Positions 1 through 64,000 of a DNA stretch of 64,000 nt are shown piece by piece. The stretch is taken from contig JBFWWP010000032.1 in NCBI GenBank assembly GCA_050246115.1, positions 1,078 through 65,077 on the forward strand, read 5' to 3'. The translations under genes were made by a program, and so were the position numbers. The notes under the pieces are model-generated. The model worked only from the letters and a program-made list of their open reading frames with translations. It searched no databases and was not told the DNA's origin. Source of the DNA: Planctomycetota bacterium (GTDB lineage: Bacteria > Planctomycetota > UBA8108 > UBA1146 > JAJFFE01). How positions within the stretch are numbered: position 1 is the first letter of the stretch; each line of letters opens with the position of its first letter.

Positions 1-60
1 GATGTTCTGTCGACCGAAGGAGACCCCCTCGATGCCGAGATTCGGGGGACCGGCAACCTC

Positions 61-753
61 ATGGTTCTCGCGACAACCGACGAGGAGGCAAGACTGCGCG
101 CAAACCTCGACGAGTTGTACGGTGTACTCCGACGCACCAGCACCTGGCGCGTTCACTTCGGCTGGCTGCCCGAGGGGCAAATCACCGCCGGTGGACTGCT
201 GCCCGATGCGACTCTGCAGGCGCTCGTCAAACAGCTCGAGCAAACGCAGACGCTCAGCCTGGCCGCTTTGGATACTCAGAACGTGACGGCTTCGCGCGAG
301 GTAGCCCGCTCTTTCGTCCGCGACGTCGACATCGATCTAACGGGTCTCGACCCGGTGATGAACCCCGCCGTGGACACGGCGAGCGATGGACTCGTCGCCC
401 AACTGAGACCCCTCATCGGCCTCGAGAGCACGCTACTCGTCTTTCACGCGGAGTGGACCGAACTCAGTCCACCGGCGAAGAGGGAAACCGTTCGGGTGCC
501 AGCGACCACGAGCCCGGCAAGTGCCTCGACGACCTCGAAGGCCGAGGACCGGCAGGGTGGAGCCACCGTCACCCAAACGACATCGTCGAGGCCGACCCAC
601 CTGGACCCGGGGGTAACCCTCGAGATTCAACCGGAGGCACGTTGGGAATGGAGACCCAGCGGAGAGGTGTTCGTACCCCGGGGCTACGGACTCGTTCTCG
701 TGGGGCCCGGAGGCAAGCGCTCCCGCGTCATCGTGTTCGAGGAGGTGAGATAG
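61..753 (+). CDS. Hypothetical protein; probably 5'-partial because the frame stays open to base 1
   Basis: 230-aa ORF in track. No stop in-frame upstream to the window edge, so the N-terminus may lie outside. Ends TAG 751-753, overlapping the GTG start of the next gene. No recognisable domain. Confidence 0.4.
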   Translation: MVLATTDEEARLRANLDELYGVLRRTSTWRVHFGWLPEGQITAGGLLPDATLQALVKQLEQTQTLSLAALDTQNVTASREVARSFVRDVDIDLTGLDPVMNPAVDTASDGLVAQLRPLIGLESTLLVFHAEWTELSPPAKRETVRVPATTSPASASTTSKAEDRQGGATVTQTTSSRPTHLDPGVTLEIQPEARWEWRPSGEVFVPRGYGLVLVGPGGKRSRVIVFEEVR

Positions 754-1886
754 TGCAGACGCGAGCCCTGGCACGTTGGGTCGCCTGCGCGGCAATCGTC
801 GTGAGTTCCACGCTCGCCGCAGCTGCGCCACCCGAGACCGTCGATCTCCGGGTCGAGTCCCAACCGCTGCTCGTTCTTTGTGAGCGGCTCGCCCGTCAGT
901 GCGAAGTCGGCCTGGTGGTTCACCGCGAGGCCGTCGAGTCGCTCCAGCAGTCCGTGAGCATCTACGCCAAGGACGCGAAGTGGGACGACGCCTTGAAGCT
1001 CTTTCGCGAAGAGTATGGCGTCGAGTTGCGCCTCACGGAACGGCGCCTCGAGGTCCTCGACGCGGCGGCGGACTTCCGCAAGCGCATCCAGCGCCAGTAC
1101 TTCCCCACGGCGCAGATCACAGCGTCCGTTGACGACTACCCCGCTCCGAAACTGGGCTTCGAGGCGGAAGAAGAGTTCGGCGGAGGAGTCCTCAACTTCA
1201 GTGACGAGGATGGTCCCCCGCCTCTGATCGCCGATCTCGCGGGGCTCGTCGAGCACTCGGTCGGGAGCCTGGAACACTGGGAAAGGGATGGTGTCGGGCT
1301 CACGCTCACCGACGACGGCGGCCTTCTCTCGGTCCAGCAAGTCCCCGAACTCCAGGCCGGCGTTCGGACGTTCCTGGCGACCCTGGAACGAAACGCCACC
1401 CGCCAACTCGTCTGCCGGCTGCACCGACTGCCCGACGAAACGGTGCCGGGACAGTCCATCGCGAAGAGCGCCTACGCCGAACTCACTCGCAACCGGCGCC
1501 CCGAGGCGAGCTTCATGGTCGGGGACGGGCAGCGCAATCACCACTACGCGGGAAACGTCCGAACTTTCGTCGCGGAGTCCTGCGCGGTCGGGAAGTGCAT
1601 CGACCCCGTCGTCCGCGAGCTGCGCAGCGGCCTGGCGCTCGACGTGGAGCCCCACGTCACACGCGAAGGAGTCCTCGCCAACATCTCCTTGTCGCGCTGC
1701 ACCAACTCGGGGAGCACCCGGACTGGGGTGGTCACGGCGGATGGTCTGTCCCAGGTCGAGATCGAGCTCCCCATCCTGCAACACGAGAAGACCGGCGACA
1801 GCCGCCTCGTCCCGTTGGGAGGCGCGGTGGTGTACCTTTTGGGTGACGAGGTCTATGGCGTGAGCTTCGAGGTGTTCGAGCAGTGA
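753..1886 (+). CDS. Secreted protein with N-terminal STN-like (secretin/TonB short N-terminal) motif; function unknown
   Basis: GGAGGTGA Shine-Dalgarno then GTG at 753, within the longer 453..1886 track frame. Signal-peptide-like VQTRALARWVACAAIVVSSTLAAAAP. Motif VDLRVESQPLLVLCERLARQCEVGLVVH...VSIYAKDAKWDDALKLF resembles STN domains. Confidence 0.5.
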   Translation: MQTRALARWVACAAIVVSSTLAAAAPPETVDLRVESQPLLVLCERLARQCEVGLVVHREAVESLQQSVSIYAKDAKWDDALKLFREEYGVELRLTERRLEVLDAAADFRKRIQRQYFPTAQITASVDDYPAPKLGFEAEEEFGGGVLNFSDEDGPPPLIADLAGLVEHSVGSLEHWERDGVGLTLTDDGGLLSVQQVPELQAGVRTFLATLERNATRQLVCRLHRLPDETVPGQSIAKSAYAELTRNRRPEASFMVGDGQRNHHYAGNVRTFVAESCAVGKCIDPVVRELRSGLALDVEPHVTREGVLANISLSRCTNSGSTRTGVVTADGLSQVEIELPILQHEKTGDSRLVPLGGAVVYLLGDEVYGVSFEVFEQ

Positions 1887-2021
1887 CGACGGACGCGCGC
1901 ATCGTCGCTTGCCCGGGAGTCGCTCGAGATCTCCATCGGCCAAAGTCCCCCGTCACGTCGTGGCGGGTGTGGCACCGCTACCACTTGAGCCTCTCGCCGG
2001 GGCAGAGGAGGCCGTTAGGCT

Positions 2022-2567
2022 GTGACACGCTTCTGCAAGCTGTGCGCAATCTTGAGTGTCGCGCTTCTTGGATGCCGAAGCTCGGCACAAGTCATTCCTC
2101 TTGGGGAGTGGCTGTCGGACGACGGACTGGTTTGCATGAGAGTCTGGCAAGAAGGGTACTTTATGTGTGCAGAGCGAAAGCACCCGGCAACAGGTGGCGT
2201 GGGTCCAGAGATTAGCTGGGCTGTTGGCCAGTTCCATGCCGATGGGGTGTCCGTATACGGTCCGACCATGCGGGTGAACGACTATGCACCGCGGCAGAAG
2301 TGGGAAGTGCGTGACGAGGAACTCTTCTTTGACGGAGACTCCACCGGCCTGAGACTGTATCGACTCGCCCGGCACTATCGAATGCAAGTGGGGACGCTGC
2401 CATCGAACATCCGTGAGCCCCCCAAACCAGAGTATGGATCAGCATTGCAGTTGCTCATGGAGGGAGTGAATCCGCTCGAGCATCCTGATTGGCCGCGGGA
2501 CTACCATGGGATCTACGAGCCCACACTGATACCCGCGCGAAAATGGGGCGAAGCCCCCGCCCGATGA
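2022..2567 (+). CDS. Hypothetical secreted/lipoprotein-like protein
   Basis: 181-aa ORF with N-terminal hydrophobic segment CAILSVALLGCRSSAQ (lipobox-like LLGC). Locally lower GC than flanks. No known domain recognised. Confidence 0.45.
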   Translation: MTRFCKLCAILSVALLGCRSSAQVIPLGEWLSDDGLVCMRVWQEGYFMCAERKHPATGGVGPEISWAVGQFHADGVSVYGPTMRVNDYAPRQKWEVRDEELFFDGDSTGLRLYRLARHYRMQVGTLPSNIREPPKPEYGSALQLLMEGVNPLEHPDWPRDYHGIYEPTLIPARKWGEAPAR

Positions 2568-2942
2568 TCGCCTTGCAATCATGACCGATCATGTTCGTTG
2601 ACGGGGAACCTCGGCGGTCGGAAGCGAGGCGAGGCGTCGCGGAGGAGTCGTGGAACGGCGAGTCTTAGCCTCAGCCTCGATGGCCCAAGTCAAGGCAAGC
2701 GGGAGCGTTGCTGGCCCTGGCGGGACGGCTCATCGGGGGGCATGGTGATCCAGGTTGCGGAGGTCGGGATTCGAGCGGCTTGAACTTCGGAAGACGCTTC
2801 TCCGAGTACGACATGATCGTATGCAGGTGCTTTTCGAGAAAGCAGATTGAGTGGAGGCCCACTTGGAGAGAATCTTGGGCCCGAGGCAAGCGCGGCGCGC
2901 GCTGGATTTGGGTCTAGAGTTGCGGCGTGAGGGAGATTCGCG

Positions 2943-3902
2943 GTGGAGCCTTGGAACTCTGATCACGACCTGACGCGCGAGCAGCTGGCGGCGGCACTGG
3001 CTCGGGCGATCGAGAGCCGTGAGTATGTTGGCGAGGTGGACTTCGACGGCAGACCCCGACCGGTTTGGTTTGCGGAGGGTTGGGACTGCGATGTCTTTCG
3101 GGTGTGCGATGCCCGGGGGTGCACGTGGCTGTGCAAGCTCCCGAAACGCGGTGGGGTGCAGCCACACCTTCGGCGAGAGGCGTTGCTCCTCGACGATCTT
3201 CGGCGAGTCGCCGCTGGGTTGGTGCCCCGGATCGGGATGCGTGGTCCGTCGGGGACGTTGCCGTATGAGTGGATCGCGCTCTCCCTAGCTCCGGGGCAAC
3301 CGGTTTTCCCGCTCCTCCGCAGCATCGACCCCGGATCGTTCGGGCGCTCTTACGGGGCGCGCCTGAGCGAACTCCATCGTTGGCATCCGGAGCCGATCGG
3401 TCCGCGTCCGACCTCGACCGTTCACTCCTTCGGGAGACTCATCAACGATGCGCGAACCGCCGCCGATTCGCTGCGACCCCACGTGAGCCGTGATGGCATG
3501 AGGCGGATCGAGAACATGCTGACGCGCGCGGCGGATTACCCAGAGGTCGAGCTTCCCGCGACGTTCGTTCACGGCGATCTCTTTCCTGAACATGTGTACG
3601 TCGATCCCGAAACTTGCCAGGTCATACACCTGATCGACTGGGCCGACGCCAAGTGGGGCGATCCGGCTGTCGACTTCGCACTGCTCGGATGGCTGCTCGG
3701 GGACGACTTCCTGCGTGCTGCGACGGAAGCCTATGGCGGTGAGGACACCGACTCGTTGCGGCTGCGGGCGGCCCAGTTGGGCATGCTCTTCGGCATGTGT
3801 GACGTGCCGGTTGCCGAGCGTGGGGCGCCGAACGTTCCGCTCGCCGAACGCGTCGCGGTGCTCCAGCGTCGCGTGGCGGGGGGCTGGTTGGAGCGAATCT
3901 GA
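2943..3902 (+). CDS. Aminoglycoside/choline-kinase-type phosphotransferase (APH family)
   Basis: Motifs VHGDLFPEHVYVD (catalytic HGD loop) and HLIDWADAKWGDPAVDFALL (DxxD/Mg-binding region) are typical of the APH / protein-kinase-like fold. Confidence 0.7.
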   Translation: MEPWNSDHDLTREQLAAALARAIESREYVGEVDFDGRPRPVWFAEGWDCDVFRVCDARGCTWLCKLPKRGGVQPHLRREALLLDDLRRVAAGLVPRIGMRGPSGTLPYEWIALSLAPGQPVFPLLRSIDPGSFGRSYGARLSELHRWHPEPIGPRPTSTVHSFGRLINDARTAADSLRPHVSRDGMRRIENMLTRAADYPEVELPATFVHGDLFPEHVYVDPETCQVIHLIDWADAKWGDPAVDFALLGWLLGDDFLRAATEAYGGEDTDSLRLRAAQLGMLFGMCDVPVAERGAPNVPLAERVAVLQRRVAGGWLERI

Positions 3903-4139
3903 GCCAGAGGCAAGCCCGCTTGGATTCGCTTTCGTCTGCCGGAACAGACCCGCTCGACCCCTCACTCCCCGTCCGCCACCCGGGAGGGGCAGGCCTCGCG
4001 TGGAAATCGGCTCCGTGGGGGACTTCGCACTCCCATCGGCTTCGCGCTGGGGCGGGCACCCCAACCGGCGCGCTGCCCTGGGTCGCTTCCGCCCTTGAGT
4101 TTCAGGCGGCGCGTTTCAGAATGCGGCGCGGGGGAATCC

Positions 4140-4655
4140 ATGGATGATGATGCGAGCCCGAGATCCGAGAAGAGCACCTCCGAATGGAGCACGCCGATTC
4201 CGTCCGAGAAGGTCGTGGTCGGGTGGCGTGAGTGGTTGTCCCTCCCCGAACTCGGGGTGGACCGGATCAAGGCCAAGATCGACACCGGCGCACGCTCGTC
4301 GGCGATTCACGCGTTCGACGTCGTCGAGTACCACCGCGCTGGACGCCATTGGCTGCGCTTCAATCTGCATCCGCTGCAGCGAAGTAGCGACGTGATCGTG
4401 CCGGCCAGGGCCCGGGTGCTCGATCGCCGCGAAGTCCGGAGCTCGACGGGACATCTGCACCTTCGTTGGTTGATTCGCACCGAGGTGGTGCTCGCCGGGC
4501 AGCGCTTCCCCATCGAACTGACTTTGAGCCGCCGCGACGAGATGGGGTTTCGGATGCTGCTCGGGCGCCAAGCGCTTCGCGGCAGATTCGTGGTCGACCC
4601 GGGGAGGTCGTTCGTCAGCGACCCTCGGCGGCGACGGGCCCGACGCCAGGCCTGA
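4140..4655 (+). CDS. ATP-dependent zinc protease-like / retropepsin-like domain protein (RimK-associated family, PF05618-like)
   Basis: VGWREWLSLPELGVDRIKAKIDTGARSSAIHAF matches the conserved DTGA-containing core of the putative zinc-protease family. Start chosen at ATG 4140 (MDDDASP) inside the 4095 ORF. Confidence 0.6.
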   Translation: MDDDASPRSEKSTSEWSTPIPSEKVVVGWREWLSLPELGVDRIKAKIDTGARSSAIHAFDVVEYHRAGRHWLRFNLHPLQRSSDVIVPARARVLDRREVRSSTGHLHLRWLIRTEVVLAGQRFPIELTLSRRDEMGFRMLLGRQALRGRFVVDPGRSFVSDPRRRRARRQA

Positions 4656-4858
4656 CACGGCACTCGACCCAGATCAAGCACGCACCGCGCTTGATCTGGG
4701 CCTGAGTTCCTTTCACAGGGCTTTCGCAGAGCCCCTTCGTGGATGCGGCAGAGCCGCGTCTACTTCATCCAGACGCACGCTTCCGGTGGAGTGCGCTCCA
4801 ACGGGAACCAGCCTCGATCTGGCGCCGCCCACCAGTCACGTTGCCCGCCAGCTGCTCG

Positions 4859-7477
4859 TCACGGGCAGCTGCTCGGCGGGAACAGGCAACCGAGGAGCAC
4901 GCTGGCCGGGTGGCACGCGGGCAGGGCACCACCCCAAGCCGGCGGAGGAGGTCCGCCGGCAAAGAGCCACGCAAGAAGATAGATCGGGTCGGCGATGTTG
5001 AAGAGGTTGTCACTATTGCAGTCGAGCGCGGCAGTGCAAGACCCTGCGCCCGGCGCGAACGGCGTCGCGCCGAACGGGCCGGAGCCGCCGGCGCCGGGTG
5101 GAAACAGATTGCTCAGCGAGATGATCGCGTCGCCCACGGTGATGTTCCCGGTGCCGTCCGGATCGCCCGCGATGATCATCGTCGGACCTCCGAGCGTGAC
5201 CGAACAACAGGCCGGGGGTGCAATGAGTCCCAGCCCTTGTTCCTCGGCCCGAACGCAGAACTCGACCAAGCCGACGAGACCGGTCACAGTCTGAGTGTAG
5301 CTGAAGGAGAGCGGCCCGAACGGGCTTCCCGGGACTTCCGCTCCGTTCTGGAATACGCGGTAGTGGGTCGGCAGCGGCCCTATCGACGGCGGACTCCACG
5401 TCACGGTCAGCAAGTTCGCGATCGAGGCGTCGCAGTTGACATTCTCGGCCGGGGACAACGCGCCCGTTCCATCCAAGTTCAGACTCGCGAGGGATCCTTG
5501 GTTTCCGAGGGCCGTGATGACGCCGCCCAGAGCGAGGTCGTTGAAGGCCATCTGAGAGTCGGGCGGTAAGAGCGCCAAAGGGTGGCCGGGAACGCTGAGT
5601 TCCAGAGTTTCGTTCGAGCTGTTGGTGATCCACAGTCCGTGCTGGGGATTGAGGTTCTCCGGCGCATGAAGGTCGATGTTCGGGACGCTGAACTGCCCGG
5701 CCCCCGGAGGTCCGGCGAAGTCCACGACCGCCACCGGCCCCAAGTCGTCGACGTTCTCGAGTACCAACGCGTTGTCGACCACGCTGCCCAGGAAGGGGCT
5801 GCCTGCCGGGTCGTTGGAGGTGTCGGAGAGCTCCACTTCGATCTCCGACAGAAACTCGGCGATCGTCGAGAAGTTTACGACCTGGAACACCACATAGATG
5901 GTGAGGGTGGCGCCGGGAGCGCCGGGGATGATCTCGATGGTGGTCGTCTCCTCACAGGCTTCGGGCATATAGCGCGTGCCATCCAGCAGCGTGTCGTAGT
6001 CAGTGTTGTTCTTGCCCTTGAACATGCGGCGCATGCGATCGGCCGCCATTTGGTCTGCGGGGTCGATGCTTGCCTGCGCCATCGCGATCTTCCGGGCCTG
6101 GGCCGCCCAGTAGTTCTTACGTCCGCTGTTGATCACGGCCTGGGCTGCCGGGGAGATCTCGAACGCGGCGGCCCGGCGGATCTTGGTCTTCACGAAGCGG
6201 AAGGTCGGTGGCGTCGGCGGCAGTTGGATGTTCAGGCAGATGATCACGATGCCCGCCCGCGGATCGAGCGGGTCGACCGCGAAGTCGTTCATGCGCACGA
6301 GGATTCCGGTTTCATTCGGATCGTCGGGCCCGGGGAACGTCCCGAATCCGAGGCCGCCGCTCGCAAGCGAACCCGTGAGCGGGGAACTCGGGTCGAACAG
6401 ACGGGAGCGAGGAACCCCACACTCGACGTTCGCCGGGTTGCCATTGACCACTTGGAGCTCGGGTGGGCAAGGGCCGCCTGCATAGTGGAAGATGGGGATG
6501 CTGGTTCCCAGCTCGCGTATCTCGAACTGACCGATGCCGACCGAGGAAGGCCCGAAACCCCCGATCTGGATCAGCACCGTTTGCCCGGCGCTGGCAAGGA
6601 AGCGCACGGTCGACGTGAAGTTGTTGCAACCGGGTTCGTCGTCTTGGCACGCGATGGGGGGGAAGAGTCCCGGGTCGGGCGGGCACGGAACGCTATTGTC
6701 CCAGACAGCGATCCGAGTGTCGAAGTTGCCGATGTTGCACGTCGTGATCTCGATCTCGCCGCCATGGGTTACGGTATAGGTCCACCACAGGTCGTTGTGG
6801 ATGATCGGGTCGAGGCCGAACCACGGTGCACAAGTAGCCGGGATGATCCCCAGGCCGTCGGTTGTTGCCGTCGTCGTGTCGAGCGGGTTGAGTCCTTGGA
6901 CGGCCGCCAGAGGGTTCGTACAGCTGTCGTTGAGCGCTGGCGGGCCGCAGTTGACCGTGATCTGCCCAGCCCCGACCGCGCCATTGTATCCGCAAACCTG
7001 GAGGAGGTAGGTGGCGCCCGCGACGACCGGCCACATGACTACCGACTGCAGCCCACACGTGTCGTCGTCGCAGCCGACCTCCAAAGCCGGCGGGCACACC
7101 GTGTCGGCGTAGACCACGAGGCGAGTATCGTAGCTGCTTCCGCACATCGTGGCCGTCGCAAGACCGGTACAACTCGCCGTGTAGGTGTACCAAATGTCGA
7201 CCGGCTCGAGGGTGCCGCCACAGCTCGGGATCGGACCATCGTTCGAGTCGAAAGTCGTGTCGAACGACTGAGTCCCACCGTCGCTGAGCGGGATGGCGGA
7301 GAAGCAGCTGTTGTTCACCGACTGCGCATCGACGATCGCGATCCAGGAGGTTGCGATGAAACACGCCAGTCGTACCCACACGGTCCCGAGTGATCTCGAA
7401 GCGAATCGGGCCGTCGAGCCATGCGTCGGACTGGAGCGAGACCTGGTTGCCGGTAGCTGGATCCTGGTTCGGAACAT
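4859..7477 (-). CDS. Large secreted protein: two N-terminal PPC-like (pre-peptidase C-terminal) Cys-rich domains and a C-terminal dockerin-like double Ca-loop module
   Basis: Start taken at internal ATG 7477 (MFRTRIQ), ahead of the hydrophobic signal LACFIATSWIAIVDAQS. Two tandem ~120-aa repeats carry the DIWYTYT...SSYDTRLVVY...TYLLQVCGYNG and DLWWTYTV...NFDTRIAVW...TVLIQIGGFG patterns. C-terminus has DPDGTGNITVGDAIISLSNLF and NSDNLFNIADPIYLLAWLF loops and ends ...SSCP. Confidence 0.6.
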   Translation of the reverse strand: MFRTRIQLPATRSRSSPTHGSTARFASRSLGTVWVRLACFIATSWIAIVDAQSVNNSCFSAIPLSDGGTQSFDTTFDSNDGPIPSCGGTLEPVDIWYTYTASCTGLATATMCGSSYDTRLVVYADTVCPPALEVGCDDDTCGLQSVVMWPVVAGATYLLQVCGYNGAVGAGQITVNCGPPALNDSCTNPLAAVQGLNPLDTTTATTDGLGIIPATCAPWFGLDPIIHNDLWWTYTVTHGGEIEITTCNIGNFDTRIAVWDNSVPCPPDPGLFPPIACQDDEPGCNNFTSTVRFLASAGQTVLIQIGGFGPSSVGIGQFEIRELGTSIPIFHYAGGPCPPELQVVNGNPANVECGVPRSRLFDPSSPLTGSLASGGLGFGTFPGPDDPNETGILVRMNDFAVDPLDPRAGIVIICLNIQLPPTPPTFRFVKTKIRRAAAFEISPAAQAVINSGRKNYWAAQARKIAMAQASIDPADQMAADRMRRMFKGKNNTDYDTLLDGTRYMPEACEETTTIEIIPGAPGATLTIYVVFQVVNFSTIAEFLSEIEVELSDTSNDPAGSPFLGSVVDNALVLENVDDLGPVAVVDFAGPPGAGQFSVPNIDLHAPENLNPQHGLWITNSSNETLELSVPGHPLALLPPDSQMAFNDLALGGVITALGNQGSLASLNLDGTGALSPAENVNCDASIANLLTVTWSPPSIGPLPTHYRVFQNGAEVPGSPFGPLSFSYTQTVTGLVGLVEFCVRAEEQGLGLIAPPACCSVTLGGPTMIIAGDPDGTGNITVGDAIISLSNLFPPGAGGSGPFGATPFAPGAGSCTAALDCNSDNLFNIADPIYLLAWLFAGGPPPPAWGGALPACHPASVLLGCLFPPSSCP

Positions 7478-7790
7478 GAGATTCCCCTTTCGGTTGCGTG
7501 CCGGCCTGTGCTTCGCTCCTCGCGAGCACCCAGGTCGAGCACCGTTGGCGGGGCAACCACGGCGTTGTCGTGGAGTTGCTCCAGCTCCTCGTTGAGGAAT
7601 GGAGCCAATTGCGGACACACAATTCGGTGAGAACGAGGGGTCGTAGCGATTGTGGCCCACTCCCGGGACCCGGGTCGTCGCGCGTCTTGGGTGGCCAAGC
7701 CGCGATCGCGTCACCCCAGAAACGCTCGCCTTCGGCTCATAGCGCCAGCGCCAACTGGAGGCGCTCGTAAGTGTGCTCGCTCTTGGGGCA

Positions 7791-8489
7791 CTAGTCTGGG
7801 GCGGGACTTTCTTCGATGCCCAGGCGCCGCAACTGCTCGCGCAGTCGCGCGACCGCGCGTCGGTGGCGTTGGCGGGTCGCGTCCTCGCGGAGGCCGAGCG
7901 CCTTCGCGGCCTCGGGTAGGGGAACGTCCTCGTAATCGAGGAGCACCAGGATCTCCTGGTCAGCTGGGGCGAGTCGGGCGAAGGCCCGTTGCAGCCAGGC
8001 CGCGCCTTCGGTGCGCTGCAGGGCCTGCGATGGGGTCGATTGGTCTCCGGTGAAGCCGTCGAGACCTGGGTGAGCGTGGCTGGTCTCTCGGACCTCGGGT
8101 TTGGCTTCTCGGTCTACGCTCCGCTTTTGGGCGCGCTCGCGCTCGATGGCCTTGAGGAGGCTGTACTCCGCGATTTGGTCGAGATACGCGCGAAACGCGG
8201 TCGGGCCCAGATTCTCGAAACGATGGCGCAGCGAGACCAACTCGAGTGCCGTGAGTTGCACGATGTCGCTCGCTCCCAACCGCGCGCGGTACTTTGCCGG
8301 CAGACGCGCCGCGATGCGCTCCCGCAGCCGCGGGCCCTCCAGTTCGACGATCTCGCCGAGCGCCGTGTCATCGCCGGCAGCGAAACGAGCCAGCAGAGAC
8401 TCAGCGGCGCGCTCCGATCGCGCTTCGTCTTCGGGGGGATTCTCGGAACGCGCCACCGGTACGGCCTCCAGCCTGGGTACGATCGACAT
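7791..8489 (-). CDS. ECF-type RNA polymerase sigma-70 factor
   Basis: Region-2-like DIVQLTALELVSLRHRFENLGPTAFRAYLDQIAEYSLLKAI and region-4-like LAPADQEILVLLDYEDVPLPEAAKALGLREDATRQRHRRAVARLRE. Start at ATG 8489 (MSIVPRL) inside the longer track ORF. Divergent from the Ser/Thr kinase gene. Confidence 0.75.
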   Translation of the reverse strand: MSIVPRLEAVPVARSENPPEDEARSERAAESLLARFAAGDDTALGEIVELEGPRLRERIAARLPAKYRARLGASDIVQLTALELVSLRHRFENLGPTAFRAYLDQIAEYSLLKAIERERAQKRSVDREAKPEVRETSHAHPGLDGFTGDQSTPSQALQRTEGAAWLQRAFARLAPADQEILVLLDYEDVPLPEAAKALGLREDATRQRHRRAVARLREQLRRLGIEESPAPD

Positions 8490-8622
8490 GCCAACCCGCA
8501 GTCGGGCGATGCAGGGACGAGACGACCCCCGCCCGTCCGGGTGCTCCATTGTAGCCCCCGCGCCTACCCCGGCCACTGACGTGACCCTTGTCCGATCCTC
8601 GCCCCTGTGATTCGATGGACAA

Positions 8623-11418
8623 ATGATGCCTGCCGATTCCGCCGATCCCACCCGTCCGAGTTCCGCGTCTGCTCCCGAGGTCGTTGCCGACAGCTACGTC
8701 GACTTCCTGGTTCAGCAGCGCGTCGACTCGGGGGCCGACTTCGACCGCTTTTGTGGTGAGCGCCCGGCGCTCGCCCAAGCGCTCCGGCGCTTGCACGACC
8801 GCTTCCGAGCGGGTGTGGCCGAAGCGAGCGCTCCCATCTCGCTCGCCTTCTCCGAGAAGCTGCTCGGGCGGTACGGGCCGTGGACGGATTCGGGCGCCCA
8901 GGGTTCCGCGGCACCGGCGGGCGGTCCGTCGGCGACGGGAACCGCGACCGGCGCGCTGTCGGCTTCCGAGCCGCGTTACCAGGTTGGGGAAGAAGTCGCT
9001 CGCGGCGGCATGGGCGCGATTCTTCGGGTTTGGGACCGTTCCTTGGAGCGAACGCTCGCGATGAAGGTGATGCTCGCCGAGCGTCGAGCCTCCGGGGAGA
9101 ACTCACCGCTACTCCAACGCTTTTTGCGCGAAGCGCGGATCACCGGACGACTCGATCACCCGGGAGTGGTTCCTGTGTACGAGATCGGAGTCGACGCCAC
9201 GCAAGGGGTCTTCTTCACCATGCGTCTCGTCGCAGGGCGTGACCTCCGGCAGATCTTCGACCTCGTGCGTCGACGGGTCGATGGGTGGACCCGACGGCGC
9301 GCCCTCGAGGTCGTGCTGAAGGTCTGCGACACAATGGCTTACTGCCACGAGCAGGGAGTCGTGCATCGAGACCTCAAGCCCGCCAACATCATGGTGGGCA
9401 GCTTCGGTGAGGTCTATGTGATGGACTGGGGGCTGGCGCGGCTCGCCGACGAGTCTTGCCCGAACGTAAGCACCGACGATGGCGCCCAAAGCGCGCTCGC
9501 AATGGACGGACCGGACGCGAGCCTCACTCACGCCGGGCTGGTGCTCGGCACGCCGGCCTACATGCCGCCCGAGCAAGCATTGGGTCTGAACGAGTTGGTC
9601 GGGCCACGTGCCGACGTCTACTCGGTGGGGGCCATGCTGTACGCGTTGCTCGCGGGCTGTGCTCCCTATCGAGATGGCGAGGCGCCGCCGGCCGAAGTGA
9701 TCGCGGCCGTCCGCGTGGGGCCGCCCACAGCGATTGCGGTGCTGGATCCGCAGGCACCCGCAGGACTCGTTGCGATCTGTGAACGAGCGATGGCGCGCGA
9801 CCTGGAGCAGCGCTACGGCAGCATGGCGAGTATGGCCGATGCCCTTCGCGAGTACCTCGAGTCGGAGCAACAGGCCGCCCGGGAAGCGGAACGGGCGCGA
9901 GCCGAGGCGGAGAACGCGCAACGCGTCGCGAGCTTCCTCGCTTCCATCTTCTCGGTGTCCCACCCGGAGGAGGCCCGGGGGGCAAGCGTCTCTGCACGAG
10001 AGATCATTGACCGCGGCGCCGAGCGAATCGACCAAGATCTCGCGGATCAGCCCATCGTCCAGGCGACCTTGCGCCACACCCTCGGCGAGATCTACCGCAA
10101 TCTCGGACTCGTCGAGCCCGCCAGTCGCATGCTCGAGGCCGCGCTGGCGATGCGCGAAGCGGGACCGTGTGCTGACCCGGTCGAGGCCGCCCGCACACTG
10201 ACGGCGCTCGCCTCCGTTCGAGCGCAACAGGCTCGCAGTGGCGAGTCGCTGCCGCTGTTCCGACGCGCCCTCGAACTCCGGCGTTCAGTCTTGGGCAACG
10301 AGCATCCGGCGATCGCCGCGAGTGCGAGTGACCTCGCGGCCGCCTTGTGGGAAAGCGGCGACTATCGCGCGGCGGAACCTGTGATCCGTGACGCCGTGGA
10401 CCTCATGCGACGACTGGGTCTGGGAAAGACCCGCGAGATGGCGCCGGTGCTCCTGAACATGGCGCTCGTCTTGTTCGCCCAACAGCGGTGGAGCGAGGCG
10501 GTTCCGTGCTACCGTGAGGCGCTCGAGATCTTCCGGGAACAGGCGCCCGACTCCATCGAAGCGGCTTCGTGCGCCAACAACTTCGGAGACTGTTACTTCG
10601 CCATGGGAGACTACGCAGGTGCCTGGGAGTTGCACCAGGAGTCCCAGCGTTTGCGCCAGAACCTGTATGACGCGAGACATCCGGCCACGGCGATGGGCTA
10701 TCAGAATCAGGGAACCACCTTGGTGGCATGGGGTGACGCTGCGCGTGCCATACCGCTGCTCGAACTCGCGCTCGATATCCGCAGGGAGAGGTTTGGGAGC
10801 GAGCACCCTTCCGTCGCTACTTGCTACGCGAATCTCGCGACGTGTGCACGGGACCAAGGGCGCCTGACCGACGCCGAAGCGCTGCACCGGGAAGCGCTCC
10901 GAATCCGTGAAGCCAGCTTGGGACCAGAGAGCCCGGTCGTGGCCTCGAGTCTTGCTGGTTTGGCGGCTATCCTCGTGGCGGTCGGTCGGTTGGAGGAGGC
11001 CGAGTCCTTGTACGAACGCTCCTTGCGAATCCGCCGTCAGAAGATTGGCGATGACTACTTCGGCAACTGGACGAACGAGTTGGGACTGGCGACGATCGCG
11101 CATGCGCGCGGCCAACTGGCGGTAGCTCGAGCGAGTGCCCAGCGGGTCATCGATGCCTACGAGCGCCATTTGCCTCGGCACCCCAATGCCGCTTCGGCAC
11201 GTCACCTGCTCGCCACCATCCTAGCCGACCTGGGTGACCTCGAGGCTGCGGCGACACAGGCCCGCGAAGCGGCTGCCATTCGTCGCGAGCGTTTGCTTCC
11301 GACGCACCCCGCGCGGGCCGAATCGGAACAGCTCTGGCTGCGCCTCGAGGATGCGGGCCGGGACGGGGCGGGGCCACGCACGACGCACCCGCCAAACGAA
11401 ACGGAGAATCCTTGCTGA
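8623..11418 (+). CDS. Serine/threonine protein kinase with C-terminal TPR repeats
   Basis: Kinase subdomains GGMGAILRVWD...LAMKVM (GxGxxG / VAIK-like), HRDLKPANIMV (catalytic loop), DWGLAR (DFG-like) and APE-like PAYMPPE. C-terminal half is repetitive TPR-like (NLGLVEPASRMLEAALAMRE etc.). Confidence 0.85.
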   Translation: MMPADSADPTRPSSASAPEVVADSYVDFLVQQRVDSGADFDRFCGERPALAQALRRLHDRFRAGVAEASAPISLAFSEKLLGRYGPWTDSGAQGSAAPAGGPSATGTATGALSASEPRYQVGEEVARGGMGAILRVWDRSLERTLAMKVMLAERRASGENSPLLQRFLREARITGRLDHPGVVPVYEIGVDATQGVFFTMRLVAGRDLRQIFDLVRRRVDGWTRRRALEVVLKVCDTMAYCHEQGVVHRDLKPANIMVGSFGEVYVMDWGLARLADESCPNVSTDDGAQSALAMDGPDASLTHAGLVLGTPAYMPPEQALGLNELVGPRADVYSVGAMLYALLAGCAPYRDGEAPPAEVIAAVRVGPPTAIAVLDPQAPAGLVAICERAMARDLEQRYGSMASMADALREYLESEQQAAREAERARAEAENAQRVASFLASIFSVSHPEEARGASVSAREIIDRGAERIDQDLADQPIVQATLRHTLGEIYRNLGLVEPASRMLEAALAMREAGPCADPVEAARTLTALASVRAQQARSGESLPLFRRALELRRSVLGNEHPAIAASASDLAAALWESGDYRAAEPVIRDAVDLMRRLGLGKTREMAPVLLNMALVLFAQQRWSEAVPCYREALEIFREQAPDSIEAASCANNFGDCYFAMGDYAGAWELHQESQRLRQNLYDARHPATAMGYQNQGTTLVAWGDAARAIPLLELALDIRRERFGSEHPSVATCYANLATCARDQGRLTDAEALHREALRIREASLGPESPVVASSLAGLAAILVAVGRLEEAESLYERSLRIRRQKIGDDYFGNWTNELGLATIAHARGQLAVARASAQRVIDAYERHLPRHPNAASARHLLATILADLGDLEAAATQAREAAAIRRERLLPTHPARAESEQLWLRLEDAGRDGAGPRTTHPPNETENPC

Positions 11419-12182
11419 CGCCGATCACGAGCACGCGCAATCCCGAGGTGCGCCGACTCTGCACCCTCGCCACCGCCGCGGGCCGCCGCGAGCAAGGGAC
11501 GTTCTTGGTAGAGGGTTTGCGAGCCATCGACGGCTTTCTCGCCGCGGGCTGGATACCTCGACAGGCCTTCTTCGTCGACACCGGCGAGGCGCCACCTCAC
11601 TGGTCGCCGCTGTGGGCGCGTCCCGTCGCGAGTCTGGTGGCCCACAAGCTCAGCGGGCAGAAGACTCCATCCGGCTTCGCCGCAGAGTTTGCGATTCCGG
11701 TGCCCGCGGAACTCGACGAGCGGCACGGCGGCCTTGTCTGCGCAGGGGTCGCCGATCCGGGCAACCTCGGGACACTGCTGCGCAGCGCGGCCGCCTTCGG
11801 GGTCGAACAGGTGCTGCTGGTTGGGGGAGCCGATCCCTTTGCCCCCAAGGTCGTGCAAGCGAGTGCTGGAGCCCTCGCCTCATTGCGCCTCCGACGTGTG
11901 GACTCGATTCGGCTCGGTCTGGGGGGGAGCGCACGCGCCCCGATCGTCGGACTCGTCGTGGACGGCGGCGAGTTGCTCGGTGCCCAGCCCCGTTGGCCCG
12001 TATGGCTCGCAGTCGGCGGTGAGGCGCATGGGCTCGACAGCGAGGCGCTTGCTTGCTGCGACCATCGCTTCACACTGCCCATGCCGGGCGCGGCGATCGA
12101 AAGCCTCAACGCGGGTGTGGCTGGAGCCCTGGCCCTGTTCTTGCTCCGGGGGCTGCACCGCGACTCGCTGGCCGGTGCGTAG
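11412..12182 (+). CDS. SpoU/TrmH-family RNA 2'-O-methyltransferase
   Basis: TTG start overlapping the kinase stop. N-terminal TSTRNPEVRRL. SpoU motifs GVADPGNLGTLLRSAAAFG, ASAGAL and LPMPGAAIESLNAGVAGALALF. Confidence 0.75.
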   Translation: MLTPITSTRNPEVRRLCTLATAAGRREQGTFLVEGLRAIDGFLAAGWIPRQAFFVDTGEAPPHWSPLWARPVASLVAHKLSGQKTPSGFAAEFAIPVPAELDERHGGLVCAGVADPGNLGTLLRSAAAFGVEQVLLVGGADPFAPKVVQASAGALASLRLRRVDSIRLGLGGSARAPIVGLVVDGGELLGAQPRWPVWLAVGGEAHGLDSEALACCDHRFTLPMPGAAIESLNAGVAGALALFLLRGLHRDSLAGA

Positions 12183-12462
12183 ATCGGAGCTTCGCTCCGA
12201 ACGGACCGGCTGGCCCAGCGACTCTTCACCGGCGGAACCGCCCGAAGCCGCCCGCACCACGGCCCCTGTCCGTGTACTCCAGTGCTTCACGGCATCCGCC
12301 CCGACCCCCGAGCAGACGTGACCCAGCAACGAAAACGCGGTCGACCGACACGAACGTCGGACCACCGCGTTTTCTTCTTCGAAATCGGTGCTCGCCACGC
12401 CGCCTCCGAGGAGGCCAATCAGGCGGCGTGCGCGCTGCACCCGATCCAATCCCCGATGGAGG

Positions 12463-15400
12463 CTATGGGCACGGCATGTCGGCCGAGCACCCGAGCGTGT
12501 CCTCCTCGCCTGGGTCTGTGCCGCATCCCTCCACGAAGGGCTCGGGCGGGTTCGAGCCATTGGCGAACAAGTATCCAAGGAGGTAGATCGGGTCGCTGAT
12601 ATCCAAGTTGCCGCTGTCGTTCACGTCGCAGGCATCGTCGCAGGCTGCCGCTCCGCCGCCCGCGAACAGGAGTGAGAGCATCCGCACCGCGTCCGCGATA
12701 TCGACCGCACCGCTGGGGTTGCAGTCGCCGCGTACGAACTGCGGCAATCCAATCGCCGTGACCCCGACCGAGACCACCCAGTCCTGGACCGTAGTGCCAC
12801 CGGGCGCCGTGACGATCACGCGGAACGGGCGGTTGCCTGTCTGTACCCCGGTCGGCGTCCACTGAATCTGGCCAGTGTCGGGATCGATCGCAGCTCCTTG
12901 CGGTGCCAACGGCAACTGATAGTCGAGGCTACCGGCTTCCAAGCCAGGCAGGTAACCGTCTACGTCGTAGAGGTACGCCACGCCGACGGCGGCAGTCAGG
13001 ACCGGGGTGCTCACGACGACCGGGCCTGACAGGATCGGGCACGCGAAATCGACGGTGCAGCAGTGAGTGTTTCCGGGTATGCCCACCGAGTCGATGCAAG
13101 TGATGCAGTAGGTGCCCGCCTTGCAGTTGGGGACTACATACATCCCGTCGCTCGCTGCCACGAAAGCGATCGTCATACCGTTGAGGCTGATCTGCATCTC
13201 TCCGCAGCAGTCGGAGGGGGCCGGCGGTGGGGTCCAAGTCAGCACGAGGTTGCTCCCTTGGAACATACACATGACGCCGTCCACGCAGGGATCGCTGCAG
13301 TCTTCGGGGTCCACGGTGCAGCAGAGTACGGTCGGCGGCGTGCCCTGGTTGCTGCACTGCAGGCAGTACTCGCCGGGCTGGCATACTCCGGGAACCGTGA
13401 AGGTCGTTGTGCCGGGAGGAACCGGGAAGGTCGTGCCGCCGGCGGTGGTGACGCTGAGCGATTGGCAGCAGTCATGGCCCGATAGGGTCCAGGTCAGTAC
13501 CACCTGGCCGTTGACCACGTCGCACACGAAGTTCGACACGCACGGAGTGGGCCCGCAGGGCGGCAACGTGATGCAGCGATCGATCGCGCAGCAGTCCTGA
13601 AGGGTGGCGTCGTGGACCGAGATCTGGAAACAGAGAACCTGGCCCGGAACACCGCCCACGACCTGAGTCGACAAGGTCACGGATCCGCCAGGCGGGACCG
13701 GTGAGAAGCTGAACGCACTCGGCGCGAAGCTCACGCCAGCCGGGAGCGCCCCCAACAGGAAGGCGTTCTCGAGGGTAAAAGGAGAGACGTTCGTGAGCGT
13801 GAACTGATAGGTGTACTGGCCCGGGTTGAGCGGGTCACAGACGACCGACGCGTTCGAGACCTGGACGCAACCACAATCGGGTAGGTCCACACAGAACTCC
13901 GTGCCGCAGCAGTCCTCGAAGTTCGAGTCGAGCAACCCGAGGCGGAAGCACGCCTGGGTTCCACCCGTGCCGTTCGTGATCACGAACGTGACGGTCGCGC
14001 TGGCGCCGTTGGCGAGCGGCGGGCTCTGCGGAAACACGTTGGGCGAAGCCACCACCGGCGCCCCGGGAACGGTGGACGTCGGTGGAATCACGATGTTGGT
14101 GACGGGCACCCCCGAGTCGTTGGTCACCGTCATGTTGACGACGAACGTCGTGCCGGTCGGGTCGGTGAGGTCGCACAGGACTTCTACGTCGGTGATGGCC
14201 GCGCAGTCCGACGATGCAAACACCTCGGGAATCAGCACAAGGGTGCCGAGCGAGGTCTCCATCGAAGGGCCGCCACTCGCGGCGATGAAGGTGCTGTCGT
14301 CCCACTGCCCGCGAAGGTAGAGGTTGGCGTTGGTGTTGTCTTGATTGCGCACCAGCCAATTGAAGTAGCCCTCCCGCGGCGGGCCGGCGACGTTGGGTGC
14401 CAACCCGAATCCGGGTACGACTCCGGGGTTGCCCGTTTCCTCGCCGAACTCCCAGTCGAACGTCACGGCGCCGTTCACCAGCGGCACTTTCGCGATGTTG
14501 AGTGCGTCCGCTGTGATCCGAAGCGTGCGAGCTACGGTCCACATGGTGTAGTAGTTGCCACGGTTCCCTTCGCCGAGTCCGCCGATCGAGTCCTCGTGCC
14601 AGCCGGCCCCGAGCCAATCAATGGCTGCCTGACGTTTGGCTGCGATCGTGTTCAGCGGCGCCGGGGCCGCGGCAATCACGGCGCCCACCGGGACGATCGA
14701 CTCGGTTTCCACGAGTGCCAGCCCCGAGAGACCCGCGGACGTCGTCGATCGTCCTTGGTTGGTCGGCCAGGTAATGAGGGGCGAGTTCGAGTCGTAGCCG
14801 AACCACTGGGGGCCCGCCGCGTTCGGCTGGTGGAAGACCAGGCAGTACTCGGCTTCCTGCTTGATCCAGTCGGGAACAGGAATGTTGTAGTTGGTGGCCT
14901 CGGCACCCTCGAGTGTTACGAACATCCAGCTGTTGATGGACTGGTCGCTGCGCACCGATGGACCGGTGTAGTTCCAACCGCCGCGCGGGCCGCTCGGGGG
15001 AGCGCTGTTCTGTTGGGTGCCGATGAAGTCGATGAGATCCTCGACAACGGTCTTGTAAGAGTCACCGGCAAATGGACCCACCGTAACGAGACGGGCCGGT
15101 GACAGCGCGGCAATGATGGCCGCGGTCGAGATGGCGACCTGGTAGTTGTCCGAGGTGCCCATGCACGGCCGAATGCTACGTCCGTTCCCGTTCAAGTCGG
15201 AAACCCCGTTTGCGACCGCGCCCCGAACGACGTCAGCGTTTGCGGCAACAGTGCCCGCCACCACGAGGTTCGCGAACAGCTGATCGAGGCCACGTTGGAC
15301 GAACTCGGCGTAGATGTCGTCGTCGCTGGCGATTGGAGTGGTGGGCTTGTGTCCCTTGTTGCCGAAGCACCAGAGTGCGAACCCGCCCTCTGCACAGGGG

Positions 15401-15942
15401 TTGAAGCCAGGCCAGGCTCCGCTCGGAAGCTGCTGCAGGTAGAGGCGACGGAGACCGTTCTCGATGGCAATGTTGACGTCGATTTGCAGGCCCGCTGTTT
15501 GCGGGACCGAGGACGGGTCGGTGGGATCGATGATTTGAATGAACACGGAGTCAGAGAAGGTGTTGCTGAACCCATCGACGGCGGTCAAGGTTGCAAGGAT
15601 CGTCTCGTTGGTACTGAAGTTCAGGAGGTTGAAAGTCACCTCTTCGACGATGAACTTGGGGTCGGAGACGATGCCCGACAGGTTGCCGTCATCCACCACC
15701 TGTACGTTTGCGTTGGGGGCGAAAGACCAAGTGTAGCTGGAGCCAAGGGCGCCGGCTCCGCCACCGTTGGCATTGCCCCAGACGAGCGTTCCAACCGCAG
15801 GACGGGCGGGGTGCGGGGCAGTCCGCGGCATGTGCGGCGCGCCGGGCATAACGTTGACCTGGGTCAGCTGCGCATGCGCCGCGGTGGCGACGAGGAGGCA
15901 GAAACCAAGGGAAGTGAGCGACACAGCTCGGCAGCTCGTCAT
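12463..15942 (-). CDS. Very large secreted multidomain protein (1159 aa): signal peptide, possible alpha/alpha-toroid (prenyltransferase/terpene-cyclase-like) region, five DCC/CC Cys-motif repeats, C-terminal dockerin-like module
   Basis: Signal MTSCRAVSLTSLGFCLLVATAAHAQ. Repeated motifs FEDCCGTEFCVDLPDCG, LQDCCAIDRCITLPPCG, HDCCQSLSVT, SDCCGEMQISLNG, HCCTVDFACP. C-terminus GDCNPSGAVDIADAVRMLSLLF ... CDVNDSGNLDISDPIYLLGYLF ... CGTDPGEEDTLGCSADMPCP. Confidence 0.7.
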   Translation of the reverse strand: MTSCRAVSLTSLGFCLLVATAAHAQLTQVNVMPGAPHMPRTAPHPARPAVGTLVWGNANGGGAGALGSSYTWSFAPNANVQVVDDGNLSGIVSDPKFIVEEVTFNLLNFSTNETILATLTAVDGFSNTFSDSVFIQIIDPTDPSSVPQTAGLQIDVNIAIENGLRRLYLQQLPSGAWPGFNPCAEGGFALWCFGNKGHKPTTPIASDDDIYAEFVQRGLDQLFANLVVAGTVAANADVVRGAVANGVSDLNGNGRSIRPCMGTSDNYQVAISTAAIIAALSPARLVTVGPFAGDSYKTVVEDLIDFIGTQQNSAPPSGPRGGWNYTGPSVRSDQSINSWMFVTLEGAEATNYNIPVPDWIKQEAEYCLVFHQPNAAGPQWFGYDSNSPLITWPTNQGRSTTSAGLSGLALVETESIVPVGAVIAAAPAPLNTIAAKRQAAIDWLGAGWHEDSIGGLGEGNRGNYYTMWTVARTLRITADALNIAKVPLVNGAVTFDWEFGEETGNPGVVPGFGLAPNVAGPPREGYFNWLVRNQDNTNANLYLRGQWDDSTFIAASGGPSMETSLGTLVLIPEVFASSDCAAITDVEVLCDLTDPTGTTFVVNMTVTNDSGVPVTNIVIPPTSTVPGAPVVASPNVFPQSPPLANGASATVTFVITNGTGGTQACFRLGLLDSNFEDCCGTEFCVDLPDCGCVQVSNASVVCDPLNPGQYTYQFTLTNVSPFTLENAFLLGALPAGVSFAPSAFSFSPVPPGGSVTLSTQVVGGVPGQVLCFQISVHDATLQDCCAIDRCITLPPCGPTPCVSNFVCDVVNGQVVLTWTLSGHDCCQSLSVTTAGGTTFPVPPGTTTFTVPGVCQPGEYCLQCSNQGTPPTVLCCTVDPEDCSDPCVDGVMCMFQGSNLVLTWTPPPAPSDCCGEMQISLNGMTIAFVAASDGMYVVPNCKAGTYCITCIDSVGIPGNTHCCTVDFACPILSGPVVVSTPVLTAAVGVAYLYDVDGYLPGLEAGSLDYQLPLAPQGAAIDPDTGQIQWTPTGVQTGNRPFRVIVTAPGGTTVQDWVVSVGVTAIGLPQFVRGDCNPSGAVDIADAVRMLSLLFAGGGAAACDDACDVNDSGNLDISDPIYLLGYLFANGSNPPEPFVEGCGTDPGEEDTLGCSADMPCP

Positions 15943-16033
15943 GGGGACACCTTACACTTTCGGCTGAGCCGGGAACCGCGCTCTGCGGTCCTTCGGTTTG
16001 CGGATCGGGGATTCCTCGTCGTTCTTCTGATCA

Positions 16034-16705
16034 CTACGAGCACGGTGGAAAGTCGAGACAGCTGAGTTGGTCGTTGGTCGGATCGGTCCCGCAGCCGGGG
16101 TAGGGCGCCGGCGGAGGCGCGGCGCCACCGAACAGCACGGACAACGTACAAATCGCGTCCGCGATGTTCGCTTGCCCGTCGTCGTTACAGTCGCACGCGT
16201 CGAAACAGACCGGAGTCACGCCCTGTGAGAACAGGTAGCCCAAGAGAGAGATTGGATCTGCAATGTTGAAGTTGCCATCGGCGTTGCAGTCGCCTCGGAT
16301 GAGGGACGGTGTTCCGCAGCCCGGGAAGGTCAGGTCGAGCGCGACCGCGCAGCATTCCCCGAGGTCGGCATCGTGCAGGGACAAGAAGAGGCTTAGTTCC
16401 TGACCAGGGAATGCGCCGAAGACGGTGGCATGGAGGATCAGAGTCTGATCGGCGGCAAGGCCGAGGGATTCTTGCGGAGTGAGGGAGAAACCGATGTTCG
16501 GCGGCAGCGTTGGGTCGCCCAGGATGAATGCGTACTCCAAGGTGAAGCTCGCGAGGCTGTGGACCGACAACTCGAGGTCGTAGGTCGCCGTCGCCACATC
16601 CAGGCATTGGAGCGTCGGCACGACTTCGATGCAGTTCGCCACGAGGGGGGGGCCGCTCGACCCAACGGCGACCAACACCGCCACAGCAAGGAAGTTTCCG
16701 CGCAT
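16034..16705 (-). CDS. Small secreted protein with one CC Cys-motif and C-terminal dockerin-like module
   Basis: Signal MRGNFLAVAVLVAVGSS. LSLHDADLGECCAVALDLTFPGCG parallels the repeats in the 12463..15942 protein. C-terminus IRGDCNADGNFNIADPISLLGYLF ... CDCNDDGQANIADAICTLSVLF ... CGTDPTNDQLSCLDFPPCS. Confidence 0.6.
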   Translation of the reverse strand: MRGNFLAVAVLVAVGSSGPPLVANCIEVVPTLQCLDVATATYDLELSVHSLASFTLEYAFILGDPTLPPNIGFSLTPQESLGLAADQTLILHATVFGAFPGQELSLFLSLHDADLGECCAVALDLTFPGCGTPSLIRGDCNADGNFNIADPISLLGYLFSQGVTPVCFDACDCNDDGQANIADAICTLSVLFGGAAPPPAPYPGCGTDPTNDQLSCLDFPPCS

Positions 16706-17072
16706 GGTATTCCTAACGGCCGAACTGGCGGCCCTCTGGTCGAGCCGCCGCGTGGATCGGCACGATGAGCCTTGTCCAATCGAGAATCCGAAGTTGTGGT
16801 CCCACAGAAGAAAAGCCCGTCAGAAAAGCCCGTCTACGTCACGAGATGTTAGGTGCTGTCGAGGTGCTTGTAAAGGAATTGTGAAGCCCGCCGCGAATCG
16901 AACGGAGTGGGTGGTGACGGTATGGGGAGCGGGCTCGGGCGGCGCTTGGTGGGGGGGGGCGGTGGGGCATCCGTAGAACTGCTGAGTCGTTGACGCAAAA
17001 GAAGGTGAACCAAGGCCGGGCGACAGCCGATGACCGAGCAGGGAACACCGACCATCTCGAAGGGAGGCCAAG

Positions 17073-17450
17073 GTGAAGTCTGATCGAGTCGAACGCCGGC
17101 GAACCGTACGAGTGCCCTTCCGAGAGTCCACGACCGTCACCCTAGGTGGACGGTCGTGGACTGGGTGTACGCTGGACATGAGCCTGGGAGGTATGCGTTT
17201 TCGCGCCGACGAGGACGAGGGCCTGCCGAGTCTCGGCACGACGATCGACGGGTTGTTGCCGATTGCGCCTGGGCAACCGGTCACGGCGCTCTTCGAGGTG
17301 ATTCATCGAGAGCAGCGCGACCTCGGTCTGGCTTTGCGTGCCATCTCCGCGGACGGATTCGCTCACCTGCGCGAAGTGGTTCGCTGGAACTCGCCGACGG
17401 GTCACGATGGCTTCGCGGAGCTCACGGAGCTTCTCCGGGACGGCGACTGA
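17073..17450 (+). CDS. PilZ-domain c-di-GMP-binding protein
   Basis: RRRTVRVPF (RxxxR) and DMSLGGMRF (D/NxSxxG) PilZ signature motifs. GTG start after the AGGCCAAGG SD-like sequence. Confidence 0.7.
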   Translation: MKSDRVERRRTVRVPFRESTTVTLGGRSWTGCTLDMSLGGMRFRADEDEGLPSLGTTIDGLLPIAPGQPVTALFEVIHREQRDLGLALRAISADGFAHLREVVRWNSPTGHDGFAELTELLRDGD

Positions 17451-17524
17451 CCGTGACCCAAGAGGTCCGCCCGATCGATACGCCTGCAAGTGCGGGTTCG
17501 GGCGGTCGTCGATCGACGGGATGA

Positions 17525-18409
17525 TCAGGCCGGTTGGGGGCTTCGCGTCCTTACCGAGACCACGGGGCACTCGCCCAGACGTTGGAGCAGGTTGGCGTCG
17601 GCGCCGGCAACAATGACCGCCCGTGGACTGCTGATTGCCCCCGGCTCCAGCGCTTCCTCACGAACGAACTGGACCTGACCGGAGCGCGCCGCCTGCCGTA
17701 GGAACCGGAGGACCAGACCCGTGTGATCGACGAACATGACCGGGCAGGGTGCCGTGGTCGCCGTCTCCCGAGCCGGGCCGCCGCCGCCACCGGGCGCGGC
17801 CTCGGAGCCCGACGCCGGGGCAGTCCGGCGCACGAACGGCACGTCGGAAGGGATGGTCGCCTGCGTCGCGTGGAGCTCTCGGACAGGGAGGAAGACTGCG
17901 ACGTCGCTAGCCTCGCCGCCGACCCGCATGACGATGCGCAACGACTCCGGATGCACTCCGGCTTCCGGAGGAAGCGCGAGCCCAGCGGGGTAGTGTTCCA
18001 CCGCCCGTTCATCGACCTTCGTGGACATCCGCGCATCCGGGCTCGCGAGTCGATTCCACGACCCGAGAAGGACGTTCCAGATCTCAGTCAGCGCTTCCTC
18101 GACGAAGCCACCGAAGACGAACGGCTCGTCCGCGCGCGGTGGGTCCATGAGCATGGCGGCGTATGCCATGAGTAGCGCGAGCCGCTCACTCACTAGGATT
18201 CCGCCGACTCCGGAGGCATTGCGAATGTAGCAGGCGCGGCAGCACACGTGGCCGGCCTTGCCGGCACCGAGCAGGTCGTGAACCGAGGCGATGCTCAGGT
18301 TCCCGAGATCGAATGTCACCGGCAAGCCCAGGAGATTCGTCAGGTCGGTCGCAACGCCTTCGAAGCTCTTTCGGAGCTCGGCCTCGAAACTACGGCTGAT
18401 TCGCGCCAT
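17525..18409 (-). CDS. CheC/CheX-family chemotaxis phosphatase-like protein
   Basis: FEGVATDLTNLLGLPVTFDLGNLSI and EALTEIWNVLLGSWNRLASP resemble the paired E-x2-N...P repeats of CheC-type CheY-P phosphatases. Sits last in the cheX-cheY operon. Confidence 0.5.
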   Translation of the reverse strand: MARISRSFEAELRKSFEGVATDLTNLLGLPVTFDLGNLSIASVHDLLGAGKAGHVCCRACYIRNASGVGGILVSERLALLMAYAAMLMDPPRADEPFVFGGFVEEALTEIWNVLLGSWNRLASPDARMSTKVDERAVEHYPAGLALPPEAGVHPESLRIVMRVGGEASDVAVFLPVRELHATQATIPSDVPFVRRTAPASGSEAAPGGGGGPARETATTAPCPVMFVDHTGLVLRFLRQAARSGQVQFVREEALEPGAISSPRAVIVAGADANLLQRLGECPVVSVRTRSPQPA

Positions 18410-18491
18410 GAAGTTCCTCCGCGGCTTCGGGTGCCCGGCGATCAGGAAGGCCCGAAGGCCTTCACGACCGGCTCAACGCCCGGACCCGGTC

Positions 18492-18851
18492 TCATGCCGG
18501 TACGACTTCCTTGATCTGGCTGGCCAGTTGGTCGGGGGTGAAAGGCTTCGCAACGAAGCCGTTGGCGCCAGCGTTCTTGGCCTCCGTCTGCTTCGAGAAG
18601 TGGGTCTCTGTCGTCACCATCAACACCGGCGTCGTCGATCCCAGTTTCCGTAGTTCGCGCACGAAAGTCAGCCCGTCCATGTTGGGCATGTTCCAGTCGC
18701 ACAGGATCAAGTCCGGGTCGTTGGGAACTTGCGCGAGCGCAAGCTGTCCATCACCGGCTTCCAGGATCTCGGCTTGAACCCCGCCCGACGCCAACGCGCG
18801 CTTGATCATGTTCCGCATTACCGCCGAGTCGTCTACGATCAAGATCTTCAT
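18492..18851 (-). CDS. cheY: CheY-like single-domain response regulator
   Basis: MKILIVDDSAVMRNMIKRAL, phosphoacceptor region LILCDWNMPNMDG, LMVTTE, AKPF. 119 aa. Start overlaps upstream cheX stop (ATGA). Confidence 0.85.
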   Translation of the reverse strand: MKILIVDDSAVMRNMIKRALASGGVQAEILEAGDGQLALAQVPNDPDLILCDWNMPNMDGLTFVRELRKLGSTTPVLMVTTETHFSKQTEAKNAGANGFVAKPFTPDQLASQIKEVVPA

Positions 18852-19360
18852 TGAGCTCCTCCTGCACGGGCACGTTCATGGTTCGAACTGCACACCTTGT
18901 GTGGCTTCATCTGTAGCACGGTATCGACGACCAACCCACTCGCGAAACGGAAGCGATCGGCCTGAGACGCACAAGTCACGCATCCCGCCAAGCGTAGGCT
19001 GCGGCCCTGGATCACGGAGGGCAACCCAAGGCTCAGGTTGTGGGGCTCGAGTCGGGTCTTGATCCCGCCTGCCGCCAGATTGGCGATCTCTCCGAGTCCG
19101 TCACTCGTCGTCGCGTCATTGGTCGATGGCGCCCCGAGCATGGAGGCGACCAGCTCTTCCGCCGCCGTCGCCGTCACCAGGAGATGGAGCACTGCGTCCA
19201 TGGACTCGCCTTGTAGGGCGATCGTGGCGATGAAGTCGTTGGCTCCGTGGACATCGTCCCGATCGGGACTGACGATACGCTCGACCTCGACGCCAAACAT
19301 GCCGAGTGCCTCGCGCAACGCGGGCTCGACGGCACCGAACAACTCTGGGTCCAAGTGCAT
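18848..19360 (-). CDS. cheX: CheX-type chemotaxis phosphatase
   Basis: DGLGEIANLAAGGIKTRL...LSLGLPSVIQG matches the CheX/CheC GE-x-N-x3-G motif. Start at internal ATG 19360 (MHLDPELF) by frame arithmetic. Confidence 0.65.
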   Translation of the reverse strand: MHLDPELFGAVEPALREALGMFGVEVERIVSPDRDDVHGANDFIATIALQGESMDAVLHLLVTATAAEELVASMLGAPSTNDATTSDGLGEIANLAAGGIKTRLEPHNLSLGLPSVIQGRSLRLAGCVTCASQADRFRFASGLVVDTVLQMKPHKVCSSNHERARAGGAQ

Positions 19361-19595
19361 AGCTCCTTTCCCGACGAACGACCTGGCCTTTCGAGGTATC
19401 GGCGTTCTCCGGGGCGGTACTTTTGGGGAGGTTGAGACACGCTTGTCGTCCACGGCGCTTCGGGGGCCCGCCGGGACGCAGCTTACCGGCTCGTCCTCGA
19501 CCGGCGTCGAGGCGGGACCCCGGTGGACGAATTGGCCGGTTCGGCTGCCTCGGGGTATGTTTCTTAGGGGCTGCTACACCGGAAGAGAGTCCAAA

Positions 19596-19967
19596 ATGCG
19601 CACCATCGTCATCGATGATTCCCGGGCCATCCGCAGCATTCTGCGTCGTATCCTTACCGACCTCGGGTTCGAGGTGCTGGAAGCCGGGAATGGCAAGGAA
19701 GCGCTTTCGACACTCGCAGCCAGCGGTCCCGTGGAACTCGCGCTCGTCGACTGGAACATGCCGGAGATGAATGGTTACGAGTTCCTGAAAGCCTTTCGAG
19801 CGGACCCTAGTTCCGCCAATACGAAGATCATCATGGTGACCACGGAGACGGGCACCGAGGAGATGATCAAAGCGATCGAAGCCGGCGCCAATGAGTACGT
19901 CATGAAGCCCTTCGACAAGGAGATGATCGCCTCCAAGCTCGAGATCCTCGGGATCCCGGCCTGCTGA
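19596..19967 (+). CDS. cheY: CheY-like single-domain response regulator
   Basis: MRTIVIDDSRAIRSILRRIL, LALVDWNMPEMNG, IIMVTTE, MKPF. GGAAGAGAG SD upstream of ATG 19596. The upstream part of the 19038..19967 track ORF was rejected. Confidence 0.85.
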   Translation: MRTIVIDDSRAIRSILRRILTDLGFEVLEAGNGKEALSTLAASGPVELALVDWNMPEMNGYEFLKAFRADPSSANTKIIMVTTETGTEEMIKAIEAGANEYVMKPFDKEMIASKLEILGIPAC

Positions 19968-19980
19968 AAGAGGTGCGCTC

Positions 19981-21060
19981 ATGAAGGCGCGTGTTCTGAT
20001 CGTCGACGACTCCGTGGTGATTCGCCGGGTGCTGAGCCAAGCGCTCGGGAGCCATCCCGACATCGAAGTGGTCGGCACTGCTGCCAATGGCCAGATTGGG
20101 CTGGCGAAGATCGCTCAGCTCGAGCCAGACGTGGTCACCATGGACATCGAGATGCCAGTCCTGGACGGCCTCGAGACTTTGGCTGAGCTGCGGAAGACCC
20201 ACCCCCGGCTACCCGTGATCATGTTCAGCACACTGACGGAACGCGGTGGACAGGCAACTCTCAAGGCACTGTCGCTCGGGGCCTCCGACTATCTGACCAA
20301 GCCGAGCCAGACCGAGAGTCCGGGTGAAGCCATCGAGCAAGTGAAAGACGACTTGATCGCGCGGATCCTTGCCCTTACCGGCCGTGGTGAAGCGCCGGTG
20401 CGCACGCCGAGCCCCGCTCCTGCGCGCCCGCGGGATCCCCAGCCCGGCCGCGTGGACATCGTTGCGATCGGGGTCTCGACCGGCGGCCCCAATGCGCTCG
20501 CTGAGATCTTCCCGCGCTTGCCCGCCGACCTGCCGGTGCCGATCGTGCTGGTGCAGCACATGCCGCCGCTGTTTACGCGCTTGCTCGCCGAGCGGCTGGA
20601 CAGCGTCTCGCCGCTCAAGGTATCCGAGGCCAGCGACGGACAGGTGATCGCGCCGGGCACAGCGTGGATCGCCCCCGGGAACTTCCACATGACGGTCGAG
20701 CGGAGCGGCACTGACGTCGTTCTTCGGACCCATCAGGGTGCACCCGAGAACTCGTGCCGGCCGGCGGTCGATCCACTGTTTCGCTCAGTGGCCAGCGTGT
20801 ACGGCCGGCATACGCTGGCGGTGATCCTGACCGGGATGGGACAGGACGGTAAGAAGGGCTGCGAAGTGCTGCACGAACTCGGTGCTCAGATCATCGTGCA
20901 GGATCGCGCCAGCTCGGTCGTGTGGGGCATGCCTTCCGCGGTGGCCCTGAATGGCTTGGCACAAGCCGAGCTGCCGTTGAATGCGATTGCGGACGAAATT
21001 GGTCTGCGGACGCGCGCTCACCGAACCTCTCGGACGCGACGGTCCTTGGCCTCTTCCTGA
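19981..21060 (+). CDS. cheB: Chemotaxis response regulator protein-glutamate methylesterase CheB
   Basis: N-terminal REC domain (VLIVDDSVVIRRVL...VVTMDIEMPVLDG). C-terminal methylesterase DIVAIGVSTGGPNAL, VLVQHMPPLFT, GMGQDG. Confidence 0.9.
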   Translation: MKARVLIVDDSVVIRRVLSQALGSHPDIEVVGTAANGQIGLAKIAQLEPDVVTMDIEMPVLDGLETLAELRKTHPRLPVIMFSTLTERGGQATLKALSLGASDYLTKPSQTESPGEAIEQVKDDLIARILALTGRGEAPVRTPSPAPARPRDPQPGRVDIVAIGVSTGGPNALAEIFPRLPADLPVPIVLVQHMPPLFTRLLAERLDSVSPLKVSEASDGQVIAPGTAWIAPGNFHMTVERSGTDVVLRTHQGAPENSCRPAVDPLFRSVASVYGRHTLAVILTGMGQDGKKGCEVLHELGAQIIVQDRASSVVWGMPSAVALNGLAQAELPLNAIADEIGLRTRAHRTSRTRRSLASS

Positions 21061-21071
21061 ACGAGAGCTTA

Positions 21072-21905
21072 ATGCCGCCGAAGACTTCTGGTTTGGAGTT
21101 CGTCCGTACCCTGGTCCGAGACCGAGCGGGTATCGTCCTGGAGAGCAACAAGGACTACCTGATCGAGTCCCGCCTCAGTGCGGTCGCCCGTAAGTGCGGT
21201 CATAGTTCGCTCGACGACTTCTTGGACGCCATTCAAGGCAAGCGTGACCCCGAGGTCCTCGCGACCGTCGTCGATGCAATGACTACGAACGAAACCTCGT
21301 TCTTTCGTGAGATGCACGTCTTCGAAGGACTGAGGAAGACCGTGTTGCCGGAGTGCATCGAGTTCAACAAGTCTCGGAGGCAGCTGAACTTTTGGTGCGG
21401 GGCCGCCTCTAGCGGACAGGAACCGTACACGATCGCCATGGCGCTTCAGGACTGGTTCCCGGAACTTGCCACCTGGAAGATCCAGTTCACGGCCACGGAC
21501 ATCTCGCAGGAGATGCTCGCACGGTGCCAGGAGGGGGTTTACTCCCAGCTCGAGGTCAATCGTGGGCTGCCCGTACCCATGCTCCTGAAGCACTTTCAGA
21601 AGCAGGGTGCGGACTGGCGTGTCAAGGACCACCTGCGTCGGTACGTCACCTTCCGTGAGCTCAACCTGATCGGCAAGTGGCCGCCGTTCCCAACGCTCGA
21701 CGTGGTGTTCCTCCGCAACGTGCTGATCTACTTCGACGTCGATACCAAGAAGAAGATCCTCGCCAACATCCGCACCTTTCTTCGCCCGCAAGGATTCTTG
21801 TTCCTCGGCTCGGCCGAGACGACTTTGAACCTCGACAACGACTTCGAGCGCGTCAAGTTCGATCGCGGTTGCTGTTACCGTCACGTCCCCAGGAAGGCAA
21901 CCTGA
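21072..21905 (+). CDS. cheR: Chemotaxis protein methyltransferase CheR
   Basis: TNETSFFRE, SAdoMet-binding NFWCGAASSGQEPYTIAM, FLRNVLIYFD. Start at ATG 21072 (MPPKTSG) inside the 20922 ORF, just after the cheB stop. Confidence 0.85.
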   Translation: MPPKTSGLEFVRTLVRDRAGIVLESNKDYLIESRLSAVARKCGHSSLDDFLDAIQGKRDPEVLATVVDAMTTNETSFFREMHVFEGLRKTVLPECIEFNKSRRQLNFWCGAASSGQEPYTIAMALQDWFPELATWKIQFTATDISQEMLARCQEGVYSQLEVNRGLPVPMLLKHFQKQGADWRVKDHLRRYVTFRELNLIGKWPPFPTLDVVFLRNVLIYFDVDTKKKILANIRTFLRPQGFLFLGSAETTLNLDNDFERVKFDRGCCYRHVPRKAT

Positions 21906-21906
21906 C

Positions 21907-22368
21907 ATGCAGGCTCATATGCAGGAGATCACCCGCTTCACCGAGAGCATCTGGAGCACGATGCTCGGATTCATGGTGCAAGCCCAAGTGGGGTCGAGCG
22001 AGCGGGAACTCAGCGAGGTCTCGGACCACGAAGTCGTCGCTTCCGTGGCCATTGCGGGCGCCTGGAACGGTTCGGTCGCGGTCGTCTGTAGCGAGAATCT
22101 GGCGCGCCGTGCCGCTGGCGCCCTCTTCGAGAAGCCCTTCGGGGAGGTCACTCTCGAGGAACTCTCGGACGCCATGGGCGAACTCGCGAACATGATTGGT
22201 GGCAACCTGAAGTCGTTGCTGCCCGCTCCCTCGCATCTCGAAACGCCGTGGATGGCGTGTACTCGTCGCGGGGCCCGGTTCTTGCCCGAGCAGGCCATCA
22301 TCACCCAGGCTGCGTTCGAGTGCGATGGGGCCGGGTTCCGGGTCTACCTTCTCAAGCCGTCTTCCTGA
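21907..22368 (+). CDS. cheX: CheX-type chemotaxis phosphatase
   Basis: LSDAMGELANMIGGNLKSLLP is the CheX/CheC signature. 153 aa. Immediately follows cheR. Confidence 0.6.
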   Translation: MQAHMQEITRFTESIWSTMLGFMVQAQVGSSERELSEVSDHEVVASVAIAGAWNGSVAVVCSENLARRAAGALFEKPFGEVTLEELSDAMGELANMIGGNLKSLLPAPSHLETPWMACTRRGARFLPEQAIITQAAFECDGAGFRVYLLKPSS

Positions 22369-22512
22369 GTCCGGAGCCCAAGAGAGTCCTGCGGCAGTAC
22401 CGGGCAGACGTCACTTCTCCCCGCCACAGACCCCTTCGAACCAACCGGAGACCGGAGACGGCTAGCCGATCCCGACCACGGTGACAGGAACCGGCAACCA
22501 CCCAACGACGCG

Positions 22513-22543
22513 CCGGGGACGCCCCGTGGAGGGACGTCCCCAG
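22513..22543. terminator. GC-rich hairpin between convergent cheX and chemoreceptor genes; candidate bidirectional terminator
   Basis: GGGGACG-N13-CGTCCCC inverted repeat in the 185-bp gap between convergent gene ends (22368 and 22554). No U-tract, as expected in a high-GC genome. Confidence 0.3.
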
Positions 22544-22553
22544 CAGCCGGGCC

Positions 22554-24734
22554 TTACTCGAACTTGAACCGACCGACCAGCTTCTGGAGCCCCGCGGCCA
22601 TCTCCGAGAGTTCTTGGGCCGCCTTCTGGGTATCGCTTGCCCCGGAAGACGTGCTCTCCGCCGCTTGGGCGACTCCCGTGATGTTCTCGGCGATCTCGGT
22701 AGTGCCGCGGGCCGCCTCGGCCACGTTGCGTCCGATTTCGTTGGTGGCAGCGGTCTGCTCCTCGACCGCACTGGCGATGGTGTTCGAGATGTCGTTGATC
22801 TGCTTGATCACGCCCGAGATCTGGGCGATCGCGTTGACCGCGCTCTTCGTGTCCTCTTGGTTGGCCTCGATCTTCTGACTGATCTCCTCGGTTGCCTTGG
22901 CGGTCTCCTTGGCGAGCTCCTTGACCTCGTTCGCAACGACCGCGAAGCCCTTGCCGGCCTCTCCGGCGCGCGCCGCTTCGATGGTGGCGTTCAAGGCGAG
23001 CAGGTTCGTCTGTTGAGCGATCGAGGTGATCACTTTGATCACTTGTCCGATCTCCGCGCTGCTGTTCCCGAGCTTGGCGACGATCGCGTTGGTCTCGTCG
23101 GCCACGCGAACTGCTTGCGTCGCGACGCGCGCCGCTTCGTTCGCGTTGGTGGCGATCTCCGAGATGCTCGCGGTCATCTCCTCGGCGCCGGTTGCCACGG
23201 TTTGCACACTCTTGCTGACCTCGCCGGCCGCGTTCGACACCACACTGGCTTGGGCCGAGGTCTCCTCGGCGTTGGCGCTCATCTGCTCGCTGACGGCCGT
23301 GATCTCGTCCGCGGACGCCGCCAGGCCCTGGGCGCTGTGGGCGATCGTCGAGATGCTCCCGCGCAGGTTCGAGAGGAACTTGGACAGTCCGACCGCGAGC
23401 TGACCAATGGCATCGCTGCCATCGAGGTCGATGCCGCGGGTCAGATCGCCGTCCTGGGCCGACTGCACCACGTCCAGGATCAGGCTCACCTTCTCGCGCA
23501 GCTCGGCTGCTTGAGCGCGCTCGCGCTGCTGCGCCGCCTCGATCTCCTGCTCCTGCTTGAGCTGATCGGTGATTACCGCCCATGACACCATGGGCCCGAT
23601 GTAGGTGCCCTTGGCGTCGTTGATGGCCGACACCTGGAGGTCCAGCGTTTCCGGACCGAGCTGGATCTGTGCGCGGTGTGGCAGGTTGCGCGGGTCGCTG
23701 AGCATCTTGCGCTGATGCTCCGGTCGTTTGTGGAAGATGTCGATGCTCGCGCCGACGACCTTGTCGGCGGGAATCGGCAGGTACTGTTCGACTTTGCGCA
23801 GCGTGGCGAGCGATGCAGGGTTCATGTAGGTGATACGGAAGTCGAGGTCAGTCATCATGATGTTGATCGGCGCGTTCTCGACGAGGGCGAGGATCCGCGC
23901 CTGATCGTTGGCCATGCGGAGTTTGTCGGTGATCACCTCCCAGGTGACCATCGGACCGACGTAGTTGCCGTTGGCGTCGTAGATTGGGCTGACGAGCAGG
24001 TCCGCGGTCTCCGGGCCGATCTGAATCGACGTCCGGTGCGGCAGGTTCGCCGGGTTCTTCAGCAAGCGTCGCTGGTGCGAAGGGTTCTTGTGGAACACGT
24101 CGATGCTGGCGCCCACCATCTGATCCACCGGAATCGGCAGGTACTGCTCGAGCTTCTCGAGCGTGGTCCGTGAGGCCGGGTTGACGTACGTCAGGACGAG
24201 GTCTTCGTCCGCGAGCAGTACGTTGACTGGTGCGTTCTCGAGCATGGCCAGGAGGGTCTCCTGGGTCATTTCCTTTTGCCGCGTCTGCGTCTTCGTCATT
24301 GCCAAAGCCTCTTTTCCACCGACCGATTCGTCCGGGGTATTGATGATTTGTGCTGCCAGGGGACCGATCCGCTGCATGACCTCTCGAACTAGGTCGTCTT
24401 GGACACCGGCAGACGTGAGCGTTGCCGTGAGATGCTGGGCGATCCGCGAGAAGTGACGTCCTTGGATCGAGAGGTGAGAGTGGGCGGATTCCATGTCGCG
24501 CCCCTTGTAGCTGCGCGGCCCGTCCAAGGCCTGGGAGAAGAATGCAACTTGCTGCTTCTTCAGCCACTGCATGTCCGTACGTTCAAAGAACGTCGACACC
24601 AAGGGGTCATCCAGAACCAATTCATAGAAAGCATCCACGACGCTCTTGAGCGCTGCCTTGCCCCCGAGGCGGTCGTAGAGCGACTGCGTCGCGGGAGTTC
24701 CGGGTACTGAGGGCGTCTCGTTGCGCACGGTCAT
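22554..24734 (-). CDS. Methyl-accepting chemotaxis protein with N-terminal truncated haemoglobin (group I trHb), two PAS domains and C-terminal MCP signalling domain
   Basis: trHbN signature [32 protein letters not shown]...[15 protein letters not shown] (B10 Tyr, GG motif, proximal His). Two PAS-like segments follow. Highly conserved MCP core [33 protein letters not shown]. No transmembrane segment seen. Start at ATG 24734 (MTVRNET). Confidence 0.8.
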
Positions 24735-24762
24735 TGGAGTTCCGTTCACGCTGGGCAAAGAG

Positions 24763-25221
24763 TCAGAGCGACGGGGAAGACGCCACCGCAGTGTCGAGCG
24801 CCCTGCGGGTGTCGAGCACGAGGAGGAGTCGACCGGGGTGTTTGTAGACGCCCTTGATGAGCTCGCGCACCGACGCAGCGACCGTCTCGGGTGGAGATTC
24901 GTAGCTCTCCGGGTGGACTTCGAGAACGTCGCCGATGTCATCGACGAGGAGGCTCACCGCGCCTTCCGACTCGCGAACCACGACATTCATCGGCAGCTGC
25001 CCGGGCTCGCGATCGGGTAGGCCGAGGCGCCGTCGCAGGTCGATCGCGGTGACGATCTCCCCCCGCAAGTTGATCAGGCCGCTGACCTCGGGGGGGGCCA
25101 ACGGCACCATGGTCATGCGCTGGTAGCGGATGACCTCTTGAACGTCGAGTACGGGAATCCCGAGGAACAACTCACCCAGGTAGAAGGTGCAGAGCTGTCG
25201 GGTCTGGCTTTCGCTATGCAT
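24763..25221 (-). CDS. cheW: Chemotaxis coupling protein CheW
   Basis: [22 protein letters not shown]...[18 protein letters not shown]...LVLDTRRAL is a typical CheW fold. Start at ATG 25221 (MHSESQT), overlapping the cheA 3' end. Confidence 0.85.
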
Positions 25222-27448
25222 GAGCGACCTCCTGGAGCAAGCTGGGATCGAAGGCGGAAACGATCGAGTCGAGGTCGACGAACTGCGTGACGCGGTCATG
25301 GACGACGGCGGTTTGAGTGACGCCCTTGCGCGGGATCTTGCGTTGAACCTCGATCGTCTCATCGACGATGTCGAGGATGCGCCCGACGACCAGGCCAACG
25401 CTGGACGAGCCACGCGAATGAACGATGACCTGATAGACCTGCCGTTCGCTCTCCTCCGTGGTTACATTGAAGAGCCGTGGCAGGTTGAGGAGTGGCATGA
25501 TCTCGCCGCGGTACTGAACGACTTCTTGACCGCCGACGAGTTCGACGCGGTCGAACGGGATCTCTTCGAGCCGGGCAACCGCAGCCAAAGGCATGGCCAT
25601 CTGTTCTTTGCCGCCGAGGCTGAACAGGAGCAGGGCTTGGCGGCGCCCGACGCTCTTGCTGTCGGCATGCTCGAAGCGGCCGACCTGGCGCTCCGCGTGT
25701 TCGGTGACCACCTGGGCGCGCTGAGCCAAGCCCATGACGTCCAGGATCAGCGCTACCTTGCCGTCGCCACGGACGGTGGCTCCGGCGAAAGCACTGGCAC
25801 CCTTGAGTTGCCGACCGAGCGGTTTGACGACGATCTCCTCAGTGTCGTTGATCCCTTCGACGACGAGGCCGAACTGACGGTCGTCGGCCTGGAGGACGAC
25901 GATGTTGACGATCGAGTCGGTGCGCGGCGTGTCGGCAGCCTTGGCGATTCGCAGTTCCTCGTCCAGGAAGACGAGTGGGAGGATGTTCCCGCGGAGTCGG
26001 TAGACCGGGGCGCGGTGGACATACTCGATGCCGTCGCGGGCTTGGTCCCCCTCCAGGCGGACCAGTTCGAGGAGGTTGACCTGGGGGATCGCGTACTGCT
26101 CGCCGCCGGTCGAAACCACCAGCGCGGGGATGATGGCCAGGGTCAGCGGGATCTTCACCCGCAGCGTCATACCTTGGCCGAACACGCTTTGCACGTCGAC
26201 CGTGCCGCCGATCTTCTCGATGTTGGTGCGGACCACGTCCATGCCGACGCCGCGGCCGGAGACGTTGGTCACCTTTTCTGCGGTCGAGAAACCTGGACGG
26301 AAGATGAGGTTCACCGCCTCACGATCGCTCATGCGTGCGTGCTGCTCGGCGGTGATGACGCTACGCTGCAGGGCCTTCTCCTTGACCCTTTCGATGTTGA
26401 TGCCAGCGCCGTCGTCGATGATCTCGATATTGACCTGGCCGCCCTCGTGGAACGCTCGTAGGAGGAGGCAGCCTTCTTCGGGCTTTCCTTTCTGACGGCG
26501 GACTTCGGGGGGTTCGATACCATGGTCGACCGAGTTGCGAATGACGTGTGTGAGCGGGTCCTTGATGGCCTCGATGATGGTCTTGTCGAGCTCGGTGCCC
26601 TCACCCTCCATCTCCACACGGACCTTCTTGCCACAGGCGCGCGACAGATCGCGGACCACGCGTGGGAACCGACTCCACACGGTGTGGATGGGCTGCATGC
26701 GGGTTTTCATGACACCGCCTTGCAGTTCTGTCGTCACGAGGTTGAGTCGCTGAGTGGTCGCGAGGAAGGTGTTGTCGTTGAGGTTGGCGGAGAACTGGAG
26801 AATCTGGTTCCTGGCCAGCACGAGTTCGCCAACCAGGTTCATGAGCTTGTCGAGTTGGGCGACGTCGACCCGGACGGCGGTGTCGGCCAACGAGGCGGCC
26901 TTGGACTCGTTGGGACGGCTCGGCTCGGGCGCCGGTTCGCCGGGCGGCGACGAAGCAGGCGCTGCCCCCGCTTCGGCCGGACGAACTCGTTCGGCCTTCT
27001 CGACCATGGGCGGAACGGGCTCAGGTGGAGCCGCGGGGACCGCTTCGGCCACGGCCGGATCGGCTTGGCGGCTTGGGTCCTGCAGGCGCGTGAGCAGTGC
27101 GATCAGTCCGGAGTCGTCGCGAACCCCCTCGTTCCCGGAGTTCTCGATGGAGGAGAGCATTTGGCGCACCGCGTCGACCATGGCGAGCAACGCGGTGGTG
27201 ATCTCCTGGTTCAGTTGCAGCTTGCCGTCGCGCAGCATGCTGAGGAGGTTCTCCCCGTTGTGCGTGACGGACTCGAGCTTGTGGAAGGCGAGGAACCCGC
27301 AGGTACCCTTGATCGTGTGGATACAGCGGAAGATCGCCGCCAGGAGATTGCGGTCGGTTGGGTCCTTCTCGAGCGCGATCAGGTCACGGTCCAACTGGTC
27401 GAGGCCCTCGTAGCTCTCCACCAGAAACTCTCGGATTAGGTCGTCCAT
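25214..27448 (-). CDS. cheA: Chemotaxis histidine kinase CheA
   Basis: HPt site FRCIHTIKGTCGFLAF. Dimerisation and HATPase_c regions (HLIRNSVDHGIE, GRGVGMDVV). Two C-terminal CheW-like domains. Start at ATG 27448 (MDDLIREFLV). Confidence 0.9.
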   Translation of the reverse strand: MDDLIREFLVESYEGLDQLDRDLIALEKDPTDRNLLAAIFRCIHTIKGTCGFLAFHKLESVTHNGENLLSMLRDGKLQLNQEITTALLAMVDAVRQMLSSIENSGNEGVRDDSGLIALLTRLQDPSRQADPAVAEAVPAAPPEPVPPMVEKAERVRPAEAGAAPASSPPGEPAPEPSRPNESKAASLADTAVRVDVAQLDKLMNLVGELVLARNQILQFSANLNDNTFLATTQRLNLVTTELQGGVMKTRMQPIHTVWSRFPRVVRDLSRACGKKVRVEMEGEGTELDKTIIEAIKDPLTHVIRNSVDHGIEPPEVRRQKGKPEEGCLLLRAFHEGGQVNIEIIDDGAGINIERVKEKALQRSVITAEQHARMSDREAVNLIFRPGFSTAEKVTNVSGRGVGMDVVRTNIEKIGGTVDVQSVFGQGMTLRVKIPLTLAIIPALVVSTGGEQYAIPQVNLLELVRLEGDQARDGIEYVHRAPVYRLRGNILPLVFLDEELRIAKAADTPRTDSIVNIVVLQADDRQFGLVVEGINDTEEIVVKPLGRQLKGASAFAGATVRGDGKVALILDVMGLAQRAQVVTEHAERQVGRFEHADSKSVGRRQALLLFSLGGKEQMAMPLAAVARLEEIPFDRVELVGGQEVVQYRGEIMPLLNLPRLFNVTTEESERQVYQVIVHSRGSSSVGLVVGRILDIVDETIEVQRKIPRKGVTQTAVVHDRVTQFVDLDSIVSAFDPSLLQEVAHA

Positions 27449-27782
27449 GCACTTCCCTTGGAGTTGTTCGACGTGGCGATGGGGTACGCTAGGTCTCGGC
27501 CTGACAGCTTTATCGACAGAACTGCGCGGTTCCCTTAGCGACCGAGGCGTGGGTCCCGGAAGCGTGGCGAGGCCGGCCGTCGGGAGGGAGGAGCCCGGGG
27601 GCGCGCGACCGCAGCGCACCGGCGGGTTCGCCGCGCACGATGCAGGCTTGCCAGGGGGCTAGCGAGGAGCACCGTTGGCCAGTATCCTCGGAAGCCTTGC
27701 GAGCCGCTGGCGGGGAGGGCGGCGCGGCGACCCCGGTCTCGGGTCACTGTTTCGACGCCAACTCCCTTTCAGAAAACAGCTT

Positions 27783-28757
27783 ATGGACCAGGGACGGGCA
27801 CTCCAGAGGGAGCTTCCGCCGCCCTCTGGGCAAGAGCAGATGGACGATCAGCGTAGACACAACGAAACCTCCTTCCTCGCCGGGGCGCCGTTTCATCGCC
27901 TCACGCCAGCCCAAGAGTTGCGCCCATCCCTGGTCGTGATGCAGGGCGCCAACGTAGGGCTGCGGTATCTGTTGAACGAAGCCCGACTGGTCATGGGCCG
28001 TGGGCTCGACCAGGCCCAACTGGTACTTCCCGACCGTTCCGTCTCGGGTGTTCATGCGGTCGTTACGCGCACCGGCGAAGGCGTGACGGCGACTTACTCG
28101 GTACAGGATCTCGGAAGTCGGAACGGGACCTTCGTGAACGGAACCCGACTCGAGGGCTCGGAGACCCGGGTGTTGGTGTCCGAGGATCGTATCGCCCTGG
28201 GGGAGACGGTCCTCAAGTTCACGCTGATGGATGACGCCGAGGGCGACTTCTACGGCAAGATCAGCTCGCTCATGTATCAGGATGATCTGACGGGCCTGGT
28301 CAACAAGCGGCGCTTCGACACGGACTATCACGTCAGTTTCGAGTCCGCGGTCCTTCGCCGCCGCCCGATCGCCGTGGTCATGATGGACATGGACCGCGTC
28401 AAGCAGATCAACGACACCCACGGTCACCACTACGGGGCCTACACGATCGCCGCTACCGGGAAGTTGATCGGCGCGGCTTTTCGGCCGCCGGCCTTGGCCA
28501 CGCGATTCGGGGGGGACGAGTTCATCGCGTACATCCCGGGACTCCGGGCCGACGCCGCCGTGGAGGTCGCGCAGTCGGTCGTGCAAGCGGTGCGGGACTT
28601 CGTCTACGAACTCGATGGCGTCCGCGTCTATCCGACCCTCAGCGTTGGGGTCGCGGCCTACCCCGACGCCGGTCCGACCCCGGAGGAACTCGTTCGAGCT
28701 GCCGACGCGGCGCTCTATCGGGCCAAACAGAACGGACGCAACCAAGCGTCCGTGTAG
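27783..28757 (+). CDS. FHA-domain diguanylate cyclase (FHA-GGDEF)
   Basis: FHA core LVMGRGLDQAQLVLPDRSVSGVHAVV...GSRNGTFVNG. GGDEF domain with LTGLVNKRRF, RFGGDEF active site, and LYRAKQNGRNQ. Start ATG 27783 or 27840 (uncertain). Confidence 0.8.
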   Translation: MDQGRALQRELPPPSGQEQMDDQRRHNETSFLAGAPFHRLTPAQELRPSLVVMQGANVGLRYLLNEARLVMGRGLDQAQLVLPDRSVSGVHAVVTRTGEGVTATYSVQDLGSRNGTFVNGTRLEGSETRVLVSEDRIALGETVLKFTLMDDAEGDFYGKISSLMYQDDLTGLVNKRRFDTDYHVSFESAVLRRRPIAVVMMDMDRVKQINDTHGHHYGAYTIAATGKLIGAAFRPPALATRFGGDEFIAYIPGLRADAAVEVAQSVVQAVRDFVYELDGVRVYPTLSVGVAAYPDAGPTPEELVRAADAALYRAKQNGRNQASV

Positions 28758-28781
28758 CGCTTGACCGATCCGGTGAGGCGG

Positions 28782-30116
28782 CTACAAGCGCTTGATCGAT
28801 CGCAAGTAGTCGCGCAGTTCGTCGTACTGCCCACCTTGGTTTCCGTAGCTCGCGTAGTTCCGCGCGGTAGCCAGCCATTCTTCGGCGCTGGACGTCATCC
28901 GTGCCAGCTCCCGCTCGAGGTCGGCTTGGGTCACGGGATGGACTTCGTCGGTCTCGAGAGAACGTTCGAGGGCTCTTTCGGCGGCACGTTCACAGAGGGC
29001 TTCGAGGTCCGCTCCTGTGAACAACGCGGTTTTGCGGATGAGTTTCTTGGCATCGAGAGACTTGGCGCCGGGCAGCTTCGCCAAGCGTCTTGCAAGCATT
29101 TCGCCGCGAGCGGCCTCGTCCGGTGGCGGCACGAAGAAGGTGCGGTCGAAACGTCCAGGCCTGCGGAACGCGGCGTCGATGTGCCACGGTACGTTGGTCG
29201 CGGCAAACACCAGCACACCCTCGTTCGAAGCCACGGCTCCGTCCATCTCCTGCAGGATTTGGTCAGTCAGCGTCTTGTAGAACTGGGAGGTGGTGCCGCC
29301 GCGGCCGCCAGCAAGCGCGTCGAACTCATCGAAGAACAGCACCGTCGGCGTGCGCCGACGCGCCTCCTCGAACAGGCCGTGCACGAACTTCTCGCTCTCC
29401 CCGTAGTACTTGTCGAGAACGTCATGGATGCCCACGATGACGAAGCGCGCTTGGCACTCTCCCGCCGTGGCCCGCGCCAGGAAGGTTTTTCCACAACCCG
29501 GTGGTCCATAGAGCAGGATCCCACCCCCGGCCTTGCGGCCGAATGCGCTGAAGATCTCCTGTTTCTGAAACGGAGCGATGATCTTGAGGCGAATCGCGCG
29601 CTTCACGTCCTCGAGCCCGACGACGTCGGCGAACCCCGTGTGGAGATCTCCCCAATCGAACTGCTTGGCCCACTCGCTGACGTTCGTCGTATCGTCGTGT
29701 TCGATGGGCACGGCCACGCGCCCGAGCGGGGTTTGGACTCGAGTCTCCGGGGAGTCCGGGTTCTTCGCCTCTTTTGCCGCTTCGGGTGGAGCCTCAGCCT
29801 CACCGCGGCGGGCAGCCAGGATACGTTCCAACTCGGCACGGATCTCCGGGTCATCTCCGCGTTCGAGGATCTGGTCCGCCCGAATCAAGGCCTCGGCGAG
29901 GTGACCGTGCTGGCGCAGGAGCGGGATCAAGTTTCGGCCCACCTCGTCCGCCGGCGCACCCACCTGCTCGGCACTGCGGAGCGCTTCGATCGCCGCGGCC
30001 TCGCGACCGGCACGTCGTAGCAGGTCGGCATAATGCATCCACAGGGCAGGTTGCCGAGCGTTTGTCTCGAGTGCCAGTCGCAGCGCCGCGAGCACGGGGT
30101 CGAGTTCCATGAACAC
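28782..30116 (-). CDS. AAA+ ATPase with N-terminal TPR/MIT-like helical domain (Vps4/SpoVK/katanin-like architecture, no protease domain)
   Basis: Walker A GPPGCGKT, Walker B VLFFDEFDAL, second region of homology ATNVPWHIDAAFRRPGRFDR. N-terminal helical repeats. C-terminal helix. Confidence 0.75.
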   Translation of the reverse strand: MFMELDPVLAALRLALETNARQPALWMHYADLLRRAGREAAAIEALRSAEQVGAPADEVGRNLIPLLRQHGHLAEALIRADQILERGDDPEIRAELERILAARRGEAEAPPEAAKEAKNPDSPETRVQTPLGRVAVPIEHDDTTNVSEWAKQFDWGDLHTGFADVVGLEDVKRAIRLKIIAPFQKQEIFSAFGRKAGGGILLYGPPGCGKTFLARATAGECQARFVIVGIHDVLDKYYGESEKFVHGLFEEARRRTPTVLFFDEFDALAGGRGGTTSQFYKTLTDQILQEMDGAVASNEGVLVFAATNVPWHIDAAFRRPGRFDRTFFVPPPDEAARGEMLARRLAKLPGAKSLDAKKLIRKTALFTGADLEALCERAAERALERSLETDEVHPVTQADLERELARMTSSAEEWLATARNYASYGNQGGQYDELRDYLRSIKRL

Positions 30117-30144
30117 TCCTGAACGAAGGCGGTCCGCGATTCGG

Positions 30145-31059
30145 TTACAGCCGAGCCGGAAACAGTCGTACCCAGACTTTCATGAGAGGACTAGCAAGCC
30201 ACGTGTAGACACAGAGGCCGAGGTACCCGAGCGAGATCCCAACGACCACCGCACGCGGGACTCCCAGGGAGTCGGACAGGAACACGAAGGCCACGACTGC
30301 GGCCCACACGGAGAGCGCGCCGCCGGGTATCTTGCCGCAGAGTTTCCCGAATCCATAGTAGAGGAGAAACGGCCACCGGCAGTGTTTGTCGATGTCGTGG
30401 AAGGCCTCCTGAGTGTCGGTGTTCTCCGGGTCGATCCGCAGGGCTTCACGAACGTGCCGCCGCGCTCGAAACGGCTGGAACCTCTCGAAGGCCGCGGCCG
30501 CAGCGGCCAAGTGCGAGACTTCATCGTCGGGCGACAGGCGCAGGCCGACCTGGTTCGAGAGCGTCGCTTGCTTGCTCGACCCTCGGGCGAGCTGAACGAT
30601 CGACAGTAGATTCTGAGCGTCGGCATCGGTGGGGGCTATACGAAGAGCTTCGCGGACGAGGAGCTCTGCCTTCTCGAGTTCGCCGACACTGTTCTGTAGC
30701 CAGGCGTAGCCACACAAAGCGTCGACATCGGTCGGGTCGCGGCGGAGCAGTTCGAGGAAGTGGGCCTCCGACTCTCGATTGCGTCCTTGAAGCATCGTCG
30801 ACCGTGCCAGCACTCGCGTGGCCGCCGTCTCCTCCGGATCCAGGAGTAGTGCCTCACGGGCGGCGGCCTCCGCATCGGCCGGCCGGGACTGCCTCAGGAA
30901 CACCAACGCGCGCAACGCATGGAGCGACGCAGCGTCCGGCTCCTCCGCGAGCGCCCGCTCGATGAGTTCATGTGCGCGCCCATACTGCCTGATCTCCAAG
31001 TTCTGGTGGACGACCTCGAAGAGGCGCGATCGCGACGATTGTGACGAAGGGCGCTCCAT
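30145..31059 (-). CDS. TPR-repeat protein with C-terminal transmembrane segments
   Basis: Start at ATG 31059 (MERPSSQSS). Multiple TPR-like helical repeats. Hydrophobic C-terminus VWAAVVAFVFLSDSLGVPRAVVVGISLGYLGLCVYTWLA. Confidence 0.55.
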   Translation of the reverse strand: MERPSSQSSRSRLFEVVHQNLEIRQYGRAHELIERALAEEPDAASLHALRALVFLRQSRPADAEAAAREALLLDPEETAATRVLARSTMLQGRNRESEAHFLELLRRDPTDVDALCGYAWLQNSVGELEKAELLVREALRIAPTDADAQNLLSIVQLARGSSKQATLSNQVGLRLSPDDEVSHLAAAAAAFERFQPFRARRHVREALRIDPENTDTQEAFHDIDKHCRWPFLLYYGFGKLCGKIPGGALSVWAAVVAFVFLSDSLGVPRAVVVGISLGYLGLCVYTWLASPLMKVWVRLFPARL

Positions 31060-31117
31060 CAGTGAACTCACTTCTTCCGGCGGCCAAGCCGCGCACCGGT
31101 CACCCCAGCGGACGACC

Positions 31118-31726
31118 TCACAGAATCCAACGGTAGTCGTAGATCCAGTAGTAGAGTCCGCATTGCACCGCCAACCCGAGTACCGCCGCACCGAGCGCCG
31201 GCCAGAGCAGTCGTCCCACTCGAACTTCGTGATGGCGAGTGAGGTGGAAACGAGCCCATTGCGGACGAGCGGCGAGGTACAGCGCGAGCAAGGTGATGCC
31301 ATCCCACACGTACCGGTGCAGTCGACCCCACTTTCGGAGCGCGGCCTTTCGCGCAGCGGCCGCTTCTCCCATCTGCTCGAGCAGGCCAGGGGTCTGGAGC
31401 GTCGCGGTCAGGGAGGTCTTAGCCACGGTATCCGACGCGACTTTCTCCGACGGCACCGAGCCCCGCCAATCGTGACTCTGGGTCGCGTTCAGCATCCATC
31501 CAGTCGAGAGCAGAGCGCCGACCAGGAGCGCAGCCGCGGTCGCAATGATGCGCAAGCGGATCGCGGGCAGCCCCAGCCGAGCGCAGTTGGCGGTGAATAG
31601 GAGGCCACCCGTCAGCGGTCCGCAGAGGAACGTCGCGATCATCAGATGTCGCGGGTCCCACGGTTGTCGGAGACCTGCTACGTCGTGCCGTGCCTCGAGG
31701 GTCGGCTTGAACAGCTCGTTGTTCAT
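31118..31726 (-). CDS. Hypothetical integral membrane protein
   Basis: Start at ATG 31726 (MNNELFK). Three or four predicted TM helices (IATFLCGPLTGGLLF, IIATAAALLVGALLS, ITLLALYLAA, AVLGLAVQCGLYYWIY). Co-directional with the TPR and AAA genes. Confidence 0.45.
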   Translation of the reverse strand: MNNELFKPTLEARHDVAGLRQPWDPRHLMIATFLCGPLTGGLLFTANCARLGLPAIRLRIIATAAALLVGALLSTGWMLNATQSHDWRGSVPSEKVASDTVAKTSLTATLQTPGLLEQMGEAAAARKAALRKWGRLHRYVWDGITLLALYLAARPQWARFHLTRHHEVRVGRLLWPALGAAVLGLAVQCGLYYWIYDYRWIL

Positions 31727-32113
31727 GACTCTCTCCAAGGGGCCTTCGAAAGTCCCCTCGCGGCTGCGGCCAAGCCGCATCCACTTCACCCTAAAACGCT
31801 CGTCTTCGGCTCGTAGCCAAAAGCGCGAACTCGAGTTGCTTTCGTTTCACCCGAAAATGCTCGCCTTCGGCTCGTTCCGCAAGGCGCAGACTGGGGTTGT
31901 GGAACAACGCGCTTGATTGGGCACTAGTTCGGAACTCCAGGTGGCTGCCAGACCGACCGCCGAGAATAGTAGCGGGGCGTGCTCGAGTCGAGCCCAACGC
32001 CAGAATCAAACGCGTGCCGCGCTCGTGGGGGGGCGAGGGGTAGAGAAACCCAGGCCGAGTTCGCGGCGCTCGTCGGTTGGCGCCAGGCCCGTTCTGGCGT
32101 CACCCGCCGCAGT

Positions 32114-33967
32114 TCACGGGCAGGCGGCGGCGCACCCCAGAGTGTCCGCCGTCGGATCCACTCCGCAAGTTCCAACGGGCGGGCGTAAGGGGATGGGGGG
32201 TTGTCCGAACAGCGACCCGAGTAGGATCACGGCGTCCGCGAGGTTCAGCCCTCCGTCATCATTCGCGTCACAAGCGTCGCTGCAGGTGACCGCGTTTGGA
32301 GTGCCGGTAGGAAAGAGGAAGCCCAACAGGAACACCGCATCGGAGATGTTCTCTGCGCCGTCGACATTACAGTCTCCGCGCACGAGCGTCGCCGTTGCCG
32401 AACACTCATCCGGGGTTCCGTCGCCGTCGGTGTCCGTACTCGTTCCACTCGCGATGTCGCATGGGTCCGGAGTGCCATTGCTGTTGCAATCGGCGAAGGC
32501 GGGCGCGGTGAACAGAAGCCACAAACTCCCGAACCCGGTGGTCGGGAAGTCGCCGACGGCCCCGACCGCGATCTCGCGGTGTCCGTCTCCATCGATGTCG
32601 GCGAGCGCCTGGAGCGAGCGACCGAACGAGCTCGTGTCGATCAGTGCACCATCGAAGTCGCCGGCGGTGTCGCTGATCTTCTGCCCACCGAGCACCGTGC
32701 CGCCAGGTTGCAGCGTGAGCACCCACACCGCACCGCGGTTTGCGAAGTTGCCCACGCCGCCATCGTCGTCCAACGGGGCGCCGACCAACAAGTCGGGGAT
32801 GTCGTCGCCATTCAGGTCACCGGGCGCCCCGACCGCGGAGCCGAAGGCATCACCACCGCTCAGTCCCGCAGGGAGATTGCCGGCGAGCGCGCTGATCTTC
32901 TGCGTTCCGGAAACCGATCCGAGCGGGCTCAGAAACAAGATCCAAACGGCGCCCGTGTCGTTTGCGCCGTCGTCGTCGAGGCGCGCGCCGACCGCGATGT
33001 CGCCCACGAGGTCCCCATCGACATCGCCCACCGCTGCCACCGAGCTGCCGAAACCGTCGAGGTCGTCCAACACTCCCGCGAACGCCCCGGAGGTTGCGCT
33101 GATCTTGTGCTCCGCCACGACGCTCCCGGTGTTCGTCAAATCGAGGAGCCAGACCGCGCCGCGGTCCATGCCGCCATCGTCCGTTCCGCGGGCACCGACC
33201 GCGAGGTCCGGGACGCCGTTCCCATCACGGTCGCCCAACGCTGCCAGCGACTCGCCAAAGAAGTCGAATGCGGCGAGCGTGCCCATGAATGAGCCCTGCG
33301 TCGCGCTGACCTTGGCGAAGCCGCTCACCGCGGGGCCGGGAGCGAGAAACAAAATGTACACGGCACCCGCATCGCTGGCGCCATCGTCATCACCAGTAGC
33401 TCCTACCGCCAGGTCCACTGTGCCGTTCTGGTCGACATCGCCTACTGCAGCGACGGCGGACCCGAAGCGGTCGCTCGCGTCGAGTGGGCCCGTGAATCCG
33501 CCTTGGCCCTCCGCGATCTTCGTGTGGCTGGAGACCGTGCCATCGGCCGCGAGGAGCAAGATGTAGACGGCGCCTTGGTCCGATCCGCCATCGTCATCGC
33601 CGGGTGCGCCCACCGCAATGTCGGGGATCCCATCGCCATTGAGGTCGCCCACCGAGGCGATGGCTTGGCCGAAGCGGTCGAAGGGGTCGAGGTCCACGCC
33701 GAACCCGCCGGTAAGGTCACCGATCTCCGTCTCCCCCGTGAGCGCCCCTGCCCACGCGCCGAGGTCGCACTCGTCAGGAATGCCGTTGACGTTGCAGTCG
33801 GCACTGGTGCCGCTGCTCAAGTCCAGCGCGTCGTCGATGCCGTTGCCATTGCAGTCAGCACCCCGAAGTGCAGTTGGCTCGCTCAGCGTACCCGCGAGCA
33901 GCAGGGTCACTCCCGCCAGCCAGCCCTGCCAGCGCGTGAGCGCGGTGAAACGGAACAACGAAGCCAT
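32114..33967 (-). CDS. Secreted FG-GAP/VCBS-repeat (integrin-alpha-like beta-propeller) protein with C-terminal dockerin-like module
   Basis: Signal MASLFRFTALTRWQGWLAGVTLLLAGTLS. At least 7 repeats of the DxNGDGxxDLAVGAxGDDDGG type. C-terminus LVRGDCNVDGAENISDAVFLLGFLF ... CDANDDGGLNLADAVILLGSLF ... CGVDPTADTLGCAAACP. Confidence 0.7.
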   Translation of the reverse strand: MASLFRFTALTRWQGWLAGVTLLLAGTLSEPTALRGADCNGNGIDDALDLSSGTSADCNVNGIPDECDLGAWAGALTGETEIGDLTGGFGVDLDPFDRFGQAIASVGDLNGDGIPDIAVGAPGDDDGGSDQGAVYILLLAADGTVSSHTKIAEGQGGFTGPLDASDRFGSAVAAVGDVDQNGTVDLAVGATGDDDGASDAGAVYILFLAPGPAVSGFAKVSATQGSFMGTLAAFDFFGESLAALGDRDGNGVPDLAVGARGTDDGGMDRGAVWLLDLTNTGSVVAEHKISATSGAFAGVLDDLDGFGSSVAAVGDVDGDLVGDIAVGARLDDDGANDTGAVWILFLSPLGSVSGTQKISALAGNLPAGLSGGDAFGSAVGAPGDLNGDDIPDLLVGAPLDDDGGVGNFANRGAVWVLTLQPGGTVLGGQKISDTAGDFDGALIDTSSFGRSLQALADIDGDGHREIAVGAVGDFPTTGFGSLWLLFTAPAFADCNSNGTPDPCDIASGTSTDTDGDGTPDECSATATLVRGDCNVDGAENISDAVFLLGFLFPTGTPNAVTCSDACDANDDGGLNLADAVILLGSLFGQPPIPLRPPVGTCGVDPTADTLGCAAACP

Positions 33968-34172
33968 CGAGGCACCTCCTGGTTCGGCGTGGAGTCGCTG
34001 CGGCCTTGCGGGCAGGCTCTCGCGGCCGGGCCCGGTGAGCACCACGACCGGAGGCGTTGCTCGAGGTTCCGGCGGCTCGCTGCTGCGATCGAGAGTACTG
34101 ACTGCGCGCCAGACGCGCGAGCGCGGATGGCCGCGTTTCGCGTATCCAGCCGTGCGCCACGGACGGGTCCGC

Positions 34173-37100
34173 TCAGAAGCGGGATCGTGGCAGCGGCTCG
34201 AGTAGGTCCTGGTAGCGGGCGCGCTCCGATGGCGTGAAGTCGCGGAAGAGACGACCGCGGACGGCGTCGAGCAGAGTCTCCGGACTGGCCCACCACAAGC
34301 GCGCCGTGCGGTCGAACGACGACGTCGCGACGCGGGTCCCGTCGGCGGAGAACTCGGCCGACCATACGACTCCGGAGTGGCCGTTCAACGTGAGCACGAG
34401 GGTGCCGTCCAGGCTCCAAATGCGCGCGGTCTGATCTCGCGACGCCGTGAGTACGCGTTGCCCGTCGGGCGAGAAGACCGCGCTGAGGACCGCTCCTTCA
34501 TGACCGCGAAGGACGGCGAGGCACGCGCCGTCGGCCACGCGCCAAACACGCGCGGTGCCGTCGTCGGAGCCGCTCACCAGGGTACTGCCGCTTGGGTCGA
34601 ACCGTACGCTATGAGGCAGCCCCGTGTGACCGTCGAGCTGGGTGATCAGGGCGCCCTGCGGGGTCCAAACGCGAATGCTCTTCGCGCTCGTCGTCGCCAA
34701 TCGCTGGCCGTCCGGCGCGAAGACCGCCGACCACACGAGGTCGTCGTGCCCCGTGAGTCGAGCGAGGACTCGTGCGTCGGCGTCGAGCACCAATGCGGAG
34801 CGATCGTTGCCGCGGGCGACGAAGCGCCATGCGGTCCCACCGAACCAGCCGCAGAGGACTCTCTTCTCGGGACTCGCGATCGTCCAGTGGAGGGTGCCAT
34901 CGAGGCTCCACACGTAGGCGCTTGGACCACTGGTGGTGGTGAACACGCGCGCCCCAGTGGGCAAGAAGGAAGCCGAGTAGACGAGCTCATCGTGGGGCAG
35001 TACGAGCCGCTCCCGTCCGTCGCGACTCCACACTCGCGCCGTGCGGTCGCGCCCGCCGGTGACGACGAGGTCGCCGTCGCACGAGAACGCCGCTGAGTAC
35101 AAACCCAGAGAGTGACCGCGAAAGACAGGGAGTCCCGCCGGTTGCAGGTCCCAGAGGCGCACGGTGGTGTCGGTCGAGGCCGTGACCACCGTGGTCATGT
35201 CCGGCGCGACCAGCGCCGCGTTGACGCTGGCGTCGTGCCCTCGAAAGAAGCTGACCGGTGTGCCGTCGAGGCGCCAGAGACAGGCCGATTGGTCGGCGCT
35301 CGCGGTGACGACGTACTGATCGTCGGGCGTGATCGTTGCATGATGGACGGCTCCGCCGTGGCCGCGGAACACGGCGATCTCGCGTCCGGCACGGTCGAAG
35401 AGACGCGCGGTCTGATCCGACGAAGTGGCGAGGATCTCACCGCGCGGCGTGAAGGATACGCTCTGCACGCGATCGTCGAGGGCGAGTTGCGGCCCCAGGG
35501 ACTCACCGTCGGCACCGAATCGCAGCAACTCGCGGTTCCCGACGGCCACGAACTCCGGTTCGCCGAACGCGGTCGCGAGTCGTGGAGGCCCACTGAAGTT
35601 CGTCACGCGTTCCCATTGCTCCTTGCCGGTCTCGACTTCGAAGCAGCGGAGACTTCCGCCGGCGCCCGCAACGATGAGAAGTCGGTCGCGATCGATGAGC
35701 GCTGCGTCGTGGAGCCGACTCATGCCCATCGGAAACTGGGAGCGAACGGCTCCGGACGCCGCGTCCCGGATGGTGCAGCGCGCGCACTCGACCTCGAAGA
35801 GGGTCGCACCCAGCGTGTCGAAACGAAGTATCCGCGGTGAGCGCTCGGGATCTGAGTCGCCAGCCGCCACGTGGGCGTCGCCCACGAGGGTCGGGCTGGG
35901 TGTCTGGGCCAGATTCCAGGCGAAGGTGTTCCCAGCGCTCGTAGCGAACGCGAGGCGTCGGCCGCTCGGCGCGACGGCCACCGTCACGATCTCCTCGGTC
36001 GACGCGAAGCTCGCGATCCGGACGCCGCCCCAGGTCCACGCCTGCAGGGTATGGCGATCGACGCTGACGAAGCCGGTCGCGTCGCCCAATGCGTAGAGTT
36101 GCTCGACACTCTCCTCGTGGCCCGTGAGCACCTGGCGCTCGTGGAGCGCCGCCATCACTTGATGGAGTTGCGATAGCGTCCGTGGGGTGGGCTCGGTGTC
36201 GACGGCTTCGCGAGCGAGGAGTAGCGCCAGCAACGGATCTTGACCCGCGGCTTCGGCGGACGCGCTCACGAAGGTGACCGCGCGCGCATGCCTGAGGCTC
36301 CGATCGCGGTGGTCGATCGCTTGATTCAAGCCATGAACGTAAACCGCCGTGGTCGCGAGCAAAACGATGGTCGTTGCCGCCAGCGTGGCGGCGAGGATGG
36401 GGTTGCGCGCGATGGCCATCTGCAACAGCTCGCGCACGCTCGGCCGACGCGCCGCGATGGGGCGCGCCTCGAGAAAGGCGCGCAGATCGCTCGCCAACTC
36501 GGCCGCGGAGGCATAGCGTTGATCCGGCAGGGGCAGCGTGGCGCGGCGGATGATGACATCGAGATCTCGGGGTACGCGCGGCTCCAGGCGACGCACGCGC
36601 GGCACCATCCCACGAGCCCATGGGTGCGACCGGGCGTCGGGGTTCATGCCGACCAGCGGATGCTGCTGCGCCAAGAGTTCGAACAAAGTCACGCCCAAGC
36701 TGAAGATGTCGCTCCGCACTTCCGCCCGGCCTTGCAGGCACTCTGGCGCCAAGTAGCGGAGCGTGCCGACGAGGTCACCGGTACGGGTGAGATCGCTTCC
36801 TTCCTCGGTCTTGCACAGGCCGAAGTCGGTGACCCACGCATGGTCCTGGTCGTCGAGCAGGATGTTCGAGGGCTTGATGTCGCGGTGCACGACCCCGTGC
36901 GCGTGCGCATGGGCCAAGGCTTCCGCTACTTCGAGGCCGATCCGAGCCGCGCGCCGCAGATGCGCCTCCCATGCCTCCGCGGCGCTCAGTGCGCTCGCGT
37001 CCAGACCCTGGATCACGGCGTCGAGCCCCCGACCCTCGATGTATTGCATCGCATAGTAGTGCCGGCCGCGGTCCGTACCCACGTCGTACACGGGAACGAT

Positions 37101-37520
37101 GTGGGGGTGGTGGAGGCGTGCGGCGGCACGCGCTTCACGGTGGAAGCGCAGGGCGAGCCCTTTGGGATCGCCGCCCGGGAGTTCCAGAACCTTGAGGGCG
37201 ACGCGGCGACCCAGCGCAGGGTCCAGGGCTTCGAAGACGACGCCCATCCCGCCTCGCGCCAGTTCGCGAAGGACAGGGTAGCCGCCAAGTTCCGTGCTCG
37301 CGGTCAGCCGCTCTCCCGGAGGGGGCGGGAGTTCGACGAGTGCGGCGTGCAGGTCGAGAATCTCCTCCGCGAGATCCGGGTGTCGGGTGACGAACTCGCT
37401 CACCGGTGGAATCGATCCGTCGACGAAGCCTTGCGCGAGCGTGTCCGCGATGCGCCCCAAGGTTTCGTCTGGAGTCGCGGAGGGCGCGTGAGGTGGTGGG
37501 GAGGGGAGCACGTCGCTCAT
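34173..37520 (-). CDS. Serine/threonine protein kinase with C-terminal WD40 beta-propeller repeats (~14 repeats)
   Basis: GGMGVVFEA, ALKVL, HRDIKPSNILL, DFGLCK, LAPE. The C-terminal ~700 aa is made of WD-like repeats (GHxxxVxxxxFSPDG...WD). Start overlaps the upstream ECF sigma gene by ATGA. Confidence 0.85.
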   Translation of the reverse strand: MSDVLPSPPPHAPSATPDETLGRIADTLAQGFVDGSIPPVSEFVTRHPDLAEEILDLHAALVELPPPPGERLTASTELGGYPVLRELARGGMGVVFEALDPALGRRVALKVLELPGGDPKGLALRFHREARAAARLHHPHIVPVYDVGTDRGRHYYAMQYIEGRGLDAVIQGLDASALSAAEAWEAHLRRAARIGLEVAEALAHAHAHGVVHRDIKPSNILLDDQDHAWVTDFGLCKTEEGSDLTRTGDLVGTLRYLAPECLQGRAEVRSDIFSLGVTLFELLAQQHPLVGMNPDARSHPWARGMVPRVRRLEPRVPRDLDVIIRRATLPLPDQRYASAAELASDLRAFLEARPIAARRPSVRELLQMAIARNPILAATLAATTIVLLATTAVYVHGLNQAIDHRDRSLRHARAVTFVSASAEAAGQDPLLALLLAREAVDTEPTPRTLSQLHQVMAALHERQVLTGHEESVEQLYALGDATGFVSVDRHTLQAWTWGGVRIASFASTEEIVTVAVAPSGRRLAFATSAGNTFAWNLAQTPSPTLVGDAHVAAGDSDPERSPRILRFDTLGATLFEVECARCTIRDAASGAVRSQFPMGMSRLHDAALIDRDRLLIVAGAGGSLRCFEVETGKEQWERVTNFSGPPRLATAFGEPEFVAVGNRELLRFGADGESLGPQLALDDRVQSVSFTPRGEILATSSDQTARLFDRAGREIAVFRGHGGAVHHATITPDDQYVVTASADQSACLWRLDGTPVSFFRGHDASVNAALVAPDMTTVVTASTDTTVRLWDLQPAGLPVFRGHSLGLYSAAFSCDGDLVVTGGRDRTARVWSRDGRERLVLPHDELVYSASFLPTGARVFTTTSGPSAYVWSLDGTLHWTIASPEKRVLCGWFGGTAWRFVARGNDRSALVLDADARVLARLTGHDDLVWSAVFAPDGQRLATTSAKSIRVWTPQGALITQLDGHTGLPHSVRFDPSGSTLVSGSDDGTARVWRVADGACLAVLRGHEGAVLSAVFSPDGQRVLTASRDQTARIWSLDGTLVLTLNGHSGVVWSAEFSADGTRVATSSFDRTARLWWASPETLLDAVRGRLFRDFTPSERARYQDLLEPLPRSRF

Positions 37521-38146
37521 GCGGAGTTCATTCCGTGGTTTGGCTCGGCAAGGGTTCGCAGCGCGCGGCCAAGGCGCTGCAGTGCGCGCGCGTAGCGCAA
37601 GCTCGCGGCGGGCTCCGACAACTCGAGCCGCTGCGCCACTTCTTGATTGGTCAGACCTTCGAAGTGCCGGAGCCCCAGCACTTCCCGATCCGAGTCGCCG
37701 AGACGGGCGAGTGCGGTCCGTAAACGAAGCGCGTGTTCCCGTTGTGCCAGGAGCACCGACGGAGAGTCGCCGCTGGCGGCCAGAGTCCCGACGGTCGCCT
37801 CGGAGTCACCCTCCCGGGCCCGACCCGCGAGTCGGGCCTCGCGCCGGACGTCGCGCTTGCGCCGGCCGAGGTGATGCCGGTGCACCTCCGCGATCTTCTG
37901 AAGGGCGAGGTAACGAACCCAAACCGAGAGCGAGACGCTGGGCTCTTGGGCTTCATAGCTCGGCAGGCGGGTCACGGCCTCGACGAAGATGTCCTGCACC
38001 ACGTCGGACGGGTCGACGCGTCCGCGGAGGCGTCGGTCGAGTCGGACAGCGACCATGCGCCGGATCCACGCGCGATGGGTTTCGAGGCGTTCGTACGCGT
38101 CGAGTCGTGCAGGTACGTTGGGCGTCGGCGCGGATTCGGCGCGCAT
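37517..38146 (-). CDS. ECF-type RNA polymerase sigma-70 factor, translationally coupled to the downstream Ser/Thr kinase
   Basis: Region 2 DVVQDIFVEAVTRLPSYE...VWVRYLALQKI. Region 4 DREVLGLRHFEGLTNQEVAQRLELSEPAASLRYARALQRL. Confidence 0.8.
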   Translation of the reverse strand: MRAESAPTPNVPARLDAYERLETHRAWIRRMVAVRLDRRLRGRVDPSDVVQDIFVEAVTRLPSYEAQEPSVSLSVWVRYLALQKIAEVHRHHLGRRKRDVRREARLAGRAREGDSEATVGTLAASGDSPSVLLAQREHALRLRTALARLGDSDREVLGLRHFEGLTNQEVAQRLELSEPAASLRYARALQRLGRALRTLAEPNHGMNSA

Positions 38147-38401
38147 GGCTCTCCAGTCGTTCGCTGGCCGGTGGGGTCCCTCGCACTCGGACGACCCAAT
38201 GGTAGCGGACGCGCGGCGAATCGGCTGCCCCCTGGCGCGTGGCGAGGGCTGAGCGCAGGTCCCGAGGACGAGTTCGAGATTCTCGGTTAATTCCTTCGGC
38301 GGCCGTCAGTACTACCGGGGTGGCGAATCGGCGAGTTCGGTGCCCCCGGCGAGCGCATTCGCTCCCGATTCAGCCCTCGGTCGAACGAAAGGACCCCTGC
38401 C

Positions 38402-39283
38402 ATGGACTACTCGATCCGGGCGACATTCCGGCTCGTCTTCGTGTCTGCGACTCTCTGCGGTGCGCTCGGCGCGCAGTCGATCAACGTGAACTTCGGAACG
38501 ACAGCGTTGCCCGTCGACTACGCCGGGGTCGGCCTGCCGGGCTTTTGGAACGTGACGAGCGGTGCGCAGGGGCCGGTCCATCCCTTGATGAGCCTGGCGG
38601 GACAGCCGACGTCCGTGAACTTCACGAACATCGGCGGCACCGCCCTCCTGACGCAAGCGAGCCCCGCCCCGGGTGTGGACGGAGACCTCATGACGCAGTA
38701 CCTCGTCACCCACAATCCCAACCTCGAGGTGTGCATCTTCTTTCACAACTTGCAGCCTGGCACCTATCTCGTGATTGCGTACACCTGGCTTCCCAATGCC
38801 AGCAGTCTGGTGAGTGTCGATCAGGCAGTGGGTCCGGACGAACTGGTAGGGGGCCCATGGCCCGGGGGGCTTGCCGAGGGACGAACTCACTCCGTGCGAG
38901 TGGCCCAGGTCACCAACGGCAACCTGGGGCTGCACTCGGGGGTGCCGCCGGGAGCCAGTCCGGTGGTGGCGGCACTCAACGGCGTGCAACTCGTGCTACT
39001 GCCCGTGTCGAACCCCTTCGTTCGGGGCGACGTCAATGGCGATGGGTCGCGCGACATCGGCGACGCCGTGGGTACGCTGCAGCACCTCTTCGGTGGGGTA
39101 CCGAGTTCGTGTCTGGATGCGCTCGACTTCAACGATGACGGCGCCGTGGACATCGGCGACGCCGTGGCGTTGCTCGCGAACTTGTTCCAAGGACAGCCGG
39201 GACCGACGCTCCCGAGTGTTGCCTGCGGACCCGACCCGTCGTTGGACCCGATCGGTTGCACGAGCACCGCGGCGTGCCCCTGA
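38402..39283 (+). CDS. Secreted protein with C-terminal dockerin-like module
   Basis: Signal MDYSIRATFRLVFVSATLCGALGAQS. C-terminus FVRGDVNGDGSRDIGDAVGTLQHLF ... LDFNDDGAVDIGDAVALLANLF ... CGPDPSLDPIGCTSTAACP. Confidence 0.6.
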   Translation: MDYSIRATFRLVFVSATLCGALGAQSINVNFGTTALPVDYAGVGLPGFWNVTSGAQGPVHPLMSLAGQPTSVNFTNIGGTALLTQASPAPGVDGDLMTQYLVTHNPNLEVCIFFHNLQPGTYLVIAYTWLPNASSLVSVDQAVGPDELVGGPWPGGLAEGRTHSVRVAQVTNGNLGLHSGVPPGASPVVAALNGVQLVLLPVSNPFVRGDVNGDGSRDIGDAVGTLQHLFGGVPSSCLDALDFNDDGAVDIGDAVALLANLFQGQPGPTLPSVACGPDPSLDPIGCTSTAACP

Positions 39284-39373
39284 TGGGACCTGTTCGCGGT
39301 CGAGTCCCGGCGCTGCTTGCGGCTCCGGGTCCCTGCCGAGCGTCCCGACGAGACACGCGCTGTGATCGATTCG

Positions 39374-42106
39374 TCAGCGGATCTCGAGCGAACGCGCAGC
39401 GATCGAGGCGGTGAGATCGTGCTCCATCAGCAGATAGGGCAGAACCTCGACGAGCCGACCGGAGAACGGAACGAGCGTCGCTTCATCGAGGCGCGAAGAG
39501 GCCGTGAGCGTCGGGGTCAGAGTCAGCTCGACCCGGCACTGGGTCGAGAGCCAGCCAAGAAACTGGCGTAGCGTCAGCCGGGACTCGACGGTGACGAACA
39601 GGTCGTTCGAGAAGCACGAGCTCAGGTCCAGTGGGTGATCGTCCGGAGCCAGAGCGCGGAGGCGAACCTCGACGGGCTGGCCATCCCTTGCAGCCGATAC
39701 GTTGCGCATCGTCGCGACATCGTGGTCTGGTGCCGCAACGGTGAGGTCGTAACGACCGGGCGGCAAGGTCAGCGCCAGAGAGTCTGCGGCTTGGTGGGTC
39801 GAGAGTGCGGGAGCGCCGAGTTCTGCGATGGTGGCTTGGGCAAAAGCTGCGGATATCGGCAAGCCGTCGTTCGATCGAAGTCGCAAGACGAGGTTCACGC
39901 GGGAACTCGGGACGTCGGCGATGGTGACGCTTCCGGCACCCTGGCCGTCGGCAATCTCGACCGGTTGTACGGCACACAGGACCACTTGGTCCCACTCTCC
40001 GGTCCGGTAGAGCAGTGCGAGATAGGAGCCTGCCGGAACATTTCTGGCGACGAACTCGCCGGCGACGTCGCAGCGCGATGTCACTTGCGGTTGCTCGCCC
40101 CGCCAGGATCGGGTGAGGCTGACCCAGCGAACCTGGTACTCGTCCGGATTCACACCCGGAGCCGGCAGCACTCGTCCACTCACCGTGTTTCCCAGCGGCA
40201 GGGGCAGGGTGAGCGCTGTCTCGCTGCCCGGCGTCACGACGACCGAACGACGAATCAGCGAGAACGGGCCGCGCCCGGCCTCGATCTCGTACGACGCTGG
40301 CGCCAGGTTGGCGAAGACCGTAGCACCTTCCAGCGAAGTCAGCCCGTGGCCGACAATGCGGGTTCCGGTGATGACCGTGACCTCGATCTCGGGCAATGGC
40401 TCGCCTGAGTTGGTATCGAGGACTGCGACGCTGACGGATCCGCCGCGGTTCAGCTCGAGGCGCAAGTGCTCGTCGCCGGCATTGGCTTCCATCTGGCCTG
40501 TTGTCCAACCTGGCGCCTTGGCGGCGACCAGCACTCGCCCTGCGGGCACTCCGTCGAGCCGAAAGCACCCGGCCGGATCGGCGGTGGTGGCGCGATCACC
40601 CTCGGCTAGCGCACTTGGCCCGTTGTGAGCGACGATGGTCACGACGGCTCCGGGAATCGGGTAGCCGTCTCCGAACACGCAGCCGCCGAGGAGCAACGCG
40701 GAAACCAAGGCAAGGTCGATCGACTCGGTTGCCTGTGCAGGAAGCTCGAACGAGATCGACCGGCGCGGCGCATAGCCGAGGGCCGAGGCTTGCACTTGGT
40801 GCCGTGGGCCGTTGCCTTCGAGGAGGAGCATTGATCCGCCCAGTGTGACGAGCGCGTCGCCGTCACGTTCAGCCTGCATCCCCGCTTCGCTCTCCGGCGA
40901 TGGGCTGGTCGTAGACCCATCGGCAGGAGTTCCAGGGTTCGAGCTTGCGGGCGGAACCGCAAGTTCCGGCCGTGCAAAGAACGCATAGAACCCGTCCGTG
41001 TCGGAAACCGTCGCGGCGACGCGAACGAGCGAGGTCGAGGCCTCGGGGTTCTCGCCGTCGGCGTCCGCGGGTTGCTCGCCGAGGAGTTCCACGACGGCGC
41101 CAGCGATCGGATGACCGACGGGATCCACGACGCGGCCGGCGACACTTGGGACCTGCGCCACTTCGGATGCCGCCGGCGTGCTCGGGGCGAACCGCGACTC
41201 GGACGCAGTCTGGGCTCCCGTGGAGGCGACGGTGTCTGGCAGTGGGCGTGGCATCCCGCTCGCGTTGGCGGTCTCGGCGGTGACGTCACTCGCGCCGTTG
41301 GCCAGCGACGGTGGCTTCGGGTCGTTCGCAGCCGTGTCACCCGAGGAGGAGTAGACGGTCAGGATTACGCCGGGGCCGAGCACGACGCAGAGGAGCAGCA
41401 CTGCCCACTGACGCGCGCCGATCCCCGCACTCAGGCTCGCGTTCGACGTGGGCGCGAGAAGCGGGGCTTCGAACGCAGCATCGACTGCGGCATGGAGTCT
41501 GGCGGCGAGCGCGGTCGGCTCGGGGATGCGAGCGGGTCGCGCCAGCCAGTGCTCCAACTCGCAGAGGGATGTGGGCGCTAGACCGAGTGCGGCGGCCGGC
41601 CCCAGGAGTTCGCGCAGCCGTTCCTTGGCAGTCGCAATGCGCCGGGCAACGGTGCCTTCCGGGCAGCCCAGCGTGACGGCGATCTCGCGATACTTGAGGC
41701 CTTCGTGATAGTGAAGGACCAGCGGCATGCGAAGGGTGTCCGGCAGTTCGGCGAGCGCAGTGACCAGGGCTCGATTCGTCATCTCGACCTCCGCATCCGA
41801 TTCCGGGTTGGCGCGCGTGTCGGGCTCGACCGGCGCCAAGGCCTCCCGACGACGCCGACGTGTATCGTCGCGTCGCGCGCTGCGGGCAGCGTTCAACGTG
41901 ACCCGCACCAGCCACGGTGTGAGCGTCTGAATCGGCGGCGAATCGGTGCGGCTGCGGACGAGGCGGAGGAACACTTCCTGCGCCACATCTTCGGCGTCTT
42001 CCGCGTTTCCCAGCGCGCGATACGCCACCCGGTAAACGAGTCCACGGTGGCTCTCGACCGCCGCGTGGACGAACTGGCGAAACGACTCCGTGCTGGCGTG
42101 GGACAT
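39374..42106 (-). CDS. ECF sigma factor fused to a transmembrane helix and a large extracytoplasmic domain with carboxypeptidase-regulatory-like beta-sandwich repeats (single-polypeptide sigma/anti-sigma-like protein)
   Basis: N-terminal sigma regions 2 and 4 (DVAQEVFLRLV...; LVLHYHEGLKYREIAVTLGCPEGTVARRIATAKERL). Hydrophobic helix QWAVLLLCVVLGPGVILTV at about aa 225-245. Then a ~650-aa periplasmic region with GRVVDPVGHPIAGAVVEL-type repeats. Confidence 0.7.
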   Translation of the reverse strand: MSHASTESFRQFVHAAVESHRGLVYRVAYRALGNAEDAEDVAQEVFLRLVRSRTDSPPIQTLTPWLVRVTLNAARSARRDDTRRRRREALAPVEPDTRANPESDAEVEMTNRALVTALAELPDTLRMPLVLHYHEGLKYREIAVTLGCPEGTVARRIATAKERLRELLGPAAALGLAPTSLCELEHWLARPARIPEPTALAARLHAAVDAAFEAPLLAPTSNASLSAGIGARQWAVLLLCVVLGPGVILTVYSSSGDTAANDPKPPSLANGASDVTAETANASGMPRPLPDTVASTGAQTASESRFAPSTPAASEVAQVPSVAGRVVDPVGHPIAGAVVELLGEQPADADGENPEASTSLVRVAATVSDTDGFYAFFARPELAVPPASSNPGTPADGSTTSPSPESEAGMQAERDGDALVTLGGSMLLLEGNGPRHQVQASALGYAPRRSISFELPAQATESIDLALVSALLLGGCVFGDGYPIPGAVVTIVAHNGPSALAEGDRATTADPAGCFRLDGVPAGRVLVAAKAPGWTTGQMEANAGDEHLRLELNRGGSVSVAVLDTNSGEPLPEIEVTVITGTRIVGHGLTSLEGATVFANLAPASYEIEAGRGPFSLIRRSVVVTPGSETALTLPLPLGNTVSGRVLPAPGVNPDEYQVRWVSLTRSWRGEQPQVTSRCDVAGEFVARNVPAGSYLALLYRTGEWDQVVLCAVQPVEIADGQGAGSVTIADVPSSRVNLVLRLRSNDGLPISAAFAQATIAELGAPALSTHQAADSLALTLPPGRYDLTVAAPDHDVATMRNVSAARDGQPVEVRLRALAPDDHPLDLSSCFSNDLFVTVESRLTLRQFLGWLSTQCRVELTLTPTLTASSRLDEATLVPFSGRLVEVLPYLLMEHDLTASIAARSLEIR

Positions 42107-42232
42107 GCCGAATTCCGTTCTGGACCAGGCGCTCGAGCGCGAGCCGAGCGATCGTCGGGCGGGCTGCTACCGGGGATCGGGCACGCGGCAGTTTCGACCC
42201 TCCATCGACCCTGCCGCGTGCAGTGGCAGTAG

Positions 42233-42805
42233 CTACTGCTCGCTGCCACCTTCGATGATCTCACCGACTCCCGTGGTCTCGCCACCGGCATACGCCGGTA
42301 CCTTGCCGGTGTCGACCATCGCCTGAGCCTCTTGGATCTCGCGCTGCGCTCGCACCAGGGCCATCAGCACGAGAGTGTTGACCTCCGCCGCCGGCTTCCC
42401 CTTCTCGAGCTTGCTCAGAGCGACCCCGAGTTGTTTCACTTGGGCTTTGAAGTCGGCCAAGGTGAGAGGATACAGCCCGGCTTCGCCCAAAGCGCCGAGA
42501 ACGGCGTCGATTCGCAGCTGCACCTTCTCGTTCTCGTGACGCCGCATCTGGGTGAGGGCATGGATGACTTCGACGCGATCGACGCCCCGCGCGCGCTCGA
42601 GCAGCTTGCCCTTGGCCTCCGTCCAGTTGTCGTCCTTCAGTTGGAAGACCAGTGGATAGACGCCGTCTTCCTCGACGAGCACGAGCGCGGTCCCGTCCTG
42701 TCCCCCTTCGATGATGATTTGCCCTTGGGTAGGCCCGGCTCCCACCATCAGCACCCAGCCCAGCGCGAACGAGACCAGAACCGACCAAGCAAACACGCGT
42801 ACCAT
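42233..42805 (-). CDS. Hypothetical secreted protein
   Basis: AAAGGAG SD then ATG at 42805. Signal MVRVFAWSVLVSFALGWVLMVGAG. Helical, Lys/Glu-rich, no known domain. Confidence 0.5.
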   Translation of the reverse strand: MVRVFAWSVLVSFALGWVLMVGAGPTQGQIIIEGGQDGTALVLVEEDGVYPLVFQLKDDNWTEAKGKLLERARGVDRVEVIHALTQMRRHENEKVQLRIDAVLGALGEAGLYPLTLADFKAQVKQLGVALSKLEKGKPAAEVNTLVLMALVRAQREIQEAQAMVDTGKVPAYAGGETTGVGEIIEGGSEQ

Positions 42806-43102
42806 CGGAACTCCTTTCGTTGGGTCCACCCTGTAGACTCCGCGGACGGAGTTTTCTTCGCTCGGGATCGAGATCATGGGCGTTCTGGTCGAGGCCGTTC
42901 GCGGGGAGGCCGGGCCGAGGTCAACGGTGACTTGGGCGCGGAGGGGCAACCGGGCTCCCGGGGTGGGGGCGCGAGCGCGAGGCCGAATCTTCGGGCCGGC
43001 CTCCCGAGCCGGCCGATGTGTGGGGAATGGCAAGGCGTGGGACCGGCGGCAGCGACGCCGTAGTGACCGGCTTGGCGGAGGCCGCGTTACCGGTCGGCAG
43101 CC

Positions 43103-43681
43103 CTACGAGGCGTACTCCCGCTTCAGGTGATCCACGGACTCCCGAATGAGGGTCGCCAGGGTGGGCTGGTCGATGTCGGCGAGCGACTTCACGTACAAGC
43201 ACGACTTCCCGGTCTTGTGCTTGCCGAGTCGGCTCATGAGCGCCGGGTAACGCGCAAAGCCCGACATGATGTAGATGGTCAGGTTCTGCTTGCGCGGCGA
43301 GAATCCGGTGAAGAACCAGTCAACTTCGCGGCCGCTGTCGTAGGTCATCGAGAAGGCGCCGAAGCCGACGATACTGGTGCCATACATGAACGGTCGCTCG
43401 CCGGTCAGCTCTTGCATGAGCTTCAGGAGCGTATGCGAGTCCTGTCGTTGCGCTGGATCCGGGATGGAAGCCAAGAAGTCGTGGACGCTCGCGCTCGTCT
43501 TCTGCGTCTTGTTGGTGTTCTTGGCGACCTTCTTTGCTTTTTTTGTCTTCTTTGCCACCTGCTTGCGGGTGGACCCGGTCAGGGTGCGCGCCGAAGCGGA
43601 AGTCTTGGTCGACGTCTTCGCCGCGCTCTTCGCCGTGCTCGCAACCTTCTTACCGCGTCGGGTCTTTGCCGTCTTGGCCAC
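43103..43681 (-). CDS. DUF1801 (YdhG-like) domain protein with lysine-rich histone-H1-like N-terminal tail
   Basis: N-terminus AKTAKTRRGKKVASTAKSAAKTSTK...KKTKKAKKVAKN. DUF1801-like core DFLASIPDPAQRQDSHTLLKLMQELTGE...IVGFG...GFSPRKQNLTIYI. Confidence 0.55.
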   Translation of the reverse strand: MAKTAKTRRGKKVASTAKSAAKTSTKTSASARTLTGSTRKQVAKKTKKAKKVAKNTNKTQKTSASVHDFLASIPDPAQRQDSHTLLKLMQELTGERPFMYGTSIVGFGAFSMTYDSGREVDWFFTGFSPRKQNLTIYIMSGFARYPALMSRLGKHKTGKSCLYVKSLADIDQPTLATLIRESVDHLKREYAS

Positions 43682-43862
43682 CGTTCACACCTCGCGTCGT
43701 GTTCTGTTGACCGGGCAATGGGCCGAGCCCATCGGCCCGTGAGGGTCGCCGGGGCGTGGCGTGGCGCGCAAACACTCGCTCCCTCGGCCGACGAGGGGGA
43801 GGGCGCGTGCCCCCGCGCGTCAGGCTAGCGTGGCGATCCGCCGGTCGTCAACGCGTCGCGGC

Positions 43863-45293
43863 TCAGGTCTTCGCCAGCACTGCCCTTTGCGACGGCGCAT
43901 GACCGAGCGCCGAGCCGCGGTCCGTGAACGGCGGGCGCGAAGGTCCAGGGTCGACGTCGGTGCGGCCCTTCCGCTCCTGGATCAGCCGATCCAAGAGCGT
44001 CACCACGGCCTGCGACGCCAGTTCCATCTGCTCGAACCGTTGCTCCGCTTCCTCACGGCGGCCTTCGGTGTGGGCCTTGGCTGCCTCGCGACCGAATCGA
44101 TGGACCTGAGCGTGCGGCTCCGCGAGGGCTTGGAAGTCGGGATTGTGCACGAACCAAGAGTCACGAAGCGAGTCGTACCACTTGCCGAGCCGGCATTGGT
44201 GGTGATCGGCCAGTTCCTCGTAGCGCAGGTTCGTGCGGCCGACGAACAGCTCGGCGAGCCGCTTCTTCCAGATGAAGTGATCGGACTTGGCTCGGAAGAG
44301 GACGTAGTCGGGGATCTCCATCGCTTCGAGTAGCTTGAACTGTTCTTCGACGAGGCACTCCGTGGCTCCCACGACGGCGAGCGTTCGGTGGGTGCGGTGT
44401 CGATTGCGGCTCGAGAGTTCGGCCACGGTGGCGGTCCCGGATCCGATTTCCTCGACGGCTTGGGTCTGCTCGGACAGCATCGATGCGACCTGCGCCATGC
44501 GGGTGGACACGACGGAAGCGTCCTCGCTGATCCTCTGAACTTCCGCCTGCGCTGCGGCGGCAGCGGCCTTGCCGGCCTCCACCTCGCGGGTCACTTCGGA
44601 GACCGATTGGGATAGCGCGACGATCTCGGTGGTGACGACCTGAATGCGCTTGCGAATGTCCTCCGTCGCGGACGATGTCTGCTGTGCGAGCTTCTTGACT
44701 TCATCGGCGACGATGGCGAAGCCGGCTCCGTGCGCGCCCGCCCGCGCCGCTTCGATCGTCGCGTTGAGGGCGAGCAAGTTGGTCTGGCGAGCGATGGCGT
44801 CGATCGTGTCGACGATCCCCGAGATCTGGCGAGAAGCGCTCGAAAGCGTCTGCGCGCGAATCTCGACCATTGCGACCACGTCATTGAAGTGGTCCATGCG
44901 CTCGACGACGTCCTCCATTCTCGACACGCCTTCGCTCGCCGCATCTTTCGAGGCCGTGGCGAGGTCGGACGCCGACCTGCTGGCTTCGGTCAGGCTGCCG
45001 ATCGAGGCGGTGAGCTGTTCGATGGCGGCAGCCATGGCTTGGGTCCGTTGATCGGTCACTTCCAGGATGCTCGACATTTGAGCGACGGCAGTCATGGCCT
45101 CGCTCGCGTTCATGGAGAACCGTACGGTGCGATCCAGGCTGTCGCGCGCTTCTGCCGCGAGCGACAGTCCGAGTTCCCGAATGGCGCAGGAGAGTGGATC
45201 TTCGCCGGTCGGGAGGCACGAGAAGTCGCGGACCAGTAGAGACTGAGCGGCAGCGATCAACGGGTCGGGGTTGGTCATGGATGTCCTGATCAT
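43863..45293 (-). CDS. Soluble methyl-accepting chemotaxis protein with C-terminal CZB (chemoreceptor zinc-binding) domain
   Basis: MCP core [36 protein letters not shown] motif [12 protein letters not shown]...H at the C-terminus. No transmembrane helix. Start ATG 45293 (or 45278). Confidence 0.8.
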
Positions 45294-45502
45294 CGAGCGG
45301 GCCCCTCCCGAGTCGTGTATCGACCCTCCGGGCTCTCGCGCCTTCGCGCTTTGTGCGGGGCCCGTGACAGTGACTAGGTAAGTTGATTTCCCGTTGCGAC
45401 TTGAGTAAGTGACCGCACCCCGGCCCAGGCGGCTTTCGCGGATCCTTGGGAACGGCTCCGAGTCCCACCCGACGGTACGCGTCCCGGTAGCCACCGTGAC
45501 CG

Positions 45503-45557
45503 CGGAGGTCGAGCGGAGGTCGAGCGGAGGTCGAGCGGAGGTCGAGCGAAGGTCGAG
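45503..45557. repeat. 11-bp tandem repeat (CGGAGGTCGAG)x5 in a divergent intergenic region
   Basis: Directly visible: cggaggtcgag x4 plus one variant cgaaggtcgag, between the CZB chemoreceptor start (45293, minus) and the next gene start (45686, plus). Confidence 0.8.
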
Positions 45558-45685
45558 GGGTGGGCAGGGCCGGTCGCGGACTCAACGCCCACCGGTTCAG
45601 AATCGACCGGCGACGTGCTAGAGTCAGCGGCGCCAGGCGCGCGCGTAGCGCCCCCTCGATCACCCCCATCGGAAGGAAACACGAG

Positions 45686-46384
45686 ATGAAGGTGACCCCA
45701 ACCACTCGAGCGCTGGCCCTGATCGCTCTCCTCCTCGTCGCGACGCCCGCCTCCGGCTTCATTCGGGGCGACGTGGACGGGGGAGGAAGCGTGGATATCG
45801 GCGACGCGGTCGTTCTGCTCAACTCGTTGTTCGCACCCCAACCGCCGCAGGTCGCGTGCGCGGACTCCGCGGACACGAACGATGACGGAGCGGTGAATCT
45901 CGCTGACGCCATCTACTTGTTGGCGGCGCTGTTTCAGCCTTCCGCTCCGCCCATTCCTCCCCCGTACCCGAGCGATGGTATCGACCCGACTGCGGACCCA
46001 CTGCCACCCTGCGGTCCGCTGGGACTGCTGACCGTCGCAACGTTGTCCCAGGGTCCGGTCTCCGGGGACAGCACGCCGACGCAAGAGATCATCGTCGACG
46101 CGGTCGCCTGGAGTGCTTTCTGGGCGCAGCACTCGTCCGATCCGCAACCGTTCGTCGACTTCAGCACCGAGATGGTCGTCGCCATTCGCGAGGCGTTCGA
46201 TAACGCCGGCGTCACCATCAACATCGACGAGATCGAGGCGCTTGGAGCGACGCTCGAGATTCGCTATACGCTCACGCTTCCCGGTGTGCCACTTTCCCAG
46301 GCGGAGCAACCGCATCACTTCGTGCGTTGCCCGAAGGTGATTGCGCCGCCGGTCTGGGTGGCGACCGTCATCGCCTTGCCGTAG
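45686..46384 (+). CDS. Secreted protein with the dockerin-like module at the N-terminus, directly after the signal peptide
   Basis: GGAAGGAAAC SD-like then ATG 45686. Signal MKVTPTTRALALIALLLVATPASG. FIRGDVDGGGSVDIGDAVVLLNSLF ... CADSADTNDDGAVNLADAIYLLAALF ... PSDGIDPTADPLPPCGP. Confidence 0.6.
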   Translation: MKVTPTTRALALIALLLVATPASGFIRGDVDGGGSVDIGDAVVLLNSLFAPQPPQVACADSADTNDDGAVNLADAIYLLAALFQPSAPPIPPPYPSDGIDPTADPLPPCGPLGLLTVATLSQGPVSGDSTPTQEIIVDAVAWSAFWAQHSSDPQPFVDFSTEMVVAIREAFDNAGVTINIDEIEALGATLEIRYTLTLPGVPLSQAEQPHHFVRCPKVIAPPVWVATVIALP

Positions 46385-46525
46385 TCCAAGGATCTTCACC
46401 TCGGCGCGTCCGTCCGAGTTTGGGGGAGTCCAGGCCGAGTGGGTGCTAACCACGCGCGCACCCTCACGGTCGGCGGGCGCGTATCACCCCTGATGAGACC
46501 CGGTCCGATGTTCGAGGAGGATCGA

Positions 46526-49500
46526 ATGCGCCGATCGAGTGGCCTTGGTGCGTGGAGCGTCGTCCTGCTTTGGGCCATGGCCCTCGTGTGCCGGCCTGGG
46601 GCCGCCTTCGCGCAGGACATCGACATTGACCTGCTCGCGGGCATGAAGGCACGTGCGATCGGGCCCGCCACCATGAGTGGGCGGATCGCCGCGATCGACG
46701 CCGTCGTCGCCGATCCGCGGATCATCTACGTCGGCGCGGCGACGGGCGGGTTGTGGAAGACCACCAACGGCGGCCTGGAGTGGACGCCGCTCTTCGACGA
46801 TCAAGAAGCGCATGCCGTCGGAGCGGTCGCGATCTTCCAGCGCTCGCCTGACCTCGTCTGGGTTGGCACGGGAGAAGGCAATCCGCGAAACAGCGCTTCC
46901 GTCGGCAACGGCGTGTATCGCTCGCGCGACGGCGGGAAGACCTGGGTCCATCTGGGCCTCGCGAAGACCGAGCGGATCCATCGCATTTGCCTGCATCCCA
47001 CGGACCCCGACGTGGCCTATGTCGCGGCCATGGGGACATCTTGGGGCGAGAACTCCGAGCGCGGCGTCTATCGCACGACCGACGGCGGCCGCAGCTGGGA
47101 GCGCATCCTGTTCGTCGACGAGCGCACCGGGTGTGCCGACCTCGCCATCGACCCCACGAACCCCGCGAAGCTGTTCGCCGCGATGTGGGATCACCGCCGG
47201 TGGCCGTGGTCGTTTCGCTCCGGCGGGCCCGGATCGGGGTTGTTCGTGACCGACGACGGCGGCAACCACTGGCAGCGGCGCACCGAAGACGACGGCCTGC
47301 CGGCGGGAGATCTGGGGCGCATCGGGCTCGCGATCGCGCCGTCGGCCCCGCACGTCGTGTATGCGTACGTCGAGGCCCGCGAGAACTGCATCTGCCGGTC
47401 GGACGATGGCGGTGTGACGTGGCGGGTGGTGAGCACCGGGCAGGACATCGGCAATCGTCCCTTCTACTACGCGGATCTCCGAGTGGACCCGGTCGACCCG
47501 AAGCGGGTCTATAGCCTCTGGTCTCTGGTCAGCGTTTCCATCGATGGCGGCAAGAACTTCGAGATCCTCGTGCCCTTTGCCGAAGTGCATCCGGATCACC
47601 ATGCGTTGTGGATCAATCCGACCGACCCCCGGCACTTGATCAATGGCAACGATGGCGGCGTCGCCATCAGCCATGACCAGGGGCGCACCTGGCGTTACGT
47701 TCGGAACCTTCCCCTCGCGCAGTTCTATCATGTGCGCTACGACCTCGAGCGCCCCTACAACCTGTACGGCGGTCTGCAGGACAACGGCTCTTGGAAAGGA
47801 CCGAGCACCGTTTGGGAGAACGGCGGGATCCGCAACTACCACTGGCAGGAGGTGGCGTTCGGTGACGGTTTCGACACCGTGCCGGATCCTCGCGATCCCA
47901 CGACCGGGTATGCCATGAGCCAGGAGGGGTATCTGTGTCGGTGGAACACCGTGACCGGCGAGCGCAAGATGATCCGGCCGGAAGGGCCAGCGGGCGTAGA
48001 GCTACGCTTCAACTGGAACGCCGCGATCGCGATCGACGGGTCCCAGCCCGACACGATCTACTTCGGGAGTCAGTTCGTGCACCGCTCGCGAGATCGGGGG
48101 GAGACCTGGGATGTCATCAGCGGGGATCTGACCACCAATCACCCGGAGTGGCAGCAGCAGACCCGCAGCGGGGGACTCACGCCCGACGTGACCGGGGCGG
48201 AGAACTTCACGACCATCGTGGCGCTTGCGCCGAGTCCGCTCGATTCGTCGATCCTCTGGGTCGGAACGGACGACGGTCGGCTCCACGTCACGCGCGATGC
48301 CGGAGCGAGTTGGACCAGCCTCGAGGAACGGGTGCCCGGAGTGCCCCGGCACGCTTGGATTCCCCACATCACACCGTCGCAGCATCACGATGGGACCGCG
48401 TACGTCGTGTTCGACGATCATCGACGGTCGAACTGGGAACCCTACCTGTTTCGCACTCGTGACTTTGGCCAGACTTGGACCCGGCTCGCGGGCGCCGGGG
48501 TTTCGGGCTACTGCCTAGCCGTGGCCGAGGATCCGGTCGATCCCGATCTGCTCTTTCTCGGTACCGAGTTCGGTCTCTACTTGAGCTGTGACGGCGGGGC
48601 CCGTTGGCAGCGATGGAGTCACGGAGTTCCCCATGCATCGGTCATGGACCTTGCCATCCATCCGCGCGAGCATGACCTCATCGTCGCGACCCACGGGCGC
48701 GCGCTCTTCGTTCTCGACGACATTCGTCCGCTGCGGGGCCTGACCGGGGAGAAGCTGGCGGCACCGCTCACCTTGTTCGAGATCCCGCCGGCACAGCAGT
48801 ATTGGGTCGCCCAGACCGGATCGTCGCGGTTCGCGGGGCACGAGGAGTTCCGCGGTGCGAGCCGACCCTACGGTGCCCTGATCACGTTCGCGCTCAACGG
48901 TGACGGGTTGCCGCATCCCGACGAGCAGCAAGAGCGCTTGCGCAAAGAGCGAGCGCGCGCGGCCCGGGCCACGCTGGGGGACGGGCCGGAACCCCGAGCG
49001 CCGGGGGAGGGCGCCGCAGAGTCCAAGGCGGATCCGAAGCCCGAAGTCGAGATTCAGATCGCCACTCGCGACGGCACGGTCATTCGCACCTTCAAGCAGT
49101 CGGCGAAGCTCGGGATCAATCGAGTCGTCTGGAACCTGCGGCAGAAGGGGTTTCGCAGCCCACGCGACCCGGACGCGCCCCAGCCGTCGGCGGACGCCGA
49201 AGAGCCGCAGGGCCCCGAGGTGGTTCCCGGCGACTATCGGTTGACCGTCAAGTACCAGGACTACGTGGCTTCCGGTGTCGTGCAGGTGCTCGCCGATCCA
49301 CGCCTCCCGATCCCGCTGGCCGAGCGTGAGCGGAAGAGATCCGCGCAGTTACAGGTTGCGCAGTGGATCGAGACTCTCGCCATTGCCCTCGAACGAATTG
49401 GCGAAGTGAGGGGCGACCTGACGCGGGTGACGGAGAAGAGCGTTCAGCGCGACCGCCAACTCGGTGTGAAGCGCAAGGCCGGTGAGGAGACGGAACTCGC

Positions 49501-49825
49501 GCAGCGCGTGCAGCAGCTTCGCAAGGGACTCGATGAGGTCGAGAAGCGCCTGCGCAAGCCCGACGAGAGCAAGGGCATTCTCGCCGACGACACCGCCCTC
49601 GACCTCCTCTACCGGGCCAGCTGGTTCCTCGGCTCCTCTTGGGACGCTCCGACTGCTGCGCAGCAGGTCCTCATGGAGCGCGCGAGTAGCCAGCTGCAGT
49701 CGGTGCTCGACTCCCTCGACGAACTGCTCGCGCGCGAGGTGCCCGCACTCCGCGCGCTCGCGGTCGGAGAGGGATTCGACCTGTTCCAGCCCCAGGAGCC
49801 CTTGCGGCTATGGTTGCCCCGATGA
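46526..49825 (+). CDS. Large secreted BNR/Asp-box-repeat (sortilin/Vps10-like) beta-propeller protein
   Basis: GAGGAGG SD then ATG 46526. Signal MRRSSGLGAWSVVLLWAMALVCRPGAAFA. Repeated S-x-D-x-G-x-T-W Asp-box motifs (YRSRDGGKTW, YRTTDGGRSW, SDDGGVTW, SHDQGRTW, TRDAGASW, TRDFGQTW, SCDGGARW). Confidence 0.7.
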   Translation: MRRSSGLGAWSVVLLWAMALVCRPGAAFAQDIDIDLLAGMKARAIGPATMSGRIAAIDAVVADPRIIYVGAATGGLWKTTNGGLEWTPLFDDQEAHAVGAVAIFQRSPDLVWVGTGEGNPRNSASVGNGVYRSRDGGKTWVHLGLAKTERIHRICLHPTDPDVAYVAAMGTSWGENSERGVYRTTDGGRSWERILFVDERTGCADLAIDPTNPAKLFAAMWDHRRWPWSFRSGGPGSGLFVTDDGGNHWQRRTEDDGLPAGDLGRIGLAIAPSAPHVVYAYVEARENCICRSDDGGVTWRVVSTGQDIGNRPFYYADLRVDPVDPKRVYSLWSLVSVSIDGGKNFEILVPFAEVHPDHHALWINPTDPRHLINGNDGGVAISHDQGRTWRYVRNLPLAQFYHVRYDLERPYNLYGGLQDNGSWKGPSTVWENGGIRNYHWQEVAFGDGFDTVPDPRDPTTGYAMSQEGYLCRWNTVTGERKMIRPEGPAGVELRFNWNAAIAIDGSQPDTIYFGSQFVHRSRDRGETWDVISGDLTTNHPEWQQQTRSGGLTPDVTGAENFTTIVALAPSPLDSSILWVGTDDGRLHVTRDAGASWTSLEERVPGVPRHAWIPHITPSQHHDGTAYVVFDDHRRSNWEPYLFRTRDFGQTWTRLAGAGVSGYCLAVAEDPVDPDLLFLGTEFGLYLSCDGGARWQRWSHGVPHASVMDLAIHPREHDLIVATHGRALFVLDDIRPLRGLTGEKLAAPLTLFEIPPAQQYWVAQTGSSRFAGHEEFRGASRPYGALITFALNGDGLPHPDEQQERLRKERARAARATLGDGPEPRAPGEGAAESKADPKPEVEIQIATRDGTVIRTFKQSAKLGINRVVWNLRQKGFRSPRDPDAPQPSADAEEPQGPEVVPGDYRLTVKYQDYVASGVVQVLADPRLPIPLAERERKRSAQLQVAQWIETLAIALERIGEVRGDLTRVTEKSVQRDRQLGVKRKAGEETELAQRVQQLRKGLDEVEKRLRKPDESKGILADDTALDLLYRASWFLGSSWDAPTAAQQVLMERASSQLQSVLDSLDELLAREVPALRALAVGEGFDLFQPQEPLRLWLPR

Positions 49826-50213
49826 GTCGCTGGCGGACGCGCGGCGCGTAGCGGTCGTCCCCGCGCGAGTGCTCTCATCGCGAGCTTCGCAGCCCGGCAC
49901 GTGGTTCCACCCGACGGCCGCCGTGGCGACCGGATGGCGCCGACCCCGAGGGGTCAGGGTCGACCCCCGACTCACGTTCTCGAAAATCGTTTCGGCGAAC
50001 CGGGCGACTCGCGACGTGTATGAGGTAGGACGGACGTTGGGCGTCGGTGAACCCTCGCCCGGCGAGGGCAAGGGGTGCCGCCCCTTCGCCCTCGGCCGGG
50101 TTTCTTCACGGTTCGGGTCCACCCCGGACGTGACCGCCCGGAAACCGCGATGCCCGGCCACCGGATCGCTCGTTTCGCGTCTCATCTTCGTGCGTGGTTG
50201 ACGAGGCAATGTA

Positions 50214-52166
50214 ATGTCACCCGAGTATCGATACCTACGATCTGACGCGCTCCCCGACCGCGTATCCCTCGAGGCTTGTGTGGAAACATGCGCCGAGCGG
50301 GCATGGCGGCTCGCCTACGCGCTGTTGCGCAGCCACGACGACGCGTTCGACGTGGTGCAGCAGGCGTGTCTCGTTGCCGCCCTCAAGCCCGGGCAGATCC
50401 CGCGTCCACCCGCCGATCCCTGGCCCTGGTTCAGTGTGGTCATTGCGAACGAGGCTCGCAACTCCCGGCGCAAGGCTCGGAGAAGTCCACTGTCGCTCGC
50501 GAGCGGTGAGAAAGGAGAGTCCATGGATGTCGTCGACCATCGCGGGGTGGATCCAACGGACGCACTCGCCGTCGAGGACTCGCACCGCGCGCTGTGGCGA
50601 GAGATCGATGCGCTCCCTGAGCCGGAGCGCACGGCGTTGGTGCTCACCCGTATCGGCGGCCTCAGCCATGAAGCCGTTGCCCGCTCGGTCGGAGTGCCGC
50701 GTCAAACGCTGACGTCTCAGATCGCGCGCGCGATGGAGCGTCTGCGCGCTCGACTGCGGCGGGAGGATCCCGCGATTCTTGCGCAAATGGCGCTCTTGCC
50801 GGTGGCGCTCCCCGACCGCGGTTGGTCCGCGGCGATCGCCGCCTGGAAGACCACGGCTTCGGCTGGTCTGGCTGCGAAAGCGGCCGCCGGCACCATGACC
50901 CTAGGAGGTATCATGACACTCAGCAAGCCAACGCTGGCAGCGGCGATTTCGGTGGCACTTGGCGTCGGCTTGACCACGGGCTACTTCGCGGGCGATCACC
51001 GGCCGACTGCGCTGCGGGGAGTCGAGGAACGAGCCCAAAGTGAGCACGCAGCGATCGCGACGCTCGCAGACGCACCTGCGGCCCTACGACCGGTGATCGA
51101 CGCAGCCATCGCGGAGGCCTGCGCGACGACCTCCGCCCGTGTCCGCGAGTCGTTCGACTCCGAGCTTGCGGCCCTTCGCGCCCAGCACGAATCCGTGGTC
51201 GCCGAGCGCGACGCGCTCCGCGGCCAACTGGCTGAACTCGAAACCCCGAGTGACCCCGCAGGCCCGACCTTCACCTTCGGCGAAGGCGGACAGCTCCCGG
51301 AGGTGGCGCAGGCGAACTGGGCGGAGATGGCAGAGGCCTCCCACATCGTCGCTGGCGCGATCAAGGACATGGTCGCCTACCAAGATCGCGGCGAACCGGT
51401 CCCGACGAGCGTCGGCATTGCGATGCAGGAGAACGTCGAGAAGATGCGCAAGTACGAGTATCGCGTCTTCCAGAAGCTCCCATCCGAGGCCCGGTTCAAC
51501 GGCGAGTTCACGCACCCGATCTCGGTCACCAACCTGCTCGCAGCCGAGCTGACGCGTTCCGGGCTGCCGCTCACCGCCCCGCAGGTCGAGGCCATCAGCC
51601 GAGTCGGGGAGCAGTACGAGCAAGACGCCGCGCGCTACCGCGACAACTACCCGCCCGACACGCTTCGAGTGCGCAGGATCCTCGACGAGTACCTGCTCAA
51701 GAGCGACTTCACCGAGGCGGTCTACGAGGTGCTCACTCGTGAGCAACGACAGATCATCATCGATCCGGCGACGAACCGCATCGCGTTCCTCGATCTCTAC
51801 TGCCCCTCGCTGATGATCATCCACACGTCGCCGATCCTCCAGGGTGCGACGCCCGAGGAGTTGAAGACCAAGCTGGGGCAACTCGTGAGCGCTCGCTACT
51901 CGTTGGCCGACGCCGAAGGGGTCTGGCTCGAAGGGCTACTCCAAAACTGGCGCGCCCGCGTAGCCCCGATCCTGCACGAGGTTCCACCCCATCGCGTCCG
52001 CTACTACACTTTCGAAGAGAGCGTGATCGCCGGACACGCCACAGTGGAGCTACTGACCGAGCTACTCGGCCACGCGACCGACGACGCCGCGCGCGCCACG
52101 ATCCTGGATGAGGCTGGCTTCCTCATCCCGCGACTCGTCGCGGCGCCGACCGTCAGTCAAGGCTGA
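50214..52166 (+). CDS. ECF sigma factor fused to a transmembrane segment and a ~400-aa extracytoplasmic domain (second sigma/anti-sigma-like single polypeptide)
   Basis: Region 2 DDAFDVVQQACLVAAL...PWFSVVIANEARN. Region 4 ERTALVLTRIGGLSHEAVARSVGVPRQTLTSQIARAMERL. Hydrophobic segment LGGIMTLSKPTLAAAISVALGVGLTTGYF. Long helical C-terminal domain with no recognised family. Confidence 0.7.
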   Translation: MSPEYRYLRSDALPDRVSLEACVETCAERAWRLAYALLRSHDDAFDVVQQACLVAALKPGQIPRPPADPWPWFSVVIANEARNSRRKARRSPLSLASGEKGESMDVVDHRGVDPTDALAVEDSHRALWREIDALPEPERTALVLTRIGGLSHEAVARSVGVPRQTLTSQIARAMERLRARLRREDPAILAQMALLPVALPDRGWSAAIAAWKTTASAGLAAKAAAGTMTLGGIMTLSKPTLAAAISVALGVGLTTGYFAGDHRPTALRGVEERAQSEHAAIATLADAPAALRPVIDAAIAEACATTSARVRESFDSELAALRAQHESVVAERDALRGQLAELETPSDPAGPTFTFGEGGQLPEVAQANWAEMAEASHIVAGAIKDMVAYQDRGEPVPTSVGIAMQENVEKMRKYEYRVFQKLPSEARFNGEFTHPISVTNLLAAELTRSGLPLTAPQVEAISRVGEQYEQDAARYRDNYPPDTLRVRRILDEYLLKSDFTEAVYEVLTREQRQIIIDPATNRIAFLDLYCPSLMIIHTSPILQGATPEELKTKLGQLVSARYSLADAEGVWLEGLLQNWRARVAPILHEVPPHRVRYYTFEESVIAGHATVELLTELLGHATDDAARATILDEAGFLIPRLVAAPTVSQG

Positions 52167-52292
52167 GCCCACGCTCGAGGCCCGGAGTTCCTGCAGACCC
52201 AAGCGGAGCTGCAGCGGTTGCGCGCCGATTTCGAGGAGCTCGTGCCGAGCGACGAGCGCGAGGCCCTGAAGCAAGCGCATGCCGCGCTTGCT

Positions 52293-53090
52293 TCAGGCCG
52301 AGGTTGGTTCAGGCCGAGGTTGCGCACTGCGGTTCAAGGGTTCAAGGGGCGGGCCCTTTCGGAGCTGCTCCAATTCACTTCGGAGCGCCGCCCAGTACCT
52401 CCGGTCGACTTCACGTTCGGTGCGTTCCTCCGTCGCGATCTCGTTTTCGACTCCGACGAGGTCACCTTTGCAAGCGGCGGACACCGCGGGTCGTTCGTCG
52501 GCACACTCGGCAGCAAGTTGCGGTTGTTGGGTACAGAGTTCGACCAGAAACTCGGCCGTCCTCAGTTCCGCTAGCCAGAAACGGACTTTGGCCGGGTTTG
52601 CCGCCGCTCGGCCGGAGACATAGCTTGCTTCGACGAGGCGCCGCAGCATCCCCCGGTCCTGGTCACGCTGAGTCTTCTTGGCTCGGACGAGGTCCGGTAG
52701 CGACATGACCTCGATCGTCGCGCCGCCTCCGACCTCGATGGTAGTGCGTCGTGCGCACAACCGCTCGAAGTCTGCCACACCGCGCATGACCGCCATCACG
52801 TCCACCCTCATGCCGCGAGCCTCGGGATGATGACAGCGAAAGTGGATGCCATGACCGCGTTGGAGCTACTCGAGTTCGAGGGGAGGAACTGCGATCGTCT
52901 CCGCTTGCAGTTCCCGCAGAGCCTCACGGAGCCGGACGAGGTTCTCTTCGGACGAGCGAATCGCCAGGTTTGTGTCCCGGCTAAACTCCGCCCCTCCGTA
53001 CAATACGCAGGCTTGCCCCCCCATGAGGAGGCTCTGCACTTGGTGCCTTTGCATCGTAGAAAGGACTTTGCGTATCGGGCTCGGGGTCAA
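52293..53090 (-). pseudogene. Nucleotidyltransferase-like ORF interrupted by an in-frame TAG (52863-52865); candidate pseudogene
   Basis: Track ORFs 52866..53090 and 52293..52811 are in the same frame, separated only by TAG. Translation across it reads ...AVPPLELE*LQRGHGIHFRCHHPEARGMRVDVMAV.... Family assignment (minimal nucleotidyltransferase / AbiEii-like) is low confidence. Confidence 0.35.
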
Positions 53091-53541
53091 GGCTACCTCC
53101 CAGCATGAGGAAGTCGTTCCACAACTTCATGGACTCGGCGAATCGCTCGGCCGGGCTCAGCAGGTACCAAGCGGACCACTCGTACCCGCACACGTCGGCG
53201 GGTATCCAATCGGGCTGAGTCCCCACCCAGAGTTTCCTTCCACTGGCGCTACGCTACGCAGATCGTTCCACCGGGCTCGAGGGTGGGCCCAGCGACGCGT
53301 GCTGGAACGCTCTCGGGCCCCAAAGCCCCAATGCGTTGAGTCGAGTCTACGCGCCTGCCCCCGCAGTTCTCAAGGCCCCGGCACGCGAGTTCAGGGGTTC
53401 GGCATCCTCTGGCCCGGCGAACATCGCGCTCGACGCGAACCTCCCGCGCGAACCTCCCGCCCGAGAGTACTCCGCCCAGTGTGCACGAACACCCCGCCGG
53501 GCCGGCCGCTCGAGACTCGTTTCACGAATCGACCCACTGCC

Positions 53542-53620
53542 TATCGGCGGCCTCAGCCATGAAGCTCGTTGCCCGCTCGGAGGTATCATGACACTCAGCG
53601 AGCCAACGCTCGCAGCGGCG
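53542..53620. other. Chimeric remnant of the 50214..52166 sigma-fusion gene: two non-adjacent segments joined
   Basis: tatcggcggcctcagccatgaagc...gcccgctcgg matches 50651-50690. It is joined directly to aggtatcatgacactcagc.agccaacgct.gcagcggcg, which matches about 50906-50945. Confidence 0.5.
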
Positions 53621-53932
53621 GGGCTGCCGACTCCCCCGCGGGTGCGTCGCCCGCAGGCGCCACTCCCAGGCCACGCTCGCTTTCGGCTCCTAGCGTGAGA
53701 CGTGGTTCGGGAAGCCGATGAACGCGTTTCGCTTCGCGTGCAGCCTCCTGCTGCCTTCTCCAGCGCTGCCGCGCGTTACGGGGCAGTTCGGCCTCGTCGG
53801 CCTCGTTCCCTCGGAGTAACCCCTGCGATTCCGGACGTGGCCATTGTTTCGAAGGCGGGCGGAGCTACAGTCGTCGCACCAGCGCTCGCACAGGCGGGTG
53901 GCAATCTCGGCGGTGTTGACGGGAGGTCTCGG

Positions 53933-54226
53933 ATGCTCGAACTCGTGGCATGGGTCGTAGGCTGCGTCGTCGTGAGCTCGGAGCCGGCGGCGCCGCCACG
54001 CTTCGAAGCGCCTGTGCGACTCATGGCCGGTGAGAAACCGATGGGCGGCGACCGGCTCTATCCGTCGCCAGTGTTGCACGATGTCGATGGCGACGGGGTC
54101 GCGGATATGGTGATTGGCGATCTGGTCGGGAATCTCACTGTTTCGAAACGGGTCGCCGGCGCCTGGCTGGCCCCGACGCCACTCACCGCGGCCGACGGCA
54201 AGCCGCTCAAGTTCAACAACTGGTGA
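53933..54226 (+). CDS. N-terminal part (signal peptide + first FG-GAP repeat) of an FG-GAP/VCBS protein, ended by in-frame TGA 54224-54226
   Basis: MLELVAWVVGCVVVSSEPAAPP signal-like. VLHDVDGDGVADMVIGDLVG repeat. Same reading frame as the following 54236..55240 ORF. Confidence 0.35.
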   Translation: MLELVAWVVGCVVVSSEPAAPPRFEAPVRLMAGEKPMGGDRLYPSPVLHDVDGDGVADMVIGDLVGNLTVSKRVAGAWLAPTPLTAADGKPLKFNNW

Positions 54227-54235
54227 TGCATCGGC

Positions 54236-55240
54236 ATGGCTCCACAGTTCGTGGAGTTTAGCGGCGATCGGCATCTCGACATCGTCACTGCGACTTTCGA
54301 TGGTTCCGCGCACGTAGCTTTCGGAAGCGAAGGTGGGTTCCTCGCGCCCGAGCACATTCTCGACTCGAAAGGTCACCGGGTGTTGCTTGCGCAGTACTGG
54401 GACTATGAGCGCAAGGACTGGTTGGAGAACGCCAAGCAGCCCAAGGGACACTGCACCTCTGCCGTGGCGTTCGATTGGGACGGCGATGGCGACCTCGATC
54501 TGCTTCTCGGATCCTACGGTGATGGGCAACTCTATCGGCAGATGAACGAGGGCAAGGCCGGAGCCCCGCAGTTCACGGGCGTGAACCTGCCGATCTCCGC
54601 GGGGGGACAACCGCTACGCGTCGCAGGAGGCATCACGACCCCGCAGCTCGTCGACTGGAACGGCGACGGCCTCACCGACATCTTGTGTGGTGGTTTCGGC
54701 GACAGCTACGGCGACGGGCCCGGTGGGGGCGTCTGGGTCTACCTGAACTGCGGTGCGGCCAAGTCACCGAGCTTCGACGCACCGATCACGCTCATCCCAA
54801 CGAGTCCCAAGGGCGCGAAACAGCCGACCCGCCCCGACTCTGCCTTGTACGCACACGCAGTCGACTACGACGCCGACGGCGACCTGGACCTCATCGTCGG
54901 CGGATACAGCCACTGGAGTCCGCCCGCCCGATCGCTGAGTGAGGCCGAGCAAACGCGAGTGTTGGAACTCCAGCGCCAAATCGAGGGCGTAGAAGAGCGA
55001 GTCGCGAAGCTCTACGCCGCTGTCGAGAAAGGGCTCGAAGCCGCCACTCCGGAAGCGCAAAGCGCCGCGATCGACAAGCTCTTCGAAAGCCCGGAGTTCC
55101 TGGAGGCTCAAGCGGAGCTGCAGCGGCTGCACGCCGAACTCGACGGACTCGTGCCCAGCGACAAGCGCGAGGCCTTCGTCTGGTACTACGAGAGATCGAC
55201 CGCGAGCCAGTCGACGACGAAGACCACCGGTACCTTCTGA
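54236..55240 (+). CDS. FG-GAP/VCBS-repeat protein (C-terminal portion if the TGA at 54224 is a disruption)
   Basis: Repeats FDWDGDGDLDLLLGSYGDGQLY, VDWNGDGLTDILCGGFGDSYGDG, VDYDADGDLDLIVGGYSHW. Helical C-terminal tail. Stop TGA 55238-55240, immediately abutted by an IS fragment. Confidence 0.6.
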   Translation: MAPQFVEFSGDRHLDIVTATFDGSAHVAFGSEGGFLAPEHILDSKGHRVLLAQYWDYERKDWLENAKQPKGHCTSAVAFDWDGDGDLDLLLGSYGDGQLYRQMNEGKAGAPQFTGVNLPISAGGQPLRVAGGITTPQLVDWNGDGLTDILCGGFGDSYGDGPGGGVWVYLNCGAAKSPSFDAPITLIPTSPKGAKQPTRPDSALYAHAVDYDADGDLDLIVGGYSHWSPPARSLSEAEQTRVLELQRQIEGVEERVAKLYAAVEKGLEAATPEAQSAAIDKLFESPEFLEAQAELQRLHAELDGLVPSDKREAFVWYYERSTASQSTTKTTGTF

Positions 55241-55242
55241 GG

Positions 55243-55770
55243 ACCCCGGTGCCCACACGGTCTCCCACTGACCCTGGTGGCAGTTGAGGGCACGGGCGAC
55301 CTGGCTACCTGAGAACTGCATGAACTTGGGAAGGGTCTTTCCAGAGTACGAGACGACGAGGTGCAAGTGATTGCTCAAGACCTGGAAGGCGTGGACCCTG
55401 ACCGAGTAGCGCTCCGCCGCGACGGCGAGCAGATACAAGATGAGCTGGTTCACCTCCCGGCTCGGCCGAAGTCGATGCTGACGTTTCAAGACGCGTCGCG
55501 TCACCATGACCGTGCCGCTCGGCGGCAGCAGGCGTGGGGGTGTCGCCATGCGAACTCCTCTCACGGAGGATGTTCGCAATCCGCCAGCCGGGCTGTTATC
55601 AGCGACCCCGAAAGGCCGCAACTGCAGACTACCACCGCGATTGAACCTCCGACGTCAGGGAATCGTCGGCCCTGGGGCCAACGACCGAACCAGGACGAAG
55701 CACCGGAGGCGGTTGCCCGAGTGGTGGGGGGCGGGGCACGGGGATTTCTCTCGGGCGGGTGTTTCCCCCC
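55243..55770 (-). mobile_element. IS fragment: right-end sequence plus the 5' ~105 codons of the HUH transposase gene (55243..55558), truncated
   Basis: Near-identical to 57845..58391 of the complete copy. Homology begins exactly 2 bp after the FG-GAP gene stop and ends near gggcgggtgtttcccc. Confidence 0.75.
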
Positions 55771-55803
55771 AAAGGCCTAAAGGGCCCGGAGGACTGCCCC
55801 GAG

Positions 55804-56052
55804 ATGCTAAAGGTCATCGAAAGGCTAGAACTGGTGATTCGATTGCGCGAGTTGCGCGCAAGACTCAACTGCCGCAATGCACGAAACGCGGGGCATGCGG
55901 AAGCATGGGAGAACTATAGACTGGCACTTTTGTATTGTCGGTACAAAATCCTGACCGAGTGCTCGGAGCCACGCGCTCCCGGGCTTCCTGACCTGATTCC
56001 GCCGACGCCGATGGAGCCGCCACCAGACCCGCCGATCGACGAAGGAGGTTGA
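55804..56052 (+). CDS. Small hypothetical protein (83 aa), lower-GC cargo between IS copies
   Basis: ATG 55804 (MLKVIERLELVIRLRELRAR...). Stop overlaps the ATG of the next ORF. No known domain. Confidence 0.35.
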   Translation: MLKVIERLELVIRLRELRARLNCRNARNAGHAEAWENYRLALLYCRYKILTECSEPRAPGLPDLIPPTPMEPPPDPPIDEGG

Positions 56053-56771
56053 TGGATATCGAGTTGTTCCCTGGCGGCTTCAGTGAATGGCGTGAAGTTG
56101 TCTTCCGGACTCCGGACAGCGACCTGATTGACAAGTTGATCGACGCCGACCCTCGCCGGGCGCTTCGCTACTTTGCCGCCTGTCTTTCGCTGGCACGTGA
56201 ACTTGCGCAGTACGACGCGTTGGACGTACGTGCCGGCCTCTACTGCCTGGCGATTGAGAGTGACTATCTGCGGCTGTGGAAGAATCATCTCCTTCCGTTA
56301 GATGATCGCCTGTCTGCCGTTGCGGCCATGGGTGTTCTGTTCGAAGACTACTTTGCATTGCACTGTCAGCCGACGCATTCTCGTGAGACTGAGTTGGGTA
56401 AACAGCTAGAGAATCTCTCTGAGCCTTGGTGGGAGATGGACCGGCTGCCGGTCAGTAATATCGCCAGGGTGCCTGGAGCACTGGAGCTACTTGCAACCAA
56501 CTGGTGGGACGAAGTGCCCTTTCATCCCAAGAGAGACGACCACGCGTTCATTTCGGTTTTGAGGAGACTGCTTGCCAGGTTGCTCGGCAGTGACGCGCTG
56601 GTTTGTCAAGAGTCAGCGCTATACGGAATGTCGGAGAATGAAGACGTGTTGTCGGTGAGTTGGCGTAAGCGGCTTGTGGGAGCATATTACGCAAGGACAT
56701 CTGACTGCCATCCGCTGCGTACACTAACTGTCGAAACACTCGTACATCTGAATCATCTCGCTCCGGAGTAA
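56049..56771 (+). CDS. Hypothetical protein (240 aa), lower-GC cargo between IS copies
   Basis: GGAGG SD then TTG/ATG at 56049/56052. Helical and Trp-rich (WWEMDRLP, TNWWDEVPF). No recognised domain. GC clearly below the window average. Confidence 0.5.
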   Translation: MMDIELFPGGFSEWREVVFRTPDSDLIDKLIDADPRRALRYFAACLSLARELAQYDALDVRAGLYCLAIESDYLRLWKNHLLPLDDRLSAVAAMGVLFEDYFALHCQPTHSRETELGKQLENLSEPWWEMDRLPVSNIARVPGALELLATNWWDEVPFHPKRDDHAFISVLRRLLARLLGSDALVCQESALYGMSENEDVLSVSWRKRLVGAYYARTSDCHPLRTLTVETLVHLNHLAPE

Positions 56772-56841
56772 GGTGAGGTGTCGGCACGCGTGCGTCACGA
56801 GGAATTTTCTGAGCTTCGGTGAGGCGGGTCGAGGAGCATCC

Positions 56842-58391
56842 GGAGCATCCCGCCCGAAAGTAATCCGCTGAGTGAGCCCGGTAGCACGTTCGTGTCTTCC
56901 GCGAAGTGCGCCCTCGGTGTCGAGAACGGCATGATGAGTCCATCGCGACCGAGTCCTGGGCGTGCCAGTTGGCCTCGGTCGGTCGGTGAGGGGGCCGGTT
57001 GCTGAGTGGCGTGACCGTCGGCAATCGTCGTTCAGGCTGGCCCGATGGCGGGCGGTGTTGGCGAGTGTTGCTGGTGACGAGCGCCAACGACTTAGTGTTC
57101 AGCGATCTCTGGCACTCGGGGTCCGCGCCCACGAGAACCGAGTCGTGCCACAGACCTTCACGAGTGAGTCGGCGGGGGCTGCGAAGCGAGCCAAGAGTGC
57201 TGCCGCAGAGATCTCAAAGCCGTGTCGTGAGCGACGCACGTCAGGAGGGGGCTGGATCCTCGCAGCGCGCGCCGAGAAAGACGTGCATCCGGTATGTGCC
57301 ACTCGGGAAGACGACGGAGCGCTGGCCGGACACGAAGCGCGCGAGTGCATGTGCGTAACGGGCGAGGAACTCCTTGAGTCGTTGGATCGCCTCGAGGCGC
57401 GCCCAGCGATTGGAGGCCGCGATCCTCGGGTTGAGACCCCGCCGTGGTTCGCCGCCTCTTGGGTAGGAGTGCGGCGACTGCGCGAGTATGGCCTGGGCGC
57501 CGAGGAACCCCAGGCCCTTCGCTTTGCGATCTCGGCGGATCGTGCGCTCGCGCTCTCTGCAGTTGGCGATGAGTTGGCCCCGCGCTTCCTCCGCGGACAG
57601 CCCGGGGATGCGCGGCATCGAGGTCTCGAGCACCACCGACTCGGGCATGCCTCCCTCCGCGTCGAAGAAGAAGTCGGGACGGTCGACCTGCCAAGATCGT
57701 CGACCGATCTCATGCGCGAGAATCTTGACTCCTGGCCACTCCTTGGCGCTCCGCACGAGTCCGGCCGCGACGACGTTCGTCAGCACGTACAGCATGTACT
57801 TGAAGATCGTCGCTCGATCTCGGAGGAAGTCGAGTTTGTTGTAGGACCCCGGTGCCCACACGGTCTCCCACTGGCCCTGGTGGCAGTTGAGGGCCCGGGC
57901 GACCTGGCTACCTGAGAACTGCATGAACTTGGGGAGGGTCTTCCCAGAGTACGAGACGACGAGGTGCAAGTGGTTGCTCAAGACCTGGAAGGCGTGGACC
58001 CTGACCGAGTAGCGATCCGCCGCGACGGCGAGCAGATACAAGATGAGCTGGTTCACTTCCCGGCTCGGCCGAAGTCGATGCTGCCGTTTCAAGACGCGCC
58101 GCGTCACCATGACCGTGCCGCTCGGCGGCAGCAGACGTGGGGGTGTCGCCATGCGAACTCCTCTCTCGGAGGACGTTCGCAATCCGCCAGCCGGGCGGTC
58201 ATCAGCGACCCCGAAACGCCGCAACTGCGGAGTTCCACCGCGATTGAACCTCCGACGTCAAGGAATCGTCGGCCCTGGGCCTTCGTCGTCGAACGACCGA
58301 ACCAGGACGAAGCACCGGAGGCGGTTGCTCGAGTGGTGGGGGGCGGGGCACGGGGATTACTCTCGGGCGGGTGTTTCCCCGGTGTTTCCCC
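56842..58391 (-). mobile_element. Complete copy of a ~1.55 kb IS-like element encoding an HUH-type (IS200/IS605-like Y1) transposase; imperfect terminal repeats around a CCCGCCCGA core
   Basis: Left end GGAGCATCCCGCCCGAAAG is shared by the copies at 59563 and 63578. Right end ...CTCGGGCGGGTGTTTCCCC is shared with 55770. The reverse-complemented ends share CCCGCCCGA. Confidence 0.7.
57241..58152 (-). CDS. Transposase, HUH superfamily (IS200/IS605-like)
   Basis: GAGAGAGGAG SD then ATG 58152 (MATPPRLLPP). HUH-like motif VLSNHLHLVV. 304 aa. Same protein repeated (partial) at 55243..55558 and 59958..60252. Confidence 0.55.
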   Translation of the reverse strand: MATPPRLLPPSGTVMVTRRVLKRQHRLRPSREVNQLILYLLAVAADRYSVRVHAFQVLSNHLHLVVSYSGKTLPKFMQFSGSQVARALNCHQGQWETVWAPGSYNKLDFLRDRATIFKYMLYVLTNVVAAGLVRSAKEWPGVKILAHEIGRRSWQVDRPDFFFDAEGGMPESVVLETSMPRIPGLSAEEARGQLIANCRERERTIRRDRKAKGLGFLGAQAILAQSPHSYPRGGEPRRGLNPRIAASNRWARLEAIQRLKEFLARYAHALARFVSGQRSVVFPSGTYRMHVFLGARCEDPAPS

Positions 58392-58437
58392 AAAAGAGAG
58401 CCACTGGAACAAAGATTGGCGAACATGGTTAGAAGGC

Positions 58438-58695
58438 ATGGAGGTGCAACAGATTACGGAAGCGGACATAGACGATCAGCTGGCCAGAATGGAGAATGAC
58501 GCAAAGTACGCGGAGAAGCTGAAGCACGGCACGCCCGCCACCACGGTAGATGGAGGCAAAGGAGTCGGTTACAGGGAGTGGAAGAGTGACAAGGGCGGGA
58601 TTAAGACCCGCTGCAACAAGAACTTCCACGCAGGACTCGGAGTAGTCGACAAGAAGATGGGGAAGATGGGCAAGGCCCTCGGGCGTTGCGGATAA
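58438..58695 (+). CDS. Small basic hypothetical protein (85 aa), lower-GC cargo
   Basis: ATG 58438 (MEVQQITEADIDDQLARMEND...KTRCNKNFHAGLGVVDKKMGKMGKALGRCG). Lys/Gly-rich C-terminus. Coding-like codon usage. No domain recognised. Confidence 0.35.
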   Translation: MEVQQITEADIDDQLARMENDAKYAEKLKHGTPATTVDGGKGVGYREWKSDKGGIKTRCNKNFHAGLGVVDKKMGKMGKALGRCG

Positions 58696-58940
58696 CGGGA
58701 AAGCTCGGAGGTTTGCTTGGAGTAGTGCTTAGTGCAACGTCGATAGCGTCTGCTGCTACGGAGGGCGACATAGAAGGAGTAATGTTGGAGGCGACACCAG
58801 CGGGGTTGTTGCGGGACGTTGGGAACTACGTTAATGACGAGGTTGTCAGTGTGCTCCAGAGGGCCGTTTCGAAGGGCCCGGGAACAGCGTCGGGCTATGA
58901 TAAGGCCGGCCAGGATCTGAGTAAGCCAGAGGGATATTAG
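58686..58940 (+). CDS. Small hypothetical secreted-like protein (84 aa)
   Basis: MRITGKLGGLLGVVLSATSIASAATEG signal-like N-terminus. Overlaps the preceding ORF by 10 nt. Confidence 0.3.
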   Translation: MRITGKLGGLLGVVLSATSIASAATEGDIEGVMLEATPAGLLRDVGNYVNDEVVSVLQRAVSKGPGTASGYDKAGQDLSKPEGY

Positions 58941-58944
58941 ATCA

Positions 58945-59478
58945 ATGAGGAGCGAAGTGATTTTTAAGATTGACACGTGCCCGCCGGGCGGGGATTACGG
59001 GCATGAACTCATGAACGGATCTTCCTCATGGGATGGTAGCGTGTTCCGTTACGTGCGGTCGGGCCCGTATGTCCCGCCACTTTCGCTCGTCATCGGGACA
59101 GCAATAGGAACTCGTGAGTTCGTGAGCGCCTACGATCGAATGGAGGGGTGGACCCTCTTTGCGTACGCGGTCACCCCGGGGAAGGTGTACCGTGCGAATT
59201 GGCGAGAGTGGGGCGACAGGTGGAGGTACCCGTCGGACTTGCAGCCGGACCTTGAAGAGCCGGAAGACTACCATGAGCTGCCTGAGGATGCAGAAACGAG
59301 AGCGGCTTGCCCGGAGCTGTTCGTTCTTGACTTCAAGTTGAGCGAGTCGCCGCCCAAGTACGGGGGGTTCTTTCGGCGGTTCCCAATGGGGCGGATTTTC
59401 TGTACGCAGAAGGAGAAGGACTGGTTTGAGAACGAGTTTAACAGCGATGGCCTTTACCACTTCGTCGAAGTTGAGTGA
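58945..59478 (+). CDS. Hypothetical protein (177 aa), lower-GC cargo
   Basis: MRSEVIFKIDTCPPGGDYGHELMNGSSSWDGSVFRYV.... Acidic and Trp-rich. No known domain. Bounded downstream by IS fragment 59563. Confidence 0.45.
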   Translation: MRSEVIFKIDTCPPGGDYGHELMNGSSSWDGSVFRYVRSGPYVPPLSLVIGTAIGTREFVSAYDRMEGWTLFAYAVTPGKVYRANWREWGDRWRYPSDLQPDLEEPEDYHELPEDAETRAACPELFVLDFKLSESPPKYGGFFRRFPMGRIFCTQKEKDWFENEFNSDGLYHFVEVE

Positions 59479-59562
59479 GCCGTGTTGTCCCGTCATGTTG
59501 CACTACCAGGGGGCGTTGGTGCATGGTTGCTTCGGGGTCGGAAGTTGTTTATCCTACGAGAG

Positions 59563-60252
59563 GGAGCATCCCGCCCGAAAGTAATCCGCCGAGTGAGCCC
59601 GGTAGCACGTTCGTGTCTTCCGCGAAGTGCGGGCTCGGTGTCGAGAACGGCATGATGGGTCCATCGCGATCGAGTCCTGGGCGTGCCAGTTGGCCTCGGT
59701 CGGTCGGTGGGGGGGCCGGTTGCTGAGTGGCGTGACCGTCGGCAATCGTCGTTCAGGCTGGCCCGATGGCGGGCGGTGTTGGCGAGTGTTGCTGGTGACG
59801 AGCGCCAACGACTTGGTGTTCAGCGATCTCTGGCACTCGGGGTCCGCGCCCACGAGAACCGAGTCGTGCCACATTCACGAGTGAGTCGGCGGGGGCTGCG
59901 AAGCGAGCCAAGAGTGCTGCCGCAGAGATCTCAAAGCCGTGTCGTGAGCGACGCACGTCAGGAGGGGGCTGGATCCTCGCAGCGCGCGCCGAGAAAGACG
60001 TGCATCCGGTATGTACCACTCGGGAAGACGACGGAGCGCTGGCCGGACACGAAGCGCGCGAGTGCATGTGCGTAACGGGCGAGAAACTCCTTGAGTCGTT
60101 GGATCGCCTCGAGGCGCGCCCAGCGATTGGAGGCCGCGATCCTCGGGTTCAGGCCCCGCCGTGGTTCGCCGCCTCTTGGGTAGGAGTGCGGCGACTGCGC
60201 GAGTATGGCCTGGGCGCGGAGCAGATACACGATGAGCTGGTTCACTTCCCGG
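59563..60252 (-). mobile_element. IS fragment: left end plus 3' transposase segment with a ~0.5 kb internal deletion, truncated at 60252
   Basis: 59563..~60215 is near-identical to 56842..~57500 of the full copy, then jumps to the ...cagatacacgatgagctggttcacttcccgg segment (about 58028-58060 in the full copy). Confidence 0.75.
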
Positions 60253-60345
60253 CAGCTTGGGTCGCCGAGGATGTCGGTGGCTTCAGCGCGAGCGAAGGCC
60301 GACGTGGCCATCTCCGTCATCCGGTCCAACGCGCGCCGCCACTCG

Positions 60346-61284
60346 TCACGCGGTTCGTGCGGGCCGCTCCAGCGTTGCACCGCGGCGCGCCGCTCCTCCA
60401 CCTAGCCGCTGCACCTTCGGGTGGTGGAACAGCCGGGTGAAGGACGCCCGCGCCGGCGCACGCCAGGTGCGCAGGAACCGCTCGAGTTCGTTCAGGAAGC
60501 CGACCCCGCAGTTGTGGTCCGAGACCTCGTCGTGGGTCGATCTCGCCGTCGGCCGCTCGGTTCGGATGCGGAGGACCATGCTCGTGGCTCGTGGATGCGT
60601 GACGGCGGCATGCAGAAAGCGCCACGTGGCCTCCCGCTGCCGGCCCAACTCGTGCGCGGCGAGGGCGGCGATGAGATTCTGTTCCGGGTACAGCTCGCTC
60701 AGCCCTTTCGCCGCCTCGAAGGACTCGGCCCAGTTGCTGCGGTTCAGGTGAATCGTGGCTCGGTGAGCGGCCGCCGTGATGTCGTCGCCGTATCTCCTGT
60801 CCAGTCGGTCGCACAGATCGAGCGCCTCATCATCGCGCCCCGCGCGGGCCAGGGTGAGGGTCAGGTTGCGGAGGCCGCGCAGGAAGGGCCGTATCTCGAG
60901 TAGCGTCCAGTAGTGTTGCTTCGCGAGCCGGCTCGGGAACTGCTTGCGGCCCACCTCGATGGTGCGCCGGAAGTGCTCCTCCGCCGGTTCTAGTTGACCC
61001 CGGTCGAGCGCGATGAGTCCAAGGTAGTTGTACCCATTCGCGAATGCGCCGAAGCAGTCGAGGAGCAGGCGGAAGACCGACTGGGCCTCGTCCATGCGGC
61101 CTTCTCGGTAGAGATTGGCCGCCATCTCCTCGACCTCTGGCGGGACCCCGGATGGAGACAGGGTGTAGCTCCAGCCGAAAGCGTCGGCCAAGAACGGCGA
61201 GCCCTCCGCTCCGGTGCAGACCCGGACCCGCGTTTCGATGAGGTCGCGCAGGAATGCGAGCTCGTGGCGGTGCTCCTGGATCAC
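60346..61284 (-). CDS. TPR-like helical repeat protein (hypothetical)
   Basis: GTG start (MIQEHRHELAF). Repeats such as YNYLGLIALDRGQLEPAEEHFRRTIEV and AGRDDEALDLCDRL. The C-terminal ~60 aa are low-complexity and may be over-extended. Confidence 0.45.
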   Translation of the reverse strand: MIQEHRHELAFLRDLIETRVRVCTGAEGSPFLADAFGWSYTLSPSGVPPEVEEMAANLYREGRMDEAQSVFRLLLDCFGAFANGYNYLGLIALDRGQLEPAEEHFRRTIEVGRKQFPSRLAKQHYWTLLEIRPFLRGLRNLTLTLARAGRDDEALDLCDRLDRRYGDDITAAAHRATIHLNRSNWAESFEAAKGLSELYPEQNLIAALAAHELGRQREATWRFLHAAVTHPRATSMVLRIRTERPTARSTHDEVSDHNCGVGFLNELERFLRTWRAPARASFTRLFHHPKVQRLGGGAARRGATLERPARTA

Positions 61285-61626
61285 CTGCGCAGTGGGGGTT
61301 CGCCGTGGCGAGCTCGCGCGTGAACCCGATCAGGCGGTTTCGGAAGCCATTGGTCAGCTGGGCGCCCCTTGGCGGGTAGGTGTCCGGCAACGTGTCGAGC
61401 CCCTCCCTTTCGAGTTGTGTTTTTGGTTTGTGCGAACACAACATCAAAGTCAATGGGCCGAATCGGGAACTGTGCTCAGGACATTTCTGGACGTTCTTCC
61501 AGGGACCGGGGTCGCGAACCAGCGCCCACCGGACAGGATCGGACGGGATCGGGAGAACGGGCACTTTTGACACAAGAATGTTCTATTCACTGGACCTTTG
61601 GTGCGCTGAAGTATATTTTACTCAAC

Positions 61627-61941
61627 ATGACCAAGCGGACGGTTCCGGTCTTCCCCCAAGGGCAGCGCCAGCTCGAGCAGCTCGGGGAACGGCTGCGGCT
61701 GGCGCGGCTGCGGCGGCGTCTGACCCAGGCCATCGTGGCGGCGCGGGTCGGGGTGTCGAAGCAGACGCTCGGCAAGCTAGAAGCGGGGAACGCCTCGACG
61801 AGCCTCGCGACGCTCGTACGGCTCCTGGGTGTGCTCGGCCTCGCCGAGGACCTCGACCGCCTCGCTGCGGACGACGAACTCGGGCGGCGCCTCCAGGACC
61901 TCGAGCAGAAGGCCCCGCCCCGGGGCAAGGCGAAGCCGTGA
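61627..61941 (+). CDS. hipB: HipB-like XRE-family HTH antitoxin
   Basis: LRLARLRRRLTQAIVAARVGVSKQTLGKLEAGNASTSLATLVRLLGVLGL is a Cro/C1-type HTH. AT-rich TTGACA-containing promoter-like stretch upstream. Stop overlaps the hipA GTG start. Confidence 0.7.
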   Translation: MTKRTVPVFPQGQRQLEQLGERLRLARLRRRLTQAIVAARVGVSKQTLGKLEAGNASTSLATLVRLLGVLGLAEDLDRLAADDELGRRLQDLEQKAPPRGKAKP

Positions 61942-63185
61942 TCGAGCGCGTCGAGGTCTGGATCGACGACGAGCTCGCGGGCGAAGGCCCCGCGCGCGTC
62001 GGGGAGCTGCGGGCAGCCGGTGAGCGTGGCCGTATGGTGACGCGCTTCCGCTACGACTCGCGCTGGCTGGTGCGCGGCGCCGGCGGCTTCGCGATCGACC
62101 CGGAGTTGCCTCTGGGTGAGGGGGATTTCTTCCCCGGGGCCGGCTGCGCGCTCCATGGCGCCTTGCGGGACACATCCCCGGATCGCTGGGGGCGCAGGCT
62201 GATGGACCGCCGCGAGCGGGACGAGGCCACTCGGGAGCGCCGCCGCGCGCGCGCGCTGACGGAGTGGGACTACATGTTGGGCGTTCAGGACGCGGGCCGA
62301 CTGGGCGCCCTGCGGCTGCGCGACCCCGAATCCGGGTGCTGGCTCGATGAGCGGACGCCCGGGATTCCGCCGGTCGCGCGCCTCCGCCAGCTCGAGGCCG
62401 CCGCCGCCCGTATCGACGCGGATTCCACAGCGCCCCTCGATCCGGCGATCGCCAGCCTGATCCAGCCGGGAAGCAGCCTGGGCGGCGCGCGCCCCAAGGC
62501 GACCTTCCGGGAAAGCGACGGCTCCCTTTGGCTCGCCAAGTTCCCCTCGCGGGACGATCGTCTGGACGTTGGCGCCGCGGAGTATCTGCTGAACCAGCTC
62601 GCCCGCGCCTGCGACATCGAAGTCCCCCCCGCTTGGCACAAGGCGCTCGGCGGTCGCGGTCGCACCTTCTGCGTCCAGCGTTTCGATCGCCGAGGGTCCC
62701 GTAGGCGCATGTTCTGGTCGGCGATGACCCTGCTCGGCAAGTCTGACCGGGACGACGCAGGCTACCTCGACATCGCCGAAGCGTTGCAGAACCAGGCTGA
62801 CGCGAACACCGTCGTGCCCGATCTGCACCAGCTCTATCGCCGCGCCCTGTTCAACATTCTGGTCGGCAACCGTGACGACCACCTGCGCAACCACGGGTTC
62901 CTGCGTCAGCCCTCGGGCTGGTCTCTGGCGCCGGCGTTCGACTTGAACGTCGAGCTCGATCGGCTCGAACACTCCCTCTCCATCGACGAGTCCGACCACC
63001 GGCCGAGCCCCGAGAACCTGCGGGCTACCGCCGAACTCTACCGCCTGACCCCGGCCGCAGCCGCGCGCATCGAGGACGAATTGCGCGCTCGGCTCGCCAA
63101 TTGGCGCGCGATGGCGAAGAGCATCGGCATTCCTGGGAATGAGATCGATCTTCTCGACTCAGTGATCTTGCGGGCGGGGATCTGA
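61938..63185 (+). CDS. hipA: HipA-family serine/threonine kinase toxin
   Basis: N-terminal couple_hipA-like VEVWIDDELAGEG...RFRYDSRW. Catalytic motif VGNRDDHLRNHGFL. GTG start within the long 61380..63185 ORF. Confidence 0.75.
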   Translation: MIERVEVWIDDELAGEGPARVGELRAAGERGRMVTRFRYDSRWLVRGAGGFAIDPELPLGEGDFFPGAGCALHGALRDTSPDRWGRRLMDRRERDEATRERRRARALTEWDYMLGVQDAGRLGALRLRDPESGCWLDERTPGIPPVARLRQLEAAAARIDADSTAPLDPAIASLIQPGSSLGGARPKATFRESDGSLWLAKFPSRDDRLDVGAAEYLLNQLARACDIEVPPAWHKALGGRGRTFCVQRFDRRGSRRRMFWSAMTLLGKSDRDDAGYLDIAEALQNQADANTVVPDLHQLYRRALFNILVGNRDDHLRNHGFLRQPSGWSLAPAFDLNVELDRLEHSLSIDESDHRPSPENLRATAELYRLTPAAAARIEDELRARLANWRAMAKSIGIPGNEIDLLDSVILRAGI

Positions 63186-63392
63186 GCACCGAATGGGCCA
63201 CGCAGGATGCTCTTTCGTAACGATGACCCGCTGTCTCTCGGGCGTGGTGGCTTCGTTGGTCATGGCGTCGGCCAGCAGGAGCGAACCCGGTCTACTTGAT
63301 CTCGGATCGGCGGGGTCGCACGAGCCAGCCCGCGCACTTACGCAAGGTGGTCGAGAGCGAGCCGTGGGTGCGGGTTTGGCCTGGATAGTGGC

Positions 63393-63577
63393 TCACAGCA
63401 ACTGGGAGACGAAGGTCCTCGCCGGCACGGTGACGGGTCGCCCGGGTGCCGAGAAACAGTCGAGGTCGACGTAGTCTGCGTTCAGCACGACCTGGAACGG
63501 GAACGCAGCCCCGAGTTGCCGTTGGAAGTACTCGAGCGCTGGGGTGAGAGAGTCGTCGGTGATCTTCACTTCTACGG
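63393..63577 (-). pseudogene. 3' remnant of a gene whose upstream portion is replaced by an IS insertion
   Basis: The track ORF 63393..63668 reads out of the IS left end. Only ...PVEVKITDDSLTPALEYFQRQLGAAFPFQVVLNADYVDLDCF... is native sequence. Origin unknown. Confidence 0.3.
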
Positions 63578-64000
63578 GGAGCATCCCGCCCGAAAGTAAT
63601 CCGCCGAGTGAGCCCGGTAGCACGTTCGTGTCTTCCGCGAAGTGCGCCCTCGGTGTCGAGAACGGCATGATGGGTCGATCGCGATCGAGTCCTGGGCGTG
63701 CCAGTTGGCCTCGGTCGGTCGGTGGGGGGACCGGTTGCTGAGTGGCGTGACCGTCGGCAAGCGTAGTTCAGGCTGGCCCGATGGCGGGCGGTGTTGGCGA
63801 GTGTTGGTGACGGGCTCTAACGCCTTGATGTTCCGCGATCTCTAGCACTCGGAGTCCGCGCCCACGAGAACCGAGTCGGGCCACATTCACGAGTGAGTCG
63901 GCGGGGGCTGCGAAGCGAGCCAAGAGTGCTGCCGCAGAGATCTCAAAGCCGTGTCGTGAGCGACACACGTCAGGAGGGGCTGGATCCTCGCAGCGCGCGC
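63578..64000 (-). mobile_element. Fourth copy of the IS element (left end + 3' transposase region), running off the window end
   Basis: GGGGAGCATCCCGCCCGAAAGTAATCC... is near-identical to 56842.. and 59563... Carries small indels (e.g. tgttggtgacgggctctaacgcc) relative to the other copies. Confidence 0.75.

Follow-up and report, generated by a model that had tools for sequence, protein, structure and literature searches.

The sigma fusion gene and its family

In the window, i.e., the whole 64-kb stretch of Planctomycetota DNA analyzed, a long gene for a sigma factor fusion was found downstream of a small gene and a promoter-like motif:

42835..42859, minus strand, ECF-type promoter-like motif GAAGAAAAC-N12-GTCT (-35 GAAGAA(t/a)C, -10 GTCT)
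42233..42805, minus strand, orphan small gene for a 190-aa protein with a signal-peptide-like hydrophobic N-terminus and a predicted secreted body
42181..42221, minus strand, GC-rich stem-loop with an 11-bp perfect stem (RNA fold) within the 126 nt that separate the small gene from the sigma gene
39374..42106, minus strand, ECF sigma fusion gene, a single uninterrupted 910-aa ORF with an ATG start

The sigma fusion is a real gene, and its product is composed of an ECF sigma factor, one membrane helix, a long periplasmic stalk and a small tip domain. The first-pass annotation had described a single polypeptide with an ECF sigma factor, a membrane helix and a large extracytoplasmic part, and this is borne out by the ORF, the Pfam matches, the hydropathy and homologs aligning end to end. 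The extracytoplasmic region, then put at ~650 aa, comprises aa 254-910 or about 657 aa. That annotation did not include the C-terminal domain with its predicted STN/N0-like fold, the promoter-like motif 5' of the operon, or the small, predicted secreted protein encoded next to the sigma gene. The identical 910-aa protein is present under two NCBI accessions on two contigs, and the record MGE3166606.1 names it 'sigma-70 family RNA polymerase sigma factor [Planctomycetota bacterium]'.

Five independent full-length homologs of 917-997 aa had an identical architecture at 25-30% identity. When 1.84 billion representatives were searched with a profile, at least 25 clusters (50% identity) aligned end to end with the parts in the same order, and all family members with an organism name came from Planctomycetota MAGs. 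The sigma domain, the motif preceding the transmembrane helix, the helix itself and the STN-like tip were conserved jointly at 25-35% identity, which argues that the parts work as one signaling unit. Related searches also gave sigma-WD40 and sigma-HlyD proteins and other proteins with a sigma domain, a transmembrane helix and CarboxypepD_reg domains. A sister subclade may additionally sense redox state or gases through a haem attached covalently at CxxCH.

For many of the C-terminal extensions in Planctomycetes, Pinto and da Fonseca proposed that a duplicated sigma cassette had landed by chance in another gene (PMC7671368), and the sigma fusion family could have begun with such an insertion. 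It is nevertheless highly improbable that a frameshift, misassembly or recent cassette insertion gave rise to the present gene and left it with an extension that has no regulatory role. Throughout the ORF third-position GC stayed at 0.64-0.82 in a single frame, and no frame switch was seen near aa 200-250, where the first-pass annotation had considered a frameshift artifact. The coding signature was uniform across the junction, the junction region contains a conserved motif, and the full architecture is kept both in the identical protein on the second contig and in the diverged clusters. Since codon-position GC is uniform and full-length homologs exist, we reject a frameshift or chimera.

The sigma domain

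The sigma domain was delimited by two conserved regions:

41858..42058, minus strand, sigma-70 region 2 (aa 17-83; Pfam PF04542, E 8.4e-15)
41609..41773, minus strand, sigma-70 region 4, helix-turn-helix (aa 112-166; PF08281, E 1.8e-13; PF04545, E 5.5e-9)

Sigma70_r2 (PF04542) scored 54.8 bits against a cut-off of 24, Sigma70_r4_2 (PF08281, aa 112-164) 50.4 bits against 25.7, and the NCBIfam model TIGR02937 (sigma70-ECF) 99 bits against 42.9. This agrees with the N-terminal regions 2 and 4 read from the sequence at first pass, here located to aa 17-166. In the family alignment the DAEDV.Q..F and W..R motifs of region 2 were invariant, and the region 4 stretch LHY.EGLKYREIA....CPEGTVA.RI was nearly so. 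The AF2 model has helices spanning aa 3-89 for sigma region 2. No Pfam match to sigma region 1 or region 3 was found on the 910-aa protein. Having regions 2 and 4 and a TIGR02937 score above the cut-off, the protein is by sequence an ECF (group 4) sigma-70 factor. All NCBIfam subfamily and equivalog models scored far below their cut-offs (e.g., SigE 88.8 against 265); the best matches were SigE-, SigW- and SigM-type, and FecI was absent among the 25 listed.

Foldseek superposition of the sigma part of the AF2 model gave TM 0.71-0.73 with SigW-RsiW and 0.69 with RpoE-NepR, while RNA polymerase-bound sigma factors fitted poorly (TM 0.32-0.41). The modeled sigma part is closest to closed, anti-sigma-bound sigma factors, a likeness to be read in the light of AF2 often drawing free ECF sigma factors compact anyway.

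The membrane helix and the segment preceding it

Between region 4 and the periplasmic part the following elements were found:

41468..41566, minus strand, short segment on the cytoplasmic side, with helices predicted at aa 181-189 and 200-213 and a P-x-x-L-x-x-R-L motif
41348..41410, minus strand, single transmembrane helix (aa 233-253; Kyte-Doolittle 2.29; AF2 helix 230-253)

The only strongly hydrophobic 19-mer of the protein is QWAVLLLCVVLGPGVILTV (aa 233-251), with the next best 19-mer reaching a Kyte-Doolittle value of 1.65, and it is the helix that the first-pass annotation placed after the sigma domain. In all 26 family members examined the most hydrophobic segment was located at aa ~150-270, directly after the sigma domain. 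Absence of a membrane helix, which the annotation had named as evidence against its own reading, is thereby excluded. The positive-inside rule was uninformative for this helix, as K+R amounted to 42 inside and 40 outside over the 26 members.

The P-x-x-L-x-x-R-L motif was present in 21 of the 26 members, 30-52 aa N-terminal to the transmembrane helix, and P197 and R203 were invariant in alignment A1 of the family. The predicted helix bearing the motif is amphipathic and conserved, and the AF2 pLDDT of the two predicted helices reached 85 (helix 200-213) compared to ~40 for the transmembrane helix. No relevant Pfam match to the segment was found at E <= 10.

The distance from sigma region 4 to the membrane is ~55-65 aa (46-80 residues across the family). 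A class I anti-sigma domain (ASDI) has four helices in 101 +/- 33 residues, with fewer than 50 residues excluded (PMC7406223). With two predicted helices before the membrane and a spacer of this length, the segment is too short to be such a domain. A zinc-binding anti-sigma domain (ZAS) was also rejected, as the HxxxCxxC motif is lacking and aa 168-232 contain a single, non-conserved cysteine (C182); neither zf-HC2 nor RskA gave a Pfam match on the sigma fusion. Anti-sigma elements composed of two helices, which bind sigma-4 and sigma-2, have been described (PMC7406223), and the two-helix segment is a candidate for a minimal anti-sigma element that would inhibit the sigma domain.

The periplasmic linker, stalk and tip

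The extracytoplasmic region was divided into three parts:

41150..41347, minus strand, disordered Pro/Ser/Thr/Ala-rich linker (aa 254-319), candidate target of a site-1 protease
39659..41149, minus strand, about five beta-sandwich domains (CarboxypepD_reg/transthyretin-like; aa 320-816)
39377..39625, minus strand, C-terminal alpha/beta domain with a predicted secretin-N0/STN fold (aa 828-910; AF2 and Foldseek)

P, S, T and A account for 39 of the 66 linker residues. AF2 pLDDT was below 50 over aa 215-319, and the linker was variable in length and poorly conserved across the family. The carboxypeptidase-regulatory-like beta-sandwich repeats proposed at first pass were confirmed by CarboxypepD_reg (PF13620), which scored 102 bits against a gathering score of 32.3 in three stretches. 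In the AF2 model the strand blocks are located at aa 321-377 plus 435-470, 471-552, 556-636, 640-730, and 737-816, with the first beta-sandwich interrupted by a disordered insertion (aa 378-432). The full-length model is of low confidence (mean pLDDT 66.1, pTM 0.34) and is a better guide to domain boundaries than to inter-domain arrangement. Foldseek matches of the array were tandem-Ig stalks (Gram-positive pilins, TIE, and SdrD B domains) at E 6e-13 to 1e-6. A WD40 or beta-propeller extension of the ECF57 type was rejected, since Pfam gave no match and the extension was modeled as beta-sandwich throughout.

For the last ~80 aa a secretin-N0/STN fold is predicted, a likeness at the level of the fold with weak E-values. 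Modeled alone, this tip domain reached pLDDT 84 and pTM 0.72. Its leading Foldseek matches in the PDB were EscC, GspD, InvG, PilQ, FpvA, PupA, PupB, and the FecR-like anti-sigma factor 4m0n, with probabilities up to 1.0 and TMq ~0.6, yet E-values of 0.016-0.4. Lower-ranked matches were structurally related baseplate proteins of phages and injection systems and Dot/Icm T4SS proteins. When the profile of the tip family was compared to PDB sequences, the second-best match was the PupA signaling domain over its whole length (E 0.19, sub-threshold). No relevant Pfam match to the tip was found at E <= 10, and its profile had no match at E <= 0.001 among 5.8 billion proteins. Sigma regulators of the FecR/PupR type carry an STN fold at their extreme C-terminus, which binds the signaling domain of the transducer (PMC7186176).

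The upstream region and the gene neighborhood

The promoter-like motif is located ~30 nt 5' of the ATG of the small gene. GAAGAA-N15-17-GTCT had a single exact match on both strands of the 64-kb window, with 0.31 expected. One match each, upstream of the operon and on the same strand, was found in the related loci L001, L005, L006, and L009, while the motif was absent or degenerate in L003, L007, and L010. The motif was thus present in five of ten loci, and all five exact matches in ~192 kb (window and loci) lay within ~130 nt upstream of the first gene of the operon, figures that apply to a motif picked by eye in the same regions that were later scored. No sigma-70-type promoters or intrinsic terminators were found around the locus. 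We infer that the GAAGAAAACTCCGTCCGCGGAGTCT promoter-like region is used by the sigma fusion itself.

The ATG of the small gene at 42805 is preceded by an AAGGAG Shine-Dalgarno sequence at 7 nt, and the product is recorded at NCBI as a 190-aa hypothetical protein (MGE3166607.1). In L001/L008, L003, and L006 the gene immediately 5' of the sigma fusion encodes a homolog with 33-36% identity, so that the small gene is found in four of ten loci, all of one subclade, between the motif and the sigma gene. The small protein had no match in Pfam or among PDB sequences, and a search of 5.8 billion proteins returned members of its own family alone. A hairpin comparable to that of the window was present 3' of the small gene in L001, L003, and L006; compared to shuffled sequences it was significant only for the L001 spacer (z -4.05).

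No TonB-dependent transducer, secretin or other STN partner was found among the larger genes of the 64-kb window scanned with Pfam, and the nine related loci had no conserved neighbor of any of these kinds. Beyond the small gene, no conserved neighbor that could be an outer-membrane partner or a protease was found in the window and related loci.

Genes for an ECF sigma factor and a Ser/Thr kinase-WD40 protein form a pair at a distance of 1.2 kb (34173-38146), and the L001 homolog has a similar pair in its vicinity. Kinase-regulated ECF sigma factors are common in Planctomycetes (PMC7826278). Together with the resemblance of the beta-sandwich array to pilins, adhesins and stalk proteins, this could mean that the extension is a structural or adhesive stalk serving localization, with the sigma domain controlled otherwise, e.g., through phosphorylation by one of many Ser/Thr kinases with genes nearby. 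We consider this very unlikely, since across loci the kinase pairs are uniform neither in orientation nor in kinase type and bring their own sigma factors, and since the parts from the sigma domain to the tip are conserved jointly.

A model for the sigma fusion

On balance we lean toward the sigma fusion being a self-regulating envelope sensor in one polypeptide, whose sigma domain would be freed by regulated proteolysis and would transcribe its own operon. That sigma stays anchored to the membrane until it is cleaved off or a signal arrives, as the first-pass annotation implied, is the best-supported reading by analogy with IutY, the only fused sigma/anti-sigma protein for which proteolytic release was shown (PMC5411451, PMC8999054). 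In the resting state sigma would be inactive and tethered to the membrane, with the two helices before the membrane folded back on sigma-2/sigma-4, either like a two-helix class II anti-sigma domain or like helix 4 of a class I domain. [quoted passage not shown] Loss or change of this contact would open the periplasmic part to site-1 trimming, whereupon a site-2 (RseP-type) protease would cut within the membrane helix and free the sigma domain. With RNA polymerase, the freed sigma would transcribe its own operon from GAAGAA...GTCT (positive feedback) and a further regulon.

Sigma could also be active while tethered, in a ToxR/CadC-like manner, with a periplasmic signal shifting the cytoplasmic segment and no cleavage taking place. 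A tether of 46-80 residues is in principle long enough to reach core polymerase, no protease gene was found linked to the locus, and no cleavage motif was identified. However, IutY requires cleavage by Prc and RseP and is activated by truncation (PMC5411451), a disordered and poorly conserved juxtamembrane periplasmic linker is typical of a protease-accessible region, and in the reviews PMC8999054 and PMC8103513 we found no sigma factor that is active while tethered to the membrane. We therefore regard activity in the tethered state as unlikely.

A more speculative version has the protein span the whole periplasm and couple an event at the outer membrane or envelope directly to RNA polymerase. 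The Planctomycetota periplasm is unusually wide. The STN tip would dock like that of FecR, the ~20-nm stalk and the linker would act as a ruler, and breaking of the contact would free sigma. We hold this to be possible but rather doubtful. If true, one protein would hold a complete cell-surface signaling pathway of receptor contact, transducer and sigma, separate from the FecI/FecR lineage.

Comparison with known systems

ECF sigma factors with C-terminal extensions are an established class in the cited literature, as the first-pass annotation stated, and the fusion of a sigma factor to its own membrane sensor is an already known design of which the present layout is a further variant. That annotation could not assign the extracellular architecture, and in the literature searched we likewise found no described group having it; the group may already be named in the supplement to the ECF classification, with its group descriptions, or in the surveys of Jogler (2012) or Wiegand (2020), which lay outside this search.

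IutY from Pseudomonas putida (ECF243), a sigma/anti-sigma hybrid that belongs to a cell-surface signaling system, resembles the sigma fusion in that an ECF sigma domain at the N-terminus is followed by one membrane helix and a periplasmic part in the same polypeptide. The periplasmic part of IutY is of the FecR type, and FecR-type regulators end in an STN-fold domain (PMC7186176), which is predicted here too. In IutY trimming by Prc is followed by cleavage by RseP and release of sigma (PMC5411451). In contrast to IutY, the sigma fusion lacks a FecR domain (PF04773; none at E <= 0.1 in the whole protein) and an adjacent gene for a TonB-dependent transducer, has a periplasmic part three times longer and made of CarboxypepD_reg beta-sandwiches, and belongs to a different phylum.

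FecR/PupR regulators, which are anti-sigma proteins separate from their sigma factor, have a cytoplasmic N-terminus, one transmembrane helix and a periplasmic C-terminus with a terminal STN fold, a layout predicted for the sigma fusion too. An STN fold in this terminal position has been called unusual, and it takes part in docking onto the STN of the outer-membrane transducer (PMC7186176). Here sigma is covalently attached, and neither a class I anti-sigma domain nor a juxta-membrane FecR/CJM domain is present. Class II anti-sigma factors (CnrY, NepR) have a short two-helix element in place of a four-helix domain and bind sigma-4 with one helix and sigma-2 with the other (PMC7406223); a short two-helix element is predicted in the sigma fusion as well. 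In the model the sigma part superposed well on the RpoE-NepR complex (TM 0.69), whereas CnrY and NepR are separate proteins and no sequence similarity to the sigma fusion was found.

The actinobacterial groups ECF48, ECF52, and ECF53 (e.g., SCO4117) have a fused zinc-finger anti-sigma domain, transmembrane helices and a Pro-rich, carbohydrate-binding extracytoplasmic part, and proteolysis is predicted to activate them (PMC8999054, PMC5826349). They share with the sigma fusion a membrane-crossing C-terminal extension with a Pro-rich linker followed by an extracytoplasmic beta-rich domain, but differ from it in the HxxxCxxC motif, the extracytoplasmic domains and the phylum. Planctomycetes have many ECF sigma factors with large and diverse C-terminal extensions (PMC7671368). 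These extended ECFs (ECF57 and the duplicated clusters of Pinto and da Fonseca, 2020) are of the same phylum and have the same habit of long, varied extensions. ECF57 has WD40-like repeats and two conserved cysteines linking sigma-2 and sigma-4 (PMC8999054), both of which are lacking in the sigma fusion, and whereas planctomycetal extensions were called mutually unrelated (PMC7671368), the sigma fusion family is conserved along its whole length.

Altogether, fused sigma/anti-sigma proteins are a recognized but barely studied way of wiring the envelope to transcription, of which only IutY was dissected experimentally. Planctomycetota genomes contain dozens of ECF sigma factors each, and the sigma fusion offers a concrete, testable case for their control. 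All known members come from uncultured MAGs, so that tests would be heterologous. If the model is right, the logic of STN contact and regulated proteolysis has been assembled more than once, and sigma, tether and promoter motif would be parts for a compact synthetic envelope-to-gene switch. Next to IutY, the sigma fusion family is a second, evolutionarily separate example, with what appears to be a simpler cytoplasmic inhibitory element and with a modular periplasmic stalk.

The sigma fusion is one gene with a conserved architecture

The first-pass annotation described window 39374-42106 as one polypeptide joining an ECF sigma factor, a membrane anchor and a long extracytoplasmic part. This fusion was confirmed. 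The region is a single minus-strand open reading frame of 910 codons with an ATG start, and the same 910-aa protein is found at NCBI as MGE3166606.1/MGE3965000.1 ('MAG: sigma-70 family RNA polymerase sigma factor [Planctomycetota bacterium]'). Sigma-70 regions 2 and 4 were complete at the N-terminus, with Sigma70_r2 (aa 17-83) and Sigma70_r4_2/r4 (aa 112-166) above the curated Pfam cut-offs, and the carboxypeptidase-regulatory-like repeats that had been noted were recovered as CarboxypepD_reg in three stretches (102 bits), also above cut-off. The general NCBIfam ECF model TIGR02937 scored 99 bits against a cut-off of 42.9, and the specific subfamily models were all far under their own cut-offs. 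The single hydrophobic helix expected after the sigma domain was found at aa 233-251, the sole strongly hydrophobic 19-residue segment (Kyte-Doolittle 2.29; runner-up 1.65).

Third-position GC was 0.64-0.82 in the same frame in all 50-codon blocks, including the junction at aa 150-330. Since any frameshift must fall in this junction, the uniform values there argue against an artificial fusion. Among 5.8 billion proteins, five relatives were full-length (917-997 aa, 25-30% identity) and had their sigma and CarboxypepD_reg domains arranged as in the window protein. All five align with it end to end, with invariant residues from the sigma domain through the C-terminus. At least 25 of 1.84 billion cluster representatives match the family profile as one continuous alignment running from roughly position 1 to roughly 915. 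Twenty further profile matches were inspected; all combined a sigma domain with a single hydrophobic helix at aa ~150-270 and a beta-rich part, and most had the C-terminal domain. A scan of one genome per species gave five loci with full or extended relatives, all from 'MAG: Planctomycetota bacterium'. Because the relatives keep the whole architecture, including the membrane helix in all members inspected, both a frameshift artifact and a protein lacking the helix are contradicted, and an accidental fusion is excluded.

Predicted anatomy and the stalk

An AlphaFold2 model built from the six-sequence alignment (mean pLDDT 66, pTM 0.34) showed well-predicted domains set apart by disordered stretches:

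aa 3-89, sigma-2 helices
aa 105-167, sigma-4 helices
aa 181-189 and 200-213, two short helices (second, pLDDT ~85)
aa 230-253, membrane helix (pLDDT ~40)
aa 254-319, disordered segment (Pro/Ser/Thr/Ala, 39 of 66 residues)
aa 321-377 + 435-470, 471-552, 556-636, 640-730 and 737-816, five beta-strand blocks
aa 837-909, alpha/beta domain

In Foldseek searches of the PDB the sigma part matched known ECF sigma factors, and the beta part resembled tandem Ig-like stalks (Bacillus TIE protein, Gram-positive pilins, SdrD B domains; E 6e-13 to 1e-6). Judged from typical domain sizes, five Ig-like domains and a 65-residue linker could extend to about 20 nm or beyond, which would suit a wide periplasm.

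A subclade of relatives carries exactly one CxxCH, the haem-c attachment motif, in an enlarged periplasmic insertion of the first beta-sandwich (P0005/P0020 aa 342, P0030 aa 383, P0033 aa 389, P0035 aa 486, P0036 aa 518, P0052 aa 388); the window protein has none. Among 140 other fetched proteins (296,000 residues), just 2 contain CxxCH. The motif suggests covalently bound haem in these relatives, and hence redox or gas sensing.

The C-terminal domain resembles the STN/N0 fold

A Pfam sequence search of the C-terminal domain returned nothing. Modelled alone (pLDDT 84, pTM 0.72) it has the order beta-alpha-beta-alpha-beta-alpha-beta-beta. The top Foldseek PDB matches, and most of the first 50, were of the N0/STN fold, both secretin N0 domains (EscC, GspD, InvG, MxiD, PilQ, XcpQ, LspD) and signalling domains of TonB-dependent transducers (FpvA, PupA, PupB); lower ranks were largely phage or injection-system baseplate proteins and a Dot/Icm T4SS component, at similar TM-scores. 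For the N0/STN matches the probability was up to 1.0 and the query TM-score ~0.6. Since E was only 0.016-0.4, the predicted secretin-N0/STN fold is considered likely, not proven. With a 21-sequence profile of the domain, the PupA signalling domain was the second-best PDB sequence match, over the whole domain (E 0.19).

Jensen et al. (PMC7186176) reported an N-terminal position for the STN domains of thousands of proteins. FecR/PupR-type sigma regulators are the known exception: their STN lies at the extreme C-terminus and helps to bind the transducer's signalling domain. The extreme C-terminal placement in the sigma fusion is significant, since these regulators share it.

The cytoplasmic junction

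Across 26 members, the stretch between sigma-4 and the membrane helix is just 46-80 residues long. A class I anti-sigma domain has about 100 residues in four helices (PMC7406223), so the junction is too short for one. The zinc motif HxxxCxxC was absent from this segment, which has one, non-conserved, Cys. In 21 of the 26 members the second junction helix opens with P-x(1-3)-hydrophobic-x-x-[RK]-hydrophobic, 30-52 residues ahead of the membrane helix; in the six-sequence alignment, Pro197 and Arg203 do not vary. Hydrophobic residues recur at every fourth position (L200, L204, V208, F212), and the helix is therefore amphipathic. Two-helix (class II) anti-sigma elements and class I helix 4 bind sigma-4 and sigma-2 (PMC7406223), and the two junction helices may play a similar inhibitory role.

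The modelled sigma part fitted crystal structures of anti-sigma-bound sigma factors (TM 0.71-0.73 for SigW-RsiW, 0.69 for RpoE-NepR) far better than RNA polymerase-bound ones, to which its fit was poor (TM 0.32-0.41). This agrees with a closed, self-inhibited state, with the reservation that AlphaFold2 often draws free ECF sigma factors compactly. A sigma domain that is active while still tethered is less well supported.

The upstream gene and a shared promoter-like motif

The following features precede the sigma gene on the same strand:

42181-42221 (-), stem-loop with an 11-bp perfect stem
42233-42805 (-), small gene, from Met77, directly upstream of the sigma fusion
42835-42859 (-), promoter-like motif, 30 nt upstream of the small gene's ATG

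The small gene encodes 190 aa with a signal-peptide-like N-terminus, and AAGGAG precedes its ATG. No relative of the protein turned up in Pfam or the PDB, and among 5.8 billion proteins only family-linked copies were found. Homologues (33-36% identity) hold the same position in three other loci carrying family genes (L001 and its duplicate L008, L003, L006). The gene is absent from L002, L005, L007, L009 and L010, and the upstream gene of L004 is not clearly homologous. A GC-rich stem-loop lies 3' of the small-gene stop codon in all four loci having the gene (L001 7872-8000, L003 1939-2080, L006 8671-8810). Compared with shuffles, fold stability in the four loci was significant for the L001 spacer only (z -4.05). 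The stem-loop could be a partial terminator that fixes the ratio of small protein to sigma fusion.

By eye, comparison of upstream regions gave the motif GAAGAA(T/A)C, a 13-15-nt spacer and GTCT. With both strands counted, the 64-kb window has a single exact GAAGAA-N15-17-GTCT (expected 0.31), and L001 (with L008), L005, L006 and L009 have one each. The exact form precedes the small gene in L001 and L006, and directly precedes the sigma gene in L005 and L009, which lack the small gene. All five independent exact sites in ~192 kb (both strands) thus fall inside a ~150-nt zone upstream of the operon. Even with two sites set aside as motif-defining, three remain at ~3.6e-4 expected per zone, an estimate from window background that makes chance very unlikely. 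One-mismatch versions occupy the same place in L002 and L004; L003, L007 and L010 have degenerate versions at best. A near-match, GACGAATC-N13-GTCTC at window 39350-39375 (-), lies over the sigma-gene stop codon, antisense into the dockerin gene 38402-39283, and is probably due to chance.

ECF promoters typically have such a two-block layout, here with an AAC-like -35 and a GTCT -10, and autoregulation is usual among ECF sigma factors (PMC7826278). We infer an autoregulated operon made up of the small gene and the sigma gene, with the window sigma factor as the candidate reader of the motif.

Genomic neighbourhood

No TonB-dependent receptor, secretin or protease was conserved near family genes in the related loci or found among the larger genes of the window. 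The rest of the window includes chemotaxis genes, Ser/Thr kinases paired with ECF sigma factors, and dockerin/FG-GAP secreted proteins. In four loci, genes for secreted proteins with dockerin-type or FG-GAP repeats lie no more than 10 kb from a family gene:

window 38402-39283 (+), 45560-46384 (+) and 32114-34045 (-)
L003 8-1246
L004 5472-7001
L009 1516-5375

This recurrence may be related to the regulon or may reflect mere abundance of such genes in these genomes.

Window 34173-38146 (-) contains a planctomycete-specific, TIGR02984-like ECF sigma factor (162 bits, below cut-off) overlapping by 4 nt a 1115-aa ORF. Visual inspection and a BLAST match to an L001 gene annotated as Pkinase suggest that the ORF product is a Ser/Thr kinase with WD40 repeats behind the kinase domain; the arrangement is typical of kinase-linked ECF pairs. 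Window 8623-11418 encodes a kinase-TPR protein. At 22554-24941 (-) a chemoreceptor with a bacterial-type globin, PAS domains and an MCP signalling domain adjoins the CheA gene (25214-27619). A second extended sigma factor of 650 aa (50214-52166 (+)) has Sigma70_r2 and r4 N-terminally, a weak hydrophobic segment (aa ~241-259) and a ~390-aa helical extension without a Pfam match; a 594-aa extended sigma factor lies near the family member in L004.

Proposed mechanism

The earlier reading of the sigma/anchor/periplasmic architecture is supported; its mechanistic part is inferential. Most likely the protein is a fused sigma/anti-sigma sensor. The sigma domain would be held inactive at the membrane by the tether and the short cytoplasmic helices, and the distal STN-like domain would sense contact in the periplasm or at the outer membrane. 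On a signal, the periplasmic part would be trimmed and the protein then cut within the membrane; the freed sigma factor would boost its own operon. The proteolytic steps are modelled on IutY, the Pseudomonas putida sigma/anti-sigma hybrid, whose periplasmic part is trimmed by Prc to about 50 residues before RseP cuts, and which becomes constitutively active when truncated (PMC5411451, PMC8999054). The fused sensor is better supported than a stalk with a mainly structural role and a sigma factor controlled by kinases.

Comparison with known systems

IutY is the closest functional analogue of the window protein, and the separate anti-sigma regulators FecR/PupR have the closest periplasmic logic. 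Membership of the FecR/PupR family was rejected, as there is no FecR domain, FecI is not among the best sigma matches and no transducer was found among the larger genes of the window or conserved in the related loci. The actinobacterial ECF48/52/53 type was ruled out by the lack of a zinc-finger motif, and ECF57 by the lack of WD40 repeats. Long, varied C-terminal extensions on planctomycetal ECF sigma factors have been published (PMC7671368, PMC7826278). Our searches also gave sigma-TM-CarboxypepD_reg proteins that belong to other sigma lineages and lack the STN-like end, and sigma-WD40 and sigma-HlyD fusions. Among the distant matches, P0009, P0011, P0012 and P0017 (~700 aa) join an ECF sigma factor to HlyD/membrane-fusion-protein domains of efflux systems. 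Judged against published descriptions, a comparison outside which the ECF Hub groups and the primary planctomycetal surveys lie, a conserved family with a minimal two-helix junction, a beta-sandwich stalk, a C-terminal STN-like domain, an orphan secreted protein and a shared promoter-like motif appears undescribed.

Follow-up and report, generated by a model that had tools for sequence, protein, structure and literature searches.

A 79-bp segment of non-coding DNA (53542..53620, forward strand) is a chimeric copy of two separated parts of an intact ECF sigma factor gene located upstream of it, in a window of 64,000 nucleotides from an uncultured planctomycete. Quite probably, the segment is non-functional debris, left by local copying of the gene into a spacer and microhomology-mediated joining of two pieces, and modified afterwards by drift. 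In itself the fragment is of little importance: it documents a stretch of the genome in which small copy-and-join rearrangements occur readily, and does not support the idea of a growing gene family.

Structure of the 79-bp copy

The two source pieces were identified by base-by-base matching and blastn-short, and the copy also by its k-mers. Piece A (50651..50688, forward strand; R-IGGLSHEAVARS) lies in the sigma4 coding region, while piece B (50901..50945, forward strand; LGGIMTLSKPTLAAA) comprises an internal Shine-Dalgarno (SD) sequence, an ATG and the 10 codons after it, as far as the beginning of the transmembrane (TM) segment. The first half of the copy, A' (53542-53580), is identical to its source at 38 of 39 positions, the difference being one T inserted at 53566. 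The second half, B' (53576-53620), is identical at 42 of 45; one of its three substitutions changes K to E, so that Glu is encoded at a position where the ECF gene and most of its family have Lys. Identity to the source is 93-97% over the 79 bp (blastn-short E = 2.8e-11 and 4.5e-13 for the two pieces). A 24-mer and a 21-mer of the copy are each present at exactly two places in the window, and at none in 100 shuffles. The proposal of the sequence-only reading, that these 79 bp derive from two separated parts of the gene, was thus confirmed at the level of single bases.

A' and B' keep the order and orientation of their sources, which are 217 bp apart in the gene. The copy lacks these 217 bp and contains 1 additional bp; the balance, -216, is divisible by 3. 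The junction falls within 53576-53580 (CTCGG), at an imperfect microhomology, CTCGG/CTAGG, which is exact over 2 nt and matches at 4 of 5 positions when imperfect pairing is allowed. The boundaries of the copy are sharp, each piece is only about 40 nt long, and the template is located 2.7-2.9 kb away. No similarity to the ECF gene beyond A' and B' was found elsewhere in the window by blastn with word size 7, tblastn or 13-mer matching. Exact-pattern scans of genome and metagenome contig collections for the fragment or the ECF gene gave 0 matches, the organism being absent from these collections; in the data searched, one genome carries the locus.

The source being a MAG, the fragment might have been produced by assembly or strain mixing, as a chimeric path through k-mers shared in the metagenome graph, and the NCBI MAG contig does end at window position 57235 inside a repeat, indicating that the assembler struggled nearby. 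Such an origin is scarcely credible: two assemblies obtained by different pipelines, that of SRR27751815 in Logan (9751 bp) and contig JBFWPE010000035.1 of the NCBI MAG, show 100% identity with the window through the fragment, over 9.75 kb around it, which is a strong argument against an artefact at 53.5 kb, where a check of the assembly had been recommended. Moreover, the fragment has variants of its own (the extra T and the 3 substitutions) and unique flanks, and must therefore be contained in the reads.

Genomic context and origin of the copy

The fragment lies in a spacer of 706 bp between divergent genes (53227..53932), non-coding according to the ORF list and to its flat codon-position GC. 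No long ORF runs through the fragment, stops being present at 53589 and 53696, and the strong SD and ATG within B' could still start an ORF of 36 codons. The segment descends from a functional gene, is truncated, has stops in frame and is no complete ORF in itself, features that are those of a gene relic. The same spacer contains a tandem duplication with a period of 13 nt (14-mers at 53434-53447 and 53447-53460).

Other traces of rearrangement are found within the same 14 kb. An 86-bp segment (52180..52265, forward strand), which begins 14 nt beyond the stop codon of the ECF gene and extends as far as a perfect 14-bp hairpin, is an 86% identical copy, with no gaps, of the conserved 3' tail (55089-55174) of a downstream FG-GAP repeat gene. 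Small ORFs on the minus strand occupy the region between the ECF gene and the fragment (52293..53226): one of 81 aa, and two of 74 and 172 aa, which share a frame and are separated by a TAG at 52866-52868; no family match was obtained for any of them. An IS200/RAYT-like Y1 transposase gene and its partial copies extend over 55240..60253 on the minus strand, with the gene at 57241-58224, partial copies at 55240-55768 and 59563-60253, and a further copy at 63577-64000. The copy at 59563-60253 carries an internal deletion of 525 bp, joined, here again, at an imperfect microhomology. The locus is rearrangement-prone, and the 79-bp fragment is one of several scars. Duplication of an ancestral ECF and FG-GAP pair as a two-gene tandem unit, followed by reciprocal loss, was also considered; the neighbours of the ECF gene are different in the relatives' loci examined, which leaves such a duplication without support.

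We infer that a short part of the ECF gene, reaching from the sigma4 coding region to where the membrane helix begins, was copied into the spacer 2.9 kb downstream, and that a microhomology-mediated event at CTCGG/CTAGG-AGG united the two pieces that were kept. One template switch during replication may account for this, or else slippage may later have caused a deletion within a larger copy, since lost. The fragment would then have drifted neutrally, acquiring the inserted T and the three substitutions, including the one that abolishes the conserved Lys. The sequence-only reading had considered the fragment a deletion derivative of a second copy of the gene. This is a reasonable interpretation, but a one-step template-switch patch fits equally well; the boundaries are sharp, the pieces measure only about 40 nt, and there is no other trace of a copy. 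A diversity-generating retroelement was also considered and rejected, the differences being only three and no reverse transcriptase being encoded nearby.

The gene downstream of the fragment (53933..55240, forward strand) codes for an FG-GAP repeat protein and contains an in-frame TGA at 54224. It was not regarded as a pseudogene: the same TGA is kept in 5 other loci, a Cys corresponds to it, and it probably encodes selenocysteine, so that the gene, as a probable selenoprotein gene, is taken to be intact. The family is large (1,985 matches at E <= 0.001), and its members, among the matches listed, are annotated as two genes, split at the conserved TGA.

Both A' and B' are in the reading frame of this gene, and the net deletion between them is also in frame. 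Each of these coincidences is expected by accident about once in three cases; the two combined would be compatible with the 79 bp having once had a coding role. The fragment could, in this case, be the fossil of a captured sigma module, i.e. of a sigma2-sigma4-linker-preTM duplicate which inserted in front of the FG-GAP gene, created an ECF-FG-GAP fusion or came close to it, and then decayed by deletions to 79 bp. Exactly such a route of duplication and insertion has been proposed by Pinto et al. 2020 (PMC7671368), the same sigma-linker-TM module is found attached to WD40 or CarboxypepD_reg domains in other genomes, and B' ends at residue 244 of the 650-aa protein, near the boundary of the module. 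This origin is nevertheless unlikely, as the first 437 bp of the module left nothing behind, and in-frame stops (53696) and a gap of 310 bp lie between B' and the start of the FG-GAP gene at 53933. Furthermore, the FG-GAP family has a signal peptide of its own, a sigma domain is present in none of the 120 homologues listed, ECF and FG-GAP genes are not adjacent in any of the three relatives' loci examined, and the frame agreement may be fortuitous.

A regulatory function of the 79 bp is still harder to sustain, and must be rated as very improbable. The fragment might act either from the minus strand, as an antisense to the internal SD and ATG of the ECF gene, or as a small upstream ORF or ribosome decoy in front of the FG-GAP gene. 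Its match to the ECF gene, perfect over 21 nt and near-perfect over 45 nt, does span an SD and a start codon, where base-pairing regulators usually act, and its position is within a divergent promoter region. The one sigma70-like promoter match found near the fragment on the minus strand (53373-53344) is, however, on the wrong side: with respect to minus-strand transcription, it follows the fragment instead of preceding it, and would therefore not transcribe it. No terminator is seen, RNA folding of 53500-53700 is no better than that of shuffled sequences on either strand (z-scores 0.9 and 0.1), and no Rfam family matches in the window at the gathering threshold. In addition, the A' half has no obvious target logic, and the overall pattern resembles that of the other, plainly non-functional, scars nearby.

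The source gene and its family

The source gene (50214..52166, forward strand) is intact and encodes a protein of 650 aa (ORF list, Pfam and NCBIfam). Pfam detects Sigma70_r2 (PF04542) at residues 23-90 (50280-50483) and Sigma70_r4_2 (PF08281) at residues 125-177 (50586-50750), and finds no match to sigma1 or sigma3 domains, which defines an ECF (group 4) sigma-70 factor. TIGR02937 scores 56.1 bits, versus a cutoff of 42.9; with the planctomycetal subfamily models TIGR02984 and TIGR02989 the protein remains far below the cutoffs. Foldseek matches are ECF sigma cores only, the top ones including SigW, RpoE and CnrH. The protein has one hydrophobic segment, at residues 241-259 (50934-50990; Kyte-Doolittle 1.65), followed by a C-terminal domain of 390 aa, mostly helical, whose confidently folded portion in AF2 (pLDDT 92, pTM 0.89) lies at about 51261-52163. 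The architecture described in the sequence-only reading, with sigma2 and sigma4, a single TM segment and a helical domain unrelated to the beta-sandwich repeats of another fusion in the window (AF2, Pfam), is thus borne out. The C-terminal domain belongs to no Pfam family, and has no match in PDB either by fold (best E = 1.0) or by sequence. The part after sigma4 amounts to about 470 residues, and its conservation extends over 18 aligned family members. A regulatory C-terminal extension being defined as more than 50 aa fused after sigma4 and conserved within the group, the protein is, by length and conservation, an ECF sigma factor with a C-terminal extension.

The same reading had called the fusion sigma/anti-sigma-like. 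The anti-sigma part of this label is only loosely right, since no anti-sigma domain (zf-HC2, RskA or FecR-type) is detected by Pfam between sigma4 and the TM segment (residues 180-240). In the family, the only element in this interval is a conserved linker, LAxLPxxxPPGGWExALAAWK, for which two helices are predicted, and the protein does not have the recognisable anti-sigma domain that characterizes sigma/anti-sigma hybrids of the IutY/ECF52 type. The ORFs adjoining the gene do not match anti-sigma models in Pfam or NCBIfam, which a divergent anti-sigma factor might escape. If the protein behaves like IutY and SCO4117, its sigma part is probably retained at the membrane, and would be freed by regulated proteolysis upon a signal perceived by the outer domain.

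The family includes 26 proteins, 33-49% identical. The 650-aa protein is the single member of its cluster at 90% identity, and its next relative, 49% identical, comes from another assembly. About 20 related loci, full-length or nearly so, were found, each in a different Planctomycetota MAG species representative, and the gene neighbourhood is not conserved in the three relatives' loci examined. The gene, intact and apparently present in one copy, belongs to a Planctomycetota family of ECF sigma factors tethered to the membrane. A search for a common ECF-type promoter dyad upstream of 17 family genes gave a best dyad present in 6 sequences, no better than in shuffles.

The window does contain, as had been noticed, two genes of the fusion type. 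The other one (39374..42106, minus strand) encodes 910 aa, with sigma2, sigma4, a TM segment at residues 235-253 and CarboxypepD_reg repeats (Pfam, hydrophobicity). The sigma cores of the two proteins share only 34% identity, so the genes are not recent duplicates. The view that this architecture is expanding in the genome therefore finds no support, also because of the single-member cluster and of the occurrence of the family once in each of about 20 MAG species representatives. The two fusions do not form a conserved pair, as the CarboxypepD_reg fusion lying beside the gene of the closest relative is not an orthologue of the 910-aa gene. The sigma-linker-TM module (residues about 18-259) is found in other genomes joined to WD40 propellers or CarboxypepD_reg domains, at 39-42% identity.

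Source piece B includes a feature conserved in the family. Directly before the TM segment, an SD-like GGAGGT is followed, after 4 nt, by an in-frame ATG (Met234; 50904..50915, forward strand). The anti-SD duplex energy at this site is -10.8 kcal/mol, and the family median is -9.3, compared with -3.2 at internal Met codons other than this one (n = 243; Mann-Whitney p = 3e-7); the value for 53 annotated gene starts is -6.1. The first Gly codon is GGA in 16 of 18 loci, versus a background of 15% (binomial p = 6e-12); the internal ribosome-binding site is maintained at a synonymous position. Spacing to the start ranges between 4 and 11 nt (mode 7), and the start is ATG in 19 of 22 loci, with GTG after an SD-like motif in 2 more. 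As judged from sequence, a functional SD spacing and an in-frame start are conserved beyond what the protein sequence needs. No description of an internal SD and start before the TM segment of this sigma factor family was found in the literature searched.

If the internal start is used, these "one-component" sigma factors would also yield a free copy of their own sensor domain, anchored to the membrane alongside the sigma-tethered full-length protein, and fused sigma factors would have a new layer of control. A tentative reading, which we consider possible rather than probable, would combine these observations: the sigma-TM-sensor gene would make two products, the sigma-linker-SD-preTM block would be a unit duplicated onto new outer domains in Planctomycetota, and the 79-bp relic would be a trace of this process, caught in the act. 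The relic does end inside this block, and is in frame, upstream of the gene for another exported protein.

Comparison with known systems

The 650-aa protein shares with IutY of Pseudomonas putida, SCO4117 (ECF52), the groups ECF48, ECF52 and ECF53, and the planctomycetal ECF01-Gob/ECF57-type factors with WD40 the presence, in one polypeptide, of a sigma2-sigma4 core, a TM segment and a large extracytoplasmic domain. Numbered ECF groups such as ECF57 and ECF01-Gob are reportedly those of Casas-Pastor et al. 2021. No separate anti-sigma gene was recognised beside the gene with Pfam and NCBIfam models, and relatives of its sigma module carry WD40 or CarboxypepD_reg extensions. The family differs from these systems in three ways: no zinc-finger or RskA-type domain is detected between sigma4 and the TM segment, the C-terminal domain has no Pfam or PDB counterparts, and an SD and start codon are kept before the TM segment. 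C-terminal extensions are the second most common mode of ECF regulation (PMC7826278). Activation by regulated proteolysis has been shown for IutY, and fused sigma/anti-sigma hybrids are proteolytically activated (PMC8999054).

Two known processes may be compared with the formation of the 79-bp copy. Microhomology-mediated template switching of the FoSTeS/MMBIR type is a source of short templated patches; it has been described mainly for eukaryotes and for model systems of E. coli, and is not known to have been documented in Planctomycetota. The copy resembles such patches, as it consists of short pieces whose template is at a distance of a few kb and whose orientation is that of the template, joined at a microhomology of 2-5 nt with a few errors. 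The microhomology junction and the nearby template of this process are both present, and the description as a gene relic also fits. The second process is the duplication of an ECF sigma core followed by fortuitous insertion, proposed as a route to new C-terminal extensions in Planctomycetes (PMC7671368). The resemblance, in this case, is given by a partial ECF copy near, and in frame with, an unrelated downstream gene, and by a module shared among different extensions; the difference is that only 79 bp of the module are left here, interrupted by stops and fused to nothing.

A two-piece copy of the ECF gene in a non-coding spacer

The 79-bp fragment at 53542..53620 (+) is made of two pieces copied from the ECF sigma factor gene at 50214..52166 (+). 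The first, A' (53542-53580), aligns to 50651-50688, in the sigma4 coding region, in 38 of 39 columns (E = 2.8e-11), the one difference being a T inserted at 53566. The second, B' (53576-53620), aligns to 50901-50945 in 42 of 45 columns (E = 4.5e-13), so that the match noticed in the sequence-only reading holds base by base. The exact 24-mer and 21-mer contained in these matches occur nowhere else in the window and never in shuffles. A' and B' overlap in CTCGG, which aligns both to CTCGG at the end of the first source piece and to CTAGG at the start of the second; the join is therefore placed on a microhomology (2 nt exact, 4/5 imperfect). Compared with the gene, the fragment lacks 217 bp and has one extra (net -216). 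The fragment boundaries are sharp, not eroded, and no similarity to the ECF gene was found beyond A' and B', at DNA or protein level. Mis-assembly is very unlikely, because the Logan assembly of raw reads SRR27751815, produced by a pipeline different from that of NCBI, is identical to the window across 45519-55269, as is NCBI contig JBFWPE010000035.1 (MAG GCA_050250155.1).

Codon-position GC signals coding in the ECF gene, in the small minus-strand ORFs at 52293-53226 and in the plus-strand FG-GAP gene starting at 53933; in the 706-bp stretch 53227-53932 it is flat, as in non-coding DNA, and the fragment sits in the middle of this spacer. Stops are present in its own frame at 53696 and in another frame at 53589. 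RNA folding of 53500-53700, on either strand, gave a stability no greater than that of shuffled sequence, an Rfam search of the window returned no match, and the sole minus-strand promoter-like match is found downstream of the fragment. Of the three substitutions in B', one turns the Lys after the internal Met, kept by most of the family, into Glu, as expected of a copy drifting without selection. Among the minus-strand ORFs, those of 74 and 172 aa at 52293-53090 (-) share one frame, split by a TAG at 52866-52868, and are probably a split pseudogene; their N-terminal part looks nucleotidyltransferase-like (MGGQACVLYGG), and Pfam and NCBIfam searches with the pair found nothing. An 81-aa ORF with good codon-position GC (52981-53226) overlaps them.

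Two routes may have produced the fragment: at least three deletions would have cut down a longer copy of the ECF gene, or two short stretches would have been copied in one replication template switch, the template lying 2.7-2.9 kb away. The former is favoured by a reciprocal FG-GAP fragment beside the ECF gene, described below, which shows that larger paralogous material was once present; the latter by the sharp boundaries, the size of the pieces (about 40 nt), their kept order and orientation, and their near-identity to the source. Of the initial proposal of a deletion-derived remnant of a second copy, the copy itself is confirmed and the remnant plausible, while a single template switch fits as well.

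In planctomycetal ECFs, new C-terminal extensions have been proposed to arise by duplication of a sigma core whose copy comes to lie beside or within another gene (Pinto et al. 2020, PMC7671368). The sigma-linker-TM block of the ECF gene recurs elsewhere (39-42% identity, residues ~18-259): it is joined to WD40 propellers at three other loci (L028, L029, L064) and to a CarboxypepD_reg domain at a fourth (L030), and its attachment to differing extensions is consistent with module shuffling. The fragment could then be what remains of a sigma module inserted ahead of the FG-GAP gene: it ends at residue 244 of the block and lies in the reading frame of that gene, the net length change being a multiple of three. 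However, such a match of frame would occur by accident one time in three, no trace is left of the module's first 437 bp, and between B' and the FG-GAP start lie stops and 310 bp. Moreover, the FG-GAP family has a signal peptide of its own, and a sigma domain was found in 0/120 homologues among the matches listed. An insertion of this kind is thus considered unlikely, and by either of the two routes the fragment is quite probably an ordinary gene relic, without sign of function.

Other repeats and scars between 50 and 64 kb

Comparison of the window with itself revealed more short high-identity repeats, all within 50-64 kb. The 86 bp at 52180-52265, which begin 14 nt past the ECF stop codon in the same reading frame as the ECF gene, are 86% identical, without gaps, to 55089-55174, coding for the conserved C-terminal tail of the FG-GAP family (LxPxxKREAFVW). 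The layout is therefore reciprocal, an FG-GAP piece standing beside the ECF gene and an ECF piece beside the FG-GAP gene. The end of the tail copy coincides exactly with a perfect 14-bp hairpin at 52265-52297; this inverted repeat has a 5-nt loop and lies between the convergent ECF and 172-aa genes.

An IS200/RAYT-like Y1 transposase gene at 57241-58224 (-), scoring below curated cutoffs, has three partial copies: a 5' fragment abutting the FG-GAP stop codon (55240-55768), a derivative in which a 35-nt piece is joined directly to a 660-nt piece (59563-60253), and a copy from 63577 (63577-64000). In the derivative, 525 bp between the pieces are absent and the join is an imperfect microhomology; it is a scar of the same style as the 79-bp ECF fragment. 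Tandem duplications are found at 52292-52322 (15-mer, 16-nt period) and 53434-53460 (14-mer, 13-nt period). The transposase pieces show 94-98% identity, A' and B' together 96%, and the FG-GAP tail piece 86%. Local copying and microhomology-mediated joining have occurred repeatedly in this region. Since the NCBI contig stops at window position 57235, inside a repeated unit (56842-57504), and the window extends 6.7 kb beyond, the arrangement of the repeated pieces at 57-64 kb may be less reliable than the remainder. At 61369-63185 (+) and 60346-61284 (-), a HipA-like kinase gene preceded by an HTH (Xre-type) gene makes up a hipBA-type toxin-antitoxin pair, with a TPR protein beside it; with this pair and the transposase fragments, the 3' third of the window has the look of an accessory island.

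A probable selenoprotein gene downstream

The FG-GAP gene at 53933-55240 (+) contains an in-frame TGA at 54224-54226, flanked as FNNW-TGA-CIGMAPQFV. Codon and context recur, as (F)xNW-TGA-CIGM(A/S)PQFV, in five other loci (L007, L008, L087, L089, L090) at 46-60% protein identity, and in all five the annotation gives two ORFs for the gene, separated by 9 nt. The family, with 1,985 matches at E <= 0.001, is annotated in this way, as two ORFs split at the TGA, among the matches listed: 14 of 14 aligned homologues start at the same M(A/S)PQFV, and for the upstream part at least 30 cluster representatives end exactly at ...NW. A full-length homologue of 440 aa (P0282) has Cys at the TGA position (NW-C-CTGM), and a conserved hairpin, CUCCAC-AGUUY-GUGGAG, lies 3' of the UGA. 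As conserved TGA, Cys homologue and hairpin form the usual selenoprotein signature, the gene, judged by sequence, probably encodes a selenoprotein. The main text of the recent selenoproteome papers checked makes no mention of FG-GAP, VCBS or Planctomycetes.

The ECF fusion and its internal start signal

The 650-aa product of the ECF gene contains Sigma70_r2 (residues 23-90) and Sigma70_r4_2 (residues 125-177), passes the ECF superfamily model TIGR02937, and has a single clearly hydrophobic stretch (residues 241-259), followed by a C-terminal domain that is helical in an AlphaFold2 model built on an 18-sequence alignment. The pLDDT is 79.7 for the full-length model and 92.1 for the domain alone (pTM 0.89). 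In Foldseek, solved ECF sigma factors are matched by the sigma core only; for the C-terminal domain, neither a fold search (best E = 1.0) nor a sequence search found a PDB counterpart, and it has no Pfam family. This domain (51261-52163), confidently predicted as helical, carries invariant motifs that include FTFG, QENxE, NGE and DEYxxK. The first fusion, at 39374..42106 (-), combines an ECF core, a TM segment and CarboxypepD_reg repeats. The sigma-TM-extracytoplasmic architecture is therefore real; of its description as fused sigma/anti-sigma-like, the fusion stands and the anti-sigma part is only loosely apt, Pfam having detected no such domain between sigma4 and the membrane segment.

The proposal that the architecture is expanding in this genome is not supported. 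The sigma cores of the two fusion genes are only 34% identical, the 650-aa protein is the only member sequence of its 90% cluster, and its next relative, 49% identical, comes from another assembly. A scan of one genome per species gave about 20 family loci of full or nearly full length, every one in a separate Planctomycetota MAG. Gene neighbourhood was not conserved in the relatives' loci examined. At the closest relative's locus, L003, an ECF-CarboxypepD_reg fusion (7779-10337) lies 2.8 kb from the family gene; it was rejected as an orthologue of the 910-aa first fusion, showing weak repeat-level similarity only.

The source of B' reads GGAGGTATCATG followed by 10 more codons: a strong Shine-Dalgarno (SD) motif stands 4 nt ahead of an in-frame ATG (Met234; site 50904-50915), itself just before the membrane segment. 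At the aligned position of 22 family loci the Met codon is ATG in 19, and GTG follows an SD-like motif in 2 more; the aligned site, with ATG or GTG, is present in L003, L010-L030 and L064. The median energy of the duplex with the anti-SD tail is -9.3 kcal/mol at this Met (n=19), compared with -3.2 at the remaining internal Met codons of these genes (n=243; Mann-Whitney p = 3e-7) and -6.1 at annotated gene starts of these genomes (n=53). Spacing to the start is 4-11 nt (mode 7). The first of two conserved Gly codons is GGA, the codon that secures the GGAGG of the SD motif, in 16/18 loci against a 15% GGA usage in these genes (binomial p = 6e-12), and the third base of the second, not needed by the SD motif, varies more freely. 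As protein identity is below 70% among all family loci but one pair, the GGA bias reflects selection acting at the nucleotide level. What follows the Met (M-x-x-K and then a hydrophobic stretch) resembles the N-terminus of a signal-anchored protein. An SD-like pause element is the alternative, but it leaves the start codon unexplained, and internal SD motifs are generally under negative selection (10.1101/278689, PMC5100845). On the simplest reading of these sequence features, the membrane-anchored C-terminal domain would also be made as a product of its own; no description of a separate internal start in fused ECFs was found in the literature searched.

By analogy, the sigma part would be tethered to the membrane through a single helix with the novel helical domain facing outward, and a signal would lead to regulated proteolysis and release of the sigma core. 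A separately made sensor domain could, speculatively, act as a competitor or partner of the tethered form by way of the long helix that AlphaFold2 predicts at residues 289-342. With its uncharacterised outer domain, the gene belongs to a known kind, the ECF sigma factors with membrane-spanning C-terminal extensions. Among the ways in which ECFs are regulated, C-terminal extensions come second in frequency (PMC7826278), and proteolytic release has been shown for the sigma/anti-sigma hybrid IutY, on which the analogy is drawn, and proposed for ECF48, ECF52 and ECF53 (PMC8999054).

Follow-up and report, generated by a model that had tools for sequence, protein, structure and literature searches.

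A probable TIRtron-type element: a RAYT-like predicted HUH transposase gene between inverted terminal repeats in a Planctomycetota genome

Units in which a RAYT-like single-tyrosine (Y1) HUH gene lies between terminal inverted repeats, without REP hairpins, were described by Di Nocera et al. in 2013 (PMC3733652), who named the units TIRtrons and the enzymes TIRYTs. Their repeats may occur as dimers or clusters, most carry the motif GGGGWSAS, and some members are duplicated within a genome. TIRYTs largely correspond to the TnpAY1 subclass 2.1 of Quentin et al. 2018 (PMC6006769), which a table in that paper equates with RAYT group 1 of Bertels et al. 2017 (PMC5581495). Proteins of subclass 2.1 have a W[EQ] motif, a C-terminal HTH (Bac_DnaA_C, HTH_23 or HTH_28) and a length of about 238 aa (PMC6006769).

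We analyzed a 64,000-nt stretch of DNA from a Planctomycetota bacterium (the window), which contains one complete and three partial copies of an element, one solo end and one decayed gene fragment (Table 1). With a probability of about 0.75, we interpret it as an autonomous IS-like element of TIRtron type, consisting of a RAYT-like Y1 HUH gene between inverted repeats, with a C-terminal extension of the enzyme. Copies were traced by blastn of positions 56700-58500 against the window, together with a repeat search, and the four copies within 9 kb reported in a first-pass annotation were recovered to within 3 nt. Its complete copy was recovered too, a further tandem 11-mer reaching the end at 58391 that it had given. 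The left limit of this copy (copy 2) is fixed by copies 3 and 4 and its right limit by copy 1; beyond these points the flanks are unrelated. Because the transposase gene lies on the minus strand, the left end on the plus strand is the gene's 3′ end.

Table 1. Positions of the element copies, their ends and the coding features within the window.
Feature	Coordinates	Strand	Basis
Related transposase gene, decayed fragment covering residues 44-76, with HxH remnant	2782..2880	-	tblastn
Solo end of a related element, GCGAACCTCCCGC twice, then CCGAGAGTACTCC	53435..53475	+	pattern search
Copy 1: gene-5′ end, leader, first 103 codons	55240..55768	-	blastn
Extra left-tip tandem copy GGAGCATCC (tip plus first two core bases)	56833..56841	+	exact 9-nt duplication
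Copy 2: complete element, 1,539 bp	56842..58380	-	limits where copies 1, 3 and 4 lose match
Inverted repeat at gene's 3′ end: tip GGAGCAT, core CCCGCCCGAAAG, then TAATC	56842..56865	+	sequence comparison
Transposase CDS, 303 aa plus stop	57241..58152	-	ORF list and translation
Conserved C-terminal region, residues 137-303 (~165 aa), with EPRRGLNPR and FPxGTY	57244..57744	-	family alignments
Predicted catalytic-tyrosine motif, Y122-V-L-T-N-V	57772..57789	-	20-sequence alignment; 4ER8 alignment
HUH motif, H-L-H-L-V-V (H61, H63)	57955..57972	-	20-sequence alignment; 4ER8 alignment
Hairpin TCCTC-CGAGA-GAGGA over Shine-Dalgarno, 5 nt before ATG	58158..58173	-	read from sequence
Inverted repeat at gene's 5′ end: tip GGGGAAACA, core CCCGCCCGAGAG, then TAATC	58355..58380	-	sequence comparison
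Extra right-tip tandem copy, GGTGTTTCCCC on +, GGGGAAACACC on -	58381..58391	-	exact 11-nt duplication
Copy 3: gene-3′ end, last 88 codons, 35 nt of N-terminal coding	59563..60253	-	blastn
Copy 4: gene-3′ end and downstream region	63578..64000	-	94% identical to 56842-57272 (blastn)

The partial copies differ in what they retain. Copy 1 is 94% identical to the segment 57843-58380 of copy 2 (blastn) and is truncated at an FG-GAP ORF, whose stop codon (55238-55240) shares its last base with the first base of the copy; the adjacency described earlier as lying within 2 bp is therefore real, and its exact form is a one-base overlap. Copy 3 matches 56842-57504 with 97.6% identity over 59563-60221 and lacks the gene-5′ end, while an additional 35 nt (60219-60253) match N-terminal coding sequence at 58030-58064, indicating an internal deletion. 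Copy 4 may be complete, since the window ends inside it. Synonymous and non-synonymous codon differences from copy 2 stand at 9:1 in copy 1 and 4:1 in copy 3; the transposase gene has been under purifying selection. The decayed fragment was found with an E value of 8e-5 at 48% identity, with stops around it in translation. The DNA between the copies is of low GC content. For the ORF that the first pass took to be a gene truncated at 63577, the sole homologue is a hypothetical protein of 63 aa, identical to it and encoded in a MAG of the same kind.

The ORF in which the first-pass annotation had seen the HLHLVV motif is the 303-aa CDS, with an N-terminus (MATPPR) shared with its homologues. Its homologues, which number over 300, are about 297 aa long and include one from a Planctomycetota MAG that is annotated 'transposase' (P0001; 78% identity). 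In an alignment of 20 sequences H61 and H63 are invariant, and they align with the HUH motif of E. coli TnpA-REP (PDB 4ER8). The Y and N of the tyrosine motif (family consensus YVLANP, window copy YVLTNV) are likewise invariant, and this motif aligns with YIYINP of 4ER8. A catalytic tyrosine had been anticipated downstream of the HUH motif, and Y122 lies 59 residues past the second His as the single conserved Tyr of the catalytic helix; a second conserved tyrosine, Y287, falls within the C-terminal FPxGTY. The W motif reads F-W-A-P. The transposase is thus predicted to be a Y1 HUH enzyme with the core H61, H63 and Y122. Its C-terminal region was modeled by AlphaFold with a pLDDT of about 80, gave no match at E <1 in a PDB fold search and had no Pfam match among 20 family members.

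Profile and structure searches bear on the clade of this enzyme. NCBIfam REP_Tyr_transpos (NF047646) matched with an E value of 2e-12 and 47 bits, under its curated cut-off of 80, while transpos_IS200 (NF033573) gave 5e-3 and 17 bits against a cut-off of 55, and Pfam Y1_Tnp gave 20 bits against a cut-off of 23. The best match in a PDB profile search was 4ER8 (E 4e-4); in Foldseek, 4ER8 and ISDra2 TnpA tied as best (both E 5e-6), with IS608 TnpA behind (ISDra2 and IS608 matches at E 5e-6 to 1e-4). Because REP_Tyr_transpos far outscores the IS200 profile, the tyrosine motif is of the Y---N(P) type and the best PDB match is 4ER8, the predicted enzyme probably groups with the RAYT/TnpA-REP clade and not with IS200/IS605. 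The earlier comparison with IS200/IS605 enzymes holds for the Y1 HUH core but probably not for the clade. No IS family label was found in the RefSeq and UniRef names of relatives, which read 'hypothetical protein', 'transposase' or 'Transposase IS200-like domain-containing protein'.

The ends of the element, which the first-pass annotation had described as resembling each other, are imperfect inverted repeats: GGAGCAT-CCCGCCCGAAAGTAATCC stands opposite GGGGAAACA-CCCGCCCGAGAGTAATCC, with a core match of 17/18. Both ends share the 12-nt core CCCGNCCSAGAG, which is neither palindromic nor self-complementary, and a 17-mer end pattern occurs six times in the window against 0.09 expected. In 57 of 67 related loci the core precedes the ATG by ~120-130 bp, and in 59 its inverted form follows the stop by ~220-270 bp; 56 have it at both ends, against a background expectation of 5% in one search window and 12% in the other. 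It is kept even at the ends of relatives from Myxococcota and Planctomycetota whose proteins are 42-49% identical to the window protein. Two features for which the first-pass annotation had suggested looking did not appear, namely target-site duplications (none at window copy 2, and none at four copies from MAG.18) and the subterminal hairpins typical of IS200/IS605 (none in the window copy, both ends of which folded no better than shuffles, z −1.0 to +0.9, with a best perfect stem of 4 bp). The 3′ ends of relatives showed no hairpin enrichment either (4% versus 2% in shuffles), and no common flanking sequence was seen in a small sample of five window ends and four MAG.18 copies.

These properties make it very unlikely that the element is a long but ordinary IS200/IS605 member that moves by IS608-type 'peel and paste' with subterminal hairpins on one strand. 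Such a member would share the Y1 HUH fold with its single catalytic Tyr, the significant Foldseek matches to ISDra2 and IS608 TnpA and the lack of target-site duplication, and 17 of 53 relatives have a hairpin motif, GTCCG..CGGAC, close to the 5′ end. However, the transpos_IS200 score is far below its cut-off, the tyrosine motif is Y---N(P) instead of Y---Q (class 2 rather than class 1; PMC6006769), and the protein is, as noted in the first pass, about twice the usual size (about 150 aa). Moreover, the element has genuine inverted repeats, no conserved flanking tetranucleotide in the small sample above and no tnpB, and the ends of the window copy lack hairpins beyond chance.

Both tips of copy 2 are duplicated in tandem. 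The right-end doublet of GGTGTTTCCCC (58370-58380 and 58381-58391) had been recognized in the first pass and is not present in copy 1; a matching left-end doublet of GGAGCATCC, spanning 56833-56850 and not found in copies 3 and 4, had been missed. The solo end repeats this tip-duplication pattern, and no transposase similarity was found beside it. In related loci, 40 of 56 have at least two same-orientation cores at an end (median spacing 33 nt), opposite orientation being rare. In the repeated 'stutter' unit, a 3-5-nt tip that is constant within a lineage is joined to the core, which continues inward for a variable 0-45 nt; tandem copies often extend outward from both ends, each beginning at the element tip and running inward, a pattern also seen in window copy 2, the solo end at 53435 and L082. 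Secondary gene fragments in related loci were co-oriented and anchored at the 3′ end in 6/6 cases, and 15 exact lineage-specific solo cores lie away from any gene.

Since target-site duplication is absent and end-anchored tandem duplications occur at both ends, it is improbable that the inverted repeats function in the way known from DDE elements. The related proposal that a conventional DDE-type element, mobilized in trans, owns the repeats and carries the HUH gene as a passenger is highly improbable. The ends do resemble ordinary imperfect inverted repeats, but the 12-nt core co-varies with the HUH gene and remains attached to it across the 42-49% identical relatives, and the 1.5-kb unit contains no second transposase ORF.

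Evidence of mobility comes from other genomes. MAG.18 has five copies, 99% identical over about 1,257 bp, and MFD05942.bin.3.140 has four at 96-99% identity; L001 is represented by two copies, and A. oryzisoli by eight diverged loci that are mutually 80-89% identical. Many homologues lie on contigs of 1-3 kb, as repeats do. The presence within one genome of four or five such copies, 96-99% identical and set in unrelated flanking DNA, indicates that the unit moves; neither an empty site nor an excision junction was found, and movement is therefore deduced from copy structure alone. The element belongs to a large family in which, by this reasoning, the transposase gene still moves as a unit with the conserved inverted ends that enclose it. 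The first-pass annotation had itself named a contrary case, a non-transposase protein within a segmental duplication lacking defined ends; what we observed are sharp ends, unrelated flanks and a predicted Y1 HUH enzyme.

The same copies bear on the possibility that the locus is a domesticated RAYT gene (a REPtron), that is, a stationary host gene among REP-like substrates whose extra copies arose by segmental duplication or recombination. The core domain is nearest TnpA-REP (E. coli YafM), short repeats cluster at both flanks as in REP/BIME arrays, and solo cores without a gene occur, both at 53435 and in the related loci. Nevertheless, this reading is unlikely: entire gene-plus-ends units recur in near-identical copies, whereas RAYT genes are single-copy, and the repeats mark the exact limits of the copies. 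Such repeats do not form palindromes with a GTAG foot, hairpins are enriched neither at the 3′ ends of relatives nor in the window copy, and a single solo end in 64 kb is far below the abundance of a large dispersed REP-like population. The protein is also twice as long as TnpA-REP. RAYT systems give the best sequence match to the catalytic core of the proposed mobile, TIRtron-type element, which has in common with them the Y---NP-type tyrosine motif, inverted flanking repeats and a tandem end-unit amplification that fits the nick, extend and rejoin scheme proposed for TnpA-REP/BIME by Ton-Hoang et al. (Fig. 7B, PMC3333891).

In a corresponding model for the element, the transposase would recognize tip-plus-core at each end, which the C-terminal region may bind as duplex DNA, and would nick just 5′ of the tip on the strand reading 5′-tip-core-3′, which is the top strand at one of the two ends and the bottom strand at the opposite one. 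Through Y122 the enzyme would remain bound to the 5′ phosphate while the flanking 3′-OH could prime displacement synthesis; if the displaced 5′ end, still linked to the enzyme, were rejoined at a variable distance to the newly made 3′ end, tandem copies that all start at the tip would result. Such a cycle would explain the 9-14-nt tip duplications in the subfamily of the window element, the 15-60-nt stutter arrays of relatives and possibly the one-ended partial copies. The position and polarity of the nick are deduced from duplication geometry alone; replication slippage in G+C-rich DNA could contribute to the duplications, and ordinary IS-adjacent deletions could be a source of one-ended copies. 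In full transposition, the copy that moves would presumably be single-stranded, which is the route of IS200/IS605 and has also been proposed for REP/BIME. Because each single strand carries the recognized motif at only one end, the IS608 scheme is not directly transferable.

One-ended partial copies of variable length and the low-GC DNA between them might also suggest a rolling-circle element of the IS91/ISCR/Helitron type, a reading we regard as extremely improbable. IS91/ISCR elements have a large two-Tyr Rep and ori/ter ends without inverted repeats, whereas the fold here is a small Y1 core rather than a Y2 Rep, the catalytic helix has a single conserved Tyr and inverted repeats form the ends.

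TIRYTs and TIRtrons are the closest described kind, and the combination of an HUH enzyme with inverted terminal repeats already has a precedent in them. What is new is therefore variation within the TIRtron kind, not a separate kind. The element is set apart by three features, namely the C-terminal region, the motif of its repeats and behavior that is plainly that of an IS. The core is CCCGNCCSAGAG, in contrast to GGGGWSAS; the latter is fitted at 7/8 positions by the gene-5′ tip GGGGAAAC, but neither by the opposite tip GGAGCATC nor by those of relatives. The window family has W-A and about 297-303 aa, no Pfam match to Bac_DnaA_C, HTH_23 or HTH_28 in 20 members, and 4-5 near-identical plus partial copies as opposed to the subclass 2.1 average of 1.9 copies at 49% identity, a separation drawn from Pfam matches, motif, length and copy number. 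Alignment with a subclass-2.1-like 250-aa protein from a Skermanella plasmid was confined to residues 3-139.

A further likeness concerns the leader. The ribosome-binding site of IS200 is sequestered in a hairpin, and that of the window element apparently is as well; this small hairpin may have a role in translation control. The same Shine-Dalgarno hairpin design precedes the ATG in L001, L082 and L083.

Comparison of the window with itself recovered, almost to the base, the one complete and three partial copies described in the first-pass annotation. That observation is confirmed as a whole, and the interpretation placed on it, an insertion sequence (IS) with an HUH-type transposase and imperfect terminal repeats, is supported with corrections. 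All four copies lie in the same orientation. The three left ends share a common first base (GGAGCATCC...) after unrelated flanks, while the two right ends both terminate in ...GGTGTTTCCCC with unrelated sequence beyond. Copy 3 carries an extra 35 nt that match a distant part of the complete copy (copy 2), indicating that it is internally deleted and has lost its other end. A 17-nt pattern describing the common end core has six matches in the window, where 0.09 would be expected. The sixth match is a solo end carrying a 13-nt tip duplication (GCGAACCTCCCGC twice, then CCGAGAGTACTCC); it adjoins no transposase sequence and derives from a related but different element. A tblastn search also located a decayed fragment of a related Y1 transposase gene, which covers residues 44-76 and retains an HxH remnant among stop codons. 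Synonymous and non-synonymous codon differences stand at 9:1 between copies 1 and 2 and at 4:1 between copies 2 and 3. The window copies thus descend from lineages in which the transposase gene was under purifying selection. For the ORF at 63393-63577, searches returned only the ORF's own protein and no Pfam match, and no Rfam family was found in the 53-64 kb region of the window at E <= 0.1.

Copies of the element and associated features in the window
Feature	Position (strand)	Match or basis
Complete copy (copy 2)	56842-58380	Self-comparison
Copy 1	55240-55768	94% match to 57843-58380
Copy 3	59563-60221	97.6% match to 56842-57504
Copy 3, extra 35 nt	60219-60253	Match to 58030-58064
Copy 4	63578-64000	94% match to 56842-57272; continues past window edge
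Transposase CDS, copy 2	57241-58152 (-)	303 aa
Hairpin over Shine-Dalgarno	58158-58173 (-)	TCCTC-CGAGA-GAGGA
Solo end	53435-53475 (+)	17-nt core pattern
Decayed Y1 gene fragment	2782-2880 (-)	tblastn

The predicted transposase starts with MATPPR, as do its homologues. The proposed HUH motif is present as H61-L-H63 and is followed 59 residues on by a predicted catalytic tyrosine in Y122-V-L-T-N. An alignment of 20 sequences, which share 41-78% identity with the window protein, shows no substitution at these His, Tyr, and Asn positions. Scores against curated models are weak but directional: NCBIfam REP_Tyr_transpos matches at E 2e-12 (47 bits against a cut-off of 80), NCBIfam transpos_IS200 at E 5e-3, and Pfam Y1_Tnp with 20 bits against a cut-off of 23. 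By family profile, the best solved relative is the E. coli RAYT enzyme TnpA-REP (4ER8), with ISDra2 TnpA second, and the alignment to 4ER8 places HUH on HUH and YVLANP on YIYINP. An AlphaFold model (pLDDT 84) gave a Foldseek tie between 4ER8 and ISDra2 TnpA (E 5e-6 each), with IS608 TnpA behind, and we treat the protein fold, as modeled, as established. These structural matches are confined to the first ~115-137 residues. Residues 137-303 show good conservation, with EPRRGLNPR and FPxGTY among the conserved stretches, and have no Pfam match in any of the 20 members and no fold match in a Foldseek search of the PDB; this C-terminal region may bind DNA. In a plasmid collection, matches were limited to three weak ones to the N-terminal part, each on a Skermanella plasmid. 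A 250-aa RAYT-like 'transposase' from a Skermanella plasmid, which bears the motif signature of subclass 2.1 of Quentin et al. (2018), aligns with residues 3-139 only. Directly before the transposase ATG, a hairpin covers the Shine-Dalgarno sequence. The three closest relatives (L001 ~3975-3995, L082 ~1990-2010, and L083 ~215-235) retain a hairpin of this design, which is probably a translational brake.

The transposase belongs to a large family. A word-indexed search returned more than 300 proteins of ~297 aa, many of them on contigs of 1-3 kb. When 1.84 billion cluster representatives were searched exhaustively with the family profile, 1,416 matched at E <= 1e-30; apart from a few fragments, nearly all of the best 150 cover close to the full profile. 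Scanning one genome per species gave 191 loci, mostly in Anaeromyxobacter and other Myxococcota and also in Planctomycetota. Single genomes can hold several discrete units, each made up of the gene with its flanks: five copies at 99% identity over ~1,257 bp in an Anaeromyxobacteraceae MAG (MAG.18), four at 96-99% in a second MAG, eight diverged copies in A. oryzisoli, and two copies 4 kb apart at the locus of the closest relative of the window element (78% protein identity). The element behaves as a bona fide multi-copy IS. An exact search of metagenomes for the left end CATCCCGCCCGAAAGTAATCCGC gave no match, and hence no further copies or empty sites, and a metagenome scan for close relatives of the transposase found none; with no empty site found, movement is deduced from copy structure. 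Public names for family members are 'transposase', 'hypothetical protein', 'RayT', 'putative transposase', and 'Transposase IS200-like domain-containing protein', none of which assigns an IS family.

Two of these loci have further features. In Anaeromyxobacter oryzisoli (L068, 940-5850), a full copy lies amid three partial copies of a different subfamily that are 78-83% identical to it; each partial copy terminates in its own 3' repeat, and one is an internal-deletion derivative comparable to window copy 3. At the right edge of the closest relative's locus (L001, from 8901-8912 onward), a group II intron reverse transcriptase gene (RVT_1, GIIM) adjoins the two element copies. The same contig carries an FG-GAP neighbor gene that is not orthologous to the FG-GAP gene of the window, the two being similar at repeat level only.

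The transposase gene lies on the minus strand, such that the left end of the element is the gene-3' end. In the window this end reads GGAGCAT-CCCGCCCGAAAG-TAATCC, and the gene-5' end, as reverse complement, reads GGGGAAACA-CCCGCCCGAGAG-TAATCC. Of 67 related loci, 57 have a 12-nt core, CCCGNCCSAGAG, 120-130 bp upstream of the ATG, and 59 have it inverted 220-270 bp downstream of the stop codon; 56 loci have it at both ends. Background predictions for the two positions are 5% and 12%. Frequencies so far above background indicate that the inverted repeats are a conserved property of the family rather than a chance likeness. Neither window copy 2 nor any of four MAG.18 copies is bordered by a target-site duplication: the duplicated 9-mer and 11-mer bordering copy 2, considered as a candidate, differ from each other and are copies of the element's own tips. 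No common flanking motif is evident in the small sample of five window ends and four MAG.18 copies.

Subterminal hairpins of the IS200/IS605 type, raised as a possibility in the first-pass annotation, were not borne out in the window copy, where neither strand forms hairpins beyond chance, folding is no better than that of shuffled sequences, and the best perfect stem at the ends is 4 bp. Among relatives, stems of at least 7 bp are enriched at the gene-5' end (32% versus 5% in shuffles) and show no enrichment at the gene-3' end (4% versus 2%). As the enrichment concerns relatives and the gene-5' end only, we dropped hairpins as a defining feature of the ends. The gene-5' stems of relatives often consist of a GCGGACC / GGTCCGC / GCGGACC triple, which occurs at 17 of the 53 distinct 5' ends and at no 3' end, and which the window element lacks. 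The triple lies 20-60 nt inside the gene-5' repeat (e.g., L005 2392-2425, L034, and L047), where two alternative hairpins are possible.

The reported duplication at the right end of copy 2 is real, consisting of an exact tandem of GGTGTTTCCCC at 58370-58391, and the left tip is likewise duplicated exactly (GGAGCATCC twice, 56833-56850). A 58%-identical relative carries GGACACATCCCGCC twice plus one longer unit. At least two same-orientation cores lie outside one or both ends at 40 of 56 loci; they number up to ten with a median spacing of 33 nt, and opposite-orientation cores are rare. Dissection of 91 units revealed the geometry of this stutter: a 3-5-nt tip that is constant per lineage, then the core, then an inward extension varying from 0 to 45 nt. 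Larger fragments follow a similar rule. All six secondary transposase fragments found beside a full copy (L032, L044, L059, and L068) are co-oriented with the main copy and retain the 3' end, with variable 5' truncation. Window copy 3 is of this 3'-anchored type, copy 4 may be another such partial copy, and copy 1 is the mirror case, anchored at its 5' end. Slippage and ordinary deletions are alternative sources of the duplications and partial copies. Units that all start at one outer point and reach inward to differing extents are the expected product of site-specific nicking at the tip, if displacement synthesis follows and the enzyme-linked 5' end is then rejoined; such a reaction would produce tip-anchored repeats. 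Nicking, extension, and rejoining in this order was proposed by Ton-Hoang et al. to explain how TnpA-REP amplifies BIMEs (PMC3333891, Fig. 7B). For the present element, the duplication geometry points to a nick 5' of the tip on the 5'-tip-core-3' strand, which at the two ends would fall on opposite strands; the duplications may have arisen by nicking, extension, and rejoining, and transposition of the whole element presumably proceeds through a single-strand intermediate.

Quentin et al. (2018) divided Y1 enzymes into three classes: class 1, IS200-like with Y---Q; class 2, RAYT-like with Y---NP and eight subclasses; and class 3, a small group, with typical IS features in subclass 1.1 only (PMC6006769). 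Their data set was collected from complete genomes by means of Pfam Y1_Tnp at E < 0.01 (PMC6006769). Y1_Tnp is matched weakly by 13 of 20 members of the present family, which, together with its occurrence mostly in recently sequenced soil genomes, may explain why it had gone undescribed. Unlike subclass 2.1, the present protein lacks an HTH or DnaA_C tail, has W-A rather than W-E/Q as its W motif, is ~300 aa long, and is flanked by a different repeat core. Bertels et al. (2017) found RAYT group 1 to be the most IS-like among groups 1-5, with near-identical duplicates in 6%; the duplicate share is higher in group 6, but that group clusters within IS200 (PMC5581495). Di Nocera et al. (2013) described RAYT-like genes between inverted repeats, naming the enzymes TIRYTs and the units TIRtrons, whose repeats mostly contain a GGGGWSAS motif and in some cases form dimers or clusters (PMC3733652). 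The present element works alike and is best filed beside these units, as an IS-like TIRtron with a RAYT-like Y1 HUH transposase. On the criteria tested, it belongs neither to IS200/IS605 nor to the REPtrons.

The usual picture of RAYT-type tyrosine transposases is one of domesticated, single-copy genes serving REP sequences alone. The boldest reading, to which we assign slightly less than even odds (about 0.45), is that the window element is the first recognized member of a large unclassified IS family of at least ~1,400 protein clusters (50% identity), found mainly in Myxococcota and Planctomycetota from soil. On this reading, the family's Y1 HUH enzyme, of RAYT type and with a novel C-terminal DNA-recognition domain, would mobilize the gene that encodes it as a unit bounded by inverted repeats without hairpins, nicking one strand at one end and the opposite strand at the other. 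The duplications anchored at the ends, which range from tip repeats of 9 nt to one-ended copies of 700 nt, would be the genomic record of nicking, extension, and rejoining. If so, the family would be the free-living counterpart of domesticated RAYTs and a natural test bed for REP/BIME array amplification. A large sister family still transposing as a gene-plus-ends unit would offer a comparison point for how RAYT domestication happened, and the tip-anchored tandem repeats, as sequence-level traces, would open the proposed nick-extend-rejoin amplification of REP/BIME arrays to testing. The C-terminal region is a candidate new DNA-end-recognition domain on an HUH nuclease, an enzyme class that attracts interest for single-strand DNA tools. 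Given the public names and scores below the Pfam and NCBIfam cut-offs, the family's role in genome plasticity and assembly breaks is probably under-counted. An HUH enzyme with inverted repeats would not by itself astonish a specialist; family size, evident activity, and end-anchored duplications together bring an open mechanistic question within reach of direct tests.

The surroundings of the element cluster are themselves repetitive. Pieces of the ECF-sigma-domain gene region (50214-52166) recur beside and inside the FG-GAP gene at 87-97% identity (52180-52265 versus 55089-55174; 50651-50688 and 50901-50945 versus 53542-53620), which suggests an older segmental duplication or recombination adjoining the cluster. 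Two blocks situated exactly between consecutive copies (55770-56841 and 58392-59562) have a G+C content of 55-58% versus ~66%, and have the appearance of foreign DNA at an insertion hot spot or of sequence that moved together with the element. An ORF that by eye resembles an XRE-like HTH protein overlaps or precedes a HipA_C-domain kinase gene (E 6e-44) between copies 3 and 4 (61369-63185, plus strand), the two forming a putative hipBA-like toxin-antitoxin pair. Elsewhere in the window, diverged direct repeats of 74-76% identity (23566-23806 versus 23926-24166; 22903-23021 versus 44677-44795) are unrelated to the element.
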